Notes: generated by a model from the letters alone, not told the origin. A stretch of 64,000 bases of DNA from Bdellovibrionales bacterium (GCA_965217115.1 OZ244239.1:1152001-1216000), one strand, 5' to 3'; numbered from the stretch's first letter, positions 1 through 64,000 are shown. Numbers and translations: made by a program.

Positions 1-149
1 CGACAGGTTCCACAAGATCCCATTCCCCCACAGCTTTGATTTATAGCTTTCTTTTCTCCATTAAGCCCCTCAAGAAGAGTTCCTTCTTTCAAAAAAACAG
101 TTTCATCAGTTTTTATAATTTTTACTTTAAATTTTTTATTTTTATCCAT
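1..149 (-). CDS. 2Fe-2S ferredoxin-like protein (5' part only; runs off window edge)
   Basis: Hand translation from ATG at 149: MDKNKKFKVKII...INQSCGGMGSCGTCR, containing the C-x5-C-x2-C 2Fe-2S motif. Not in the ORF track because it is truncated. Confidence 0.75.
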   Translation of the reverse strand, partial: MDKNKKFKVKIIKTDETVFLKEGTLLEGLNGEKKAINQSCGGMGSCGTC

Positions 150-244
150 GATTCATAGAATTATTCCATACAAACTGCGATTTTTAAGTCTCCATATCAT
201 CTTCTCCCTTGAAATATCGACATAAGTCCTGGTATCGTAGGCCC

Positions 245-856
245 ATGAATTTTATCGCTTTTGATTTAGAAACAACTGGGACTATGGCTTCTATTGACAG
301 CATCATTGAGATTGGAGCTGTTCGCTTCATCAATGGTAAACCATCAGATATTTTTTCAACACTCGTCGATCCTCAGCGTGACATTTCTCCTGCTGCTTCT
401 GCAGTTAACGGCATCACCAGAGACATGGTTCATGGGAAACCTCTTATTGAAAACCTGCTCTCTCCTTTTGCTGAATTTTGTGGGGACGATCCCATTGTTG
501 CCCACAATGCTCCTTTTGATGTGCAGTTCCTCTCAGCAGATATCAAAAAATTTGAATCGCCAGCACCTAAAGGTATTGTTCTCGATACTTTGCCCATCGC
601 ACGCAAAATATTCCCTGGTCTCGCCAACTACAAACTGGGTACTCTCGTACAACATCTAAACATCCCCGCTTCTAATTTTCACCGAGCCGAAGAAGACGCC
701 TCCTACTGTGGCTATTTATTTTGGAAAATGATTTTAAAAATTTCATCCACGGGTGATGTCCCCCTAGAAAACTTAATTGCCCTAACAGGAAAAAATAAAA
801 GCTATTTTCCACAAATTGAGAGACGGCACAAACAACTCTCCTTGCTCGATTTTTAA
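245..856 (+). CDS. 3'-5' exonuclease, DnaQ/DEDDh family
   Basis: ExoI DLETTG, ExoII HNAPFD and ExoIII HRAEEDA motifs. Start moved to ATG 245. Confidence 0.9.
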   Translation: MNFIAFDLETTGTMASIDSIIEIGAVRFINGKPSDIFSTLVDPQRDISPAASAVNGITRDMVHGKPLIENLLSPFAEFCGDDPIVAHNAPFDVQFLSADIKKFESPAPKGIVLDTLPIARKIFPGLANYKLGTLVQHLNIPASNFHRAEEDASYCGYLFWKMILKISSTGDVPLENLIALTGKNKSYFPQIERRHKQLSLLDF

Positions 857-878
857 TCCCATTTTTTTTAGTTAAAAA

Positions 879-2519
879 CTAACGCATCGCTAAGGGCATA
901 CGACGGCCCAAACCAAAACTATGTTTAGAAACTTTCAAAATCGGTGAAGCCTGCCAACGCTTAAATTCATTTTTAATAACCATGCCCTGAATTTTTTTTT
1001 CTATTTCTCCCCTAGCTCGACCACTCTTTGTTATCAATTTTTCCACAGCTTTATCCAGTTGGTCATAGTTGGGCAGCTCATCCTCATCCTTTTGATCAGG
1101 ACGAAGCTCTGCCGAAGGGGGACGCTCAATAATAAATTTAGGAATTAACCCCGTCGAAGATAAATCATCTCTGCTGCCTTGCCCATTATAATGTGCAGCT
1201 AATTCGTAAACTTGTTTTTTCAATAAATCCCCTATGGGAGCCAGACCTCCACACATATCACCATAAAGAGTGGTGTAACCCGTCGCATATTCACTTTTGT
1301 TACCTGTAGAAATTAATAAACTTCCCCTTTGATTTGAGAAGGCCATTAAAAAATTCCCACGAATACGAGCCTGCAAGTTTTCATGAACAAAACTAAACTC
1401 TTCCAAACTGATACTGTCTTTTAATGCCTCAACCATAATATCAAAAGTTTTCTGAATGGGTAACTCTAGCCACTCAACCCCAAGGGTTTCTGCTAATTCT
1501 TTAGCTGTCTGCAAACTCCTTGGGTCATTATAAGAGCTTGGCAGCCCCACTGCTGTCACAGATGAGGCCCCTAAAGCATCAACCAACAGGCAAAGAACTA
1601 CCGCCGAATCAACTCCCCCACTGAGCCCCAAATGGGCTTTGCTAAAACCACTTTTTTCAACGTAATCTCGTATCCCTAAAACAAGGGCTTGACGTCTTTT
1701 TTCAACATCTAGCTCAATCTCTGGACGGGACCCCCCATGACAACGGGGAAAATCAAACACTAAGATATCCTCTTCAAATCCACGGGCTTGAGCTAACTTA
1801 GCTCCATCGGCCCCCATAACAAAACTCGATCCATCAAAAATCAATTCATCCTGTCCACCAATAAGGTTTGCATAAATCAATGGTGCTTTAAAATAACGGG
1901 ATGTTTTTTCCGCCACACGCTCCCTCTCTCCCTGCTTTCCTATATAAAACGGTGATGCACTCAAATTCAAAATACAATCTACAGATTTTTTATCAATTCG
2001 ATTTAAGGGGTTTTCACCATAAATGCTCTTTCCCTCTTCATCAGGCCATGCCCAAATATCTTCACACACTGTTACAAGAAATTTGGATCCTTTAAAGCTA
2101 AGAATGTTCTTTTCTACTCTACCACTTTCAATGTACCGAGCTTCATCAAAAACATCATAACTAGGCAGAAGTTCCTTAGAAAAAATCTGTGCCTTTTTTC
2201 CTTTTTGTAAAAAAACTGCCGAATTAAAGAAAGGCTTGCCACCTTTTTTTTGATTAAAAGACAGTGCTCCTATCAATACCCCCATTCCTGTGGGGATTTT
2301 TTTATGAATTTGTTCTAAGCACTTCCACTGTCTCTCGACAACGTCAGGGATATCAAGTAAATCCATTGGGTGATACCCCAACAACGAACACTCTGGAAAA
2401 ATAACAAGCGAACAACGATGGTCATTCGCCTTAAATATCATCTCAAGAATTTTTTTTGAGTTCTTAGAACATTGACCCAGATGAGAGTTCATCTGAGCAA
2501 TAGCTATTTTCATCATCAT
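879..2519 (-). CDS. nadE: Glutamine-dependent NAD+ synthetase
   Basis: N-terminal nitrilase domain (FPEC, K, VCEDIW) plus synthetase domain (GLSGGVDS, ENLQARIRG, TGNKSE, PSAELRPDQKD). Confidence 0.95.
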   Translation of the reverse strand: MMMKIAIAQMNSHLGQCSKNSKKILEMIFKANDHRCSLVIFPECSLLGYHPMDLLDIPDVVERQWKCLEQIHKKIPTGMGVLIGALSFNQKKGGKPFFNSAVFLQKGKKAQIFSKELLPSYDVFDEARYIESGRVEKNILSFKGSKFLVTVCEDIWAWPDEEGKSIYGENPLNRIDKKSVDCILNLSASPFYIGKQGERERVAEKTSRYFKAPLIYANLIGGQDELIFDGSSFVMGADGAKLAQARGFEEDILVFDFPRCHGGSRPEIELDVEKRRQALVLGIRDYVEKSGFSKAHLGLSGGVDSAVVLCLLVDALGASSVTAVGLPSSYNDPRSLQTAKELAETLGVEWLELPIQKTFDIMVEALKDSISLEEFSFVHENLQARIRGNFLMAFSNQRGSLLISTGNKSEYATGYTTLYGDMCGGLAPIGDLLKKQVYELAAHYNGQGSRDDLSSTGLIPKFIIERPPSAELRPDQKDEDELPNYDQLDKAVEKLITKSGRARGEIEKKIQGMVIKNEFKRWQASPILKVSKHSFGLGRRMPLAMR

Positions 2520-2579
2520 CGCCTTTCTCACAGTGACAGCATGTTCCATGGAGAAACACTCCCTCCACAAAAAGAGACC

Positions 2580-2978
2580 TTAAACTGTGTTTTCTTTTTC
2601 TGTTCGATCCAGGCAAACACGATTACTAAAACCCTCTGAATATCCATGCCAGTGGTTTATCTTTCTTTCTGGATATTTCCAACAATAATATCCATTGCCA
2701 GAGTCTATATCAACAACCCACAAGCCCTGGGGGCGAAGCCCTAGCTTCTCCACCTTAGTTTGCCAAGACTGTATGATTTTGTTAATTTTTTCTTCAAGAA
2801 TCATCACTCTTGCTTCATTTTTTGGATCTATGCCATCAAGCTGATCAACCAGCTCTTGCACCTGACCACTGGCTTTTCTCGTCATACTATAGATAATCAA
2901 GAATAAGCCCTCTGCCTCAGAAATAGAAAAAATCTTTTTCTTAGGCCTCGAAATATCAATAACAGCGTCTAAGTTCAT
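2580..2978 (-). CDS. DUF2203-like protein
   Basis: FS-x-x-EA N-terminus, coiled coil, and GLWVVD...YYCWKYPE...WHGYSEGF pattern typical of DUF2203. Confidence 0.7.
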   Translation of the reverse strand: MNLDAVIDISRPKKKIFSISEAEGLFLIIYSMTRKASGQVQELVDQLDGIDPKNEARVMILEEKINKIIQSWQTKVEKLGLRPQGLWVVDIDSGNGYYCWKYPERKINHWHGYSEGFSNRVCLDRTEKENTV

Positions 2979-3201
2979 CCCCCCCCCTTTTTTTTCGCAA
3001 ACTCCTTACAGAGCCCTGCCTATCTACAGACACCCCAATCCCTCTTTAAGGTTAGCCTCTCAAAAGACGAACTAAGATGACAACTCAACTTCATGCTTAA
3101 ACCACAAAGAGTCAAAGTTTTCCCTCTTTCCATCAAGTTTGAATTTTTTTCTCTAAATACAGAGTTAGGAAAGAAACACTCTTAATTCTGGGCGCTCTGC
3201 G

Positions 3202-4077
3202 TCATTTCTCTGCCCCTTTGATGATGGATAGGGCTTGGTTTCCAACAAAGATAATCACTCCAAGGGCCACGACGATTATAATTAATAACTTGATCAGGTA
3301 TCCAAAGGAAAAGCCTTCCTCTTTCTCCTCTATTTTTTTCTCTTTTTTTGAAATATTCAATGGCACCCTCTTCGGCTTAGACCCGCTCTCTTCCTCTTCG
3401 GTTTGAGCGACAACTCTTTTCTCCTCCTCTTTTTTCTTCTTTTTCTGCTGATCAGAAAAAAACTCTCCTGCCATCGCTTTGATTCGGCGATGCTTTTTCC
3501 TCTGCACGAGAGATTGACCTGTATTGGCTGAAAAGAACTTATCCCCCCCTTCTCCTCCTCCTGCTTTAACTCTTTTGGCCTGACCATTCTTATTCCGTTC
3601 CGATGCTGAACCAGAGCCTCCATCATTAATACCCGAAATTCCGTTTGCGCCCCCGCCTCTTCCCGCCGTAACGCGACCAGATTTTCGCTGCCCCCGCCGA
3701 GAGCCCTGACTCGCTCCTGCTCCTGCTCCTGCTTTCCCGTCGCCCGCAGTGCCCTCCACTTCGGGCCTACCATTTGCCAGAGAAAACGGCTCGTATTCAA
3801 TATCACAAATAGCTTCTGCTCTTTGTTCGCTTCCTAAGTTAGGCAACTCACCTGTTTCAAGTAAACAAGAGACATAGCCACCCATATAGCTTTCAACAAA
3901 ATAACCAAATGCTCTGTTAAATTGAGAAATAACCCCTATGATAATAGAAACAACCACAATTAAAATTAAAAGATACTCAATAACACCCTGACCATCTTCA
4001 TTACGCACTCCCCTCAAACTAGACTTTAAAAAAAAACGTCCTCTGGAAAAAAATTTTTTTTGTGGTAAACTTATCAT
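3202..4077 (-). CDS. Flp/TadE-type pilin-like protein with long Gly/Lys-rich linker and C-terminal transmembrane helix
   Basis: NEDG|QGVIEYLLILIVVV prepilin motif, low-complexity middle region, hydrophobic C-terminal helix. Confidence 0.65.
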   Translation of the reverse strand: MISLPQKKFFSRGRFFLKSSLRGVRNEDGQGVIEYLLILIVVVSIIIGVISQFNRAFGYFVESYMGGYVSCLLETGELPNLGSEQRAEAICDIEYEPFSLANGRPEVEGTAGDGKAGAGAGASQGSRRGQRKSGRVTAGRGGGANGISGINDGGSGSASERNKNGQAKRVKAGGGEGGDKFFSANTGQSLVQRKKHRRIKAMAGEFFSDQQKKKKKEEEKRVVAQTEEEESGSKPKRVPLNISKKEKKIEEKEEGFSFGYLIKLLIIIVVALGVIIFVGNQALSIIKGAEK

Positions 4078-4107
4078 AACATCATCCTAACACAGTGAGA
4101 CTCTATC

Positions 4108-5130
4108 TTGAAAAAAAACACTCTTCCCCTTCTTCTTTCCGTCCTTTTTTTTATCTTGCGATCACCTCAAAGCCTAGCCATAGAGCCAGATTCTCCCCAA
4201 CTCTCAACAAAATCTCAAGTGCAGCTCGCCTATAAATACGTTAAAAACAATCTTTCTCAACAGGCGATATCTCTATTAAAACCAAAACTAGGTACGCTGA
4301 AAAAAAAAGGGCTTCTTGTTCTAGCAAAAGCCTATCGAATGGAAAAAGATCACTCTCAAGAAATTAAGATTCTCAATCTACTCTTACTTAAACAACCGAA
4401 GAACGCCTCAATATTAACTCTCTTTGGCAATGCCCTCTTAAAGTCCAAAGACACTGATAGCGCCGTTCTCTACTACCGCAAAGCCATTAAAGCCAACCCA
4501 AAATACTCCAAAGCCTATTACAGTCTACTCAACGCCTTTGAGAGCTCTGTAAAGAAAAACCCCAGATTCCGCTATGAACAGAGGGAAATTCTATCTGATA
4601 TGATCAAAGTCTTCGGTCACAAACATCAATTCTATAGCAGGTTTTGTCGCCTTTACTCCAAAGACGGCTTTTTGGAAGAGACCGTCAAACATTGCAAAAT
4701 TGCCATCAAAAAAAACAACAAGCTTCCAGCTAATTATATTTTCTTAGGCACAGCTCTTTTAGAACTAGGTCAGACATCTAAAGGAGAGAAACAGATTTTT
4801 TCTGCAGCCAAGAGGTTTCCTCAATCCCCCTTTGCCCAAGAGGCTGCTGGGAAGAGGGCATTAACTAAAAATGATTACCCCTCAGCCAAAAAATATTACT
4901 CTCTTTGTATTAAGGCCTCTTCTTTAAAAAAAGAGAACTGCCTTCTTGGTTTGGCTGAAAGCTCCTATGAATTACGAGAATTTTTTCTCGCTCTTAAGTA
5001 TTACAAAGCCGCTTGCCAAGAAGAGAGGCTTTTTACAAAAAAATTTCGCCTAGCCACCGCCAATCTACGTTCAGCGGCACGACGGAAGTGGCATTTAAAA
5101 TTCTCTAATGGTCTTGACACTTGTCGTTAG
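4108..5130 (+). CDS. Exported tetratricopeptide-repeat protein
   Basis: Signal peptide; TPR-like repeats such as AVLYYRKAIKANPKYSKAYYSL. Confidence 0.8.
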   Translation: MKKNTLPLLLSVLFFILRSPQSLAIEPDSPQLSTKSQVQLAYKYVKNNLSQQAISLLKPKLGTLKKKGLLVLAKAYRMEKDHSQEIKILNLLLLKQPKNASILTLFGNALLKSKDTDSAVLYYRKAIKANPKYSKAYYSLLNAFESSVKKNPRFRYEQREILSDMIKVFGHKHQFYSRFCRLYSKDGFLEETVKHCKIAIKKNNKLPANYIFLGTALLELGQTSKGEKQIFSAAKRFPQSPFAQEAAGKRALTKNDYPSAKKYYSLCIKASSLKKENCLLGLAESSYELREFFLALKYYKAACQEERLFTKKFRLATANLRSAARRKWHLKFSNGLDTCR

Positions 5131-5190
5131 ATTTCAAGGAAAGGCCATGATGCAACGGAGGTGTGTGAAAAGACGCCTTTGCAAAACAGT

Positions 5191-5751
5191 TTAAGAAAAC
5201 CACCCTCTGAACTCTTCACTCGGCTCCAAGACAATCTGTACATCTACAACCTGAGATTTATAAGGTTCTCTCTCTCTTAATTCAGAACAGACTCCATCGA
5301 TTTTCACTCTCTTACCTGTTCCGACAACATAACTATAAGTCATCTGACTGCGAAGGCTTTTAATTTCTACAATCTCGCAGCCCCTCTCCTGTAAAACATC
5401 TCCCAGCTCTAAACTGTCTAAAGTTGATTTTGTTTCAACAATAATAAACGCCTCACTATCAACAAGATCATTCAATGAATAGAGGCTTTTTAATAGGTCC
5501 TCGCTCGGCTCTTCTAAAAATAAAATCCTCTGTTCTTTTTTGCCATTGTTAACTTCAATCACTGCCTTTTTGACCTCAAATAAATCCTGTGGCTTGCCCT
5601 GTAAAATAATCAAGAACAAACCATTGGGCTGGGGTGTTGCCTCAACAGTTTCAATTTCGATTCCTCGCTTTTTTACGAAGGAAGAAATCCTATTAAAAAC
5701 TCCATACCCTTGGCCTACGCCTTTTATCTCTAAGCCCAAAATCGATTTCAA
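5191..5751 (-). CDS. Divergent tandem-BMC-domain (PduT-like) protein
   Basis: Two repeats resembling BMC domains (ILGLEIKGVGQG...PNGLFLIILQG and AFIIVETKS...SYVVGTG); 186 aa is typical of BMC-T proteins. Confidence 0.45.
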   Translation of the reverse strand: MKSILGLEIKGVGQGYGVFNRISSFVKKRGIEIETVEATPQPNGLFLIILQGKPQDLFEVKKAVIEVNNGKKEQRILFLEEPSEDLLKSLYSLNDLVDSEAFIIVETKSTLDSLELGDVLQERGCEIVEIKSLRSQMTYSYVVGTGKRVKIDGVCSELREREPYKSQVVDVQIVLEPSEEFRGWFS

Positions 5752-5878
5752 AATTAGCTCCTTAGTCTTTTCCTTTTAGACCTATCTAAAGATAACTCTT
5801 AATGCAAACTTTTGGCTAGCATATTCATGTCTCATTTTGAGACAAAACTCTATTTCTTATAATTAAGAGAGTTCTCTC

Positions 5879-5905
5879 TTATGAATTTTTTATTTTTACC
5901 CGATA
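5879..5905 (+). promoter_or_regulatory. Putative sigma28/FliA-type promoter of the flp-tad operon
   Basis: TTATG-N16-CCGATA about 105 bp upstream of flp; resembles the sigma28 TAAA(G)...GCCGATAA consensus. Confidence 0.35.
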
Positions 5906-6010
5906 CCTTTAATAGACCGTAGGGAGAAGCGATCTCTCTACTTGTTTTCATAGAGACACAGGAAATATGGTGTCTCAATGAAACCACATAACTTTAAGGA
6001 GATCTGACAG

Positions 6011-6202
6011 ATGAATAAAACAAAAACATTTTTTAAAAATCTTTGGAAAGACGAATCCGCTCAAGGCGCCACTGAATACATTCTTCTTCTTGTTGTCGTC
6101 GTCGGGTTAGCTATGATTTTTAAAGAACAGATTAAAAGTGTTGTCGGTGACAAGGTCAGCGAAATCGGTAGTGCAATCCGTTCTTTTTCCACAGGTGGTT
6201 AA
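6011..6202 (+). CDS. flp: Flp family type IVb/c pilin
   Basis: DESAQGATEYILLL Flp motif; strong AAGGAG RBS; first gene of the tad operon. Confidence 0.9.
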   Translation: MNKTKTFFKNLWKDESAQGATEYILLLVVVVGLAMIFKEQIKSVVGDKVSEIGSAIRSFSTGG

Positions 6203-6208
6203 TCAAAG

Positions 6209-6400
6209 ATGACCACAGAATTCGTCCTGCTACTATCTCTATTTGCCACTGTCTTACTTGTGGCTCTAACAAGAGTCCCGCGGGAGACTTTTGTTAAATC
6301 AGGCCCGAAGCTGGCTGCTAGAATTGAAAGGCATCTTGCCACGGGTCGAGACTTTCGCCCAAAAGGAGAGGGTCCAACGCAATGGCTAAGGCCTAGGTAA
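6209..6400 (+). CDS. Second Flp-like small pilin
   Basis: MTTEFVLLLSLF hydrophobic pilin-like helix directly after flp. Confidence 0.6.
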   Translation: MTTEFVLLLSLFATVLLVALTRVPRETFVKSGPKLAARIERHLATGRDFRPKGEGPTQWLRPR

Positions 6401-6439
6401 CGCTAAAACGGTGCCTATTCGTTTGTTGGGGAACATCTT

Positions 6440-6964
6440 ATGTTGTGGACGGACTTTTTTACAAATCCTAAAAATCTTGTCGGTACGGGGCTTCTTCTAA
6501 TAGGAATTGCTGATGACCTTAGATCAAGAAAGTTTCACAACTGGCTTTTTTTAACGACCCTCTTTGTCTCCATAACAACTCTTCTTCTCGTTGAAGGCCT
6601 TAGTTCCCTCTGGGTTGGCCTTGCCGGGGCATCAGCCGCTTTTGTCTTCGCCCTTCCCTTAGTTATGACAAAAGCCATCGGAGCTGGAGACATGAAGCTC
6701 TTCGTTGCTCTCTGCTTCTTAACAACGTGGAGAGGTTCTCTGAATATTCTCATTCTCTCTGTCGTTTGGGGGGCGGCCCTCGGTGTTATACAGATTCTTC
6801 TTAGCAGACAACTTCCCTCTTTCACGTCTAACCTTCTGGGGATTGTCACTCGAAAATCCAAAGATCAAGAGCTAAAACTCCATCAAATTCCCTACACCAT
6901 CGCCTTGTTCCTCGGGTGGCTAAGCTATTACAGCCTTATTCCTCTTGGTTGGGAAATTTTATGA
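6440..6964 (+). CDS. cpaA: Prepilin peptidase, A24 family (CpaA/TadV)
   Basis: DDLRSRKFHN and IGAGDMKL aspartic peptidase motifs, IPYT near the C-terminus; tad context. Confidence 0.9.
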   Translation: MLWTDFFTNPKNLVGTGLLLIGIADDLRSRKFHNWLFLTTLFVSITTLLLVEGLSSLWVGLAGASAAFVFALPLVMTKAIGAGDMKLFVALCFLTTWRGSLNILILSVVWGAALGVIQILLSRQLPSFTSNLLGIVTRKSKDQELKLHQIPYTIALFLGWLSYYSLIPLGWEIL

Positions 6965-7218
6965 AAAATAAACTCAAAAATGAAAACGGCCAAATGGCCA
7001 TTGAAATGCTCCTTATCATGATTACTCTTTTTATTGCAATCACCTTTGTTTCTAAACAAATGAAAGACCAGGGGTTCCTCGCCTCCCTCGTTCAGTCCCC
7101 TTGGACTCAGTTAGCAGGCATGATTGAAAGTGGTTCATGGGCCAAAGCCGAAGACGCTCGCACACAACATCCCAATAATCAAAAACGCCATATTAGTTAT
7201 CGTGGAGACAATAGATAA
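6961..7218 (+). CDS. TadE-like pseudopilin
   Basis: NENG|QMAIEMLL motif; ATGA overlap with cpaA. Confidence 0.7.
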   Translation: MKNKLKNENGQMAIEMLLIMITLFIAITFVSKQMKDQGFLASLVQSPWTQLAGMIESGSWAKAEDARTQHPNNQKRHISYRGDNR

Positions 7219-7799
7219 TGATCAAAAATCAAAAAGGTCTTATTACTTTGGATTTTGTTTTTGCTCTCACTCTTGCAATGGGGTTTAGCGCTATTTTATT
7301 TGCCATGGCGTTCACTTTATCCGTCGTTGAAATCACCCAGTACATCACCTTTGCCTCCGCTCGAAGTTATTTTCTCGGACACACAAGTCAAGACAATCAA
7401 AGGGCTTTGGCTGAAAAAAAATATAATAACCTCGTTACTAACAATGTCCTTGGCAGTTTTTATCGCAATGGCTGGTTTGAGCTAAAAGGTCCAGATATTA
7501 ATGACTTCACCTCTGATTACACGAACTCTGACAAAGGGGCCCCTTTCATCGGAGTTCGAGTTCAGTTAAATGCAAAAATGCTCGCTTTTCGCATTCCACT
7601 TTACGGTTCGACAACCGAAGATGATGACGCCTTTAAAACAAACATCGGTAGCTTTCTCTCTCGAGAGCCAACCTCTGATGAGTGTTTAGTCTTTATGGAA
7701 AATCGTTTTAGAGCCATTAAACAAATAGACCCCTCACGCTTCAATTCAGCGACAAACATCTCAAGCCAAATCCCTATTATTACGGATAACGGGTGTTAA
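7218..7799 (+). CDS. TadE/TadF-like pseudopilin
   Basis: NQKG|LITLDFVFAL leader and ASARSY motif; operon position. Confidence 0.65.
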   Translation: MIKNQKGLITLDFVFALTLAMGFSAILFAMAFTLSVVEITQYITFASARSYFLGHTSQDNQRALAEKKYNNLVTNNVLGSFYRNGWFELKGPDINDFTSDYTNSDKGAPFIGVRVQLNAKMLAFRIPLYGSTTEDDDAFKTNIGSFLSREPTSDECLVFMENRFRAIKQIDPSRFNSATNISSQIPIITDNGC

Positions 7800-7800
7800 A

Positions 7801-8298
7801 ATGAATCTTCATACAAAAAAAAGACCCCTCTACAAGAGTGAACAGGGTATGGCGACCATCGAAACCATTCCATTGCTTATTATTTTTCTCATTCTTCTGA
7901 GCTATGCCATTGGCTATTTTGGCGCCATTCACACGGGAATACTCCACTCCATAGCAGCCCGTAACTACGCTTTTGAAACTTTTCGACACCGTCCCAATTT
8001 GACCTATTTTCGTGACAGACAAGAGCCTAGGTACCTTGGTTTCTACTATCAAGAAACACAGGTCCGATTCCACTCTATTAGCTCAGGAAGCGCTGACGAT
8101 CAATTTATGGCGACAGAACGTCCTATTTCCGTTGGACTGAACAGCTCAAATTCTGAAAAAATCGGACGAGATTCGCAGACACATAATAATCGTGTTCCCG
8201 CTATTGCAAGTAATCAAAGAAATGCCGATGAGTCTGTAAACCCCATCTGGGTCAAAACCAGCTATGGAATATGTATTAATGCTGCTTGTGGAGAGTAA
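7801..8298 (+). CDS. TadE-like pseudopilin
   Basis: SEQG|MATIETIPLL leader and AARNYA motif. Confidence 0.7.
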   Translation: MNLHTKKRPLYKSEQGMATIETIPLLIIFLILLSYAIGYFGAIHTGILHSIAARNYAFETFRHRPNLTYFRDRQEPRYLGFYYQETQVRFHSISSGSADDQFMATERPISVGLNSSNSEKIGRDSQTHNNRVPAIASNQRNADESVNPIWVKTSYGICINAACGE

Positions 8299-8300
8299 TT

Positions 8301-9191
8301 ATGAATCAAAATGAGACACGTACACTATGGATTTCTGTTGCCGCCGGCCTTTTTGCCGTTTTTCTTCTCTACAGCTACTCTCAAGAAAAAAAATCCGAAT
8401 ATGACAAAAAATACGGCTCACGCAAACGTGTTGTCGTCGCTAAAGTCGACATCGCCGCCATGCAAACCCTCGATGACACAATGCTAGACATTCTGGAAAA
8501 ACCCGTCGACTTTATCGAACCTGAGGCCATGACTGACCCCCAAATAGCCGTCGGTCAAGTCGCCGCCACAGCCATCAAAAAGGGCGAACAAGTTCTCTCC
8601 ACTAAACTTCTAATTCCAGGCCCTGACACAGGAATTGCCCTACAAATTGCCCCTAATCGTCGAGCTATCTCTATTCCCACCGACGAAATACGGGGAATTG
8701 GAAAACTCATACGTCCCGGTGATCGCATCGATATTATTGCCGCACTAGACGTTGGTAAGGGTGCCAACCAAAAAAGAGAAATTAAAACAATTCTGCAAAA
8801 AGTTCCTGTACTGGCCACTGGTGTTAACATCGTCAATAACATCCCTCGACTTCTCGATGTAGAAACAAATCCCAAGGACCCTGCATGGGTCAGACTCGCC
8901 AGCGACTCCGACTATTCAACCATCACTGTCGAAGTTAGCCCAGAAGATGCACAGAAATTAGTCTATATACTTTCAACGGCCCCTGGAAATTTATTTCTCT
9001 CTCTAAGAAACCCTAACGATATTACAAACAAACGAAACCTACGGGTAACAACAGTCGAAAGCGTACTGGGGAAAACCCAAATTTCACAAATTCGAAAAAC
9101 ATTTCGTAAACCCTCCTCTCGTCTGTCTCCAAAGATCAGCAAACCGAAAAAGAGAACAAAGAAAAGGAAAACACGTTTTATTCCCTTGTAA
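8301..9191 (+). CDS. cpaB: Flp pilus assembly protein CpaB/RcpC
   Basis: N-terminal TM, SAF domain (VVVAKVDI), RAISI...LIRPGDRIDI, TITVEVSPEDAQKL, LSLRNPND. Confidence 0.9.
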   Translation: MNQNETRTLWISVAAGLFAVFLLYSYSQEKKSEYDKKYGSRKRVVVAKVDIAAMQTLDDTMLDILEKPVDFIEPEAMTDPQIAVGQVAATAIKKGEQVLSTKLLIPGPDTGIALQIAPNRRAISIPTDEIRGIGKLIRPGDRIDIIAALDVGKGANQKREIKTILQKVPVLATGVNIVNNIPRLLDVETNPKDPAWVRLASDSDYSTITVEVSPEDAQKLVYILSTAPGNLFLSLRNPNDITNKRNLRVTTVESVLGKTQISQIRKTFRKPSSRLSPKISKPKKRTKKRKTRFIPL

Positions 9192-9196
9192 CCAAA

Positions 9197-10672
9197 GTGA
9201 GTCTGAAAATGAAATTGTTTGTTTATTTATTAATGATCTCTGGAACTTCTCTAGCACAAGCGTCTAGTTTTGTTCTAGAAAAAACGATCAGTTTAACTGT
9301 CGGCGTCGTCCAAGATGAAAAGGTTCCCTTCATTCCAAAAAACTATAAATTTATTAAAGAAAAAGGCTTAAGTCGACTCACATCTATTGCCTATGATCCT
9401 AAAACTAAAACCATGCGTTTCAATCCTAAAAGGCCAGGATTCAAAACTCTCACCATTCGTGATGCCAAGCTTAACATTATTGGTCGAATCGGTATCGACG
9501 TCACCAAAAACCAACTCAGTAAAGTCGTTCGCGAACTGAAATCTCTTTTAGGAGATATTGAGGGCATTCAAATTAGGATTATTAATAATAAAGTCCTCAT
9601 TGATGGGCAAGTCCTACTGCCAAAAGATCTTAGCCGTATATATGTTGTTGTTAAGCAATACGGTGGTGTCGTATCTAGCCTTGTTACCATTAGTCCTCTA
9701 GCACAGAAAAAAATTGCTGCGTACATAGAGAGAGATATCAATAACCCTGAAATATCCGTACGCGCAGTGAATGGCAAGTTTATTCTTGAAGGTGTTGCTA
9801 AGAGCCAAGCTGAAAAAGATCGTTCATTATCTATTGCCTTTCTCTACGCTCCTGATGTTGTTTTAGAAGACAAAAATTCGGGCATAAAGAAAAGAAAAAT
9901 TGGAAATGCAAACATCATTGACCTTATTAAAATTAAAAAAGGTTCGACTCCTCCTCCTGGAAAAATGCTTCAAATTGTTCTTCATTACGTAGAATTGAAA
10001 AAAAATTATACCAAAGGTTTTCGCTTTCAATGGACACCATCTCTAGGTGATGAGTCAAAACTTCAATTTGAATCAAGTGGCCGATCCCCCTCTGGAGTCA
10101 TAAGCAGCATTACAGGAACCATCTCCAATTTGCTCCCTAAACTCAACTGGGCAAAACAACATGGTCATGCTAAAATTTTAAAAAGTTCCACGATCATTGT
10201 TCAAGATAAAAAACAAGGGTCCTTTAATTCTGTAACCCAAATTCCCTATCCAACAACCAGTGAAGGTGGACAGGTCGTTACAAAGCGTATTGATGTTGGC
10301 CTCAAGACCGTTGTCACACCACAGATCCTTGGCCCTCGCTCTGATAGTATCTCACTCGATGTAAACTTTAATATTGGAAGCGTCACTGGTTCCTCCGATG
10401 ATGGACCCCTCACTTCAAAAAATGATGTTAAAACAACGATTGTTCTACGCAGTGGCCAGAGCGCTGCCATTGCTGGTCTGATTTCCAATACTTCTGGAAT
10501 TGATTACAACAAATTACCTGATGGAGTCACTAATCCCATTGTCAGTCTTTACGCCTCTAAAGCTTTCGTGCGTAATCAAAGCCAATTTGTCGTCTTTGTC
10601 ACACCTATTATTAAAAGCTCTGCCAGCGCTGGGTCTGAAAAAATAAAACGAAAGTTTCGTCTGCGTAATTAA
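9197..10672 (+). CDS. cpaC: Tad secretin CpaC/RcpA with BON-like domains
   Basis: Signal peptide; secretin C-domain (TTIVLRSGQSAAIAGL, FVVFVTP). Confidence 0.85.
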   Translation: MSLKMKLFVYLLMISGTSLAQASSFVLEKTISLTVGVVQDEKVPFIPKNYKFIKEKGLSRLTSIAYDPKTKTMRFNPKRPGFKTLTIRDAKLNIIGRIGIDVTKNQLSKVVRELKSLLGDIEGIQIRIINNKVLIDGQVLLPKDLSRIYVVVKQYGGVVSSLVTISPLAQKKIAAYIERDINNPEISVRAVNGKFILEGVAKSQAEKDRSLSIAFLYAPDVVLEDKNSGIKKRKIGNANIIDLIKIKKGSTPPPGKMLQIVLHYVELKKNYTKGFRFQWTPSLGDESKLQFESSGRSPSGVISSITGTISNLLPKLNWAKQHGHAKILKSSTIIVQDKKQGSFNSVTQIPYPTTSEGGQVVTKRIDVGLKTVVTPQILGPRSDSISLDVNFNIGSVTGSSDDGPLTSKNDVKTTIVLRSGQSAAIAGLISNTSGIDYNKLPDGVTNPIVSLYASKAFVRNQSQFVVFVTPIIKSSASAGSEKIKRKFRLRN

Positions 10673-10761
10673 TAAACGACTTTTCAATAGTTGCTATTTT
10701 CTAAACTAATGTCTCATGTAGAAAAAAGTATTCTTGTCCGAAAAGTGTATTGGAGGTCTGT

Positions 10762-13014
10762 GTGGCTGTTAGTCCAAATTGTCACATTATAGGGGTTATA
10801 GGCGGAAAAGGTGGTGTCGGGAAAAGTGTTTTGGCCGCCAATTTAGCCTGTGCCCTACAAATTGAAATGCGCGCGCAGGTCCTTCTATTAGAGGCTGACT
10901 CTAAAAGCTGTGGGGACCAAAACGTCATTCTAGGTCTACGTCCGCCAAAAACACTCAACGATGTCTCAACATTCACTGGAGCCATAACTCCTCAATCTAT
11001 GGGAACAGTTGCCGCCAAACATCCCTGTGGTGTTCATTACGTTGGTGCTGTTATCACTCCAGAGGATATTATCAATCCCGATCCTATTCTTGTAAAAAAA
11101 CAAGTCGAAGCTTTTAGTCGCATTCACAAGTACATTGTTATCGACCTCGGCTGTGACCCCCAAGAATTACAAATGACTCTACTTGAGTCCTGTGATGCTC
11201 TGCTCGTTGTGACCGCCCCCGAAGTTCTTGTCGTCAATCAGACTCTCAAACTTCTTAATAACCTCACCACAGCAACTCTTCCAAGTGATATGATGCAAAT
11301 CGTGATCAACAAAGCAGGAAAAGGCTCCCTTTCTCCCCAGGTCATTCAAGGAACTCTAAAAAAACCAGTGATTGCCGCCATACCATCAGATGACATCACA
11401 ACAGCCAATAGCCTGCAACGCTCCACGCCTTTCATCGTTAGCCATCCAAAAACACCCATCTCTGCCTCTTACCACGATCTCGTTAGAAAACTCACTGGTG
11501 GACTTTTGCAAAGACTCAAATCAATTACCAAACCCTCTGTTTTATCAAAAAAAACAGCACGCGCCGACGACGCTTCAGACAATACGATATCCACGGCTTC
11601 ACCATCCCTCTCTCCTCTCATTCAACTTAAACTCCGCGTGCACAGCGAATTGATTAAAGCCATGGATCTTAAAAAAGGGGTTACCGACACCCAGGGAGAC
11701 CCCAACAAAGAGAAGGCCCTTAGACAAAAAACCCAACAGACTATCTCACAAATTGTCGACAAAACAGGTGGCGGACTCGCCCGAGAGGAGAGAATCAAAG
11801 TTATTAAGGAAGTTTTAGATGAAGCTCTCGGACTTGGACCTCTAGAAGATTTACTTTCCGATCATAACGTCACTGAAATTATGGTCAATGGTCACAATAA
11901 TATTTTTATAGAAAAACAAGGTAAGCTACAACTCTCAAAAATTAGCTTTACCTCCAATCTCCACTTAAGAAATGTTATCGAAAGAATTGTCACTCCTTTA
12001 GGAAGGCGAATTGATGAAAAAAGCCCCTACGTTGACGCTCGTCTTGCTGACGGTTCCCGTGTTAATGCTATCATCGAACCCCTCTCTATTGATGGACCAG
12101 CTCTTACAATTCGTAAATTCGCCAAAGACCCCATCACTGTAGATCATTATCTCAAATGGGGATCGATTAATAAACCCATTATTGATTTTCTCAAAATTTG
12201 TGTGGAACAAGGTCTTAACGTTGTTATTTCTGGAGGCACTGGCTCTGGTAAAACAACTCTTCTTAATACTCTTTCACGTTTTATTCCTAGCAACGAGCGC
12301 ATTATCACCATTGAGGATGCAGCTGAATTACAACTCGACCAAGAACATCTGGTTCGGTTAGAAACGAGACCGGCAAATATGGAAGGCACTGGTGCTATTT
12401 CAATTCGAGACCTGATTGTGAACTCTCTACGCATGAGACCAGATCGGATCGTCGTTGGAGAATGTCGTGACGGTGCCGCTTTAGATATGTTGCAAGCCAT
12501 GAACACAGGCCATGACGGCTCTATGACAACAACCCATGCCAATTCTCCTCGAGAGTGTCTTGCCCGTCTAGAAACTCTCTGCCTTATGGCCGGAATGGAA
12601 TTACCACTCAAAGCTATTCGTGAACAAATTGCAGGAGCCGTTAATCTTATCATACAGATCAGTCGCCTCTCCGATGGCTCAAGAAAAATCCTAAGCGTGA
12701 CCGAAGTCGTGGGAATGCAGGGGGAAACAATCACCTTGCAGGAAATTTTTCGCTACAAAGAAGAGGGTTTTGATAAAAATAGAAAGATTACCGGTCATTT
12801 CCAGGCCATGGGACTTATTCCGTCTTTTATTGAAAAACTTGAAGCAAAAGGAATTATGATTCCACGAAATATTTTTGTTAATTCACCAAAAGAGGTAAAA
12901 TCCACTTCTAATCCCTCTGTCACAAATAAAAAGGTGCAGCCCCTGACACCCAGAATTCCCCCTCGAAAACCCCTTGGTTTTAAAAAAACGGGGACTGATG
13001 GGAGTAACACCTAA
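10762..13014 (+). CDS. tadA: Fused CpaE/TadZ (ParA-like) and CpaF/TadA pilus ATPase
   Basis: N-terminal deviant Walker A GGKGGVGKS; C-terminal GGTGSGKTT, LRMRPDRIVVGECR, AMNTGHDGSMTTTHAN. GTG start follows GGAGG. Confidence 0.92.
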   Translation: MAVSPNCHIIGVIGGKGGVGKSVLAANLACALQIEMRAQVLLLEADSKSCGDQNVILGLRPPKTLNDVSTFTGAITPQSMGTVAAKHPCGVHYVGAVITPEDIINPDPILVKKQVEAFSRIHKYIVIDLGCDPQELQMTLLESCDALLVVTAPEVLVVNQTLKLLNNLTTATLPSDMMQIVINKAGKGSLSPQVIQGTLKKPVIAAIPSDDITTANSLQRSTPFIVSHPKTPISASYHDLVRKLTGGLLQRLKSITKPSVLSKKTARADDASDNTISTASPSLSPLIQLKLRVHSELIKAMDLKKGVTDTQGDPNKEKALRQKTQQTISQIVDKTGGGLAREERIKVIKEVLDEALGLGPLEDLLSDHNVTEIMVNGHNNIFIEKQGKLQLSKISFTSNLHLRNVIERIVTPLGRRIDEKSPYVDARLADGSRVNAIIEPLSIDGPALTIRKFAKDPITVDHYLKWGSINKPIIDFLKICVEQGLNVVISGGTGSGKTTLLNTLSRFIPSNERIITIEDAAELQLDQEHLVRLETRPANMEGTGAISIRDLIVNSLRMRPDRIVVGECRDGAALDMLQAMNTGHDGSMTTTHANSPRECLARLETLCLMAGMELPLKAIREQIAGAVNLIIQISRLSDGSRKILSVTEVVGMQGETITLQEIFRYKEEGFDKNRKITGHFQAMGLIPSFIEKLEAKGIMIPRNIFVNSPKEVKSTSNPSVTNKKVQPLTPRIPPRKPLGFKKTGTDGSNT

Positions 13015-13892
13015 TGCTTTCATTTTTTACCCAAAACTGGGTCTTTGAAATTACTATTGGCCTTATTGTTTTTACTATTTCACTTCTATACTCAAACCGT
13101 ATTATCTCTTGGCTTGCACAAAAAAGCCTTGGACAGAGACAAACTGTCCTCGAACTGCTTGACAAAATGTTCGTTGAAATCAATGAAAAACAAGTGACAT
13201 ATGCCATGCTCAGCATCTCCTTTGGGTTTGGATTTCTCGTTTTTCTCGCTCTTTGGCCTAACATCATTCCCGGAATTTTATTTGCCTCTATTGTCACCAT
13301 TGTTGGGTGGTCAATTCCAAAAATATTGATTCAAACTCTCTACGAAAAAAGGTGTGATCGCTTTGTAGATCAAATGCTTGATGCCATGACCATAATGGCC
13401 AATGGAGTCAAAAGCGGTCTCAGCGTTTCTCAATGTCTGGAGCGTGTTTCAGACAATCTTCAAAACCCCATTAGCCAAGAATTTGGCCTCGTTCTGTCAC
13501 AAATACGTCTTGGCCGCAGCCTTGAAGAGGCCCTCGTGGAGCTCAACGAGAGAGTCCCTCGACCTGATGTGCAGATGTTCGTTACTTCCGTTAATATTTT
13601 AAAAGAGACAGGGGGAAACCTCGCCGAAACTTTTGTCACCATTACAAGCACCATTCGTGAACGACAAAAAGTTCAGAAAAAAATTGAATCCCTCACTGCC
13701 CAAGGCCTTATGCAAGGGCTCATTATCAGCCTCGTCCCCTTTGCTTTGCTTATTCTTTTCCTATTAATTGATCCAGCCTTTGTTATGCCACTTTTCACTA
13801 AGCCATTAGGCTGGTTTTTCCTATTCATAATGCTAGGACTGCAAGCTGTTGGTGGCTTTATGATTCGTAAGATTGTTAAAATTGATGTGTAG
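13014..13892 (+). CDS. tadB: TadB inner-membrane platform protein (T2SS F domain)
   Basis: ETGGNLAE motif, TM helices, position after tadA. Confidence 0.9.
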   Translation: MLSFFTQNWVFEITIGLIVFTISLLYSNRIISWLAQKSLGQRQTVLELLDKMFVEINEKQVTYAMLSISFGFGFLVFLALWPNIIPGILFASIVTIVGWSIPKILIQTLYEKRCDRFVDQMLDAMTIMANGVKSGLSVSQCLERVSDNLQNPISQEFGLVLSQIRLGRSLEEALVELNERVPRPDVQMFVTSVNILKETGGNLAETFVTITSTIRERQKVQKKIESLTAQGLMQGLIISLVPFALLILFLLIDPAFVMPLFTKPLGWFFLFIMLGLQAVGGFMIRKIVKIDV

Positions 13893-13910
13893 ATACTCTA
13901 TGGAGGTTTT

Positions 13911-15569
13911 GTGAAAATATTTTTATCATCTCTTGTCTTTCTTTTTATCAGCTCTACGGCATTCTCAATTGTCGATATGAGAAATGCTAATTATGCCGAC
14001 ACCTGGCCAGACCTCATCGCCCCTGGCAATGGCTTTGATCTTCGAGTCGCGAGAACCTACAACAGTCGTTCATTATTCAATGGTATGTTCGGCTTCGGCT
14101 GGTGTTCTGATTTCGAGACAACCATTAAAACCACTCCTGAAGGCAATATCAAGCTCACTGAGTGTGGTGGTGGATTAGAGGTTGTTTATCTTCCTAAAAA
14201 TTTCAACCCTAAATCCATAGAAAAAACCATTGATAAAATAATCACAAAGGTTCGCAAAAAAGAACGTCGCAACCCCGCATATCTGTCATCTCTCTCTAAG
14301 CAGCTAAGACAAGATTTAAAATTAAGAGAGAAATATTCACAAAAATATTCCATAAAAGAAAAGTTTAACCCCTCTGGGAAGAAATTCTACGCTAATGGCA
14401 AAGAGATTGATCATTTCTTCATAAAAAATAATTTTTTTCATCGAATTCTACCAGATGGTTCAAAAGAGATTTTCAACAAAAAAGGGCGACTTGTTCGCAA
14501 GATAGACAAAAACAGGAATTTTCTAAAACTCACCTATAAAAAAAATCTTTTAAAAGAAATCATTGATAACAATGGTCGCAAACTTCTTTTTAAATATTAC
14601 TCTAATAGAAAAAAAGTACGACAAATTTTGGGACCCAATGGACTCAAATCTGAGTACAAGTTTAAAAATTTTGATGATCTTATCTGGGTTAAAAATTCGT
14701 GGAACAACACTTATAAACTCGCTTACGATGATCTTCATAATTTACTGAAATTAGACTACCCAGACAAAACAACTAAGGAAATTACTTATAATACTAAAAA
14801 AGACTGGGTGACTAGCTTTAAAGACCGTGAAGGGTGTTTGGAAACCTATAAATACGGCGAAGACAAAAAAAAACCTGAATTTCACTACTGGTCTATCGTT
14901 AAAAAAGTTTGCGGAAAAAAAATCGTCAATAACAGTCGTTATGAGTTTTGGTACAAAAAACGTTCTTCTGACAAGAAGCCCTACCTCTATCGCGTTTTTT
15001 CAAAAATAAACTCTAACGTCACAGATATTCTATATCACGAGATTTTTGGCAAACCGATTAGTCTCCGACATAATAACAACAAAACAACTCTTTCCTATTT
15101 TTCTAACGGACTGCTTAGAAGTAAAAGAACATCCGAAAAATTATTAACTTTCAAATACAATAATAAATTTAAATCTGTTTCTGAAGTGACTTCTATTTTT
15201 TACAACACTAAAGGCAAAAAGATAAAATCTCGCTCCACTAGTTTTGACTACGATGGAAAAGGAAACTTAATGTTTGCCAAAAACACCGACGGCCAGAAAA
15301 TTTGGCTCACCCATGACTCCAAAGGTCGAATTTCTTCAATAAAAGATCAGGCTAAAAAAATCGTGCGAATCAAGTACGAAAGCCGATTCGGCAAACCCTC
15401 TTATGTAAGCCGACCTGGGCTCGGCTCTATTAAGGTCACCTACAAATTGGACGGAACTATTAAACAAGTTAAAAGCAAAGAGGGCCCAAGAATAGCCATA
15501 CAAGTCGCCAGTACCTTTAACAACCTCTTAGATATTGTTGCCCCAGCAACAACAGAAGTTTCTTTATAA
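13911..15569 (+). CDS. Secreted RHS/YD-repeat protein (DUF6531-like N-terminus), Bd0109-like
   Basis: Signal peptide; RTYNSRS...GMFGFGW motif; YD repeats (YDDLHNL, YDGKGNL, HDSKGRI); position at end of tad operon. Confidence 0.85.
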   Translation: MKIFLSSLVFLFISSTAFSIVDMRNANYADTWPDLIAPGNGFDLRVARTYNSRSLFNGMFGFGWCSDFETTIKTTPEGNIKLTECGGGLEVVYLPKNFNPKSIEKTIDKIITKVRKKERRNPAYLSSLSKQLRQDLKLREKYSQKYSIKEKFNPSGKKFYANGKEIDHFFIKNNFFHRILPDGSKEIFNKKGRLVRKIDKNRNFLKLTYKKNLLKEIIDNNGRKLLFKYYSNRKKVRQILGPNGLKSEYKFKNFDDLIWVKNSWNNTYKLAYDDLHNLLKLDYPDKTTKEITYNTKKDWVTSFKDREGCLETYKYGEDKKKPEFHYWSIVKKVCGKKIVNNSRYEFWYKKRSSDKKPYLYRVFSKINSNVTDILYHEIFGKPISLRHNNNKTTLSYFSNGLLRSKRTSEKLLTFKYNNKFKSVSEVTSIFYNTKGKKIKSRSTSFDYDGKGNLMFAKNTDGQKIWLTHDSKGRISSIKDQAKKIVRIKYESRFGKPSYVSRPGLGSIKVTYKLDGTIKQVKSKEGPRIAIQVASTFNNLLDIVAPATTEVSL

Positions 15570-15579
15570 GGAGATCAAA

Positions 15580-15873
15580 ATGAAATTTTTAGTTTTAACC
15601 ACCATCTTTATCTTGTCTTTTTATGCTATAACCGATGATTCTTTTGCTGAACCCAATAAGAACGATCCCAATCTACAAATAGTGACCCCCCAATCTCCTA
15701 TCAGCCAAGCCACATTCTCTAATAATGGTGTTTTTGCAACCAGCGATGGTATTCCTCAAAAATGCTCTCAAAACTGTACTGGCGACAATGCTGCTTCCGT
15801 CTTAAGGGGAGAGGATTCAAATCCGGAGACCAGCACCCATTCGGCGGGGTCTACAGAAAATACTGTTCAATAA
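15580..15873 (+). CDS. Small secreted, probably disordered protein with a Cys pair; positional equivalent of Bdellovibrio hit (Bd0108)
   Basis: AAGGAG RBS, signal peptide, 97 aa polar sequence with CSQNC, directly after the RHS gene. Confidence 0.65.
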   Translation: MKFLVLTTIFILSFYAITDDSFAEPNKNDPNLQIVTPQSPISQATFSNNGVFATSDGIPQKCSQNCTGDNAASVLRGEDSNPETSTHSAGSTENTVQ

Positions 15874-15883
15874 CAGAGACTTA

Positions 15884-15909
15884 TCAACTGCTTCTGCAGT
15901 TGACCTTTT
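15884..15909 (+). terminator. Putative intrinsic terminator of the tad/hit operon
   Basis: TCAACTGC-ttct-GCAGTTGA hairpin followed by CCTTTT. Confidence 0.5.
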
Positions 15910-16125
15910 GCGCTCTTTTGCTGTAAACTCTTTTTTCATACCGTAACCACTTGTTTTTACTTCTATTTATCAGTTCTCCCTCCCCTTTCCCCGACCTTCT
16001 TTAAAAACCCTTAATGCACGATCGACTCTTTTGGACGTGATTTCAAGCATCTCTCCCCTTATTTTCCTCTCTAAATATCTGTTAATACACGACTAATCAG
16101 GGTTTCCTGATTCCTGCTGTCTCTG

Positions 16126-16141
16126 TGGCACAGTTGTCGCT
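16126..16141 (+). promoter_or_regulatory. Putative sigma54 (-24/-12) promoter
   Basis: TGGCAC-AGTTG-TCGCT with exact GG-N10-GC spacing, about 55 bp upstream of the 62-aa secreted peptide. Confidence 0.55.
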
Positions 16142-16195
16142 TTACTTCTAAGTATAAAGAAATAATTGATTCAATTAACTAAGGAGACCTGAACA

Positions 16196-16384
16196 ATGAA
16201 ATCTATTCTTATCGCCACAATCACTCTTTTGGCCCTAAACTCTTTCGGTGATGACCACACTAACCCTGTAAACGGCACAGAGGTTGACTGTCCCCATAAA
16301 TTAGAAACGGGGAGAAACACTGACACCAACCCTGAAAAAGAGACCCCTGCCCATTCAACAGGAACTACGAAAGTTATCCGATAA
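16196..16384 (+). CDS. Small secreted peptide (hit-like)
   Basis: AAGGAG RBS, signal peptide MKSILIATITLLALNSFG, polar tail NPEKETPAHSTGTT resembling the tail of 15580-15873; own promoter and terminator. Confidence 0.7.
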   Translation: MKSILIATITLLALNSFGDDHTNPVNGTEVDCPHKLETGRNTDTNPEKETPAHSTGTTKVIR

Positions 16385-16403
16385 TTATTTATCAATCAAT
16401 CAA

Positions 16404-16438
16404 GGAAGAGCGTCGAATTGATCGCTCTTCTTCTTTTT
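16404..16438 (+). terminator. Intrinsic terminator
   Basis: GAAGAGCG...CGCTCTTC hairpin followed by TTCTTTTT. Confidence 0.6.
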
Positions 16439-16473
16439 GGGTTTGGAGCTTGAGTGCAAATCCATAATTGCAC

Positions 16474-16839
16474 TCATCCATCGCTGTGTTTTTGCAGTAC
16501 CTCTATAACTTCTGGGCCTTGAAATGGCTTCGTAATATAATCCACACAACCAGCCTTCTTCGCTTTTGGCATCATTATATCTCGATCCATCGTAGAAATT
16601 CCTATGATTTTAGCTTGAGGATTTTGAGCTAAGATTTCCTTTGTCGCTTCTAGTCCATTTTTTTCTGGCATCGACATATCCATTAAAACAATATCGGGAG
16701 AGTGAGTATTATAAGCTTCCACAGCTAATTGGCCATTTTCAGCCTCGGCGACAACCTTCATACCACTGTCTTCAATCAATCTTTTTAAAATTTCACGAAT
16801 GAAAGAGGCATCATCGACAATAAGAATCGTTACTAACAT
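16474..16839 (-). CDS. Single-domain response regulator (CheY-like)
   Basis: ILIVDD, DIVLMDMSMP, ITKPF receiver motifs. Confidence 0.92.
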   Translation of the reverse strand: MLVTILIVDDASFIREILKRLIEDSGMKVVAEAENGQLAVEAYNTHSPDIVLMDMSMPEKNGLEATKEILAQNPQAKIIGISTMDRDIMMPKAKKAGCVDYITKPFQGPEVIEVLQKHSDG

Positions 16840-16907
16840 AAACTTAGTATAGGTGATGATCGTAATTTGAGGGAGTCCTCTTTGTTCCTACCAGTCTATC
16901 GTCTGTA

Positions 16908-17966
16908 CTAGCTTCCCCAGCGATAGCCAAAGGATAAGGTGCTCATTACTTGTTTTACAGAGGTATTCGTTGGAATTTGACCTGTCTTTGGCTCAGGCTC
17001 GCTTACCGGCCCTGAAAAAATATTTTTCTCTGAAGATACTTCCAAATTCCAAAAAAAGCTTTCTCCTTTTGAAAGTTCATAGTCACAGCCTAAACTTATG
17101 CTTAACTCGCTCGCTTGAGCATCTGTCCCTGAACTTAAAGAAAAACGATTCGTATCCTTTTCTCTGTGAAGCAGTTTAGGAGCTAGCGCCACCCCTAAAT
17201 CCCATGATTTTTTTTCTGTCACTGGTATTTTTATTTTCAGCCGCAGGCCAAAACCAGATGTCCTCAAGTTCACTCTGTTCTCTTCTTCAGAAGAAACTTT
17301 AAAATTATTTTCTAAAAAAAATATCCCATAAAACAAAGAAGTTGTTTTCTTTCCCGTCCAGTAGGTTTTCTTTATGTCAAGACCCACCTTAACTCTCTTG
17401 TCATCCACTCCCACTCGATTTTTTCCTTGAGAAGAAATGTCGGCCTCTAAAGACGTTGTGTATTTACCCCAAAGAGAAAACTCTTTGTCCAAGGCAAGTC
17501 GTGTCGACACAACAAGACCATGGCTAAAAAAATTATACTCTCTAAAGGAATAGTTACTCGACGAGTCTAAATACAAAAAGGCAGGAGCTATCTCTAGATC
17601 AAAAAACCCTTTTTTCCCATGGGTCTTTGTCTCTTTTTTATGAGCATGCTTTAACTCCACAGAGACTAACTCGGTTTTTTCTTTATTATCTCTAACCTCT
17701 TCTGGCAAAGACTTAACCTCTTCTGGCAGGGATTTAACCTCTTCTGGCAAGGGTTTAACCTCAACGGTCACTTCAGGTACCTCTGTCTCCACATCTCTTA
17801 TTTCAATGATCTCTGCCTCTGGTTTTTTCGTATAGCGCCCAGAGGAGGTTGGCTCAGCGCCCGACGCTCCATCTAAAAGAACAGAACTGGACGGGTCCAG
17901 CTGGGCAGAAACAAAACCACTCGATAACCAGACTAAAGTCCAAATAAATATGAAAAAAGGTTTCAT
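16908..17966 (-). CDS. Putative outer-membrane beta-barrel protein
   Basis: Signal peptide, acidic linker, alternating beta-strands, C-terminal LSFGYRW motif. Confidence 0.6.
   Translation of the reverse strand: MKPFFIFIWTLVWLSSGFVSAQLDPSSSVLLDGASGAEPTSSGRYTKKPEAEIIEIRDVETEVPEVTVEVKPLPEEVKSLPEEVKSLPEEVRDNKEKTELVSVELKHAHKKETKTHGKKGFFDLEIAPAFLYLDSSSNYSFREYNFFSHGLVVSTRLALDKEFSLWGKYTTSLEADISSQGKNRVGVDDKRVKVGLDIKKTYWTGKKTTSLFYGIFFLENNFKVSSEEENRVNLRTSGFGLRLKIKIPVTEKKSWDLGVALAPKLLHREKDTNRFSLSSGTDAQASELSISLGCDYELSKGESFFWNLEVSSEKNIFSGPVSEPEPKTGQIPTNTSVKQVMSTLSFGYRWGS
17693..17762. repeat. 21-bp tandem repeat x3.3 encoding EVK(P/S)LPE
   Basis: TAACCTCTTCTGGCAnnGnnT units at 17693, 17714 and 17735, plus a partial unit at 17756. 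Confidence 0.9.
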
Positions 17967-17973
17967 AGTAGTT

Positions 17974-18000
17974 AGATCGGATTTTTAACAAAATTCTTTA
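17974..18000 (-). promoter_or_regulatory. Putative sigma28-type promoter
   Basis: Minus strand TAAA-N15-TCCGATCT immediately upstream of 16908-17966. Confidence 0.35.
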
Positions 18001-18086
18001 TATTAAACACCCACTCTTTTCCAATAGGCAAAATATAATTGGCCTCTCTCGTCCTCAAACAACCCATGTCTTCTGAATCTTCAAAT

Positions 18087-18119
18087 AAAAAAAGCCCGGA
18101 AATATCTCCAGGCTTTTTT
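18087..18119 (-). terminator. Intrinsic terminator of groESL
   Basis: Minus strand AGCCTGGA-gatatt-TCCGGGCT hairpin followed by a T run. Confidence 0.75.
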
Positions 18120-18149
18120 AACTTTAATTTATTTAACGACGAATATCGC

Positions 18150-19805
<1,656 letters not shown>

Positions 19806-19834
19806 TTATTTTTCATTTAATTTAATTGTTTTTT

Positions 19835-20137
19835 TTACTTACTATTAATGACACCTAAAACATCTTCTTCTCTCATCATCAGAAGTTCTTCTCCCTCAAA
19901 CTTAAGTTCAGTGCCGGCGTACTTGGCAAAAAGAACTTCATCGCCAATTTTAACTTCTAAAGGAAGAACTTTTCCCCCCTCAAGAACTCGTCCATTACCT
20001 GTGGCTATAATTTCACCTTTTTGAGGCTTTTCTTTAGCCGAATCAGGGATGAAAAGTCCACCCGCTGTTTTCTCGTCTTCTGTTTTACGACGTACTAAGA
20101 TGCGATCATGGAGTGGTCTCACTTTTAATTTTCCCAT
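19835..20137 (-). CDS. groS: Co-chaperonin GroES
   Basis: [23 protein letters not shown]. Confidence 0.99.
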
Positions 20138-20394
20138 AGTATTCCTCCTACTGCAGATTTGTTAATATCATTTTTCATGACAGCAGCAATATGAAGCCTC
20201 TCCCTAAATAGTCAAGACAACAGCTCTATAATTTTTAATTTTTTTTGCCCTAAACCGATAAAACTCTTTAATTCTAATGTGTTAACTTTGTCTGTTTTCC
20301 CACAAACTCTCCACTCCCTAGGACCAGAGAAACACCTCCCCACGGAAAAAGGCCCTTTTCTCTTAAATCTCAGTCATATTAGCCGTTTAAAAAA

Positions 20395-20417
20395 TAAATG
20401 GCGGAGGAACGGGGATT
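20395..20417. repeat. att-like direct repeat: duplicated 3' end of tRNA-Ser
   Basis: TAAATGGCGGAGGAACGGGGATT, identical to 54708-54730. Confidence 0.9.
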
Positions 20418-20742
20418 GGTTGTCTCCTCTGCCAACTATTTGAAATAATTAATAAAACTTAGTAACCACAAGAACCTGCCAAGCCTCTAGCCTCTACCCA
20501 AGCCCACTGATATCCATGGAAATAGACTCTAAGTGGTCCCATTGGGCGCAAGTTTTTTAACCACAAGCACTCTGACCGTCTCCCAAGAATCCGTACCACT
20601 TTTAAAGTGTATTATGATAGATTACCTTCAATCCAAAAAAGTTCGAAATTGGACTGAGGGTTATTTCTATTACTAACTAAATAGAGGTAAAATGAAACTG
20701 GTCAAAATCAATGTTGGTTCTATTTCTAGCTAAGAGGTTTTT

Positions 20743-22059
20743 ATGGAAATAGCAGTTATAGGCACAGGGTATGTTGGACTAGTAACAGGGGCATGTTTCG
20801 CGAGTATTGGTCATTCTGTAACCTGTGTAGATAACAATCAGGAAAAAATAGCTAATATCAATAATGGACATATTCCTATATATGAACCTGGATTAAAAGA
20901 CCTATTGAAAGTAGTTCGTGTGCGGATGAAGTTTACAGAAGAATTTGTTCAAACAGTGAAAGACCATAATGTGATTTTTTTAGCAATTGGAACTCCCGAG
21001 AGAAGTGAAGGTGGAGTTGATATAGAAGCGTTAATGGTAGTAATGAGAAGTATTGCTGCTAATGCAAATAGCAAGAAATTTGTGATTTTGAAGAGCACTG
21101 TCCCTATTGGCACTGCCGAAAAAATGAAAACGTTTTTTACACAAAATTGCCTTTATGAAATAGAGGTTATTAGTAATCCTGAATTTTTAAAAGAAGGAAT
21201 GGCGGTTAATGATTTTCTACACCCAGACCGTGTGGTGATTGGTTGTCACACTGAGAAAGCTCGTAAGCTTATGGTAGAGATTTATACTCCTTTTGTTAGA
21301 AATCATAATCCAATTATTTTTATGAGCAATACTGCAGCAGAAATGACAAAATACGCAACCAATGCGTTTTTGTCAGTGAAGATTAGTTTTATTAATGAAC
21401 TGGCTCTTTTGGCTGACAAAGTGGGGGCAGATATCAATGATGTTCGTCAGGGGTTTACATCGGATAGACGTATTAACAGTTCTTTTTTTCACCCTGGAGT
21501 TGGTTTTGGAGGGAGCTGTCTTTCAAAAGATATTCATGAGTTACTCTTTACAGGGCAGAAGTTTGATCTACCCATTCGTACTGTGCAGGCAGCTGATGAG
21601 GTGAATAGCCGTCAAAAACTAATTCTGGCTCAAAAGGTTAAAGAGCATTTTGGTTCGAACTTACGTGGAAAGACTCTGGCTATCTGGGGGCTGAGTTTTA
21701 AGCCGCAAACGGATGATTTAAGAGGAGCTCCAGCGATACTCATCATCAAAGAATTGTTACAGGCAGGAGCGAAAATCAGAGCAACGGACCCGGTTGCAAT
21801 AGAGGCGGCAAAAGCGGTTTTTGAAGATGAAATCCAAGTATTTTCAGACCCCATAGATTCTTTAGATGGAGCAGATGCTTTATTAATACTTACGGAGTGG
21901 AGTGAATTTCATAATCCTGATTTTTCTTTGATGAAAGAAAAGATGAAGGAGCCTGTGATATTTGATGGACGTAATATTTTTAACCCAGCTAAAATGAATA
22001 AAGAAGGCTTCATCTATTACTGCATAGGAAGGAACGTACTATGTCAAAAAAAATCTTAG
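20743..22059 (+). CDS. ugd: UDP-glucose 6-dehydrogenase
   Basis: GTGYVG, SNPEFLKEG, GFGGSCLSKD (catalytic Cys), FDGRN. Confidence 0.95.
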   Translation: MEIAVIGTGYVGLVTGACFASIGHSVTCVDNNQEKIANINNGHIPIYEPGLKDLLKVVRVRMKFTEEFVQTVKDHNVIFLAIGTPERSEGGVDIEALMVVMRSIAANANSKKFVILKSTVPIGTAEKMKTFFTQNCLYEIEVISNPEFLKEGMAVNDFLHPDRVVIGCHTEKARKLMVEIYTPFVRNHNPIIFMSNTAAEMTKYATNAFLSVKISFINELALLADKVGADINDVRQGFTSDRRINSSFFHPGVGFGGSCLSKDIHELLFTGQKFDLPIRTVQAADEVNSRQKLILAQKVKEHFGSNLRGKTLAIWGLSFKPQTDDLRGAPAILIIKELLQAGAKIRATDPVAIEAAKAVFEDEIQVFSDPIDSLDGADALLILTEWSEFHNPDFSLMKEKMKEPVIFDGRNIFNPAKMNKEGFIYYCIGRNVLCQKKS

Positions 22060-22988
22060 TGGCTGGAGGAGCTGGCTTTATTGGAAGTCACTTATGTGAA
22101 TGGTTGTTGGATAAAGGGGATCAAGTTACGGCCATAGACAGCTTAGTAACGGGAAGTAAGAAAAATCTAGAACATTTATTTTCAAAAGGTCTAAAGTTTA
22201 TTAAGCAAGATGTGATCAAACCTTTTTTTTTGAACGAAAAATTTGATCAAATTTATAATTTAGCATCTCCGGCATCCCCAAAAAGCTTTGACAAGATGTC
22301 TCTTTATATTTTACGTGCAGGATCTATAGGTCACGAAAATTTATTAATTAAATCTAAGGAGTGGGGGGCAAGAATTTTATTTGCTAGCACTAGTGAGATT
22401 TATGGTGACCCTCTAGTTCATCCACAAAAAGAGACTTATTTTGGTAATGTAAACAGCATAGGAAGTCGAAGTTGTTATAATGAGGCTAAGCGCTATAGTG
22501 AGGCCTTAACGGTTTGTTACTCACAGGATTTTGGAGTTGAAACACGTATTGCACGTATTTTTAATACTTATGGCCCACGAATGGACTTGCAAGATGGACG
22601 AATTCTGCCCAATTTTTTCTCTCAAGCTTTAAATCTTCAGCCGTTAACAATTTATGGGAATGGATATCAAACTCGAAGTTATTGTTATGTGATGGATATA
22701 GTGAAGGGTTTGCATTTACTTATGAATAGCAATGAAAGTCGTCCTGTAAATTTAGGTAACTCCTTGGAGAAGACAGTTTTGGAGATAGCTGATCTTGTAA
22801 GTAAATTAACAAGGAATAATCAACCATACCTTTTTCTTCCTTTACCAGAGGATGACCCTAAGCAACGTTGTCCAGATATAACTCGAGCGAAAGAGGTTTT
22901 AGGGTGGGAGCCTAAAGTTGAATTAAATGCGGGTTTAAAAAAAATGCATGCTTCTTACTTAAGGGGCGGTTCCCCCATCCGACTGTAA
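22041..22988 (+). CDS. UDP-glucuronate decarboxylase (UDP-xylose synthase) family SDR
   Basis: GGAGFIG, NLASPASP, ASTSEIYGDP, RSCYNEAKR, RIFNTYGPRM, DDPKQRCPDI. Confidence 0.92.
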   Translation: MSKKILVAGGAGFIGSHLCEWLLDKGDQVTAIDSLVTGSKKNLEHLFSKGLKFIKQDVIKPFFLNEKFDQIYNLASPASPKSFDKMSLYILRAGSIGHENLLIKSKEWGARILFASTSEIYGDPLVHPQKETYFGNVNSIGSRSCYNEAKRYSEALTVCYSQDFGVETRIARIFNTYGPRMDLQDGRILPNFFSQALNLQPLTIYGNGYQTRSYCYVMDIVKGLHLLMNSNESRPVNLGNSLEKTVLEIADLVSKLTRNNQPYLFLPLPEDDPKQRCPDITRAKEVLGWEPKVELNAGLKKMHASYLRGGSPIRL

Positions 22989-23469
22989 GCCGAAATTTGA
23001 GTCATGTGGTGTTAAGCACATAGCATAGAGTTGTCCTTCGATGCAAACTCCATTGGAGTGAGCATGCCTAAACTGCTGTGTGGGTTATAATTATTATATC
23101 TGTCGTGCCATTCATTGATCTTGTTGATACCGTCATCGAGATTAAAAAACAGGTGCTCATTTAGGCACACAGCCTGCAAACGCGAAAAGAACTGGTTTTG
23201 TATCGCTCCTTTAAATATTGCGCCTCAGTCCTTTTAGCTTTGGGCCTCACCATTTTTTTGAATTTACATCCCTTAACATTTGGCAATCTAGACTGAGATC
23301 AGCAACCAGTCTTTTAAGGCGAGTGTTTTCTTGCTCGAGTTGTCGAAGCCTTTGCGCTTTGATGATCTGTTCTTCTGTAAATCGTTTCTTCACTTGATTC
23401 TCCTTGGTGTCTTTTGACACGTCTAGACTCAAATTTCAAGTTTCTCAGTTTTTTTGAGGGAACCGCCTT
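22963..23469 (-). mobile_element. Internally deleted IS3-family element remnant
   Basis: Imperfect IRs (GGCGGTTCCC...GAAATTTGAGTC at both ends); OrfA fragment KRFTEEQII...LKRLVADLSLD (23247-23432); integrase C-terminal fragment CLNEHLF...YNNYNPHSSLGMLTP (~23040-23180). Confidence 0.85.
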
Positions 23470-23583
23470 GGCGTAATTATAAATAGAAAACTCCGAACTG
23501 ATTCTAATTGCAAAGTTGCAACATTAAGTTTTATCTAAAAATTATGCCTTGTAATTATTATATATTTTTTTTAGATTGAGGAA

Positions 23584-24291
23584 ATGTCTCGATTATCTGT
23601 GATTATTCCTTGTTTAAATGAAGAAAAAGCGATTGACCCAGTACTTGATCGTTTTTTGCACTTTCAGCATCTTTTATTAGAAAAAAAAATAGTCACTTAT
23701 ATCGAATTGATTGTTGTTGATGACGGATCTTACGATAGATCAGCGGAGAAAGCTCGTACTCACAGAAGTAAGCCGATAGTGATTAAAAATCTATCAAATC
23801 TTGGCTACGGTGGCGCGATTAAAGAAGGGTTGAAGAGGGCATCAGGTGATCTTTTAGCGTTTTATGATATGGACTTCACATATGACTCTTTAGATTTGAT
23901 AGAAATGATTAAGTGTATGAATAGAGAATCAGTGGATGTGGTTTGTGGAGACCGACTTTCACATGTTAGTAAAATGCCTTTTATTCGCATGGTAGGAAAT
24001 CAATTGTTTGTTTTTACGATGAAAACACTATTTGGAAAGTCTTCTAAGGATTGCTGTACAGGTTTGAGGCTTTTTAAGGCTGGTTTGAAAGAAGAGTTTA
24101 TACAAAATTTGCCTAATGATTTAAATTATACATTGGCAATGACCATATATATGTATCAAAGAAAAATTGCTTTTAAAGAAATACCTGTTTCTTATTGTCA
24201 ACGTATTGGATGTTCAAAGCTCAGTGTTTTGACTGATGGACCGAGGTTTTTGTTTACAATTTTTTGGTATCATTTGAAAAAGTCCAATTAG
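23584..24291 (+). CDS. GT2 glycosyltransferase, DPM1/ArnC-like (polyprenyl-phosphate sugar synthase)
   Basis: IIPCLNEE, VDDGS, NLGYGGA, DMDFTY, EIPVSY..RIG.SKL. Confidence 0.85.
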   Translation: MSRLSVIIPCLNEEKAIDPVLDRFLHFQHLLLEKKIVTYIELIVVDDGSYDRSAEKARTHRSKPIVIKNLSNLGYGGAIKEGLKRASGDLLAFYDMDFTYDSLDLIEMIKCMNRESVDVVCGDRLSHVSKMPFIRMVGNQLFVFTMKTLFGKSSKDCCTGLRLFKAGLKEEFIQNLPNDLNYTLAMTIYMYQRKIAFKEIPVSYCQRIGCSKLSVLTDGPRFLFTIFWYHLKKSN

Positions 24292-25281
24292 TTCTCCCAG
24301 AGAGTAAAAAAAATGTGTTCCTAGGTAAAGAAAGGTCAAGTAGAATAATTGATAAATAAATGATATAGGCCTTTCTTTTATTGTTTGAATAAAGCTTAAA
24401 ATAAAGATGGAAATTACGTAAAACCCGAAAGGTATGAGGAAAAGTGGGTTTTTTGAGCTTAAACCTAAGGAAGTCATCATAATAAATATAAAAGCAAGAG
24501 GGAGGGTCTTCGTAAGGGGAAATTGATCAAAAGAGTGTTTTTCCAATATTTTTATTTGACCGAATCCAAAGCGAAACATACGACGACACCATGAGGTAAA
24601 GCAATTGTCGGTGGAATGTTTTACTTGTATATATGGAGTGATAAAAAGTAAAAATCCCTTTTTACGTAATCGCAAAGAGAGATCAACGTCTTCTCCTACT
24701 CGAGAAAAAAAGGAAGAGAAATTCCCCACCTTCAAAATAAAGTCTCTTTTATAAAGCACATTAGTTGTGGGTATATGAGGCACCTCAGTGATTTTTTTAT
24801 ATCTTTTTGCTTGAGGGGAGTTAAAGTGGCCAACAAAAGTTCCTGTCATTTTTTTTAAAGATTGATAATGCATATTTATAAAAAAACGATCATCTTGCTG
24901 TGGAAATAGGTTTTGTGCACCTATACCTGCAATGTTTGTGTGTTTTTTTAAAATTTGTTGATGTGCCTGCATCATTTTTTCTAACCAATCTTTTTCTGGT
25001 AGAGCATCTGAGTCAATAAAAGCAATCCATGGAGTTTTGCATATGTTCACAGCTTGTGCTCGGTTCTCACCGAGATTGTTTTTGTCTGTTTCTATATATT
25101 GAATCTTTTGTTGAGGGAAACTTTTCTGAGTAGCGATAACCAATTGTTTTGTGTTAGATGAGTTGGCAGCATCAAAAATGAGAATTTCTTGTGCCTTGAG
25201 AGTTTGATTGGATAAGCTTAAGGAGAGAGATTTAAGGTTCCTGTCATCTTTATAGGTAACAATAGCAACTGTGATGTCCAT
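24214..25281 (-). CDS. GT2 glycosyltransferase with C-terminal TM helices
   Basis: FIDSDA, GEDVDL, RMFRFG motifs. Confidence 0.85.
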   Translation of the reverse strand: MDITVAIVTYKDDRNLKSLSLSLSNQTLKAQEILIFDAANSSNTKQLVIATQKSFPQQKIQYIETDKNNLGENRAQAVNICKTPWIAFIDSDALPEKDWLEKMMQAHQQILKKHTNIAGIGAQNLFPQQDDRFFINMHYQSLKKMTGTFVGHFNSPQAKRYKKITEVPHIPTTNVLYKRDFILKVGNFSSFFSRVGEDVDLSLRLRKKGFLLFITPYIQVKHSTDNCFTSWCRRMFRFGFGQIKILEKHSFDQFPLTKTLPLAFIFIMMTSLGLSSKNPLFLIPFGFYVISIFILSFIQTIKERPISFIYQLFYLTFLYLGTHFFYSLGELIGLFQMIPKNCKQKPRSISQNTEL

Positions 25282-25292
25282 ATAATATAGCC

Positions 25293-26279
25293 CTACCTTT
25301 TTCGATTATGCCAATTCCAGGCTGATTGGCATATAGTTTCGATATTACTTTGCTGAGGAGACCAGTTGAGGACTTGTTTGATCTTTTGAATATTTGCCTG
25401 AGCAATAGCTGCTTCGCCAGGACGTCGAGGCTTTGTGATGGTGTTTATCTTTTTGAGAGAGATTTTCTCTAGAATATTAAGAACTGTTTTTATTGAATGA
25501 CCTTGACCAGACCCACAATTAAGAATTTGGTTTTCTTTATTTTTCTTTAAGTACTCAAGGGAAAGAAAATTGGCTCGTGCTATGTCATCTACGTGGACAA
25601 AATCGCGTACGCAAGAGTTATCGATAGTGAGATTATCGGTGCCATAAACTTCAAGAGCTATATTTTTTATAGCAGCTTGGCAAGCAATATCAATCAAGAG
25701 AGAGTACTTGTCTTTCAGTGGTCCAAGGGTTTGATCCAAGGAGGCTCCAGCTGCATTAAAGTAGCGTAAAGAGATGAAATTAAAGGGAGGATTCTTGGTC
25801 AGGAGAGATTGTTCGCTTAAGTCACGAAGAATCTGTTCTAACATAAGTTTACTGTGTCCATATGGGCTGCACGGCTGAAGAGAAGACTCTTCAATTACGG
25901 GCGATTCACATTGACCATATACGGCGCAAGAGGAAGAAAAAACAAAGTTATTTACTTTTTCATTGTAGACGGTTTCTAAAAATTTGACGGAATTTACAAT
26001 ATTATTTTGATAATATTTAAGTGTATTTGTTACGGATTCTGTGACCTTCAAGTGGGCTGCAAAGTGAATGACGGAGTCGATTTTATGTTTTTTACATATT
26101 TGAGAAATAAAATTTGAATCTTGTATTTCTCCCTCATAGAAAGGGACATTAGGAGGAAGGGTCTCTTTCTTTCCCTCACATAGATTATCGATAACTATGG
26201 GTAAAAGGCCTTTTTTTGTTAAGTACCTCACAGTATGGGAGCCAGTGTAGCCAGCTCCACCAGTTATAAGAATAGACAT
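25293..26279 (-). CDS. galE: UDP-glucose 4-epimerase family
   Basis: TGGAGYTGSH, IHFAA, YGHSK, LRYFNAAG, VRDFVHV. Start moved to ATG 26279 after GAGG. Confidence 0.88.
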   Translation of the reverse strand: MSILITGGAGYTGSHTVRYLTKKGLLPIVIDNLCEGKKETLPPNVPFYEGEIQDSNFISQICKKHKIDSVIHFAAHLKVTESVTNTLKYYQNNIVNSVKFLETVYNEKVNNFVFSSSCAVYGQCESPVIEESSLQPCSPYGHSKLMLEQILRDLSEQSLLTKNPPFNFISLRYFNAAGASLDQTLGPLKDKYSLLIDIACQAAIKNIALEVYGTDNLTIDNSCVRDFVHVDDIARANFLSLEYLKKNKENQILNCGSGQGHSIKTVLNILEKISLKKINTITKPRRPGEAAIAQANIQKIKQVLNWSPQQSNIETICQSAWNWHNRKR

Positions 26280-26589
26280 GTGCAACCTCGATGTCTTAGA
26301 AACAGGTTTTGTAAATAACACCGCGTGAAGTAATGTCAAGTTGACTCACCGAGGGCTTTAGTACCAGAACATAATTTCTTTTCAAACCGTACCAAATTTG
26401 ATGTCAGGAAGCATGTGTTATATCAAAGTTCTTTCGATTCTTTTCTGGACTCAATAGACTCCATTAGAGCGCGCGCGCCAAGTGAGGGGTGGGTCTCCAA
26501 TTGTTATAGCTACTAGAGTGATGCAAGTTTGACATTTAAAACTTTATTGAGTTCTAGATTTAGCTACAATCGTTCTTTTTACAAAACTT

Positions 26590-26935
26590 AATGCCTATCT
26601 AAAATAGCTACCATAAAATAAGTTAAGCTTTTAGAATATCTGAACAAAGGAGTTTTTTTGATGGCATAGAAGAAATACACGACAATTGGATTTTTTTTTA
26701 GGACAGTGCATAACAGGGAAAAGGCTAGAGAGTTGATTTGGCGATCCAAATTTTCTGGCAAAGACTTTATCTGCCCCAACTGCAAACATGAAGAGTATTA
26801 CCAATATAGATGTGAACCCAAAATCAGGAAATGCCAAGATTGCCATTCTTTGGTGCGGATGGATGAGGCTGGGAACGGCTCTAGAAAACTCTAAATTGCT
26901 ATTGAGAGTAAAGACTGGGTTGACTCGCAAGTCGT
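26590..26935 (+). mobile_element. IS1595-family remnant (end repeat plus Zn-ribbon transposase fragment)
   Basis: FICPNC...KCQDC...GTALENSK (frameshifted) Zn-ribbon; the same terminus recurs at 36787 and 38658. Confidence 0.75.
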
Positions 26936-27027
26936 GTTTCCTGTAAAATTATTATTTATGAGCCCATTAATAAGTACGTTCTTTATATTAATACAATAAG
27001 TACTTGGTGCTTTTAAAAAGTTATTAT

Positions 27028-28926
27028 ATGAAAAACATCCTTCTCTCTTTCGTTATTCCCACTCGTCATGCTAGATCTAAATCATTAGCAAGGCTTCTTG
27101 ATTCTATTGATAAAAACCCTCCTCTCGATGGATGGGAAATTATTCTTGTAGAAAATAACTCCGCGAAGCCTATTTTACATAACTCTCAAAGAAACCTTCA
27201 TTATATACACACAACAACTATCGGAGCCAATCATGCACGTAATCTAGGTATAAAAAAAACACGAGGTCAGTATATTTGTTTTCTCGATGACGATTGTGAA
27301 ATCCCCGCTTCCTTCATCCCTTATTTGAAAAAACTTATAAATAATTTTCCTAATGTCGATGCATGGGGAGGGGAATATATTTCCCCCGAATGCTTTCCTA
27401 ACTCTTTTTCATTGGCTTATTTTATTCTCTACAAAATTTGGTGGAAAAATATACTCAAATGGCAGATTCCTTTCCTTGTCGGAGGAGCTTGTATAATCAA
27501 AAAGAGTGCTCTGCAAAATATATCTTTTGAATCATCTCGACAATTTGGAGGCACAGAAATTAGTCTAATCTCTCAGCTACTCGACAATGGTTGCTCCATA
27601 AAAATCTCTTCTCATTTGCAAATTATTCATCATGTTCATATTTCTTTTAGTTCTTTTCTGCAAAAAGCCTATCTTCAAGGAAAGGGGAACCAAAATCCTG
27701 AAGCCCAATATTTTCAAGTTAAAACTCCGAAGCGTCACTGGAAAAACCAGCTCACTCAAGACTCTCTTTATCTAAAAGAACCGTTATCTATTCGTTTGAC
27801 CTTAAAGCCGTTACTTTACCTTTACCAATTTGTCTTCGACTATGGATTTTATGGGTCCTTTTTTAAGATTTTTGTTCGTCGCTGTGAGCCATTTTTTCAA
27901 ATGTATCTAACTTTTATTATGCGACTATTACAGTTATTTCAAACCTTATTACATAATTTAAAAGTAATACCTGCAAAAGGATATCACTCAACAATAGTCG
28001 TTCTTATGCGATTATCACAGTTGTTTCAAACTCTAACTTATAATTTAAAAGTAACATCATCCAATTTTGCACATAAAGAAAAACATACTCTCTCTTCCTT
28101 CTACAGGGAATTGCATGTCTATATTTTAAACTTGAAGCAAAAAAAACACTTTATTATACCAGAAAAATCGTGGAACAAGCGTCTTTTGAGTGGATGGGAG
28201 ACGGGTGAGTTTTATAACTTAGAAGAAATAAACAACGATCATTTTTTTTACTGGCCCTCCGATGCAGAAGAGGTTTTGCCGATCTTAAAAATAAAAAATC
28301 TTTATCTAATAATTGATAAAGACATTTTTTCCAAGCTTTATACAGATTCGAACCTTACGAATGCCGTGAAACAGAAAAATAAAATCCTAATGATTGATCG
28401 TGACATTTTCAATTTACTTCACCAAAGTGATTATTTGCAATGGGCGATTAAACAAAACTTTTATTTCTTTTTTCTCTATAATAGTAGTTTTTACCAAGGA
28501 GTCTATTGTTCATCTGAAGACGTTTTTAACTTGATTTATCAACATCACAAAATGAAAAATCCACCAGAAACTCTATTAAAAATGATTGAAGGGACAAATC
28601 AGAAAACTGAACAGAATATCAATCAAATAAATGAAGTTACAACTTATAACGAAGCTTCAATTCTTTTTCAATCTTCTCTGACAAAAAGTGATTACGTATC
28701 TTTATTTCCTTATCTAGGTCCTTGGAAAAACTTGAGAAGGTGTTTTCTAACAATCAATCAAAAACGCTCATCTTTCTTTTTAATTAACCCTATTCGTCTT
28801 CTTTTTCTTATGTCTTTCTTCATTTCTTATATAAAAAAACTTCCAATAACCAAGAAATACTCCAAGATAGTAAAGAAGACCCTGCCAGCGAAGATTCTTA
28901 ATAATGACACTTCTTCCGTAAAATAA
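27028..28926 (+). CDS. GT2 glycosyltransferase with long uncharacterised C-terminal extension
   Basis: SFVIPT, GANHARNLG, FLDDDC; about 350 extra C-terminal residues. Confidence 0.8.
   Translation: MKNILLSFVIPTRHARSKSLARLLDSIDKNPPLDGWEIILVENNSAKPILHNSQRNLHYIHTTTIGANHARNLGIKKTRGQYICFLDDDCEIPASFIPYLKKLINNFPNVDAWGGEYISPECFPNSFSLAYFILYKIWWKNILKWQIPFLVGGACIIKKSALQNISFESSRQFGGTEISLISQLLDNGCSIKISSHLQIIHHVHISFSSFLQKAYLQGKGNQNPEAQYFQVKTPKRHWKNQLTQDSLYLKEPLSIRLTLKPLLYLYQFVFDYGFYGSFFKIFVRRCEPFFQMYLTFIMRLLQLFQTLLHNLKVIPAKGYHSTIVVLMRLSQLFQTLTYNLKVTSSNFAHKEKHTLSSFYRELHVYILNLKQKKHFIIPEKSWNKRLLSGWETGEFYNLEEINNDHFFYWPSDAEEVLPILKIKNLYLIIDKDIFSKLYTDSNLTNAVKQKNKILMIDRDIFNLLHQSDYLQWAIKQNFYFFFLYNSSFYQGVYCSSEDVFNLIYQHHKMKNPPETLLKMIEGTNQKTEQNINQINEVTTYNEASILFQSSLTKSDYVSLFPYLGPWKNLRRCFLTINQKRSSFFLINPIRLLFLMSFFISYIKKLPITKKYSKIVKKTLPAKILNNDTSSVK
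27917..28054 (+). repeat. Degenerate 51-bp internal duplication (87-bp period)
   Basis: MRLLQLFQTLLHNLKV and MRLSQLFQTLTYNLKV at 27917-27967 and 28004-28054. Confidence 0.8.
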
Positions 28927-29643
28927 TTTTTCTTTATCAAAAGATCTTTTTGCTGAACCATGTAAGACAGCCCTTAGTAAAAAACTGGTAAAACTATGAG
29001 TACTACGATGATAAACACTCAAAGATAATAAGTCCTTAAATAACCAATAATCTCTATTGCCGTACATTCTCTCCATGACCTGCAGGGCCCTGAACTCCTC
29101 ACCACCAAAGTCATCAGAATCAGGAAAAAGCGCATCAGGTAGACTTTTTCTTTCTCCGATCCAATTCCCTGCAACAAGTGATAGCCTATGGCTTTTCAAC
29201 CAAGTGTTTACAACTTCATTGTATTGGCAGCCCCAGTAAGTTGTTTTGTCGTCTGAAAGATAGCCACCGCCAAAAACTTTCAAGTTTGGATGAAGCTTTT
29301 TTTTGTTCTTGTACCAATTCTCAATTCGAGAAAGAAAAGAAGCGTGGGGTAAAACACAATCATCATCTAAAAAATAAACCAATTCCCCTTGAGCTAATGA
29401 AAGTCCGAAATTACGCGCTCTACCTACTCCGGCTTCTCCGATATCAAACACTTGAATCCAAGCCAGATTTTCAGGTAATTTTGAACACAGACCTTTATAG
29501 CCATTTACTATAACGAAAACCTCTATGCGAAAATGAGGGTGCTTTTGTTCACAAATAGATAGAAGGCATGCTCTAAGACCTGGGCAACCTAAGTCTCTAG
29601 TTGGAATGACAATGGATATTAAATTTTTATCCAAGGAAACCAT
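28780..29643 (-). CDS. GT2 glycosyltransferase
   Basis: SIVIPT, GVGRARNFG, FLDDDC, FGGEE. Confidence 0.82.
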   Translation of the reverse strand: MVSLDKNLISIVIPTRDLGCPGLRACLLSICEQKHPHFRIEVFVIVNGYKGLCSKLPENLAWIQVFDIGEAGVGRARNFGLSLAQGELVYFLDDDCVLPHASFLSRIENWYKNKKKLHPNLKVFGGGYLSDDKTTYWGCQYNEVVNTWLKSHRLSLVAGNWIGERKSLPDALFPDSDDFGGEEFRALQVMERMYGNRDYWLFKDLLSLSVYHRSTHSFTSFLLRAVLHGSAKRSFDKEKLFYGRSVIIKNLRWQGLLYYLGVFLGYWKFFYIRNEERHKKKKTNRVN

Positions 29644-30986
29644 CTAGCAGCTTTTTTACATTGGCTCCAAAAACTTTTATATTCAGGAAAGACCTCTTCA
29701 AAAAAAATATGTTTTCTTTTATCGTACTCTACAAACATTTTATAGAAATCAGCTTGTAACATTTTTTTCTTTAAAAAATGAATTTTATTTTTTTTCATAT
29801 ACTCCACGACCCTGTTTAAACGATCTATTTCATCAGTATTAAAATTATTTTTTTTCATATATTCTACTGCTAAGGTTAAATAGGAGCTAAATGATTTAGG
29901 CAAAATAAATATGGTTAAATGTTCAGGGTTTCTCAGGTAGGGTGTATCCAAGTTAATTTGATGGCGATCAAAGGTTGTTCGTTGGTAGTGTATTTTCTTA
30001 AGAAGGCCTTTCAAGCCAGGTAAACTTAAAGCATTAACTGTGATCATGTAAGAAATAGTTATGGGCCACTTAACTCTTGTAAGAATTTTTTCGACATTCT
30101 CCATAAATTTTTCATACTGTAAACCAAAGCGAATATATTCAGCCTGCTTACCACAGGTATCTATACTAACGAATAACTGAAACACCTCAACTTTTCCCTC
30201 TAAAGCATTTATCTTCTCAATCAATCGATTAATTAAATTATCTGGCACTGACATATTTGAATTAACCGCTAATGTTAATTTTGGCTTAGGGTTTTTAATA
30301 ATATCATCTAATGTTCTCCACGTATGACTCGACAAGAGAGGCTCTCCTCCTGTGATTCGAAAGACTTTTAATGACTCTGACAGACTTGGCCACCACTTCC
30401 AGAACGCATTGTAATAAAATTCTCGGTCTTCTTTTTTCAAAGGGAGTGTTTTGTTTATTCTAAGATCATTGTATAACCTTGATGTTGGATAAGCTCCGTA
30501 TTGACGAATTTCTTCATGCCATTTACTCGAATAAGAGGGACTACAGTACATACACTTAAGATTACATGTGGACTCAAAAGCTATTTCCACATTAGTCGGG
30601 TTTAACAACGGGCCATCAGAGCTTTTTACAACCTCTTCAAAGTGTGGCCAAGCCCAAAAGCGACGGCTTTTATAAATTCGATCACTAATCTCACCAACTT
30701 TTTCAATGTTCCAGCAGTACTGGCACTCTTTAGGATAAACTCCTGAGATCATCTTCCGACGTTGTTTTCTTTTGTAAGAAGAATTGTGCAAGGCCCTCTC
30801 ATTATCACGGACTTCTTGAAAAGGAACTCGATGAGATCGAACGTGATGACAGCTTTGGGTATTGCCATTATACAAATGCAATGTGACCTGCGTCCATTTC
30901 GCCAAACAAAAAGACGGTGATACTTGATCGAGCTTTTTCTTAACTAGCTCTAGCTTTTCATATTCCATTAAAACAACCCATGGCAT
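29619..30986 (-). CDS. Radical SAM protein with N-terminal twitch-type auxiliary Fe-S domain
   Basis: CNLKCMYC motif, ITGGEP; N-terminal FCLAKW...SCHH...ECQYCW. Confidence 0.88.
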   Translation of the reverse strand: MPWVVLMEYEKLELVKKKLDQVSPSFCLAKWTQVTLHLYNGNTQSCHHVRSHRVPFQEVRDNERALHNSSYKRKQRRKMISGVYPKECQYCWNIEKVGEISDRIYKSRRFWAWPHFEEVVKSSDGPLLNPTNVEIAFESTCNLKCMYCSPSYSSKWHEEIRQYGAYPTSRLYNDLRINKTLPLKKEDREFYYNAFWKWWPSLSESLKVFRITGGEPLLSSHTWRTLDDIIKNPKPKLTLAVNSNMSVPDNLINRLIEKINALEGKVEVFQLFVSIDTCGKQAEYIRFGLQYEKFMENVEKILTRVKWPITISYMITVNALSLPGLKGLLKKIHYQRTTFDRHQINLDTPYLRNPEHLTIFILPKSFSSYLTLAVEYMKKNNFNTDEIDRLNRVVEYMKKNKIHFLKKKMLQADFYKMFVEYDKRKHIFFEEVFPEYKSFWSQCKKAARWFPWIKI

Positions 30987-31068
30987 GTCGCGCCAATGTC
31001 CAGGGCAACATCGCTACAATAGAAGAGCTCTGATACCTCAAAAGAATTTATGAAACAATAGCTTTGTT

Positions 31069-31550
31069 ATGGGAGATATCACCAAGAAAATCAAAGAAAA
31101 TCGAATATTATTTGTTATCACTATAGTGGCTAGTATCGCAATTATTAATAAACTTCAAAAAACCTTATCGTCATCAGAAGTAAGTACCAATGTTACTAAA
31201 AACTCTTTCAACCGAGGAACCTCTTCTGTCACGAAACAAAAAGTAGCAAAACAGGTTTATAAAAAAAGGCTCATCGTAATAAACCAACATCACAGGTGCT
31301 CTCTCCTTTAAAAGGAGACAGTGCGGGGCGTTATTTTAAATTTATACCTATCGATGAAAAAAATATGAAGGAAATCGTTATTGGTCATACTATAATAAGA
31401 CTTCCTTATCCTTCAAATTCCTACTTTGAACAAGGGGAGAACTCTCCTCTTTATTTGGTTATTAAAGATTTGACGGAACTTTATGTTGGCGGTGATCGTG
31501 TTGAAAATATTCAAAAAACCTATGAAAATCAAAAACTTGTATTATCGTAA
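31069..31550 (+). pseudogene. Membrane-anchored hypothetical protein split by an apparent frameshift in an A7 run
   Basis: ORFs 31069-31311 and 31296-31550 join into one ~160-aa frame if one A is added at 31261-31267. Confidence 0.45.
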
Positions 31551-31606
31551 GAATCATTCAAAATTATTTTTTCTAAGCAATTCTCAAATTTGAAGGGTCC
31601 TATTGA

Positions 31607-33235
31607 ATGAAGCAAATAAAAAAAAGCACAAGACAGTACGTCTTTCGCTCCTCTCCTGAATGTCACCTTAAATGCTCTTATTGCTATGCTCTAGGAATGA
31701 AATCCCAAGGAGAGAAAACTCTTTCTTCTCTAAAAAAAGGTATCACCAAAGCTCAGTTTGGCCGTAACCACAATTTCATATTTCCATGTAACACTGTTTT
31801 TTCCGAAAAATTGAACGATATTTTAAAACTCTCTGTTGGACAAAAAAAATCTTGGCTTCTTCACTGTCAATACCCTACAGATACTTGGGAAAAAGTTCTA
31901 GGTTTAAGCCTAGATGATCCTATCTATATCTGGCTGGATGACTGGAATAATGAAATTAACACTAAGTTACAAAATATAATTACACAAAATCGTTCTTACA
32001 AAATCATTCTCCCTCTCATCCCTCAGGTAAATATTAAATTACTTTTACAAGAGTTAAAACGGTATAAAATTTCTAATGAAGATATTATGAGCTATGCGCC
32101 TATCAATTGGAGTAATGACTCACGTCTATTTACGCCGACACAAATCCACCGCCTTATGAATAGAGTAACTCAATCACACCCCTCATTCCGATTTCAAACT
32201 ATGCTAGGTTGGGACACCTATAACTCTTCCATTCCGGACCATCTAGAGGTAGACGCCATCTATAAGCCTTCCTTTAGAAAAACAAGTCCTAGTCCAGAAA
32301 AAATCAAAATTTCTGTAATCATTCCCACTTACAATAACAAAAACTACTTAAGTAATGTAATCAGCCATCTTTGTCAGCAGGATTACCCGAAAGAGCAATA
32401 TGAGCTCATCATAGTTGACGATGGTAGCACTGATAACACTTTAACGACCATCCAAAATCAACTCAAAAACGAAGATGTTTATCATAAATACATCTTTTTT
32501 CCTCGTGGTGAAAAACGCGAGATGGGTGACAATCAGTATCGAGCTGGGTTAGCTCGAAATCTAGGTATGCAAAATGCCTCTGGAAGTATTTATAGTTTCT
32601 TAGATTCGGACATCCTCGTCCCCTCTCATTATCTCTCTACAGTAGATAAACAACTTGAGAGCTTTGATGTTTTACAAACCCGACGCTTCGATCTTATAGA
32701 ATCCTCTAGCTATCGTTGGACTCAATATAGCCAACTATCACTGAAAGAAGATACTTCTGTTAATTTGATGGGCTACTGGGAGATATTCAATCTAAAGACA
32801 CAAGATTGGCAGGCTCTTCAAAATCATTGGAAATACGTCTGCACTCACTCGTTATCATTAAAAGCTTCCTTAATTGACCAAGCGGGCTGGTTTCGACGTA
32901 ATTATAATTTTTATGGTTATGAAGATGTTGAACTAGGTCATCAACTTTCTACCCTCGGTGCTCATTTTCACTTACTAGATATACCCACGTATCATCTTTT
33001 TCACCAAACGACCAGATCAGAGTTTCAGAACTCTAGCCTAAAACGTAATCTCGTTCTTTCATATTCATCGGCAATATTTTTTTATAACACTCTATCTAAT
33101 GAAGCTTATAAACACATTCGACCTCACCAGAAAATGGGTAATAAGTTCTATAATAGTCGATTCAGTAAATTAATACGTCGAATTTTTGACAGTTATTTAA
33201 GCTGGTGTACAAAACGAAAACACATCAACAAGTAA
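31607..33235 (+). CDS. Radical-SAM-like N-terminal domain fused to GT2 glycosyltransferase
   Basis: CHLKCSYC at residues 18-25; C-terminal SVIIPTYN, VDDGSTD, ARNLG, FLDSD, YGYEDVELG. Confidence 0.85.
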   Translation: MKQIKKSTRQYVFRSSPECHLKCSYCYALGMKSQGEKTLSSLKKGITKAQFGRNHNFIFPCNTVFSEKLNDILKLSVGQKKSWLLHCQYPTDTWEKVLGLSLDDPIYIWLDDWNNEINTKLQNIITQNRSYKIILPLIPQVNIKLLLQELKRYKISNEDIMSYAPINWSNDSRLFTPTQIHRLMNRVTQSHPSFRFQTMLGWDTYNSSIPDHLEVDAIYKPSFRKTSPSPEKIKISVIIPTYNNKNYLSNVISHLCQQDYPKEQYELIIVDDGSTDNTLTTIQNQLKNEDVYHKYIFFPRGEKREMGDNQYRAGLARNLGMQNASGSIYSFLDSDILVPSHYLSTVDKQLESFDVLQTRRFDLIESSSYRWTQYSQLSLKEDTSVNLMGYWEIFNLKTQDWQALQNHWKYVCTHSLSLKASLIDQAGWFRRNYNFYGYEDVELGHQLSTLGAHFHLLDIPTYHLFHQTTRSEFQNSSLKRNLVLSYSSAIFFYNTLSNEAYKHIRPHQKMGNKFYNSRFSKLIRRIFDSYLSWCTKRKHINK

Positions 33236-33303
33236 AAATTCAAATGGCACTCCACCAGGATAAAACGAGGGGAATCAAAACCTAAGAAATTAATTAAAAA
33301 AGA

Positions 33304-34755
33304 TTATGGTGGGAGCGAACATGGAGGAAAACCGACATCTGGGCAACTCGAAGTTAAACAGTTATAGTATCCCCCAAGATAATACCCCAAATAAGTTCTG
33401 CCGTAATAACGATATCCTACGGGATTAGAACCGTCATAGCACAGGTATTGAGGACCCCAACCGGGTTGATAAGAACAAAGGTATCCACAGGGGGGTGCTT
33501 CAACTTCACTACGTGCTATTTCAGTAATATAATTTCCTGAAGGGTCGACGACAATAACATCCATTATCATCTCACAACCTAGAGGCATATCGCTATAAGT
33601 GAGAGTTAGCTGTTTTGAATCAGTTATACTCGACGGATCACTTGGCGTCCAACTGGGGGTTGCTGGAGAAACACCACAAAGCTTAGCTTCTGCACAAGGA
33701 GTCCAATCGGCTGTGTACGCTGTGGCAAAACTTCTTCCATCCCATTGACTTTCTCCATGTCCACCATAACAAAGTACGTCGAGTATTTTTTGGGTTGACC
33801 GCTCTTTACACAAAAACAAGGACCCTTTGGGTAAATTACTACTATAACCGATAGTTAGTGTGACATCATCTGTTATCAGAGAGGGGCAGAACCCTGAATA
33901 GTTTTCGTGGGGGTTTGCGAAACTCACATTAGGTGGATTTGTAATGGCAGGAGCCTGATACCAAGTGATAAGCTTGGTTGAAAAGCAACTTAGCATGTTA
34001 GTCTTTGAAGTATCCCTTGGCTCATAGTAATCTATAAATATTTGCACTTTCATCCCATGGTCCGCTAGTGTTGGCGTTTGAAACCACCCATTAGAAAAGA
34101 CATTATTGGAATTACGAGGTATCGGTCTAAAAATAATCGGAGATGGTAGAGCCGTATTTTCAACCCCCGTACTTAAGTTTACGGGAACCATACGAAAGCG
34201 CACTTGATCAAAAATTAAATCAATCTCCGATAAATCAACCAACCCCTCCAAGGCCGAATCAGCAACCCCGGTGTTAGAAGTTAACGCTGAGATATTACTA
34301 TAGTTATTATAAAAAGCAGCTAACCCTCTTAATGCTCCGTTAACTAAAAGAGAGTTGCGCAATGTTGTAAGGGGGGTTGTTGTTGTGTCGATAATAGAAT
34401 GGGAAAAATCATTTTTCCATAATGAACTTTTAGAAATTAAACTACTATCTTGTATTTCAAACGATTCCAAATCAGAGCTTATAATAATGTGTGATCCAGA
34501 TCCAGAAGAGACAAAAGTGTCGGCTATCTCTGTTACATGACCATCAAACTGTAATTTTGTCATGTACGTATTGGCCGCTTGTTCACAAACACCAATGGAG
34601 CGCTTTTTTCTATACAACGTTCTAATATTAGAAAAATCAGTAATTACAAGAGCAAAAATTCCTAAAATTGCTACTCCTATTATAGATTCAATAAGAGAAA
34701 AGCCATCTTGTTTTCTCATCAAAGAAAGCGTGCAGTTTTTTATTCTATCTATCAT
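33304..34755 (-). CDS. Large type IV pilin-like protein with Cys/Tyr-rich C-terminus
   Basis: KQDG|FSLIES class III signal; Cys-rich tail. Start at ATG 34755 (ATGA overlap with upstream gene). Confidence 0.8.
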   Translation of the reverse strand: MIDRIKNCTLSLMRKQDGFSLIESIIGVAILGIFALVITDFSNIRTLYRKKRSIGVCEQAANTYMTKLQFDGHVTEIADTFVSSGSGSHIIISSDLESFEIQDSSLISKSSLWKNDFSHSIIDTTTTPLTTLRNSLLVNGALRGLAAFYNNYSNISALTSNTGVADSALEGLVDLSEIDLIFDQVRFRMVPVNLSTGVENTALPSPIIFRPIPRNSNNVFSNGWFQTPTLADHGMKVQIFIDYYEPRDTSKTNMLSCFSTKLITWYQAPAITNPPNVSFANPHENYSGFCPSLITDDVTLTIGYSSNLPKGSLFLCKERSTQKILDVLCYGGHGESQWDGRSFATAYTADWTPCAEAKLCGVSPATPSWTPSDPSSITDSKQLTLTYSDMPLGCEMIMDVIVVDPSGNYITEIARSEVEAPPCGYLCSYQPGWGPQYLCYDGSNPVGYRYYGRTYLGYYLGGYYNCLTSSCPDVGFPPCSLPP

Positions 34756-35477
34756 AGAATTCCAATTGTTTGCTGTAACCAATCAGATGGGTTTGTAGAG
34801 ACACTCTCACAACTACTTTTTAGGCACATCCTTATTCTATAACATTCAACTCCACTATTGCAACTCACACAGTCCGGAGAACTACAGCCTGTAGGAACAA
34901 AAAAAGTATTTGTTGGTTGTCCTGTTGACAAACTAGGTAAGTGCGATTCAGGCGGGGTTAAATTGCTCGCATAAGCTTTATCAATATAATTAAACGAACT
35001 GAAGGCATTATAGATACTTGTCCACAGTTTTTTCCATACACTTTGAGAGTCTACATAATTTTTATATTGTTTCCTACCTGTATCAAACTTAACAACCTCA
35101 ACATTAATTCTACTATTGTCTAAACAGATGCTATCGTCTGGGAAAAGACTACTCTCAAAACACTTTATCCCTCCATTCTTCGTAGTATTATTATCAGGCG
35201 TTACACAAAATACTGGGTTAAGATTATTGGGAATGGAGTTCATTCCCGGCGGACAAGTGCCTCCATTGTTTCTTAATGTATCAACACCTACTCGTATCAA
35301 AATTGACATTTGTTCTGAAATCTCGATTGAGGCTATAGCTATTTTAGTCCTATTTAAGAGACGCAAACTCCACAGGAAGCCCCTGTCTGCTTGAAGAATG
35401 ACCAATGTTGCCACTAACATCATTGTAACTGCAATTAAAATAGTAGCTATTCCATTTTCATTTTTTCTTAAGTTCAT
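34752..35477 (-). CDS. Minor pilin, PilX/GspK-like (no Glu5)
   Basis: NENG|IATILIA leader; Cys-rich C-terminus. Confidence 0.65.
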   Translation of the reverse strand: MNLRKNENGIATILIAVTMMLVATLVILQADRGFLWSLRLLNRTKIAIASIEISEQMSILIRVGVDTLRNNGGTCPPGMNSIPNNLNPVFCVTPDNNTTKNGGIKCFESSLFPDDSICLDNSRINVEVVKFDTGRKQYKNYVDSQSVWKKLWTSIYNAFSSFNYIDKAYASNLTPPESHLPSLSTGQPTNTFFVPTGCSSPDCVSCNSGVECYRIRMCLKSSCESVSTNPSDWLQQTIGIL

Positions 35478-35478
35478 A

Positions 35479-36294
35479 TTAAAAACTCGGTAGAATACTA
35501 CGATAAAAATGAATTAAACCGTGTAATCGTGACTTATAGTTACCGATCGTGTACCCATAAGCATTATTTCTTAAGGTAACACTAAAAGCTCGTTTGATAT
35601 CATAAAAATCTGCCATACTAGGGCAAATAGAAGATTCGATCTGTTCCATAGAACAAAAATTACGCGGACTCTTCTGACTACCAAAATAGCGCAAAACCAC
35701 ATTAAACTCGACGCTTATAGGCCGGTTATCTACATGCTGAATTCTCTTAACTTCAAATGCGACTATGTTATCAATAAAATAATCACCATAATCTGGCTCA
35801 ACAACACCGTCACTGTCTTTCGTCACTGTTCCACTAGAATTTCGATGGCCACCTGGATCAATGAAAAGAACCCCCGAAGTGTTCTGCGTCGGCTCAGCAT
35901 AGAAAATACCTGTTGGTAAAATCTGAGCATCATCAGCTCCAACTTCTCTATTAAATACTGCAATAGTTTTTATTCTCGGAAATGGGGGGGAAAGAACAGC
36001 TTCATTCGAAGAAAACTCTCGGATTCTCCCTTCTCCGGTTGTCATATTAAAACTATCCAAATCGGTCGTGCTTAAAGTAACATTCATTGCTTGCTGTAAC
36101 GTCTTTCTTAACTCCAAGTCCAGTCTCATTAAGCTTATCTCTGTATTAATATGATTTCTTATCGACAAGGCACTAGAAAGTTGAATAAGCATCAACGAAT
36201 ATATGCCAAGAATCACAATGGAGGAGACGGTAAGAGCAATTAATAACTCAACCAATGTGGCCCCTTTATTATTAATCAAGACTCGTCTGAGCAT
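35479..36294 (-). CDS. Minor pilin, PilW/GspJ-like
   Basis: NNKG|ATLVELLIAL class III signal. Confidence 0.8.
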   Translation of the reverse strand: MLRRVLINNKGATLVELLIALTVSSIVILGIYSLMLIQLSSALSIRNHINTEISLMRLDLELRKTLQQAMNVTLSTTDLDSFNMTTGEGRIREFSSNEAVLSPPFPRIKTIAVFNREVGADDAQILPTGIFYAEPTQNTSGVLFIDPGGHRNSSGTVTKDSDGVVEPDYGDYFIDNIVAFEVKRIQHVDNRPISVEFNVVLRYFGSQKSPRNFCSMEQIESSICPSMADFYDIKRAFSVTLRNNAYGYTIGNYKSRLHGLIHFYRSILPSF

Positions 36295-36786
36295 CCCCCT
36301 TCCCCTATATGCAACACAAGTAGAACTTTCAATATTCTACAGTTTCACCAAATCTACTAGTAATATCTAGCCAATCGTTACTCTCTCTCTCTAGATATAA
36401 TGCCATATATTAGGCAATTCGTCTACATTTCAACTCTAATTTAGAGACATCTGATTTTATATAAGCCTCAAAGGCTTCCCATTTATGAACTCCTTAATAA
36501 AACCATGATTCTTCGTTTTTGGAATAATGAGTATGAAAAATATCTTGCCCAGTCATCTCTCCGTCAAATACGGCATAGTTGATACTTTCTGCGGATAATT
36601 CGTAAAATCTCCTTGCTTGCCTCGTTTTCTGAGCAAGTTTAAATGTCTCTCCTACTATTGCCAGAGGGGGTGTTTCTATCCTAAGCTGTAGCAGCTTGGA
36701 ATAGCTTTACATGATATTCCCAGTTAACGACCTTTATCTAGTTAATTCCTGTCTGTCACCTCCTTTGTATCGATGACGTATTTTTA

Positions 36787-36980
36787 AATACCTCTCTAAA
36801 ATAGCTACCATAAAATAAGTTAAGCTTTTAGAATATCTGAACAAAGGAGTTTTTTAATGGCATACAAGAAATACACGACAATTGGATTTTTTTTAGGACA
36901 GTGCATAACAAAAAAAGGCTAGAGAAGAGTTGATTTGGCGATCCAAATTTTCTGGCAAAGACTTTATCTGCCCCAACTGC
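36787..36980 (+). mobile_element. Second IS1595 end remnant (direct repeat of 26590-26783)
   Basis: About 190 bp near-identical to 26590-26783, ending at ...TGCCCCAACTGC. Confidence 0.85.
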
Positions 36981-37077
36981 CTTATCACTGGAAGAGGGAA
37001 TCCTCCCTTTAAATTTTTTGCTGAAGTTTTTTAATTGTTTTAATTTTTTGCATTACAGTGTCCCGAATAAATTGTGT

Positions 37078-37692
37078 ATGAATAAAAGAATAGTCACTAA
37101 TATTTTTATAGCGATAACATTGGGTGGAGCCTATACTGTAGGTTACTTTGAGAAGTATATTGATAGTCGCAATTGGGACGTGACCCCCTATATCTCCGAT
37201 CCTTTATTTAAAGACGACATTCGTTCAACCAGAAATATACGTTTTTGGCCGTTTTCCCGTTTTGCTGTGTTTAGCGATCCCTACGGCAAGAATAATAATG
37301 TCAATAGGGTTGAAGCAAGAGGGGTGACTGAGTCTGGTGAGGAAGTCATTTTGAACATAGCTAAAACATTTTATCCACTGTGGGAAAATGGATTACATAG
37401 GGGGTTAAAAAGATCAATAATTCGTGGATATGACCCCAAGAAGGTATTAGATAGTCTTGGAGGCCTTTACTATAGAAGGTTTATGAAGTACGCATGGCAA
37501 AACAATCCAGAAATGAGAGAACGCTATCCACGTATTACAAAAATTAACTGGTATATTCAATTATGGAAGTTTGGAGAGTGGGTTGATTTTCGTAAAGAGC
37601 ATGAGCATTTTTCAGATTGGTTTGATTTTAAAAAGTACCCTCAAAAACCTATTTATCATAACCTTTATCATACTAGTGTAGTACGTCCGTGA
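37078..37692 (+). CDS. Membrane-anchored protein with WPFS motif, partner of the HTTM protein
   Basis: N-terminal TM, FWPFSRFAVFS; GTGA overlap with the HTTM gene. Confidence 0.6.
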   Translation: MNKRIVTNIFIAITLGGAYTVGYFEKYIDSRNWDVTPYISDPLFKDDIRSTRNIRFWPFSRFAVFSDPYGKNNNVNRVEARGVTESGEEVILNIAKTFYPLWENGLHRGLKRSIIRGYDPKKVLDSLGGLYYRRFMKYAWQNNPEMRERYPRITKINWYIQLWKFGEWVDFRKEHEHFSDWFDFKKYPQKPIYHNLYHTSVVRP

Positions 37693-38621
37693 ACTGGTTT
37701 TTTGAAAAGTGGAATACTTTTTGGTACGCTCCAGCTTCTCCTATAAACTTGGGAGTGTCGCGGGCTTTGTATTGTTTGTTCATGGCGCAGTACACTTGGT
37801 TTTTTGATCGGTTTTCACGTTATTGGTTTGATTTACCCGAAATATGGTGGACACCTAATTGGCTTATGTCTTTCTTTGAGTATATTCCAGTTACAGTGGA
37901 TCAATATTTGTTTTTGCATACGGTTTTAGCAATTCTCTTTTTACTTTCTGGGCTTGGGGTTTTTACTCGCTGGTCACTCTTTTTTTGTGCAATCTTAGCA
38001 ACTTTTATCTATGCAGCTAGAGCTTCATTCATGGAACCTCAACATGACAATCTCGTGGTAGCTCCTATATTGTGGGTTTTTGCTTTATCCAAAAGTGGAG
38101 ACGCATTTGCGCTTGATCGAATTTGGAAAAAAAGAAATTTCCAACTAAGTGGCGAATACACTTGGCCCATAAAATTATTATGCCTTTTGTGTGTAAGTTA
38201 CTATACATCCGCAGGAGTATCAAAAATAGTGACTTCGGGTTGGGAGTGGTTGTGGGGTGATACACTTTTAAATTATTTTATTTTTTCTTACTATAAGACA
38301 GACACTGATTGGATTGGTTTATTTCTAGGGGTTGGTTTGTTTTTTGCTCAGTTTCCACTTTTATGTAAAATTGGAGGGGCATTTACTATTTTTGTAGAAG
38401 TGATTCAACCCTTTGCGATATTTAATAAATGGCTTCGGCGAATTTTTGTTCCCTTAATGGTGCTTTTGCAGTTTGGATTTCATGTGACTTGCGCCAACGG
38501 ATTTTTTAATATGATTGCTGTTTTTTTTTCGTGGATGAATTGGGAATTCTTGTTTAAAAAATTAAATTGGTTTCAATCGAAAAGTTCTTCTGATCTAAAT
38601 AAATCTGAGAATAAGCTCTAA
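37689..38621 (+). CDS. HTTM-domain membrane protein (vitamin-K-dependent carboxylase/SdpB-like TM domain)
   Basis: NLGVSRAL, LGVFTR, WPIKLL...YYTSAGVSK...W..GDTL, FVEV, FHV pattern. Confidence 0.75.
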   Translation: MNWFFEKWNTFWYAPASPINLGVSRALYCLFMAQYTWFFDRFSRYWFDLPEIWWTPNWLMSFFEYIPVTVDQYLFLHTVLAILFLLSGLGVFTRWSLFFCAILATFIYAARASFMEPQHDNLVVAPILWVFALSKSGDAFALDRIWKKRNFQLSGEYTWPIKLLCLLCVSYYTSAGVSKIVTSGWEWLWGDTLLNYFIFSYYKTDTDWIGLFLGVGLFFAQFPLLCKIGGAFTIFVEVIQPFAIFNKWLRRIFVPLMVLLQFGFHVTCANGFFNMIAVFFSWMNWEFLFKKLNWFQSKSSSDLNKSENKL

Positions 38622-38657
38622 GAGAGCGAGAAGCAAGGCGTTACATTTGAACGATTG

Positions 38658-38836
38658 AATGCCTATCTAAAATAGCTACCAAGGTTTAAGCAGCTGTACA
38701 CGCAACCAAAGCTCCAGACTCTATATTTTTATCTACAAACTCTTGGACATTTTGCTTCTTCTCAGGCTCAACACTTAGAGTTTTCTAGAGCCGTTCCCAT
38801 CCTCATCCCCACCAAAGAATGGCAATCTTGGCATTT
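38658..38836 (-). mobile_element. Third IS1595 remnant, inverted
   Basis: 24 bp identical to 26590-26613; 38775-38836 is an inverted copy of 26829-26894; DDE-like fragment VQEFVDKNIESGALV on the minus strand. Confidence 0.75.
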
Positions 38837-39164
38837 TTTTTTATAAGAAGTAACTTGGTAACTCTCCCACAATAGGGCAATATATTGAGGTACAGCTTCG
38901 TGATTCATCGTTGGATTCCTTCGTTGTTTCAATGCCTTAAACATGATGAGTGTGGTAACCCTCAATATGAGGCAATTCGATCGAGGTGAATTAACGTTTC
39001 ACTCACGGGTAGTATTTGACACATGGTGCGCAATGTTATACGGTTTACAGAGTGAGAACTGGTGTTGTCAGCGGGGGAGGGACCTTTTACTCTTCGTGAA
39101 GGTATGAGGTAAAGCTCAGTGGTTTTTATACATTATAGAGAAGTTTTATTCTTTGGAGTGATAA

Positions 39165-40052
39165 ATGAATAGACGTTGTTTTGTCCTTGGTGGCTTGCTT
39201 GGTGGGGTGAGTTTGACTCTCCCTAAAATTTTCGAATTGAACAGATTATCTAATGTGAACAGAGGGAGAACCATTGTTTATGGAGCCTCTCAATCAGGAA
39301 CTCTAAAACTTGCTGCAGCTCTTAAGGGAGAGTATCTTGGGAATTCTAATGCGAGTTATCTAGGAAATTATTTTAATATTTTTGGTTCACTTTTTAAGTC
39401 GGATATTGAATCCACAGCTATTCCTTGCGTGAAAAAGCAGTCTTTCCCAGGCTGTTATAAAACTAATTTTAGATTAGAACGGAATAGAATTGTTGAGTTT
39501 AAAGATTTTGTTAAAGAACCGTTCTCAGAGAGGAAGGAGCTTCTAAGAAGAGAGGAATTACTTAGAAAGTCTAATGAATCCCATCTTATTGTCGTCTCTA
39601 GTTGGGTAGACGCTCATGATGACGTTGGAGTGTGTGATCGATTACTAAATAATCCGAAAAATAATATTTATGTGGTTGTGCCGAGTAATATTGAGAAACT
39701 TTTACTTAGGCAAGCTCTAGCTGATGTCACAGATATTTGGTCCAGGCCAGTTGGTCTACCTAAACTAGATCCAGAAGGTTTAACAGCTCCTTCGTCAATT
39801 GTTTTTGAAGATGTTAAATTGGAATTACTTGCATTCAAACGAAGACTTTCGATTCCCCATGCTAAATATGTCTTTTCTTCGCAATTAGAAGATAAGAGAG
39901 ATATTTTGCAAGTTATTGGCAAGAATGGTTCTGGCAGCTGGAATGATAAAGAGAACTTTGAACCTGAGTTTAGAAAAAAGCTGCGAGATTATTTCACTAA
40001 TCGTAAAGAAATACTTACTATGGTTTCTAAACTTGAAAGAGTAATTGCTTAG
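39165..40052 (+). CDS. Tat-signal protein, distantly Stf0-type sulfotransferase-like
   Basis: MNRRCFVLGG twin-arginine leader; IVYGASQSGT resembles the 5'-PAPS loop; LLRQALADVTDIW resembles the 3'-PAPS segment. Confidence 0.45.
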   Translation: MNRRCFVLGGLLGGVSLTLPKIFELNRLSNVNRGRTIVYGASQSGTLKLAAALKGEYLGNSNASYLGNYFNIFGSLFKSDIESTAIPCVKKQSFPGCYKTNFRLERNRIVEFKDFVKEPFSERKELLRREELLRKSNESHLIVVSSWVDAHDDVGVCDRLLNNPKNNIYVVVPSNIEKLLLRQALADVTDIWSRPVGLPKLDPEGLTAPSSIVFEDVKLELLAFKRRLSIPHAKYVFSSQLEDKRDILQVIGKNGSGSWNDKENFEPEFRKKLRDYFTNRKEILTMVSKLERVIA

Positions 40053-40118
40053 ATCTAGTGGCGACGGACGTTTCGAGTATTTGAAAATAATTAGTAAAGA
40101 TGTCTTTTGGACTTAATA

Positions 40119-41207
40119 ATGGCTGTGAGTGTAAGAGTTAACGAAGATGTTTTTTGGACTTATAACGGTGATAAATATAAGAATAAATGGCATCTCTTTA
40201 GTAGTACAAAAGGCAGTACCCAAGGAGTGGGGTTTCATTACCATGATGAGTCTTTTTCCTTATTTGATTGGAGTAAAGAACCTGAGGCCTCTTGGGAGAC
40301 TATTCTTAAATCAAGAGCAGAACAGTTAAGACAAAAATATGGCTATATAAGATTATTTTATAGCGGAGGTGTTGATTCTCAAACAATGCTTGAAACCTTT
40401 ATTAAGAACAAGATCTTCTTAGATGAAATTCTTGTATTTAGAGGGTCAGTATGGACAGATGATTTAGAGAGTGACCCCGCGGAAGTTGAGGTGACACAGG
40501 TTGCTCTTCCCTATCTTAAATCAATTAAAAACTTAATTCCTCGTACAAAGATAACTGTACTTAAAACCTCTGTAGATAGACTCACTAACGAGGTTAGCGA
40601 AAAGTATTTCTATGAAGAGAGTACCTTTGCTTTAAGGGCTTGGAGAGAAAAGCACCTCTATGCATTTCATCCTGAATTATATAAGCCTTTTGAGAAAGGA
40701 CTTTATCATTGTGATTTGAGGGGCGGAGATAAACCAAGGGTCCTCAAAATGGACAACAAATACTTTATGGCCATGTGGGATGGAAGTCGTATTTGGGAAG
40801 TTGGAGATCGGTTTTTAGAAAATTTCTATCTGTCTCCTGAGTTTCCCGAAATTCACTCAAAGCAATGTCACATGATAAAAAACTTTATAAAAATGGATTC
40901 TAAAGACGGCGAGTGTATTAAAAAGTATTTTGATGTCTTTGACGGAGGAGAAATTGAAACTATTAATAAAATTTGTAGAGTGCCGAGATTTAAAGAAATT
41001 AATTTAGGAAAAGGAACTAGCGGTGTAAGTTCTCGTAAACAGATAATCGTTTTGAACAGTGCAAAAAAGTACAATAAAAAATTATATGAGCTATGGATGA
41101 GTTTTATTCGCAATGAAGGGGTGGTTTACCCTCAACGCTTCAACAATAATGATATTTGGAGTGATTTTGTCGGTGTTTTGTCCAAAAAATATTGGCTTGG
41201 TGAGTAA
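40119..41207 (+). CDS. PP-loop (adenine nucleotide alpha-hydrolase-like) protein
   Basis: RLFYSGGVDS motif; no glutaminase domain. Confidence 0.7.
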   Translation: MAVSVRVNEDVFWTYNGDKYKNKWHLFSSTKGSTQGVGFHYHDESFSLFDWSKEPEASWETILKSRAEQLRQKYGYIRLFYSGGVDSQTMLETFIKNKIFLDEILVFRGSVWTDDLESDPAEVEVTQVALPYLKSIKNLIPRTKITVLKTSVDRLTNEVSEKYFYEESTFALRAWREKHLYAFHPELYKPFEKGLYHCDLRGGDKPRVLKMDNKYFMAMWDGSRIWEVGDRFLENFYLSPEFPEIHSKQCHMIKNFIKMDSKDGECIKKYFDVFDGGEIETINKICRVPRFKEINLGKGTSGVSSRKQIIVLNSAKKYNKKLYELWMSFIRNEGVVYPQRFNNNDIWSDFVGVLSKKYWLGE

Positions 41208-41208
41208 A

Positions 41209-41835
41209 ATGAGCTATGGATTTTTGCAGAATTACCTTTCGCAAACTCATTCCAGAATATCTGCGAATGAGTATTTTCAAGTCGTTTGTGAAACAGAAAA
41301 GAAAATAGCACGCAGAATTTTAAACAATGAATTATCTCTTGAAGATTCAAGTTTTTATAAAAAAGCTTATGACAGGGTTAAAGGAATGGAACAATTCCTT
41401 GAGAAAAAAAATGTTGTTGTTATAGGGGCAGGAGCGATTCCAGCAACTCTTATTTTTGCACAAAAATCAGGTCTTATAAAATCAGGAATTGGATTGGATA
41501 TAGATAAAATTGCCGTAAGTCTCGCGAAAGAGTTGACTCAACATTTAAATGTTAATGAACTTTCATATTTAAATATTAACGGATTAGATTATGATTTTAC
41601 TAATTCAGATGTTGTGTTTATTGCAAATCTAGTTAGAGGTAAATCTAAATTGTTAAACAGACTCTCGTCTCAGCTTAAATTTGGTGATCATATTATACTG
41701 CGAGAACCATGGGGTAAAGGTGTTTATCTTGCTGAATCAGCGATAGAATCAATTGGTAGTTCTTGGAAAGTCATTGGTCAAGATTCTCCCTGTCCTTATT
41801 TTTATTCACAAAGCTTTTATTTAAGGAAAAATTAA
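41209..41835 (+). CDS. Nicotianamine-synthase/CntL-like class I SAM-dependent enzyme
   Basis: VVIGAGAIPATLI (cf. NAS IGSGPLPLT), GLDID, DVVFIANLV..K, ILR. Start moved to ATG 41209. Confidence 0.65.
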   Translation: MSYGFLQNYLSQTHSRISANEYFQVVCETEKKIARRILNNELSLEDSSFYKKAYDRVKGMEQFLEKKNVVVIGAGAIPATLIFAQKSGLIKSGIGLDIDKIAVSLAKELTQHLNVNELSYLNINGLDYDFTNSDVVFIANLVRGKSKLLNRLSSQLKFGDHIILREPWGKGVYLAESAIESIGSSWKVIGQDSPCPYFYSQSFYLRKN

Positions 41836-42710
41836 TGATCTTGATTACAGGTGGGAATGGTTTCATTGGTAGAGAGATCATGAAACAAATTAATTTAGAC
41901 TGTATTAGTTTAGATCTTAGTAATCCTGAAGGAGTTGAGAGATTATATCGTGGAGGAACTTTAGACACAGAATTACTAGAAGACCTTTTTCGCAAGTTTC
42001 AATTTAGCTGTGTTATTCATCTAGGAATGACATCTCTTTTGAAGGATGTCAAAAATGATCAAGACAAGGCCAAGCTGTCGATAGTGGAGGGAACTAGAAA
42101 TATAATATCAGTAATGAAAAAGCATAGTTGTAATCGCTTAATTTTTATGTCTACAAGTATGGTCTATGGAAATTATTATAATAAAGTTGTTAATGAAGAC
42201 AGTCTCTGTCAACCAAGTGAGCCTTATGGACGTTTTAAACTAATTGCCGAAGATCTTGTGAAGTTGTCATTGGCTAGTCCACCCTTCGAATATATCATAA
42301 TTAGACCTACAGCTGTTTATGGGAAAAACGATGGGCAAAAAAGAGTTCTCAGCAAAATGATAGAAAACGCTAAATGCGGAAAACTCATAGAAATTAACGG
42401 AAAAGAAACAGCCCTTGATTTCACACATGTCAGTGAGGTTGCGAGTGCTATAATTACATCAGCCTTAAAGACTGAGATTAAGAATGAGACCTTTAATATT
42501 TCTAGAGGTAAAAGAAGGAGTTTAATTGAAGTTGTCATGATTCTAAAAAAATACTTTCCAGGCACAAAGTTTATTATAAATGATAAGGAGAAAGACAAAC
42601 CTGTTAGAGGCGAAATAAATGTAGAAAAGGCCCACAATCTATTAGGTTTTGAACCAAAAATTGAAATAGAGGATGGAATTAAAATGATGTTAGATGGAGA
42701 AGTTTTTTGA
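41835..42710 (+). CDS. NAD-dependent epimerase/dehydratase (extended SDR)
   Basis: TGGNGFIG, STSMVYG, YGRFK, LDFTHV. Confidence 0.9.
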   Translation: MILITGGNGFIGREIMKQINLDCISLDLSNPEGVERLYRGGTLDTELLEDLFRKFQFSCVIHLGMTSLLKDVKNDQDKAKLSIVEGTRNIISVMKKHSCNRLIFMSTSMVYGNYYNKVVNEDSLCQPSEPYGRFKLIAEDLVKLSLASPPFEYIIIRPTAVYGKNDGQKRVLSKMIENAKCGKLIEINGKETALDFTHVSEVASAIITSALKTEIKNETFNISRGKRRSLIEVVMILKKYFPGTKFIINDKEKDKPVRGEINVEKAHNLLGFEPKIEIEDGIKMMLDGEVF

Positions 42711-43801
42711 ATATCTCATTTTTTGGCAATGACAGGCAATTTCAATCGTTAAAAAAAGAATGGCTTTCCAGGGCGGAAGCCGTATGGGCTTCAGGGCAGT
42801 TCTTTTTTGGACCTCAAGTCGAAAAACTAGAACATCGTTTAGCAACGATGTGTCAACGCAAGTACGCTATTGCTTTGGCTTCATGTACCGATGCTCTAGC
42901 TATAGCCACTGAATATTTAGATCTTGAGGCCAAGTCGAAAGTGCTTATTACAAATTATTCATTCTCTGCTTCTGCGGCCCCAATTTTAAAGAATAATTTA
43001 GTTCCAAGTTTTGTTGATATAAACAGACAATTGAACCATCCAACGTACAAAAATTATCAGAAGTTTTGGGATAAAGAATGTAAAGCGGTGATAGCAGTTA
43101 GTCTTTACGGGAATTGCTACGCAATGGATGAAACAGAGATTTGGGCCGACAAGAAAAAAATTCCATTGATTGAGGATGCTGCGCAATCTTTTGGCTCTTC
43201 TCTTGGTGACAGGCCTGCTGGTAGTTTCGGAATAGCCTCATGTATTAGTTTTGACCCGACAAAAATAATTGCGGCATCGTCTCTAGCAGGAGCGCTTTTA
43301 ACGGATGATCAAGAATTATATGAGTTTGCTCTTAGGGCCAGATTTCATGGGAAAAATAGAAATAACCAAGTTTCTCAACTTGGAGGTAAAAGCCTTATGT
43401 CTTCAGTAGAGGCTGAAATTCTTCAATTGAAGCTTGATCATTTGGATTCTTGGCTAAATAAACGAAACGAAATTGCGAATACTTATATAGATAGCTTGTC
43501 AGGTGTAGGAGACCTAATTTTGCCAACTGTCTTAGAGGGCGGCTCTCATACTTTCCATAAGTTTGTAATTGCTACATGTGAAAGAGATCGTTTAGCTGAA
43601 TATCTAATGTTAGCGGGGATTGTGGTTCGTAGACATTATAAGAGTCTTCTTTCACAAGAGCCTGTTTTTTCAAAATATAGTTCTTCTACTCCAAATGCTT
43701 CTGAGGCTTCTTATAGAAACCTATCTTTACCTTTGTATCAAGAGCTGAGAGACGAGGAAATTAAATATATAATAGATACGATTTTAAGGTTCTTTGGATA
43801 A
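42707..43801 (+). CDS. DegT/DnrJ/EryC1/StrS PLP-dependent sugar aminotransferase
   Basis: SCTDAL, IEDAAQSFG, SFDPTK (PLP lysine), LSLPLY. Confidence 0.92.
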   Translation: MNISFFGNDRQFQSLKKEWLSRAEAVWASGQFFFGPQVEKLEHRLATMCQRKYAIALASCTDALAIATEYLDLEAKSKVLITNYSFSASAAPILKNNLVPSFVDINRQLNHPTYKNYQKFWDKECKAVIAVSLYGNCYAMDETEIWADKKKIPLIEDAAQSFGSSLGDRPAGSFGIASCISFDPTKIIAASSLAGALLTDDQELYEFALRARFHGKNRNNQVSQLGGKSLMSSVEAEILQLKLDHLDSWLNKRNEIANTYIDSLSGVGDLILPTVLEGGSHTFHKFVIATCERDRLAEYLMLAGIVVRRHYKSLLSQEPVFSKYSSSTPNASEASYRNLSLPLYQELRDEEIKYIIDTILRFFG

Positions 43802-43804
43802 AAA

Positions 43805-45910
43805 ATGTTAAAAGTCGTTATACCTCTCATTTTAATTTCTGGTTCGTCTGCTCTAGGCTTGGAGGTTTTTTGGCTTAGAAGCTTGAGTCACATTTTAGGA
43901 AGTACAAGCGTAGCCGTTTCAATAGTTTTTGGTATGTTCCTTTTTTCTCTTTCTCTAGGCTCATTACTGTCAACATTTTGGAATGGGCCATCATCTTTTT
44001 TTAATCGTTACCCTATTTTAAGTTTCGGAATTTTGGAATCTCTAGGAGTTCTCTTAGGGGTGTTTAGTAATTTTTTAGCTTTTTATCATGAGGACCTTTT
44101 TTTTAATTTCATAAACCTAATTAGAAATGATTTTATTTCCAGCATAGCTATTTCTTTTTTCTTTATTACACCTTCTGTATTCCTTTTGGGAATGGGCTTC
44201 CCAGTTATCTTGAGTTCTTTAGAAAAAAAACAAAATCTCAGCACTATTTATTCACTCAATACCATTGGTGGCGCCATTGGCACACTTGCTTACGGGATAA
44301 TCTTTCCTTATTTTCTAGGTTATGGCCTGTCTCTTCTAATTTTATGTTCTTTTACACTAATATTACTGTTCATCTCCATTCGAAATGGAAAGGAAGAGTC
44401 TCTTGCAGTTTCTGAGATAGATGAAATTCGATTTCCTAGAGAAAAAGGCTTCTTCTTAGCTCTATTCTCAGGGTTTGTCTTCATGATGGGTGAAATTGCA
44501 GGAGATCGTCTCGTTAGAATGATATTGGGAGACAGGTCTTACATTTCACTGATAACATTATTCTTTTTTCTTATCGTAATTTCTATGGCAGCTGGAATTA
44601 AATCTTATATAAATAATCTAAAAAAGGTTGTAATTTTAAGTCTTTTTCTTTGTTTATTCTCACTTGTTGTCATTCTTCTTTTTAAAAATAGTGCATTATT
44701 AGTTACTAGGGATTATCAAGTATTGAATTCAAAAAAATTGATTTTCCTTTTATTTGGTATCTGTCCTCTTTTTATGGGTCTCGGATTAGTCTTTCCCTCT
44801 TGTTTAGATTTGATAAATAGCTCTGTGCAAAAGAGATCTAAACTAGCTTTTTATTTAAGTGGGAACACTTTTATGGCGCTCGTAGCGTCACTGATTACAA
44901 CACACTTATTGTTTTCTGTAATAGGTATTCATGGTATTTTTGCTGTACTGACAATGGCGCTAGTTATTTTTCCTTTATTAATGAATCAATGTAAAGCTGC
45001 TTTGCTGATTTTACCAATTTCAATTATCTTGTCTTTATTTTATTTAAAGTCACCATTTAGTATTTCAGAAAGAAAAAATGTTCTTTATCAGTCAGAGTCT
45101 CAATATTCACACTTTAGCATCATAGAAAAAGAGGGTTTCGAAGAAACATATAGTGGTAATACAAGGTTAATCGCCCCATATATAGCAAAAAACTTAGAAC
45201 ATGCTCAACAGGCTCTAGCTTACTTTCCTGCATTGTATAAAAAAAATGTTGAAAATAGTTTAGTTATTGGTGCCGGATACGGTATTACAATAGACGCATT
45301 TTTAAAAGTCTCAACCGAGTCCACCTATGTAGTAGAAATATTAAATGAGATTATCTTCAATACAAATAGATATAAAGAACTAAATAATAACTGGCAAAGG
45401 AATAAAAAAATTAAATTACAAATTACAGATGGTGTGCGATACGTCAGTATAACTGATAAGAAGTTTGATATTATTTCCGTCAGTTTGGATCATCCTTACT
45501 CATTCAATGGCTCTAGAACTATCACCAAGGAGTTCTATCAACATGTGTCTGAAAAACTTGTAAAAAATGGGATTTATAGTCAAATGATTTGGGGAGAACA
45601 TTTACCAGAGATTTTGGCAACTGTAAAAACGGTATTTCCCTATATAAAAATAATGCCCGCTTATTCTGATTCTGACTTTATTATTATTGCTTCAAAAGAA
45701 GCTTTAGTTAAACAAAGGAGTGATCAAGCTTTTTCAAAGGTTTGGAAAAAACTCAATGACAAACGAAAGCTAAGAAAAAACTTGCAGATCGGAAGAGAGG
45801 CTTTAAAAAAAATAAGCTCTCAGCCACATCGTTTTATAATTTCTCGCTTACATCCTATTATTGAATTTGGAAATCACGAGTCTACGGGCTTTTTTTGGAT
45901 CCGAAGGTAA
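43805..45910 (+). CDS. Multi-TM protein fused to spermidine-synthase-like SAM domain
   Basis: ISGSSALGLEVFWLR, YSLNTIGGAIG TM repeats; LVIGAGYGIT, VVEI, DGVRYV, FDII, EFY. Confidence 0.85.
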   Translation: MLKVVIPLILISGSSALGLEVFWLRSLSHILGSTSVAVSIVFGMFLFSLSLGSLLSTFWNGPSSFFNRYPILSFGILESLGVLLGVFSNFLAFYHEDLFFNFINLIRNDFISSIAISFFFITPSVFLLGMGFPVILSSLEKKQNLSTIYSLNTIGGAIGTLAYGIIFPYFLGYGLSLLILCSFTLILLFISIRNGKEESLAVSEIDEIRFPREKGFFLALFSGFVFMMGEIAGDRLVRMILGDRSYISLITLFFFLIVISMAAGIKSYINNLKKVVILSLFLCLFSLVVILLFKNSALLVTRDYQVLNSKKLIFLLFGICPLFMGLGLVFPSCLDLINSSVQKRSKLAFYLSGNTFMALVASLITTHLLFSVIGIHGIFAVLTMALVIFPLLMNQCKAALLILPISIILSLFYLKSPFSISERKNVLYQSESQYSHFSIIEKEGFEETYSGNTRLIAPYIAKNLEHAQQALAYFPALYKKNVENSLVIGAGYGITIDAFLKVSTESTYVVEILNEIIFNTNRYKELNNNWQRNKKIKLQITDGVRYVSITDKKFDIISVSLDHPYSFNGSRTITKEFYQHVSEKLVKNGIYSQMIWGEHLPEILATVKTVFPYIKIMPAYSDSDFIIIASKEALVKQRSDQAFSKVWKKLNDKRKLRKNLQIGREALKKISSQPHRFIISRLHPIIEFGNHESTGFFWIRR

Positions 45911-46114
45911 TCTTCTCCTTGTTCGGAATGAAATTTACGTCTTTATATGACTTTTTCTGAGTTCTTTTGGAAAAAACCGTCACAAGTTGAGTCGATTCAG
46001 GACCACGAGCGACTGGCAAAGCAACTAGTGAATAAAACTCACGTCTAGACTGGTAATTTAAGATTGCTTACTTTTAAATAGAGGTTTTTCTCAAGATGAA
46101 TTGTTTTTAAAAAA

Positions 46115-47464
46115 TTATGTAAAGTAAAATTTCATCGCTTCATAAATATTTGAGTCTAAATTTTGATGATAGAAAAGTTGTGCCGACTTCCTATGCAAGT
46201 TTATTTTTTTATCAGAATCATTCATATACTCCGATCTGTTTTTTTCGTGAAAAAGAGCATAGACATTATCTGCTAGAAGATGAAACTTATTTCCCGCTAA
46301 AAACAATCGATAACCAAGCTCAACATCCTCAAAACTATAAAAACAAAAACTTTTTGAAAAGCCACCGGTTTTTTCAAAGAACTTTTTTTTAACTGAAAAA
46401 CAAAACGTAGAGGCGTATCTCCATCCAAATGGTATGTCATTCCAGTTTTTAGTTTTATTTTGAAAATCTTCAAAATAGTTATTTGACCGGCTGTAGACTT
46501 GTTCAGTTACTTTTTCAAGGGTTTCACCTCTATAGAGTGCATTTGTTGCTTGTTCATTGAGATGAAGTCTTCGAGGTTGAACAACGTCAAAGTTTTCGTG
46601 CGACTTTAAAAGGTTACTCAAAAAATCATTCGTCAAAAGAGTATCTGCATCTAAGAAAAGAATAATTTCTCCATTTGCTTTCAAAGCGCCAAAGTTTCTT
46701 GCGACCGTTACCCTGCATTTATTGTCTCCCATAGATCTACTAGAGGGCCTAGGGAGGTAGTAAAAACTTTTATTTTCAATGCTTAAGTCATCGTAAATTG
46801 ACTTACAACTATCATCTGAACCGTCATCGATAATTAACACTTCAAATAGATTTTTATCTATAGATTGCTTAGACAGAGTTTTTAAAGTTAGATTAAGTTC
46901 TTTATTATGGTTATAAACAGGGATTACTATGGAGAGCAAACGCTTGCTTTGATTTTTAATATCAATCACTGAAGGCTGAGGGGAACGATCTTCAAAATCA
47001 CTCCATCTTGTCTCAAAAATTCGACCAGTAAGGGGAGGTAATATTTCACATTGATGATTCCGAGCACTAAAACTTTCTACTAATGTTGGGTCCCATGTAT
47101 CTAATGGGAAAAAGAAATGAGCCCTCAGAAGCTCTTTTGGGAATTCACAGTCTTTATCCATATGGATGGTAAAAATGATATTATTTTTTTGTGAAAGTAG
47201 CTTCATTTTTTCCCAATCATCCATTGAGCTATCAATTATGATATTAAATAGCAATCGAGGATGTTCTAGAGCGTCAGATATTTTAAATTCTTCCAGGTGT
47301 CTATCAATACAGTCTCCAGGGTTTTTATTCTTTAAATCACTTAAGCATCCAAAGTTTTTATTAGTCTCTAATGTAGAGAAATCAGGTCCTGTTTCTATGG
47401 ATTGAGATATGCAATAAGGGTGTTTACAAGAACTTGCTTCGACTCTTTGAAAATAGTTAGACAT
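46115..47464 (-). CDS. GT2 glycosyltransferase with degenerate Cys-containing N-terminal domain; paralog of 31607-33235
   Basis: SIVIPVYN, IDDGS, RSMGDNKCRVTVARNFG, FLDAD, FEDVELG; N-terminal CKHPYC. Confidence 0.85.
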   Translation of the reverse strand: MSNYFQRVEASSCKHPYCISQSIETGPDFSTLETNKNFGCLSDLKNKNPGDCIDRHLEEFKISDALEHPRLLFNIIIDSSMDDWEKMKLLSQKNNIIFTIHMDKDCEFPKELLRAHFFFPLDTWDPTLVESFSARNHQCEILPPLTGRIFETRWSDFEDRSPQPSVIDIKNQSKRLLSIVIPVYNHNKELNLTLKTLSKQSIDKNLFEVLIIDDGSDDSCKSIYDDLSIENKSFYYLPRPSSRSMGDNKCRVTVARNFGALKANGEIILFLDADTLLTNDFLSNLLKSHENFDVVQPRRLHLNEQATNALYRGETLEKVTEQVYSRSNNYFEDFQNKTKNWNDIPFGWRYASTFCFSVKKKFFEKTGGFSKSFCFYSFEDVELGYRLFLAGNKFHLLADNVYALFHEKNRSEYMNDSDKKINLHRKSAQLFYHQNLDSNIYEAMKFYFT

Positions 47465-48293
47465 TATACAAAAGCTCTTTTATATGCAAACTTTGCTTGC
47501 AACTGTACTCGGGACATGTAAAGCCAAAGTCTAAGAGTTCTTTCGATGCATTGCTCAGCTGCTCTTCGATGGAGTGCTTTTTTATTCTCTCAAAACCATC
47601 TCTAAACCAGTCATGGTTACTAATTTTTGACAATTCATCTGGACAGTCTTTGAATTTAAAGCCATGTATGCTGCCCATTCTAGCTCCAAGTAAGACATAT
47701 TCACCAAACAAGCTGTCTCTGCCAATCGATGTCCATACTTTTAACCGACTCATTGTTCTGTGGTCTGGTTGAGTTCCGGCATAGGCATTTGTTCGACTGG
47801 CTAATTTAGAAGATTCCCTAAATCCACTCTTCCAAGAAATATAGGGAGAGGTATTAAAGCAAGTAATCGATGCAATTTCAGGCTGAATATAAAAATCTTC
47901 TGTAGCTACAGATAAAGTAAAATCAACAACGTCTAGATCTTGAAAATCCCTAACCAATTGAGTATTGAATAAATGTACTGATCCATATCCATACACAAGC
48001 CCATTAACTCGATTTCGACATCGATATACATGAACTCTCTTATCGACTTCACCTTGAAAGTTCTCAATATCAAAGTTGAAATTATCTAGTAACTGGCTAT
48101 CCCCATCCATTGTAAAGAAATGACTGGTTTCTGAAATTTCGGCGGCTTTCTTCCAAGCTTTGGCTATGCCATTAACTTTATGTACTCTTTTGGTGTTTGG
48201 GTAAATCGACTTAACTCTTTCCCAGTTTTGCTCAGCTTCTGGTTCGTCGTAGCTAATAAAAATTAAATCGTATTTCATTGTTTCTTTCAGCAT
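47457..48293 (-). CDS. Divergent GT-A-like protein (ISYDEP family)
   Basis: FISYDEP..E.NW, RVHKVNG, FFTMDGD (DxD), NGLVYGYG, WKSGFRE. Confidence 0.55.
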   Translation of the reverse strand: MLKETMKYDLIFISYDEPEAEQNWERVKSIYPNTKRVHKVNGIAKAWKKAAEISETSHFFTMDGDSQLLDNFNFDIENFQGEVDKRVHVYRCRNRVNGLVYGYGSVHLFNTQLVRDFQDLDVVDFTLSVATEDFYIQPEIASITCFNTSPYISWKSGFRESSKLASRTNAYAGTQPDHRTMSRLKVWTSIGRDSLFGEYVLLGARMGSIHGFKFKDCPDELSKISNHDWFRDGFERIKKHSIEEQLSNASKELLDFGFTCPEYSCKQSLHIKELLYNV

Positions 48294-48768
48294 ATCATCT
48301 CACTCTAAGTCGATATTTCGATTGACAAATTTTCTCCTTATATCGATTGGGATTACCTCACACTTTTATGAGAAGCGCAAGATAATACCCTCATAGAGCG
48401 AGCTCGGAGTTAGGCATCAATTTGATTCTTAGTTCTTGATTAAATTCATAAACATTTGATTGTTAAGCAATGTAAACATTAACTAACAATCGATTTTACC
48501 ACAGGTTTTATATTTTTTAGAAACAAATTTTGTGGCTTCAAAAAAATTCACATCGCCTTGAGATATATGCTTACTCATAACTGATGTAGCTCCACACATA
48601 TTTAGAAAGGCTCACTCAAGAATTCCTTCATTTATTTGAGGACTAAAACCGTAATCGTCACAATTAACACATTCTATAGATAAATTTTTTTCGAAAAAAG
48701 TTTAAACCGGGCTAATCAATTATTTTTGGAGGTGCTGGAGTTCGCTAAATATTACAGAAACTGAGTTT

Positions 48769-49974
48769 TTAAGGAATCCATGAGAGGTGAGTGGATAGGT
48801 TTAGAGAGACATCAAATTTCTTCAGAACCTTCCTTGAATTCGGTGAATAAAGAATAATTCCTTGGGTCGAATCACTCAGAGCGAGAATATTGTCGGGCAG
48901 CAGGCACAGGCCTTGAATATTTGAAAGCCCTAGTTCAAAACCTGAGTTAACAGATTTCACGACTCCAGAGATAGCATCTAGGCACAACAGAGTATTCGAA
49001 CTACTACAAGTAACATACACTTTACCAGCTTTTTTGTTCACTGCAAAAGAGAGTTGCCTGCGTTGGAAATTCTGGTACTCAGGTAAAGACTTAATTTGAG
49101 ACGAGTTCATTCCTACCTTTAAAATCGGTGTTGATATACCTATTCTCTTTAGTTTGTACTCTTGGCTTGAAATAGGAAACCAATTAGATTTTACTCCTAT
49201 CTTTTTTAGATGACTATCCAATAACTTTCGTTCGTCAATATTAATATATTGGGCAGTCCCTACAAAGACGTGTTCTTCGCTATAAACACCGAGATGAGTT
49301 GGTGTTGCATTTATTTGGGGATTATGACTGCGGATAATTTTCCCCGATTCAGTATCGATGAAAAACACAGAACCTTTATTTGGTTCATATGAATAACCTG
49401 TTTTTGACTTTTTTGGAACAATTGGGGTGACTAGTAATTTTTCTCGAACCAATTTTAGGTCATGAGGGTACCCTGGAAGTTCTATCATTTTAATAAACTT
49501 GAAGTTTTTTTTAAATACACCAATAGCCCCTCTATCGCGGAGATAATCCGTTTTTTTTGGAGAAAGACTGATGTAGATTTCGTTGCTACCAGAGCAAAAA
49601 TGTCCTGTAGAAATATATCCTTTTGGAAGCTTTAAATGAGCTTTGTGCTTAAATGTTCTTCTGTCGACAATCGAAAGAGTTTTGGCTTTGTAGCCAGAAG
49701 CCAGAATGTGATCTTTGTCTATGGCATCAGCCATGTGTCCAAACTTGATAGGTACTACTGTTTGGTTAATTTTTCCAGTATCGAGTTTAATCTGTGTAAG
49801 AAGAGAAAAGTCACCATTTTTAGTAAAACCATGCTCTCCTTCACCAATAGTTAAAAGCTCTCCTTCAAAAGGTTTAGAAGGTTTAGAAGGAGGCGAAAAA
49901 CCAGCAGCGTCAGGAAAAGAGTAAAAAGCTAAAGGAAGGAGATGTAATTTTCTTAAAAGAGACCTGCGATTCAT
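48769..49974 (-). CDS. Tat-exported beta-propeller, DUF1513-like
   Basis: MNRRSLL leader; repeated His motifs GHM, GHF, PHDL, PTHL, STHL; GAIGV. Confidence 0.6.
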   Translation of the reverse strand: MNRRSLLRKLHLLPLAFYSFPDAAGFSPPSKPSKPFEGELLTIGEGEHGFTKNGDFSLLTQIKLDTGKINQTVVPIKFGHMADAIDKDHILASGYKAKTLSIVDRRTFKHKAHLKLPKGYISTGHFCSGSNEIYISLSPKKTDYLRDRGAIGVFKKNFKFIKMIELPGYPHDLKLVREKLLVTPIVPKKSKTGYSYEPNKGSVFFIDTESGKIIRSHNPQINATPTHLGVYSEEHVFVGTAQYINIDERKLLDSHLKKIGVKSNWFPISSQEYKLKRIGISTPILKVGMNSSQIKSLPEYQNFQRRQLSFAVNKKAGKVYVTCSSSNTLLCLDAISGVVKSVNSGFELGLSNIQGLCLLPDNILALSDSTQGIILYSPNSRKVLKKFDVSLNLSTHLSWIP

Positions 49975-50095
49975 CAGGTAACTATACTGAATAGAAGATG
50001 AGTTTAAAAGAGGTTTCTCTTCGCTGCGTTGCGACAGTTTCCACCTCTAAAAACCGATTGCACTTTAGATAGAGATAACAATAGATTGTTACTGC

Positions 50096-52390
50096 ATGAC
50101 GAAATTTCTATTCTTTATTATTTTTATTTCAGGAATTAGCGGTCTTTCTTATGAGTTAATTTACACCCGAATCATCTCTTATTATTTTGGAGATTTATAC
50201 CTAACAATTTTCACAGTTTTAACTTCTGTTTTCTTAGGTTTAGCCTTGGGCTATAAATACTCCTACAAGTGGGTAAAACAGCTTTGGGTTATAGAGGCTA
50301 TGTTAGGGGTTTATGCTTTTCTTATGGCTTTTGTTTTTCATTTTTTAGGCGTTGATGTCTTGGCTTATATCCCATCTTTTTTACTAGGTAGCAAAACTGT
50401 ATTATCCTCATTAGTCATATTCACACCCATGTTTCTGGTCGGATTTTCTATACCTATCTTATCTATTTACGCAAGTCAGGGAAATACTAACTCTGAAGAG
50501 AAAAGTAGTACAGTTTTTCCTTATGTCTACGGACTCTATACTATAGGCTCTGCCCTAGCTCTAATATTATTGGAGCTTTTTTTCTTGGAAGACTGGGGAA
50601 TCACCACTGTTCTTATTGCATCAGGCCTGCTAAATATGTTTGTTGCTGTATATTTATATTTTACAAAGAAAACCTTTGTACCTGAGAAGGATCCATCTCC
50701 AAAAGAGAAAACAGTACATCCTCTACCTTTCTTCTTAGGAATATTAAGTATGATGTTTCAGTATTTCTTTATAGAAACTAGTTTTAGAATTTTCGGCCCC
50801 TCCATCTCTAGCTTTACTTTTGTTTTATCTTCGGCGCTATGTGGAGTAGCATTTGGTTCTTTTTTAACTACAGTTACTAATTTTAAATGGCATAGCTTTT
50901 TAACTATTTTTCTATATTTAGGCTTATTTCCTTTTTTAATTTTCTCATACGTTATTTATTGGTGGGCTGATTTGAGTACGTACTTAAAAAGTACTTATCT
51001 AATTAATTTAGAGCTTATCAAGATACTATTTATCTTTTTCATGAGCATAGGAATGTTCACTTTATTTGGCGCTATTGTCCCTTTATTTTTAAAATGGAAT
51101 AAAAAAGCAAGTGTGCAAAGAGTATTATTTTCTAACTCTCTAGGTAACGCTTTAGGAATACCATTGGCTGGAATAATTCTATATTCCATCTTCGACTTAC
51201 GTCTTACCCTAATCTTAATTGTGTGCTCAATACTGTTCATCAGCTATGGTGTTATAAATAAAATCTACACCTTCTTTGCATTGTTTTCTATTATGAGTTT
51301 AGTTCTCTTTTGGCCGTCTAGAGAGCTATATGTAGGCTCTTCACGTTTAGTATCTCAAACAGCAACAGAGATTAAACAGTATGTCAAAGGCATGAAGAAC
51401 ATACAACACATTAGGTACTTAGGAAACGAAACTACATTATATGAAACTGATCGCTATTATGGACGCGAAGGACGCCTTATGGTTTTCCATAACGGCTACC
51501 GTACCCTTGCTCTTAAAAAACGCAAGGGTATAGTGAAACATGAATCTTTTTTACCTGCGATATCTGCATGGTATAGCCAAAAACACAATAACGCCTTAGT
51601 TCTAGGTTTAGGTACTGGTGTCACAGTGTCTACAACTGCAGATGCATATAAGAATGTAAAAGTATTTGAAATCAACCCAGGAACATTTGAAATGATTCAA
51701 ATACTAAAAGACTATAATGATAATATCAGTAATAAAAAAAATATTGATGTCGTTTTGCAAGATGCTTTTATTGGAACTTATTTAGAGAAAAACGAAAGTT
51801 ATGATGCGATTATCAGCTCTACCTCCCCTCTGTATTATTATTCTTCTAGTAAATTATATTCTAAGGATTTTTTACAAATTGTAAAAAACAAACTAACCAA
51901 AGGTGGCGTTTTTGTCACATGGTATAGTTCAGAGATTTCCATACATAAAACAAACATTCTGCACAACACCTTAAACAGTGTCTTTAAAACTTGTAAGTCT
52001 TTTATTATTAAAGCAAGCTATCACATTGTACTTTGCGGGGAGCGCTTAACGCTGAATGAACGTTATAACTTCTCTCATATAAAAAACAATATCGTGAAGA
52101 AAGTTTTTTCCCACGCCCCTTACCTAGAGGCAACACTTGATAAAAATTTGCTTAAAAAAAATCATTGGCAAGGTGAAGTCAATACTTTAAATAAATTAAT
52201 TACCAAGAGCCCTTATTTTTCTGTAGATGACCCTAGAAAAAGATATCATGTATATAACAAGGAGGTTTTACACATGGTACACAGCTCTCCCTATCCAAGA
52301 AAAAAACTTTGCGCTGCAATGAAATTTTTTAGTTTTAAAATATTTAGAAATCACTCTTCACTCTCTCCTTGTTTATCCTTAAAACAATAG
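50096..52390 (+). CDS. Second multi-TM protein fused to spermidine-synthase-like SAM domain
   Basis: ISGISGLSYELIYTR; LVLGLGTGVT, FEINP, DAF, YDAII, LTKGGVFVTW. Confidence 0.85.
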   Translation: MTKFLFFIIFISGISGLSYELIYTRIISYYFGDLYLTIFTVLTSVFLGLALGYKYSYKWVKQLWVIEAMLGVYAFLMAFVFHFLGVDVLAYIPSFLLGSKTVLSSLVIFTPMFLVGFSIPILSIYASQGNTNSEEKSSTVFPYVYGLYTIGSALALILLELFFLEDWGITTVLIASGLLNMFVAVYLYFTKKTFVPEKDPSPKEKTVHPLPFFLGILSMMFQYFFIETSFRIFGPSISSFTFVLSSALCGVAFGSFLTTVTNFKWHSFLTIFLYLGLFPFLIFSYVIYWWADLSTYLKSTYLINLELIKILFIFFMSIGMFTLFGAIVPLFLKWNKKASVQRVLFSNSLGNALGIPLAGIILYSIFDLRLTLILIVCSILFISYGVINKIYTFFALFSIMSLVLFWPSRELYVGSSRLVSQTATEIKQYVKGMKNIQHIRYLGNETTLYETDRYYGREGRLMVFHNGYRTLALKKRKGIVKHESFLPAISAWYSQKHNNALVLGLGTGVTVSTTADAYKNVKVFEINPGTFEMIQILKDYNDNISNKKNIDVVLQDAFIGTYLEKNESYDAIISSTSPLYYYSSSKLYSKDFLQIVKNKLTKGGVFVTWYSSEISIHKTNILHNTLNSVFKTCKSFIIKASYHIVLCGERLTLNERYNFSHIKNNIVKKVFSHAPYLEATLDKNLLKKNHWQGEVNTLNKLITKSPYFSVDDPRKRYHVYNKEVLHMVHSSPYPRKKLCAAMKFFSFKIFRNHSSLSPCLSLKQ

Positions 52391-52792
52391 ATTTTTTAAG
52401 TTTTAACCACTCTTATTGGTTTTCAAATATTCTGACGACGTACAAGTATTTTATTTAATTCTAATAGATGTGTAGTCATTACTTTTGGATTTTCATCGAA
52501 TTAACTCACAAGTTTGGACACCGAAGGCCATGTAGATCGAAGCTAAGATAGCTTGAGGCTGTTCGCTCGACTCATAAGAAAGACACCCATATAACTTCCG
52601 CGCTGAACAAACCTTATATTGAGAGGTCGAACTTATGAGGAATGAACTAAATCAGATTATTATCAAAAAAGACAAGCCTGACTATGAGATGGCGGTTAGA
52701 AAGGGATAAACGAAACAAGATGTGATAGTTCAGGTCGTAGAATGCCTAGGGAACTTGAGTCGGTTTTAATATACTATATAAAATTTTTTGTT

Positions 52793-54499
52793 CTAGATTT
52801 CGTAATCGAAACGAAAAACATCGCTTATGAGATAAGGTACATCAAGAGGAGGAAGAGGACTTATTCTCAATATACCAAAAGACTCGTTAAAATTAATAAC
52901 GTCTTTTTCGTCAATAAGATCAACTTTGATCGAGAAAGCCTTATTTGTGTAAAAATTAAACTTACTAGAAAGTGAGGTCTTATTTATTTTTTTACTCGCT
53001 TGAACAAGTATTTCGCTGCTAGGCCAATGACTGATTATGTCACTCTTAAGAGTCTTTAAAGAAGACTGTCCATTTTCGAAGGGTTTTGTAATTGCTCGAA
53101 TAAATACACCTTTGTTCCAATACGCAAAGTTATCGTTTAAGAATATTCCTATATGTGGATTAATTAAGTCAAATTTCCTCGTATACAGAATGAGATTCAC
53201 TTGGCTACTTTTAATATTTTCAATAATACGTTTATGTTTATGACGTTCTCCAGGACCAATAAACCATGGATAAATCGTTGAACCTTTAGATATGCCAATA
53301 CTATCAAATATTTTGGCATGAGGGTTTTTCTGTAAATAACTGTTTACAATAGTCATTATCTCCTTTTGGCGATCGTTATTGTGAGAGAAAATAATTTTTT
53401 GGTGGCGATTGAGAGCAGGAACAACCAACATGGTGATCATCGTAAGAAGTAGAACGTAACTGACACTTGGCGAGTATTTATGCTCAAGAACTTTTAGAAT
53501 TTGATAAAGTCCTATGCTAGAAAGAACAGCGAATAAGGGTGAATAAGAAGCAATAAAAAATGGCAGGGGATTGGGGTGCACAATGAGAATTAAAAATAAA
53601 ATAATTGAGATAGTAGAACAAATTTTAAAAGCCTTTTGATGTTTTATGAATTTACTCTTAGGTAAAAACATGAATGTCACTATTGAAATAAGCCAAAGAA
53701 GAACTTTTAATTTATTTTCTAATAGCCAACGATTAAAATATTCAATTCTCCACCATGAAAAATAAGAGACACCTACTTCGAAATGACTCAGTGTTGACAT
53801 AAAATAGGACCACCCTTCAAGAAAAACTCTTTGAATAGGTGGGATAGACAAAGAAAAAATAGAAAAAATAAAAATAATGGAAATTAAAGTTTGTATGCTT
53901 TTTTTATTCAAGGGGATGTGCATGAAGATAAGAGAGCCAATTAAAATAACAGTCAAGTAGATAGCTTTTAAGGTGAATAACATAGGAATAAAGCAAAGAG
54001 CAATGCTAAGTGTTATTTTTCTAGGAGAGAGAAATGATGGTCGTTTAAAGAAAAATAAAAGTAAGACTAAAAATGAACTAAATGCAAGGAGGTCCGCGCG
54101 GATTCGAAAACCACGGCTAATAAAGAAGGTGTCACAAAGAACAAAAAGAGAAGTCAGCAGTGCTATCTTTGTCGAGTTGGTAAGATAGTAAGTGAGCTTA
54201 GATGTGACATAAGTGATGAAAAGAGCATTAATAGAAAACAAGAGACGAGATAAAAAAAGAGGGTCAAAGTCAGGAAAAAAAGCGTCAGAAACTCTGTTAG
54301 TGAAGTGTAAAAAAACATGAAAGAGCATTTTTGTAGAAAAAGAAAAATCATTGAAGCGACTGAATAAAAGATTTGAGGAGCGTAAGCTCCATATTTCAGA
54401 GTCAGCCCAGAAACAAAACCAGGAACTCACAGGAAAGACAAAACTTAGAGCCATAACAAAAACTAATATAAGAGTGGAGTTCTTTTCTTTCATTTCCAT
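52793..54499 (-). CDS. Polytopic membrane protein, GT-C (ArnT/PMT-like) glycosyltransferase
   Basis: WADSE acidic loop after TM1, SRLLF, RIRADLLA, many TM helices, soluble C-terminal domain. Confidence 0.65.
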   Translation of the reverse strand: MEMKEKNSTLILVFVMALSFVFPVSSWFCFWADSEIWSLRSSNLLFSRFNDFSFSTKMLFHVFLHFTNRVSDAFFPDFDPLFLSRLLFSINALFITYVTSKLTYYLTNSTKIALLTSLFVLCDTFFISRGFRIRADLLAFSSFLVLLLFFFKRPSFLSPRKITLSIALCFIPMLFTLKAIYLTVILIGSLIFMHIPLNKKSIQTLISIIFIFSIFSLSIPPIQRVFLEGWSYFMSTLSHFEVGVSYFSWWRIEYFNRWLLENKLKVLLWLISIVTFMFLPKSKFIKHQKAFKICSTISIILFLILIVHPNPLPFFIASYSPLFAVLSSIGLYQILKVLEHKYSPSVSYVLLLTMITMLVVPALNRHQKIIFSHNNDRQKEIMTIVNSYLQKNPHAKIFDSIGISKGSTIYPWFIGPGERHKHKRIIENIKSSQVNLILYTRKFDLINPHIGIFLNDNFAYWNKGVFIRAITKPFENGQSSLKTLKSDIISHWPSSEILVQASKKINKTSLSSKFNFYTNKAFSIKVDLIDEKDVINFNESFGILRISPLPPLDVPYLISDVFRFDYEI

Positions 54500-54662
54500 A
54501 TAGAAGTATTTTGAGGTTTTAGCGTTTCCTTTTATAAATAAGTCTATTGTATTTATCTGTAGGTTTTTATTGATAATAACAACAGTGTATTAAGGTATAC
54601 TAATGACTTTGTGAAAAAGGAAAGTTTATTATTTTTGGTGTGAAAATGACATCTGACCTGGC

Positions 54663-54692
54663 GGCGGTTCTCCCAAAAAACTTAAATACTTT
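54663..54692 (+). repeat. Isolated copy of the IS3-remnant terminal repeat next to the tRNA 3' end
   Basis: GGCGGTTCTCCCAAAAAACTTAAATACTT resembles the reverse complement of 23438-23467 (GGCGGTTCCCTCAAAAAAACTGAGAAACTT). Confidence 0.5.
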
Positions 54693-54711
54693 CATGTACT
54701 TAGAAAGTAAA

Positions 54712-54801
54712 TGGCGGAGGAACGGGGATTCGAACCCCGGATACCCGCAAAGGTATGCCAGTTTTCAAGACTGGTGCTTTCAACCGCTCAGCCATCCCTC
54801 C
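54712..54801 (-). tRNA. tRNA-Ser (anticodon TGA)
   Basis: GGAGGGA/TTCCTCC acceptor stem, CCAGT-CTTGAAA-ACTGG anticodon arm, long variable arm, GGTTCGAATCC, encoded CCA. Confidence 0.97.
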
Positions 54802-54904
54802 GCAGGATCAAAGTCTGAAAATAGTTTTATTTCATTTCAATCAAGAAACCCAACTCTTTATTCACTTAATACTTGGCGTTAAGGTCTTCACCTTAAATCG
54901 TTTC

Positions 54905-56191
54905 TCACTGCTTACGCAGTTCTTTGAGCCCGCCCATATATGGTTGTAATACCTCTGGAATTTCAACACTCCCATCTTCTTGCTGATAATTCTCTAACAC
55001 GGCCACAAGGGTTCTTCCCACAGCTAAGCCTGAACCATTGAGCGTGTGCACAAACTGGGGTTTTCCCTTTTCTCCACGAAAACGGATATTAGCCCGTCGA
55101 GCTTGAAAATCTTCAAAATTAGAACAGGAACTTATCTCCCGATAATTTCCCTGCCCTGGTAACCAAGCCTCTATGTCATAACATTTCGACGCCCCAAAAG
55201 ATATTTCCCCCATACACAGAGACATCACTCGATAGGGAATTTGCAAACGCTTCAAAACCTCTTCTGCATGGAACGTTAAAATTTCATGCTGTTCATAGGA
55301 ACTCTCTGGATGAACGAGCTTAACCAACTCCACCTTCAAAAACTGATGCTGACGTATCAACCCTTTTGTGTCACGCCCATAGGCTCCTGCCTCTGAACGA
55401 AAGCACGGAGTTCCTGCCACAAAGTTCAACGGCAATTCACTCTCTTTTAAGGTCTCTCCCCCGTGATAATTCGTCACAGAAACTTCTGCCGTAGGAATAA
55501 GAAAATATTCAAACCCATCAACAGAGAAACTCTCTTCTTTAAACTTAGGCAACTGCCCCGTACCTATCATACTATTAGCATTCACCATATAGGGAGGTGA
55601 CAGCTCCACATAGCCATGTTCTCTTGTTTGTAAGTCCAACATAAATTGAGTGAGTGCCCTCTCCAAGGCCGCCCCTGCCCCTTTTAAAAAAGAAAACCTC
55701 GCTCCCGTTACTTTTGCCGCTCTTTCAAAATCAAGAATTCCCAATTCTTCACCAATTTCAAAATGTTCTTTGGCTGTAAAAGAAAAATTTTTCCCTGCAC
55801 CGTAATGACGAATTTCAGCATTGTCCTCTTCCCCTTTTCCCTCTGGAACAGAGTCATGACAGATGTTTGGTAGGGACAGTAGTATCTTTTTTACCATTTC
55901 ATCAGCTTGGTTAGCATCTGTCTGTAAAGTTTTTACTTTTTTACTCACCTCTTGCATCTGTTCAATAAGGTCCGTTGCCTCTTCTTTATTTCGTTTTTTT
56001 ATAGCTATCTCTTCACTCACCTTATTCTGATGAGCCTTGCTCTCTTCTAAGCCTGTGATCGCCTCTTTTCTCTTTGTATTCATCTCTAGCAAACGGTCCA
56101 CTTCGCTTAAGTTAACTCCGTGTCCCTCAAGAGTTTTACGATAACGATGTAAATATTTTTCATCTTTTTCCAATAATTTAATATCAATCAT
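54905..56191 (-). CDS. serS: Serine--tRNA ligase
   Basis: [39 protein letters not shown]. Confidence 0.98.
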
Positions 56192-56195
56192 AAAT

Positions 56196-56507
56196 TTAAG
56201 CTCCCGAAACCACAAGGATATACATCCTTAAAAGCAAAGCAAATAAAATAAAAAGCAAATCGAAGATAATGACTGTTGCCAACTTCCATTTTTTTGAAAT
56301 ACGTAAAATGATAAAAATAACACAGGCAATAATAAGGGTAAATACAAAATCTCCATATCCCGCCAGTTCTTTACCCACAAGAGCCAGCGTTGTTCCGATA
56401 GCTAAACTCGTAAGAAATCTCAAAACAAACAACCACAGAGAACGACTTATTTCAGACAGTGTTTTCCGCTCTCCCGTTCCATATCTATTTGAGCGAATAC
56501 TCATCAC
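56196..56507 (-). CDS. Small membrane protein (3 TM)
   Basis: Hydrophobic ORF in an operon between the TPR gene and serS. Confidence 0.7.
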
Positions 56508-56534
56508 ACACCTCTAAATTTGTTTCTTTTTTGT

Positions 56535-59378
56535 TCACTGCAACTCATGGATCTTATCCAAAATACTCTGTCGATCTCTAGCATTAGGAGACAACGCTAG
56601 ATATTTCTCATACGCAACCAGTGCCTCCTCCTTGTTTCCTAGAAGCTCCAATAGCGCTCCCTGCTCTTTATAAATAGTCGGTAAACCAGATTCTTTTTTC
56701 TGAGCTAAATTTAGCATTGTTTGTGCTATATCAAGATTCCCTGCCTTGCGATAACATCGCCCTACTCTCACATAAATTTCAGCTTCTTGGGAGCGTATTT
56801 TAATCGCTTTTTGATATTCTGCCGAACAAGCCGAGTATTGCCTCAACAACGCATAAGCCTCCGCCGCCAATAAATACGAATCAGCCAATCCTGGATTTGT
56901 TTTTCTCTCCTTTATCGCCTCACTCACAGCTCGCTCAGGATCATGTGGCACACTCTGCAACGCTGCTCTACCTATAAAATAATGAGCCCGTGGATAACGT
57001 TTATTTATTCTCACAACTCTCTCAAGTTGTTTTATAGCTTCTCGAGGTTTATTAATGTCTAAATATAAAAGCCCAGCATAGAACAAGGCTTCTGCGTCTG
57101 ACGGATCTTTCGTCGCTGCTTCTAAAAAAACTAACAAGGCTTTTCTAAATTTCCCCTGGGCTTGATACACTTTTCCCAATTCTATTAGGCCTTTTTTATT
57201 ATTTTTTTGAATACTCACAACTTGTTCAAAAATGCTCTCCGCCTGAACAAAACGCTCATCTTTTTGATAGGCCTTTCCGAGAGCCATGCGATATTCAATG
57301 ACATATGGATACTTTTTGATAAGCTCTTGTAAATAATAAAACCCCGAAGCCACTCCCTGAAGTTCAGTCAATACATCTGCATACACTATCTGGGCTTTAA
57401 AATTTGTCGAATCTAATTCCGTCGCCCTCACTGCATAACGAAAAGCCTCCTTCTTCTTATTACCCCAAAGCAAAGCTCGAGCTAAAATAATATAAACCTC
57501 AGCGTCTGTGTCATAGTACTTAATAGCCTTGTAAGCGTAGGTCTCAGCTCCCACTCCATTGTTTTTACGCAATTCTAAAAGTGCGTAGCCTTTGTAGATT
57601 TCGTGATTTTTACGATCAATTCTGCGAGCATTCGCTAAAATACGAGCCGCCTCCAAGAATCGATAACCCTGCGAGTAATAGTCTGCCAAAACCACATAAG
57701 CCCTCAGTAAACGCCGATCAGCTTTAATCGCTTTTTTCAGCCAAGTAATTGCTTCTGCACTTTGATTTAATTTCCACAAACATTGAGCTGCTTTAAGAGC
57801 TGCAACTCCATTCTTAGGATCACTTTCAAAAGCTGTCTTGTATTCTGCTTGGGCGGCAAAGCAATCCCCCTCTCTTGCATACTGATCCCCAAGAAAAACA
57901 AGCTCACTCTCCTCCAGTTCTGTCTTTCTAAGGTTCTCTACTCCACCTAAACTCACAATTAATTTTCGACAAACTGAGTTACTTGAGTTCAAGGCATAAC
58001 ATTTTTTAGCATACGACAAGGCTTTGGTTCTGTCCTTCTGGGTTTGATAAATTTCAGCCAACCCAAGATAACCCTGTGCTTCCAGCAGATTTAAAATCCT
58101 TTGTTTAGAATTCAATCCTGCTTTAATTAATTGCAAACCTTTTTTAGGGTGTTTAAATTTTTTATACTCCAAAAGTCCAAGACGGATTTTAGCTTCAGCG
58201 TAATTCTTATTAAGTTTCAAGGCTTTTCGATAAAGACTTGCTGCTTCAACGTAGTTCCGCTTCCCTACCTTGGCCTTTGCTTCAGTTATGTATGGTTTTA
58301 CCCATCTTGGCAAAAGTTGATGAACTTTTTCAAAATAAGAGATCGCCGTATCATAGCTTTTCTCGCCCAAAAGAATTTCTCCTTTTAGTTGGTATAAAAA
58401 CACAGAATGAATATCTAATTCAAAAGACTTCTCTTTGCTTTTAAGCTCCTGTCGGTATTGATCCACTAATAAAAGGGCCTCTTCAACCACACCTTTAGCC
58501 TCTTTATATCGACCCGAGGAGATCATTTGAGTCAACGAACACTGAATCCCATCTAAACCAGCCGGGTCCAAAGATTTTGTGCTTCGCGTCATATGAACTA
58601 ACGCCTCCCTATCTTGGGAGTCTTGATAGGCATAGGGCCATAATTCCCGATAAGATAGACACAGCAGTGACCGTAAAAAAGTCTTCTTCAAATCAGCCTC
58701 AACAGCTTCAACAAAGAAATTTTGCGCTTTGGATAAATTGATAAAATTTCCCTTAAAAAAAACGAGGAGCCCTATTCGCTTTTTTTTGAGAATTTCTTTT
58801 TGACTCAATTGACGCCCAGCCTTGCTGGGCTTAATTAAGTGAATTTTCGTCTCTTTTAAATCTTGCTCAGAAAAAAACACACCCACGGCGACCACAATAG
58901 TCCCCACAAGGAAAAAAAATGGCCACCGCAATCTATTTTTTTTTAGCTGTTTTTCAAGATGTCCTAAATTTTGTAACTCAATGACGACATCCTCTTTAGG
59001 TTCCTGCTTTTGCTTCTTCTCTAATATAGATTCAATAACAGTCTTTTCTTCAATAACCGTAACTTCCACCGCTTCTTCAGGTGCGGCCTCTTCAACTTTT
59101 ATTGACACGCCCCTGTTCTCCTCCTCCTCTTTGTCCTCCTCCTTTTCCTCCTCCTTTTCCGCCCGGGGAAGAATTCCCTCCTCCAAAACTTCTAAAAGAG
59201 AATCATAAAACAGAGGGTCTTGTCCTATATGTATCCAGTCCCCCCCTGGATAACGCGCAACGGCTTCCTCTCCAGTGAGTTTGCCACCGGAAATAGCTTT
59301 AAGAACCTGACTTGTCGAGTAGGGACCCGTCAGACGTCCTTCTTGATCCTTTATGATCCATTTAATCTCTTCAGCCAT
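56535..59378 (-). CDS. GYF-like domain + TM + long TPR array protein
   Basis: WIIKD...GPYS...W GYF_2-like N-terminus, acidic linker, one TM, many TPRs. Confidence 0.85.
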   Translation of the reverse strand: MAEEIKWIIKDQEGRLTGPYSTSQVLKAISGGKLTGEEAVARYPGGDWIHIGQDPLFYDSLLEVLEEGILPRAEKEEEKEEDKEEEENRGVSIKVEEAAPEEAVEVTVIEEKTVIESILEKKQKQEPKEDVVIELQNLGHLEKQLKKNRLRWPFFFLVGTIVVAVGVFFSEQDLKETKIHLIKPSKAGRQLSQKEILKKKRIGLLVFFKGNFINLSKAQNFFVEAVEADLKKTFLRSLLCLSYRELWPYAYQDSQDREALVHMTRSTKSLDPAGLDGIQCSLTQMISSGRYKEAKGVVEEALLLVDQYRQELKSKEKSFELDIHSVFLYQLKGEILLGEKSYDTAISYFEKVHQLLPRWVKPYITEAKAKVGKRNYVEAASLYRKALKLNKNYAEAKIRLGLLEYKKFKHPKKGLQLIKAGLNSKQRILNLLEAQGYLGLAEIYQTQKDRTKALSYAKKCYALNSSNSVCRKLIVSLGGVENLRKTELEESELVFLGDQYAREGDCFAAQAEYKTAFESDPKNGVAALKAAQCLWKLNQSAEAITWLKKAIKADRRLLRAYVVLADYYSQGYRFLEAARILANARRIDRKNHEIYKGYALLELRKNNGVGAETYAYKAIKYYDTDAEVYIILARALLWGNKKKEAFRYAVRATELDSTNFKAQIVYADVLTELQGVASGFYYLQELIKKYPYVIEYRMALGKAYQKDERFVQAESIFEQVVSIQKNNKKGLIELGKVYQAQGKFRKALLVFLEAATKDPSDAEALFYAGLLYLDINKPREAIKQLERVVRINKRYPRAHYFIGRAALQSVPHDPERAVSEAIKERKTNPGLADSYLLAAEAYALLRQYSACSAEYQKAIKIRSQEAEIYVRVGRCYRKAGNLDIAQTMLNLAQKKESGLPTIYKEQGALLELLGNKEEALVAYEKYLALSPNARDRQSILDKIHELQ

Positions 59379-59502
59379 TCTCTCTATCTTTTTTTTCAAA
59401 GTAACACCAAACTATGGTTCCATTGTGGTGCTACAAAAAGACCTCGCACCATAATGAGATCACTACAAAAGGTTCAAGTCAAAATAAACACTTTTAGGAG
59501 AC

Positions 59503-59518
59503 TGGCATAAGAGTTGCT
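59503..59518 (+). promoter_or_regulatory. Sigma54 (-24/-12) promoter
   Basis: TGGCAT-AAGAG-TTGCT, near-consensus, about 40 bp upstream of ATG 59558. Confidence 0.7.
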
Positions 59519-59557
59519 TAGTCTATAAGTATCTATCAACAACAAGGGAGTTTAAAA

Positions 59558-60211
59558 ATGACAAAAAAAGCACTTATAGGATTGTACATCATTATCGTTC
59601 TCAGCATTGCTGGATTTGCCCAAGCAAGGGTCATTGTTACAGAAACACAGCTTATTTCAGATCGCCTTATTTCAGTTTCGGGCTATTATACTTCTGCCTG
59701 TGACATTGGCATCGTCCCTTCCATTTCTAATATCTCTCCCGGAATTGTGAAAGATATTGCAACGCTCAAATTGGCTCCCAAAGAAGATGCCGATGCCTTC
59801 TGCGTTCAAATAGAGCAGAGACGTAAGTTTGACCTCTCTATCGATCTTTACACTCTTGATTTCATTCAAAACGGTGACTACGACATGCTCATCTCAGGAA
59901 ACAACTCTATCCCTGCCATTGGCATTACTATTAAAGACCAGCTTACTAAAAACTTTCCTAAATCAGTTATCCATGGTCAGCTACTATCACAGAACGATCG
60001 CTACTTCCTCGTCAGTGAAGGAAAAACTTACGAGCTAAATACAAACTCGATTCGTCAATCTGCTCTTAATGATTACATTGGTGAGCGGGTTCGCATCTCA
60101 GGTTACTTGTTTGATGAAGACTCTAGCTCTCTTCAAGACCCTTTCTCTCCTAAAAAGAGTTTTAACTTTTCAACTCTTGTTGTTGAAAGCATCAGTTCTC
60201 TCTTTGATTAA
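59558..60211 (+). CDS. Secreted hypothetical protein
   Basis: GGGAG RBS, signal peptide ending AQA, Cys pair. Confidence 0.75.
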   Translation: MTKKALIGLYIIIVLSIAGFAQARVIVTETQLISDRLISVSGYYTSACDIGIVPSISNISPGIVKDIATLKLAPKEDADAFCVQIEQRRKFDLSIDLYTLDFIQNGDYDMLISGNNSIPAIGITIKDQLTKNFPKSVIHGQLLSQNDRYFLVSEGKTYELNTNSIRQSALNDYIGERVRISGYLFDEDSSSLQDPFSPKKSFNFSTLVVESISSLFD

Positions 60212-60289
60212 TCCGACTCTGGTCCCCTCCGAGTCGGAGATCATATCTCTTCAATTCTTCCCCTGGTTGAACTGAAGTTTTTCATCCCC

Positions 60290-60331
60290 AAGTCTAGTCA
60301 TCGGCCCCCACCATGACTAGACTTTTTTTTT
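60290..60331 (+). terminator. Intrinsic terminator between convergent genes
   Basis: AAGTCTAGTCAT...ATGACTAGACTT 12-bp stem followed by a T run. Confidence 0.75.
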
Positions 60332-60347
60332 GCTTTTAAAGAACGCC

Positions 60348-61613
60348 TTATTGGGAAACCCGTTTCACCTTCGCTCCAAGAGAGGCTAACTTTTTCTCTA
60401 ACTTCTCATAGCCTCGATCAAGATGATAAACACGACTGATCACTGTCTCTCCTCGAGCTGCTAAACCAGCTAAAACCAAACTTGCACTTGCACGTAGGTC
60501 CGTCGCCATCACTGGCGCCCCCGATAAAAAGCCTCCCCTTCCACGAACCACTGCCACCTGTGTTCGTGGAGTAATCTCAGCTCCCATGCGAATTAACTCT
60601 TGAACATGCATGAAACGATTTTCAAAAACTGTTTCGGCAATAACACTTGTTCCCTCTGCCACAGTCATTAATGCCATAAACTGGGCTTGCAAATCCGTAG
60701 GAAACAAAGGATGGGGATACGTAGATATATCAACTCCCTTCCAACAAGTCGCAGGTAAGACCTCAATCCAATCATCTCCTAAATTAAGAGTAAAACCAGC
60801 ATCTCTTAATTTCTGTATCAATGCTTCTAAATCCCTTGGAATACACCTCGATACCTTTACCCGTCCCTTGCTAATAGCTCCAGCAATCAATAGTGTTCCC
60901 GCCTCAATGCGATCAGGCAATACGTGATGACTTGAGGGAAAAAGTTCGTTAACTCCCTCGACTTCGATAACACTTGTGCCCGCTCCCTTTATCTGCGCTC
61001 CCATCTTGGAAAGGTAACAAACTAAATCGACCACTTCTGGCTCTTTAGCTGCGTTTTCTATAATTGTTTTACCTTTGGCTAACGTTGCCGCCATCAAAAG
61101 GTTCTCTGTACCGCCCACTGTGACTTGATCAAAAAGAATTGTCGTTCCTACTAACTCCTTAGCTTTAGCATGAACATAGCCACTCTTTACCTCTATCTCC
61201 GCACCCATCTCTTTTAAAACATCTAAGTGTAAATTGATCGGACGAGTTCCGATAGCACACCCACCTGGCAAGCTCACCTGGGCCTCTCCATAGCGAGCTA
61301 ACAATGGACCTAAACATAAAATGCTTGCACGCATTTTTCGCACAAGCTCATAATTTGCTAAAATTTTTTTTGGCCGCTGAACATCAACAACAACTCGCTG
61401 ACTCTCTCCCTGTCTCTCTAAAACAGCTCCCAGGTCAGCCAGTAAATTTTGAGTTGAATCAATATCACGCAAACAAGGGACATTGGTAAACTCGTGCCGT
61501 CCATCAGCTAAAAGGGTTGAAAATAACAACGGCAGGGCTGCGTTTTTTGCTCCACTGGTTTGCACCGTTCCTGTTAAAGCAACTCCACCTTCCACAATAA
61601 TCTGATCCATCAT
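60348..61613 (-). CDS. murA: UDP-N-acetylglucosamine 1-carboxyvinyltransferase
   Basis: GAKNAALP, MRASI, LPGGCAIGTRP, FPTDLQAQ, HLDRGYE. Confidence 0.98.
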   Translation of the reverse strand: MMDQIIVEGGVALTGTVQTSGAKNAALPLLFSTLLADGRHEFTNVPCLRDIDSTQNLLADLGAVLERQGESQRVVVDVQRPKKILANYELVRKMRASILCLGPLLARYGEAQVSLPGGCAIGTRPINLHLDVLKEMGAEIEVKSGYVHAKAKELVGTTILFDQVTVGGTENLLMAATLAKGKTIIENAAKEPEVVDLVCYLSKMGAQIKGAGTSVIEVEGVNELFPSSHHVLPDRIEAGTLLIAGAISKGRVKVSRCIPRDLEALIQKLRDAGFTLNLGDDWIEVLPATCWKGVDISTYPHPLFPTDLQAQFMALMTVAEGTSVIAETVFENRFMHVQELIRMGAEITPRTQVAVVRGRGGFLSGAPVMATDLRASASLVLAGLAARGETVISRVYHLDRGYEKLEKKLASLGAKVKRVSQ

Positions 61614-62479
61614 TTCACCCTAACTTTTAAAACACGATCCTTAAATGCCAAGTCTTTTAATATTTCCACAGTTTCCACACATGCTAAATGATTAAAATGC
61701 TCTAATAACACCTTTCCCTGACGATGACCAAATTCCATCAGCAACAACCCCCCTCGCGGCAAAACTTCCAATGCTCTGTCTCCCCATTGTTTTAAATGAA
61801 AAAATCCCTCTTCTGAAGAAAACAACGCTGCACTAGGTTCAAAATCTCTAACTCCTGCCGACAACTCATTGTCATTACGATCTATGTAGGGAGGATTTGT
61901 GACAATTATTTCTGGGGTTCCAAATTTTGCCCAACCCTCTCCACCAAAATCTTCACTAAGATCACAACAACGCCACCGAACCCTGTTCTCGACACCTAAC
62001 ATCTCTGCATTTGTGCGAGCTACATTTATTGCCTCTGAGGAAAAGTCAAAACCTTGAAGCTTCAAATTTTTTTTCTCTTTGATGATACTAAGCCCGACGC
62101 AGCCACTTCCGCTCCCTAAATCCCAAATTTCACCCGTTGTGACCTTTTTCTCTTCCAGCCACTTAATCGCCTCTTCAACTAGCAACTCTGTATCTGGTCG
62201 AGGAATTAAAACCTCTGGATTCACATTAAAACTGTGACGAAAAAAACCTTTCTGCCCTGTAATATAAGCAACAGGTTCACCCTTTCCTCGACGCACAATC
62301 AATTCGCGACAAGTTTGTATCTCTTCTTCATTCAGTGGATAATCATAATTCATGTAGATATCCATCCTCGAACACTTCAAACCATGGGAAAGCAGGAGCT
62401 CCGCATCCAGACGAGCGCTATCAATGCCTCTTGCCATTAAAAAATCCGTGCTCTTCTGTAAAGTACTCTCTAATTTCAC
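61610..62479 (-). CDS. prmC: Release factor glutamine methyltransferase
   Basis: LIPRPDTE, DLGSGSG, NPPY; downstream of prfA. Confidence 0.96.
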   Translation of the reverse strand: MKLESTLQKSTDFLMARGIDSARLDAELLLSHGLKCSRMDIYMNYDYPLNEEEIQTCRELIVRRGKGEPVAYITGQKGFFRHSFNVNPEVLIPRPDTELLVEEAIKWLEEKKVTTGEIWDLGSGSGCVGLSIIKEKKNLKLQGFDFSSEAINVARTNAEMLGVENRVRWRCCDLSEDFGGEGWAKFGTPEIIVTNPPYIDRNDNELSAGVRDFEPSAALFSSEEGFFHLKQWGDRALEVLPRGGLLLMEFGHRQGKVLLEHFNHLACVETVEILKDLAFKDRVLKVRVK

Positions 62480-62481
62480 GA

Positions 62482-63552
62482 CTAACCACTCTGTCGCTTA
62501 AGCTGCTCAGCTTGAAAATAGGCAATAAGCGGATCAATCACCTGCTCAAACCCCCCTCCCATTACTTCATCCAACGAATGAATTGTTAAACCAATGCGAT
62601 GGTCCGTCACCCGAGATTGTGGGAAATTATAAGTGCGAATTCTCTCTGAACGATCCCCCGTTCCTACCTGAGAAGATCTTTTATCAGACATTTCTTTGTG
62701 AGCCTTTTCCTTTTCGTGGGCTAATATTCTCGAATACAAAATTTTCATTGCCAACTCTTTGTTCGCCACTTGTGAACGCCCATCCTGACAAGCAACGACG
62801 GTTCCAGATGGAACATGGGTTATACGTACCGCCGAATCCGTTGTGTTCACATGCTGTCCACCTGCTCCACTCGCACGAAAAACATCAATCTGTAGATCTT
62901 TTTTTTCAATTTTAACATCAACTTCTTCAGCCTGAGGCAGAACAGCCACCGTCACCGTAGATGTGTGTACTCTTCCCTGAGACTCTGTCTTTGGTACTCG
63001 TTGCACTCGATGGACGCCAATCTCATACTTAAGCTTACTATAGACATTTTCCCCTGAAATGCTCACAGAGACTTCTTTATTACCACCAGCATTGCCAAGA
63101 GACAAAGACATCATTTCCATCTTCCAGCCTTGAGAAGAAGAAAAATAAGAATACCCCTTCAACAACTCCTCAGCAAAGAGACAAGATTCATCTCCCCCTG
63201 CTCCTGCACGAATCTCTAAAATAATATCCTTGCCATCACTGGGGTCTTTGGGGAGAAGTAACAATTTCAACTCTTGTTCCAATTCCCTTTTTTTAATTTC
63301 TAATAATTGATTTTCCTCTTTAACCATAGAGCGGAGGTCTTCATCCTTCTCAGTGCCAAGCAATTCTTTATTTTCTCCCAACTCTTGGTTTATTTTTTTA
63401 TAACGTCGATAGGACTCCACAACTTTTTCTGTTTCAGCCAAATCCTGCATCAAACTGCGATAACGAGTTTGATTATTAGCCACGTCTGGATTTTGTAATT
63501 GCACACCCAGCTCTTCGTGTTTTTTTTCAACAGCATCTAACTTTTTAAACAT
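62482..63552 (-). CDS. prfA: Peptide chain release factor 1
   Basis: PKT specificity motif, GAGGQHVN, RTYNFPQ. Confidence 0.98.
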   Translation of the reverse strand: MFKKLDAVEKKHEELGVQLQNPDVANNQTRYRSLMQDLAETEKVVESYRRYKKINQELGENKELLGTEKDEDLRSMVKEENQLLEIKKRELEQELKLLLLPKDPSDGKDIILEIRAGAGGDESCLFAEELLKGYSYFSSSQGWKMEMMSLSLGNAGGNKEVSVSISGENVYSKLKYEIGVHRVQRVPKTESQGRVHTSTVTVAVLPQAEEVDVKIEKKDLQIDVFRASGAGGQHVNTTDSAVRITHVPSGTVVACQDGRSQVANKELAMKILYSRILAHEKEKAHKEMSDKRSSQVGTGDRSERIRTYNFPQSRVTDHRIGLTIHSLDEVMGGGFEQVIDPLIAYFQAEQLKRQSG

Positions 63553-63571
63553 TTTAAAAAACCCATTATAT

Positions 63572-63601
63572 AAAAAAACGGCTCCCTAATAAGAAGCCGT
63601 T
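63572..63601 (-). terminator. Intrinsic terminator after rpmE
   Basis: Minus strand AACGGCTTC-ttattag-GGAGCCGTT followed by a T run. Confidence 0.6.
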
Positions 63602-63666
63602 CGTGTTTCATCTTAAACTAAATCCTTGAAAGGGAATACTTCAATAAACTCTCTATAAAACAATCT

Positions 63667-63927
63667 CTATTTTTTTGAGCGAAGAGTCTTTGCGTATTTC
63701 TTACGAAAACGATCCACACGTCCTTCAGAATCAAGCAGCTTCTGTTTGCCTGTGTAGAAAGGGTGTGACCCACTAGATACCTCAATCTTAATCAATGGGT
63801 ACTCATTTCCGTCTTCCCACTTCATTGTCTCTTTAGATGACATTGTCGATTTTGTTAGCATAGCAAAATCAGAAGACAAATCTTTAAAAATAACACTGTT
63901 AAACTGAGGATGTGTATCCTTCTTCAT
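63667..63927 (-). CDS. rpmE: 50S ribosomal protein L31, type B (Zn-independent)
   Basis: MKKDTHP...[10 protein letters not shown]...GRVDRF; 86 aa, no Cys. Confidence 0.95.
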
Positions 63928-64000
63928 AATTACCTCTTCTCCGCGGGGATCTGAATATATACACTATACATCGCTCAACCCCATGTTTTTACTTTTCTAA

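Follow-up and report, generated by a model that had tools for sequence, protein, structure and literature searches.

The six genes at 39165-45910 of the window (the whole 64,000-nucleotide stretch analysed here) include one for an enzyme of the nicotianamine synthase (NAS)/CntL superfamily, and the cassette they form is not a metallophore pathway. We tentatively propose, with a confidence just short of even, that it is a tailoring cassette within a surface-glycan or glycoconjugate island of about 32 kb in a Bdellovibrio/Bacteriovorax-like bacterium. Its product, as we infer it, would be an amino sugar that is aminocarboxypropylated and then amidated or cyclised. The presence of a NAS-like gene in a glycan island suggests that a metal-chelator enzyme family has been reused for the decoration of surface sugars in a predatory-type bacterium.

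The proposal centres on the 208-residue protein encoded at 41209-41835. In a single-sequence phmmer search, CntL was its only PDB match below an E-value of 1e-3, and when a profile of 61 relatives (A1) was compared with solved structures, MtNAS (1.5e-16) and CntL (1.4e-15) ranked above the best methyltransferase (4.5e-4). In Foldseek, NAS and CntL came clearly first, with MtNAS or CntL filling ranks 1-10 (E 5.6e-14 to 2.4e-11). The protein has a two-part fold of N-terminal helices and a Rossmann domain, and its alignment with MtNAS begins at MtNAS residue 29. Residue E30 aligns with the column that reads Gln in 3fpg (MtNAS E81Q) and Glu in wild-type 3fpe; this catalytic Glu (MtNAS E81, AtNAS1 E77) is essential in NAS according to PMC10248798. 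E30 is near-invariant in the wider NAS-like family and invariant in a 15-sequence subfamily alignment, and a GxGxxPxT motif is also invariant in the subfamily. The catalytic Tyr of NAS (MtNAS Y107, AtNAS1 Y106) is not clearly conserved: it falls one column off the family Y54 in the HMM alignment, and most of the 15 subfamily rows have a Tyr at position 50 or 54, the G215-type sequences at neither. Profile, fold and catalytic Glu agree with the NAS/CntL-like label of the original prediction and support membership of this superfamily, as against an ordinary methyltransferase. From these sequence features, the protein is predicted to transfer the 3-amino-3-carboxypropyl group of SAM.

The alternative of an ordinary SAM-dependent N- or O-methyltransferase acting on an amino sugar (+14 Da), as is common in sugar clusters, is unlikely. 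Two scores of the protein nevertheless speak against our reading: Pfam Methyltransf_31 matches it at 27.5 bits, barely over the 27-bit threshold, and Pfam NAS (PF03059) scores 24.7 bits against a gathering threshold of 27.1 bits. In favour of our reading, Pfam NAS is matched at E<=1e-3 by 31 of the 61 relatives, and a 40% identical clade relative (P0003) reaches 46 bits, above the 27.1-bit threshold. The NCBIfam CntL equivalog NF033601 is not matched (26.3 bits, cut-off 350). In a quick tree the protein lies in a separate clade of 10 short proteins (SH-aLRT 99).

All six ORFs lie on the + strand, and, as originally described, the last five are tightly joined (3-bp spacer to 4-bp overlap). Genes 1 and 2 are 66 bp apart (54 bp with the TTG start), followed by a junction of TAA, one base and ATG between genes 2 and 3 (1-bp spacer), TAATG between genes 3 and 4 (1-bp overlap), TTGA between genes 4 and 5 (4-bp overlap) and a 3-bp spacer before gene 6. 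The 208-residue start of gene 3 is supported by its homologue P0002 (63% identity), which is likewise 208 residues long. Promoter and terminator patterns occur at chance-level counts, and we therefore infer co-transcription from the junctions only.

Table 1. Genes of the cassette and of the surrounding sugar island (positions in the window).
Feature	Position	Strand	Length	Evidence or remark
UDP-glucose/GDP-mannose dehydrogenase	20743-22059	+		Pfam UDPG_MGDP_dh_N 1.7e-58, central 2.8e-32, C-terminal 8.2e-32
Further SDR	22041-22988			
GT2 gene	23584-24291			
GT2 gene	24214-25281			
Further SDR	25293-26339			
Twitch-domain radical SAM protein, conserved companion	29619-30986	-		NCBIfam NF033640 307.6 bits, cut-off 170
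hypA	37018-37692	+		No Pfam or NCBIfam match
memB, multi-pass membrane protein	37689-38621	+		Hydrophobic segments
Gene 1, twin-arginine N-terminus protein	39165-40052	+	295 aa	Invariant GxSQSG loop; sulfotransferase-like as a lead only
Gene 2, PP-loop ATP pyrophosphatase, unnamed family	40119-41207	+	362 aa	SGGxDS motif, AsnB/beta-lactam synthetase resemblance; mechanical ORF from TTG 40107
Gene 3, NAS/CntL-superfamily enzyme, short	41209-41835	+	208 aa	Profile, fold, catalytic Glu; mechanical ORF from 41113
Gene 4, extended SDR, NDP-sugar epimerase/dehydratase type	41835-42710	+	291 aa	Pfam Epimerase 1.4e-33; mechanical ORF from 41763
Gene 5, DegT-family PLP aminotransferase	42707-43801	+	364 aa	Pfam 5.2e-75, 253 bits; TTG start
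Gene 6, polytopic membrane protein, C-terminal spermidine-synthase-like domain	43805-45910	+	701 aa	Pfam Spermine_synth 47.3 bits
GT2 glycosyltransferase	46115-47464	-		Pfam Glycos_transf_2 8.3e-23
h47, most conserved companion	47457-48293	-	278 aa	DxD-like MDGDS motif
h48	48769-49974	-	401 aa	DUF1513 and NHL matches, sub-threshold only
Second polytopic protein, degenerate spermidine-synthase-like domain	50096-52390	+		Pfam Spermine_synth 26.4 bits

The Pfam matches of genes 4 and 5 bear out their assignment as an SDR epimerase and a DegT aminotransferase. The closest solved relatives of the SDR are UDP-glucose 4-epimerases (8e-18); TGGNGFIG and YGRFK are readable in its translation, as is STSMVYG, which we take to be a more epimerase-like than dehydratase-like motif, a point against the proposed pathway, in which DegT would act on a keto-sugar. 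Those of the aminotransferase are 7b0d (2.3e-47), QdtB (3.7e-40) and WbpE (7e-39), and the lysine of its SFDPTK motif, presumably the PLP-binding lysine, aligns with SFYPTK of 7b0d. Judging from these families, the two enzymes would make an NDP-amino sugar, the amine of which is the most likely acceptor of the NAS-like enzyme. The latter, by virtue of its superfamily, would move 3-amino-3-carboxypropyl (aminobutyrate) from SAM to a primary amine and release methylthioadenosine. The PP-loop enzyme, given its fold and motif, may adenylate a carboxylate, either that of the new aminobutyrate or that of a uronic acid, and a nitrogen nucleophile would resolve the adenylate to an amide or lactam. GT2 enzymes and h47 would then incorporate the modified sugar into a polymer, while the two degenerate spermidine-synthase-like (SpdS-like) membrane proteins, hypA and memB would act at the membrane.

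The PP-loop motif named in the original prediction is present as SGGVDS in the window, and S82, G83, G84, D86 and S87 are invariant in 22/22 family sequences. The fold is that of an adenine-nucleotide alpha-hydrolase with an AsnB-type C-terminal helical part, and the best resemblance is to asparagine synthetase B and beta-lactam synthetase, at 9-11% identity to the structural matches. Pfam and NCBIfam models gave no sequence-level match, and the language-model neighbours of the protein are unnamed phage protein clusters. About 55 residues precede the PP-loop domain, and the 362-residue chain has no N-terminal glutaminase/GATase domain (no Pfam GATase). In P0034, a natural protein of 655 residues, a domain carrying SGGVDS and a NAS-like domain are fused in one chain. 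On motif and fold, the enzyme is predicted to adenylate a carboxylate.

Seven cases with a clade-type NAS-like gene were compared: the window, the P0002/P0153 contig, the genomes G215, G247, G672 and G613, and the metagenome locus L071. All seven carry a PP-loop homologue in the same genome or contig (adjacent to the NAS-like gene in 4/7), and SDR and DegT genes lie within 10 kb in five. Gene content recurs in the six other genomes or contigs, but none of the related genomes keeps the gene order; of the conservation that the original prediction named as a check, content and neighbourhood hold and order does not. Partner genes elsewhere are rearranged, divergent or split over two contigs: L071 reads PP-loop, NAS-like, DegT, and in G613 one contig carries the NAS-like and PP-loop genes and another the SDR, DegT and h47 genes. 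G282 has the PP-loop, DegT, SDR and h47 genes without a NAS-like gene, and the NAS-like enzyme would therefore be an accessory tailoring step rather than a core one. G361 has only the PP-loop and h47 genes, also without a NAS-like gene; together, the two genomes indicate that the PP-loop enzyme is not strictly dependent on the NAS-like product.

This pattern in G282 and G361 would also be expected of a ligase that has a substrate of its own, as in a second scheme in which the acceptor of the NAS-like enzyme is a free amino acid or amine, in the manner of CntL, and not the sugar amine, and the PP-loop ligase amide-links the product to an amino sugar or uronic acid. Amino acids are the acceptors of all characterised NAS-like enzymes according to PMC10491745 and PMC10248798. 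Moreover, the closest enzymes to the PP-loop protein are carboxylate-adenylating and amide-forming, and the dehydrogenase at 20743-22059 is a possible source of the uronic-acid carboxylate. Computationally, the scheme is indistinguishable from aminocarboxypropylation of the sugar amine, but the ORFs scanned included no gene that would supply an amino acid, such as one for a racemase, and we consider this second scheme improbable.

The island around the cassette consists of genes for GT2 glycosyltransferases and for enzymes that act on sugar nucleotides, and it holds no metallophore genes. At least seven GT2 genes, three further sugar-nucleotide enzymes and the twitch radical SAM gene lie in the interval 20.7-52.4 kb, the dehydrogenase gene forming the left end of the island within the stretch examined. 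The companion h47 has no Pfam, NCBIfam, PHROG or PDB match, and its homologues are 52-62% identical in G215, G247, G672, G613 and G282, and 37% identical in G361. Homologues of the twitch protein (38% and 34%) stand beside h47, DegT and SDR genes on contig C86 of G613, with another (25%) in G282. In L071, a homologue of the 46115-47464 GT2 (45% identical, at 7375-8856) sits directly upstream of the PP-loop gene, a hypA homologue (54%) lies directly downstream of the SpdS-like gene, and homologues of memB (51%) and h48 (57%) follow, the last closing the SpdS-hypA-memB string. memB may be HTTM-like, as its similarity to a Pfam-HTTM protein at the same position in G215 suggests, although this spans only 37 residues in BLASTP (E 3e-4).

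The membrane spermidine-synthase-like fusion first described for gene 6 is borne out in its architecture and Pfam domain; the canonical signature residues are missing. Residues 1-414 hold about 12-14 hydrophobic segments and are followed by a Spermine_synth domain at residues 468-621 (2.3e-12, 47.3 bits against a threshold of 22.9). GGGDGG and D-S-T-D-P are the signature residues of the polyamine aminopropyltransferase SpeE. In alignments with the genome's own SpeE, gene 6 has GAGYGI and VSLDHP in their place, and the second protein (50096-52390) has GLGTGV and SSTSP. A true aminopropyltransferase role for gene 6 is thus unsupported; the genome has a canonical SpeE and a SAM decarboxylase at other loci. 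Homologues of gene 6 (29-38% identity) occur in G215, G247, G613 and L071, and those of the second protein in G215 and G613.

The label of a Tat sulfotransferase-like protein for gene 1 also held in part. A GGAG lies 6 nt upstream of its ATG, and the product has a predicted Tat-type N-terminus (MNRRCFVLGGLLGGVSLTLP), in which the motif is followed by the protein's one hydrophobic segment (residues 5-23). The two closest relatives, P0182 and P0183, share the twin-arginine N-terminus (MKRRQFIYGGLAAGAFLSLP), which is missing from the more distant orthologues of G215, G247 and G672, which sit directly upstream of the NAS-like gene. Only 5 such proteins turned up in a 5.8-billion-protein collection. 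Searches of Pfam, NCBIfam and PDB, whether started from the sequence or from a 4-member profile, returned no match, and the ESM Atlas similarity to sulfotransferase-bearing clusters is 0.82-0.83, where values below 0.9 are a lead only by the tool's own description. Its GxSQSG loop has Q where, we assume, the PAPS-binding loop has K or R.

The absence of metallophore partners, part of the original prediction, was borne out. No CntM, CntK or Cnt transporter gene was found near 41209-41835 in the scan of ORFs between 10.7 and 60 kb, and neither an opine dehydrogenase nor a dedicated exporter among the window ORFs scanned. A whole-genome search for PF10100, run without a positive control, gave no match. 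A secreted nicotianamine- or polyamine-like molecule, exported through the transporter-like membrane regions of the two SpdS-like proteins and with the glycosyltransferases as unrelated neighbours, is a quite remote prospect. It draws on the NCBIfam architecture 'fused MFS/spermidine synthase' (although at 23.8 bits, below the 40-bit cut-off), on the presence in G215 of a gene for a DtxR-family metal repressor some 7 kb away from that for the NAS-like enzyme, and on chelator pathways being the sole source of NAS-like enzymes known so far according to PMC10491745. However, the complete genome here encodes no DtxR-type repressor, the window ORFs no opine dehydrogenase, the canonical catalytic signature is missing from the SpdS-like domains, and GT2, h47 and twitch radical SAM genes accompany the set elsewhere, in other genomes. 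A SAM lyase or cyclase, such as an AzeJ/VioH-type azetidine-2-carboxylate synthase, in place of a transferase is very improbable: these enzymes share a class I methyltransferase-like fold and target the aminocarboxypropyl part of SAM (PMC10491745), but none appears among the Foldseek or VIA-align matches listed, in which NAS and CntL come clearly first.

Several proteins of the proposed tailoring cassette can be set against known systems. For the PP-loop protein these are PP-loop enzymes that adenylate carboxylates and form amides or lactams, namely asparagine synthetase B, beta-lactam synthetase and carbapenam synthetase; it is similar to the synthetase domain of the first two and, unlike asparagine synthetase B, lacks an N-terminal glutaminase (Ntn) domain. 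Fused membrane/spermidine synthase proteins (NCBIfam NF037959, PRK03612) likewise have a polytopic N-terminal region followed by a C-terminal Spermine_synth domain, whereas both copies here lack GGGDGG and the second, in addition, has neither Asp of DSTDP. The archaeal thermonicotianamine synthase MtNAS (PDB 3fpe) and the plant and fungal NAS proteins (Pfam PF03059) are about 265-280 residues long, in contrast to about 200 here, where the score is below the Pfam threshold, the Tyr107 equivalent is uncertain, and the neighbours are glycan genes instead of metal-homeostasis genes. Finally, CntL of the staphylopine, pseudopaline and yersinopine operons is partnered by an opine dehydrogenase, whereas the partner here is a PP-loop adenylating enzyme.

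The protein encoded at 41209-41835 belongs, as judged from profile comparisons, to the nicotianamine synthase (NAS)/CntL superfamily, and it retains the presumed catalytic glutamate. The scores of the single sequence are ambiguous, with Methyltransf_31 at 27.5 bits (threshold 27), Pfam NAS at 24.7 bits (threshold 27.1), and the NCBIfam equivalog model of CntL, a relative from metallophore operons, at 26.3 bits for a cut-off of 350. Further searches resolved this ambiguity. Among all PDB sequences, phmmer matched only CntL below an E-value of 1e-3, the next match standing at 0.1. HMMER, run exhaustively over 1.84 billion representatives, recovered 291 relatives at E≤1e-3, and a family profile built from 61 of them matched the archaeal MtNAS, whose structure is solved, at 1.5e-16 and CntL at 1.4e-15. 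P0003, a relative with 40% identity, passes the Pfam NAS threshold with 46 bits. The near-invariant glutamate of the family, E30, aligns with a column occupied by Q in the MtNAS E81Q crystal mutant and by E in the wild type. In the portions of the literature available to us, E81 and Y107 of MtNAS are described as deprotonating the acceptor amine, and the corresponding mutants of AtNAS1 as inactive (PMC10248798, PMC10491745). The counterpart of Y107 is uncertain in our alignment. In a quick maximum-likelihood tree the protein falls among 10 short sequences (about 190-220 aa) that together form a clade (SH-aLRT 99), apart from the other 53 relatives, most of which are longer. No AzeJ/VioH-type chain appeared among the structural matches listed for it.

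This gene is the third of six co-directional genes, and direct reading of the ORFs and junctions bore out the original prediction that the last five meet in overlaps or in gaps of at most 3 bp. Purine runs resembling Shine-Dalgarno sequences lie ahead of the starts. The mechanical ORFs of genes 3 and 4 begin farther 5′ than the starts adopted here; the shorter form was preferred for gene 3 because the homologue P0002 (63% identity) is also 208 aa long, and for gene 4 because the SDR N-terminus TGGNGFIG aligns there. Promoter and terminator consensus matches were no more frequent than in shuffled controls, so it is from spacing alone that we infer a single operon. The 543 bp directly 5′ of gene 1 hold no ORF of at least 80 aa and gave no match in Rfam. 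The Rfam search as a whole produced a single sub-threshold U8 match, taken as chance.

Genes and junctions of the six-gene string, with neighbouring features (window positions)
Feature	Position	Strand	Basis
Region directly 5′ of gene 1	38622-39164		
Gene 1, twin-arginine protein	39165-40052	+	
Gene 1 to gene 2 junction	stop 40052, ATG 40119 (alternative TTG 40107)	+	sequence read
Gene 2, PP-loop protein	40119-41207	+	
Gene 2 to gene 3 junction	TAA ends 41207, ATG 41209	+	sequence read
Gene 3, NAS-like protein	41209-41835	+	
Gene 3/gene 4 junction	1-base overlap, TAATG 41833-41837	+	sequence read
Gene 4, SDR	41835-42710	+	
Gene 4/gene 5 junction	4-base overlap, TTGA 42707-42710	+	sequence read
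Gene 5, DegT aminotransferase	42707-43801	+	
Gene 5 to gene 6 junction	start 3 bases past gene 5 stop	+	sequence read
Gene 6, membrane spermidine-synthase-like protein	43805-45910	+	
Paralogue of gene 6	50096-52390		
GT2	46115-47464		
hypA, no named family	37018-37692	+	
memB, no named family	37689-38621	+	
h47, no named family	47457-48293	-	
h48, no named family	48769-49974	-	
Genes flanking the sugar island	10750-15569 and 33304-36294		

The partner encoded by gene 2 drew no match from Pfam, NCBIfam or PHROG. A collection of 5.8 billion proteins contains 26 relatives of it, of which 18, itself included, share at least 48% identity, and SGGxDS stays unchanged throughout the 22 sequences aligned. 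Its structure model (pLDDT 87.5) returned only PP-loop enzymes in Foldseek (LarE, TilS); in a wider structural scan the best PP-loop matches span 264-281 residues, and other PP-loop enzymes score 7.6 or less. The protein is AsnB/beta-lactam-synthetase-like, with no glutaminase domain found in it, and by analogy it is predicted to adenylate a carboxylate that is then attacked by a nitrogen. No relative was found in viral contigs or a phage collection; its ESM Atlas neighbours are phage clusters. The 655-aa natural fusion P0034 joins an N-terminal domain with SGGVDS to a C-terminal NAS-like domain and may be a Rosetta-stone protein linking both activities. That the N-terminal domain belongs to the same family as gene 2 we treat as a lead, because hhalign aligned the two over only 35 columns around the motif, at a probability of 20%.

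Genes 4 and 5 encode an extended SDR (Epimerase, 1.4e-33) and a DegT aminotransferase (5.2e-75) in Pfam/NCBIfam. The nearest solved relatives of the SDR are UDP-glucose 4-epimerases (8e-18); for the DegT protein, whose PLP lysine aligns, they include the 3-aminotransferases QdtB and WbpE. Gene 1 had been described as Tat sulfotransferase-like. The twin-arginine N-terminus is present, kept in the two closest relatives and absent in three more distant orthologues, but the sulfotransferase assignment has its sole basis in ESM Atlas similarity (0.82-0.83): no Pfam, NCBIfam or PHROG model matched, and a four-orthologue profile found nothing in PDB or Pfam. The family does have an invariant GxSQSG loop. 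A PHROGs search with six proteins of no named family was empty.

Gene 6 carries a Spermine_synth domain (residues 468-621, 2.3e-12) behind about a dozen hydrophobic segments, so that the membrane fusion originally described stands in its architecture. Compared with the genome's own canonical spermidine synthase, SpeE, both gene 6 and its paralogue lack the GGGDGG motif, the paralogue also lacking both aspartates of DSTDP, and by these motifs both are spermidine-synthase-like in fold only. A missing supply of dcSAM was ruled out, as the genome encodes a PF01536 SAM decarboxylase and canonical SpeE. This decarboxylase, the only one in the genome (C1:1942108-1944470, outside the window), adjoins the canonical spermidine synthase gene; PF02675 is absent from the genome, and PF01536 matched in 0 of 14 control prokaryotes.

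The short NAS-like clade is rare. It occurs in 1 of 301 genomes of the window's order, which is the window's own. A different family in the phylum contributes four more out of 201 genomes (G215, G247, G672 and G613), and the clade is also present on the metagenome contig L071 and on the 4.7-kb MAG contig encoding P0002. All 7 cases have a PP-loop homologue, which adjoins the NAS-like gene in the window, G613, L071 and the P0002 contig, there on consecutive locus tags (4/7); in G215, G247 and G672 a gene 1 homologue lies directly upstream in its place. In 5 of the 7, homologues of SDR and DegT (32-47% identity) are found no more than 10 kb away. L071 has the order GT2, PP-loop, NAS-like, DegT, and G613 keeps SDR and DegT on a separate contig that also carries h47, GT2 genes and a pair of radical SAM genes. 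The partner genes are conserved, but their order is not. A neighbourhood of NAS-like, PP-loop, SDR and DegT genes with glycosyltransferases is recurrent.

No gene of the set is better conserved than h47, 52-62% identical in five genomes; h48 and the GT2 gene are also conserved in L071. The h47 protein has 278 aa and a DxD-like MDGDS motif, and a 37% identical 'hypothetical protein' is found at two places in the record of the 344-kb jumbo Ralstonia phage RsoM2USA. In L071 the membrane SpdS-like gene is followed by hypA and memB homologues, and in G215 and G613 the genes after it encode a small protein and, in the memB position, a membrane protein of Pfam HTTM, to which memB is similar over 37 residues only. 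The window's hypA, memB and h48 are 51-57% identical to the three genes directly after the SpdS-like gene at L071 180-5029. Because the related genome G282 holds PP-loop, DegT, SDR, h47 and radical SAM genes with the NAS-like gene absent, and G361 has PP-loop and h47 homologues, the NAS-like enzyme is an optional extra on an older module. Two long-form relatives were examined, one in G134 (L035) and one in a Flavobacteriaceae MAG (L002); neither has any partner gene within 8-10 kb, and G134 has no PP-loop homologue. G215, G247 and L071 share a second conserved block downstream of their NAS-like genes that the window does not have (L033 12097-18443, L034 6267-12688, L071 12762-19981), encoding ~470-aa and ~940-aa proteins, a 244-aa GT2, a DCC1-like thiol-disulfide oxidoreductase and a ~550-aa protein; in G215 a DtxR-family repressor follows it.

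The region from 20.7 to 52.4 kb also encodes a UDP-glucose/GDP-mannose dehydrogenase, three further SDRs, at least 7 GT2 proteins, a twitch radical SAM protein and two pilin-like proteins. Flanking this sugar island are genes for a fused ParA/MinD-like and T2SSE ATPase, a T2SSF protein, a protein with RHS repeats and two pilin-like (N_methyl) proteins.

In our preferred reading, the NAS-like enzyme would transfer an aminocarboxypropyl group, the acceptor would be a sugar amine, and the PP-loop enzyme would then amidate or cyclise the new carboxylate. The full scheme is one we consider rather unlikely: a short NAS clade, gone from chelators, would place the aminobutyrate of SAM on a sugar amine, the PP-loop enzyme would close a lactam or amidate, and the degenerate spermidine synthases would transfer other SAM-derived alkyl groups. 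The lactam would be an N-substituted 3-aminopyrrolidinone, closed by a dedicated beta-lactam-synthetase-like PP-loop partner, and the membrane proteins would alkylate the same polymer at the membrane. Predatory bacteria would then display a kind of surface sugar decoration not described so far. The glycan could serve in pilin or surface-protein glycosylation.

One of the main rivals has an amino acid as acceptor, the product being later ligated to a sugar. Precedent favours it, since the NAS-like enzymes characterised so far, in the source text available to us, make metal chelators from amino acids (PMC10248798, PMC10491745). The short clade is consistently found with a carboxylate-adenylating enzyme, with an amino-sugar pair and with glycosyltransferases. 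A secreted chelator draws on the same precedent, but, as originally noted, metallophore genes are missing nearby: neither an opine dehydrogenase nor a racemase nor a dedicated exporter was seen among the ORFs scanned at 10.7-60 kb, no DtxR-type regulator in the complete genome, and no staphylopine dehydrogenase family member genome-wide, in a search without a positive control. A third rival, about as likely as the amino-acid acceptor, is a plain methyltransferase. Methyltransf_31 matches 28 of the 61 relatives at E≤1e-3 and Pfam NAS 31; the family profile, at 4.5e-4 for the best methyltransferase, favours MtNAS and CntL.

The sugar-amine reading, if true, would describe a surface structure of Bdellovibrio-like predators, in which the chemistry of the envelope matters in prey contact. 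Its confirmation would also assign a role to two families, the unnamed PP-loop one and the highly conserved h47, and perhaps to the membrane-fused spermidine-synthase-like proteins, which are widespread and unexplained. Our literature search turned up no account of a NAS-like enzyme linked to glycans, nor one of this gene association, and a 2023 review of non-methyl SAM chemistry, in the text available to us, places NAS-like enzymes in metallophore pathways only (PMC10491745). The gene association is real and conserved and sets a known kind of enzyme in a new context; its predicted chemistry, if confirmed, would extend SAM aminocarboxypropyl transfer to carbohydrates.
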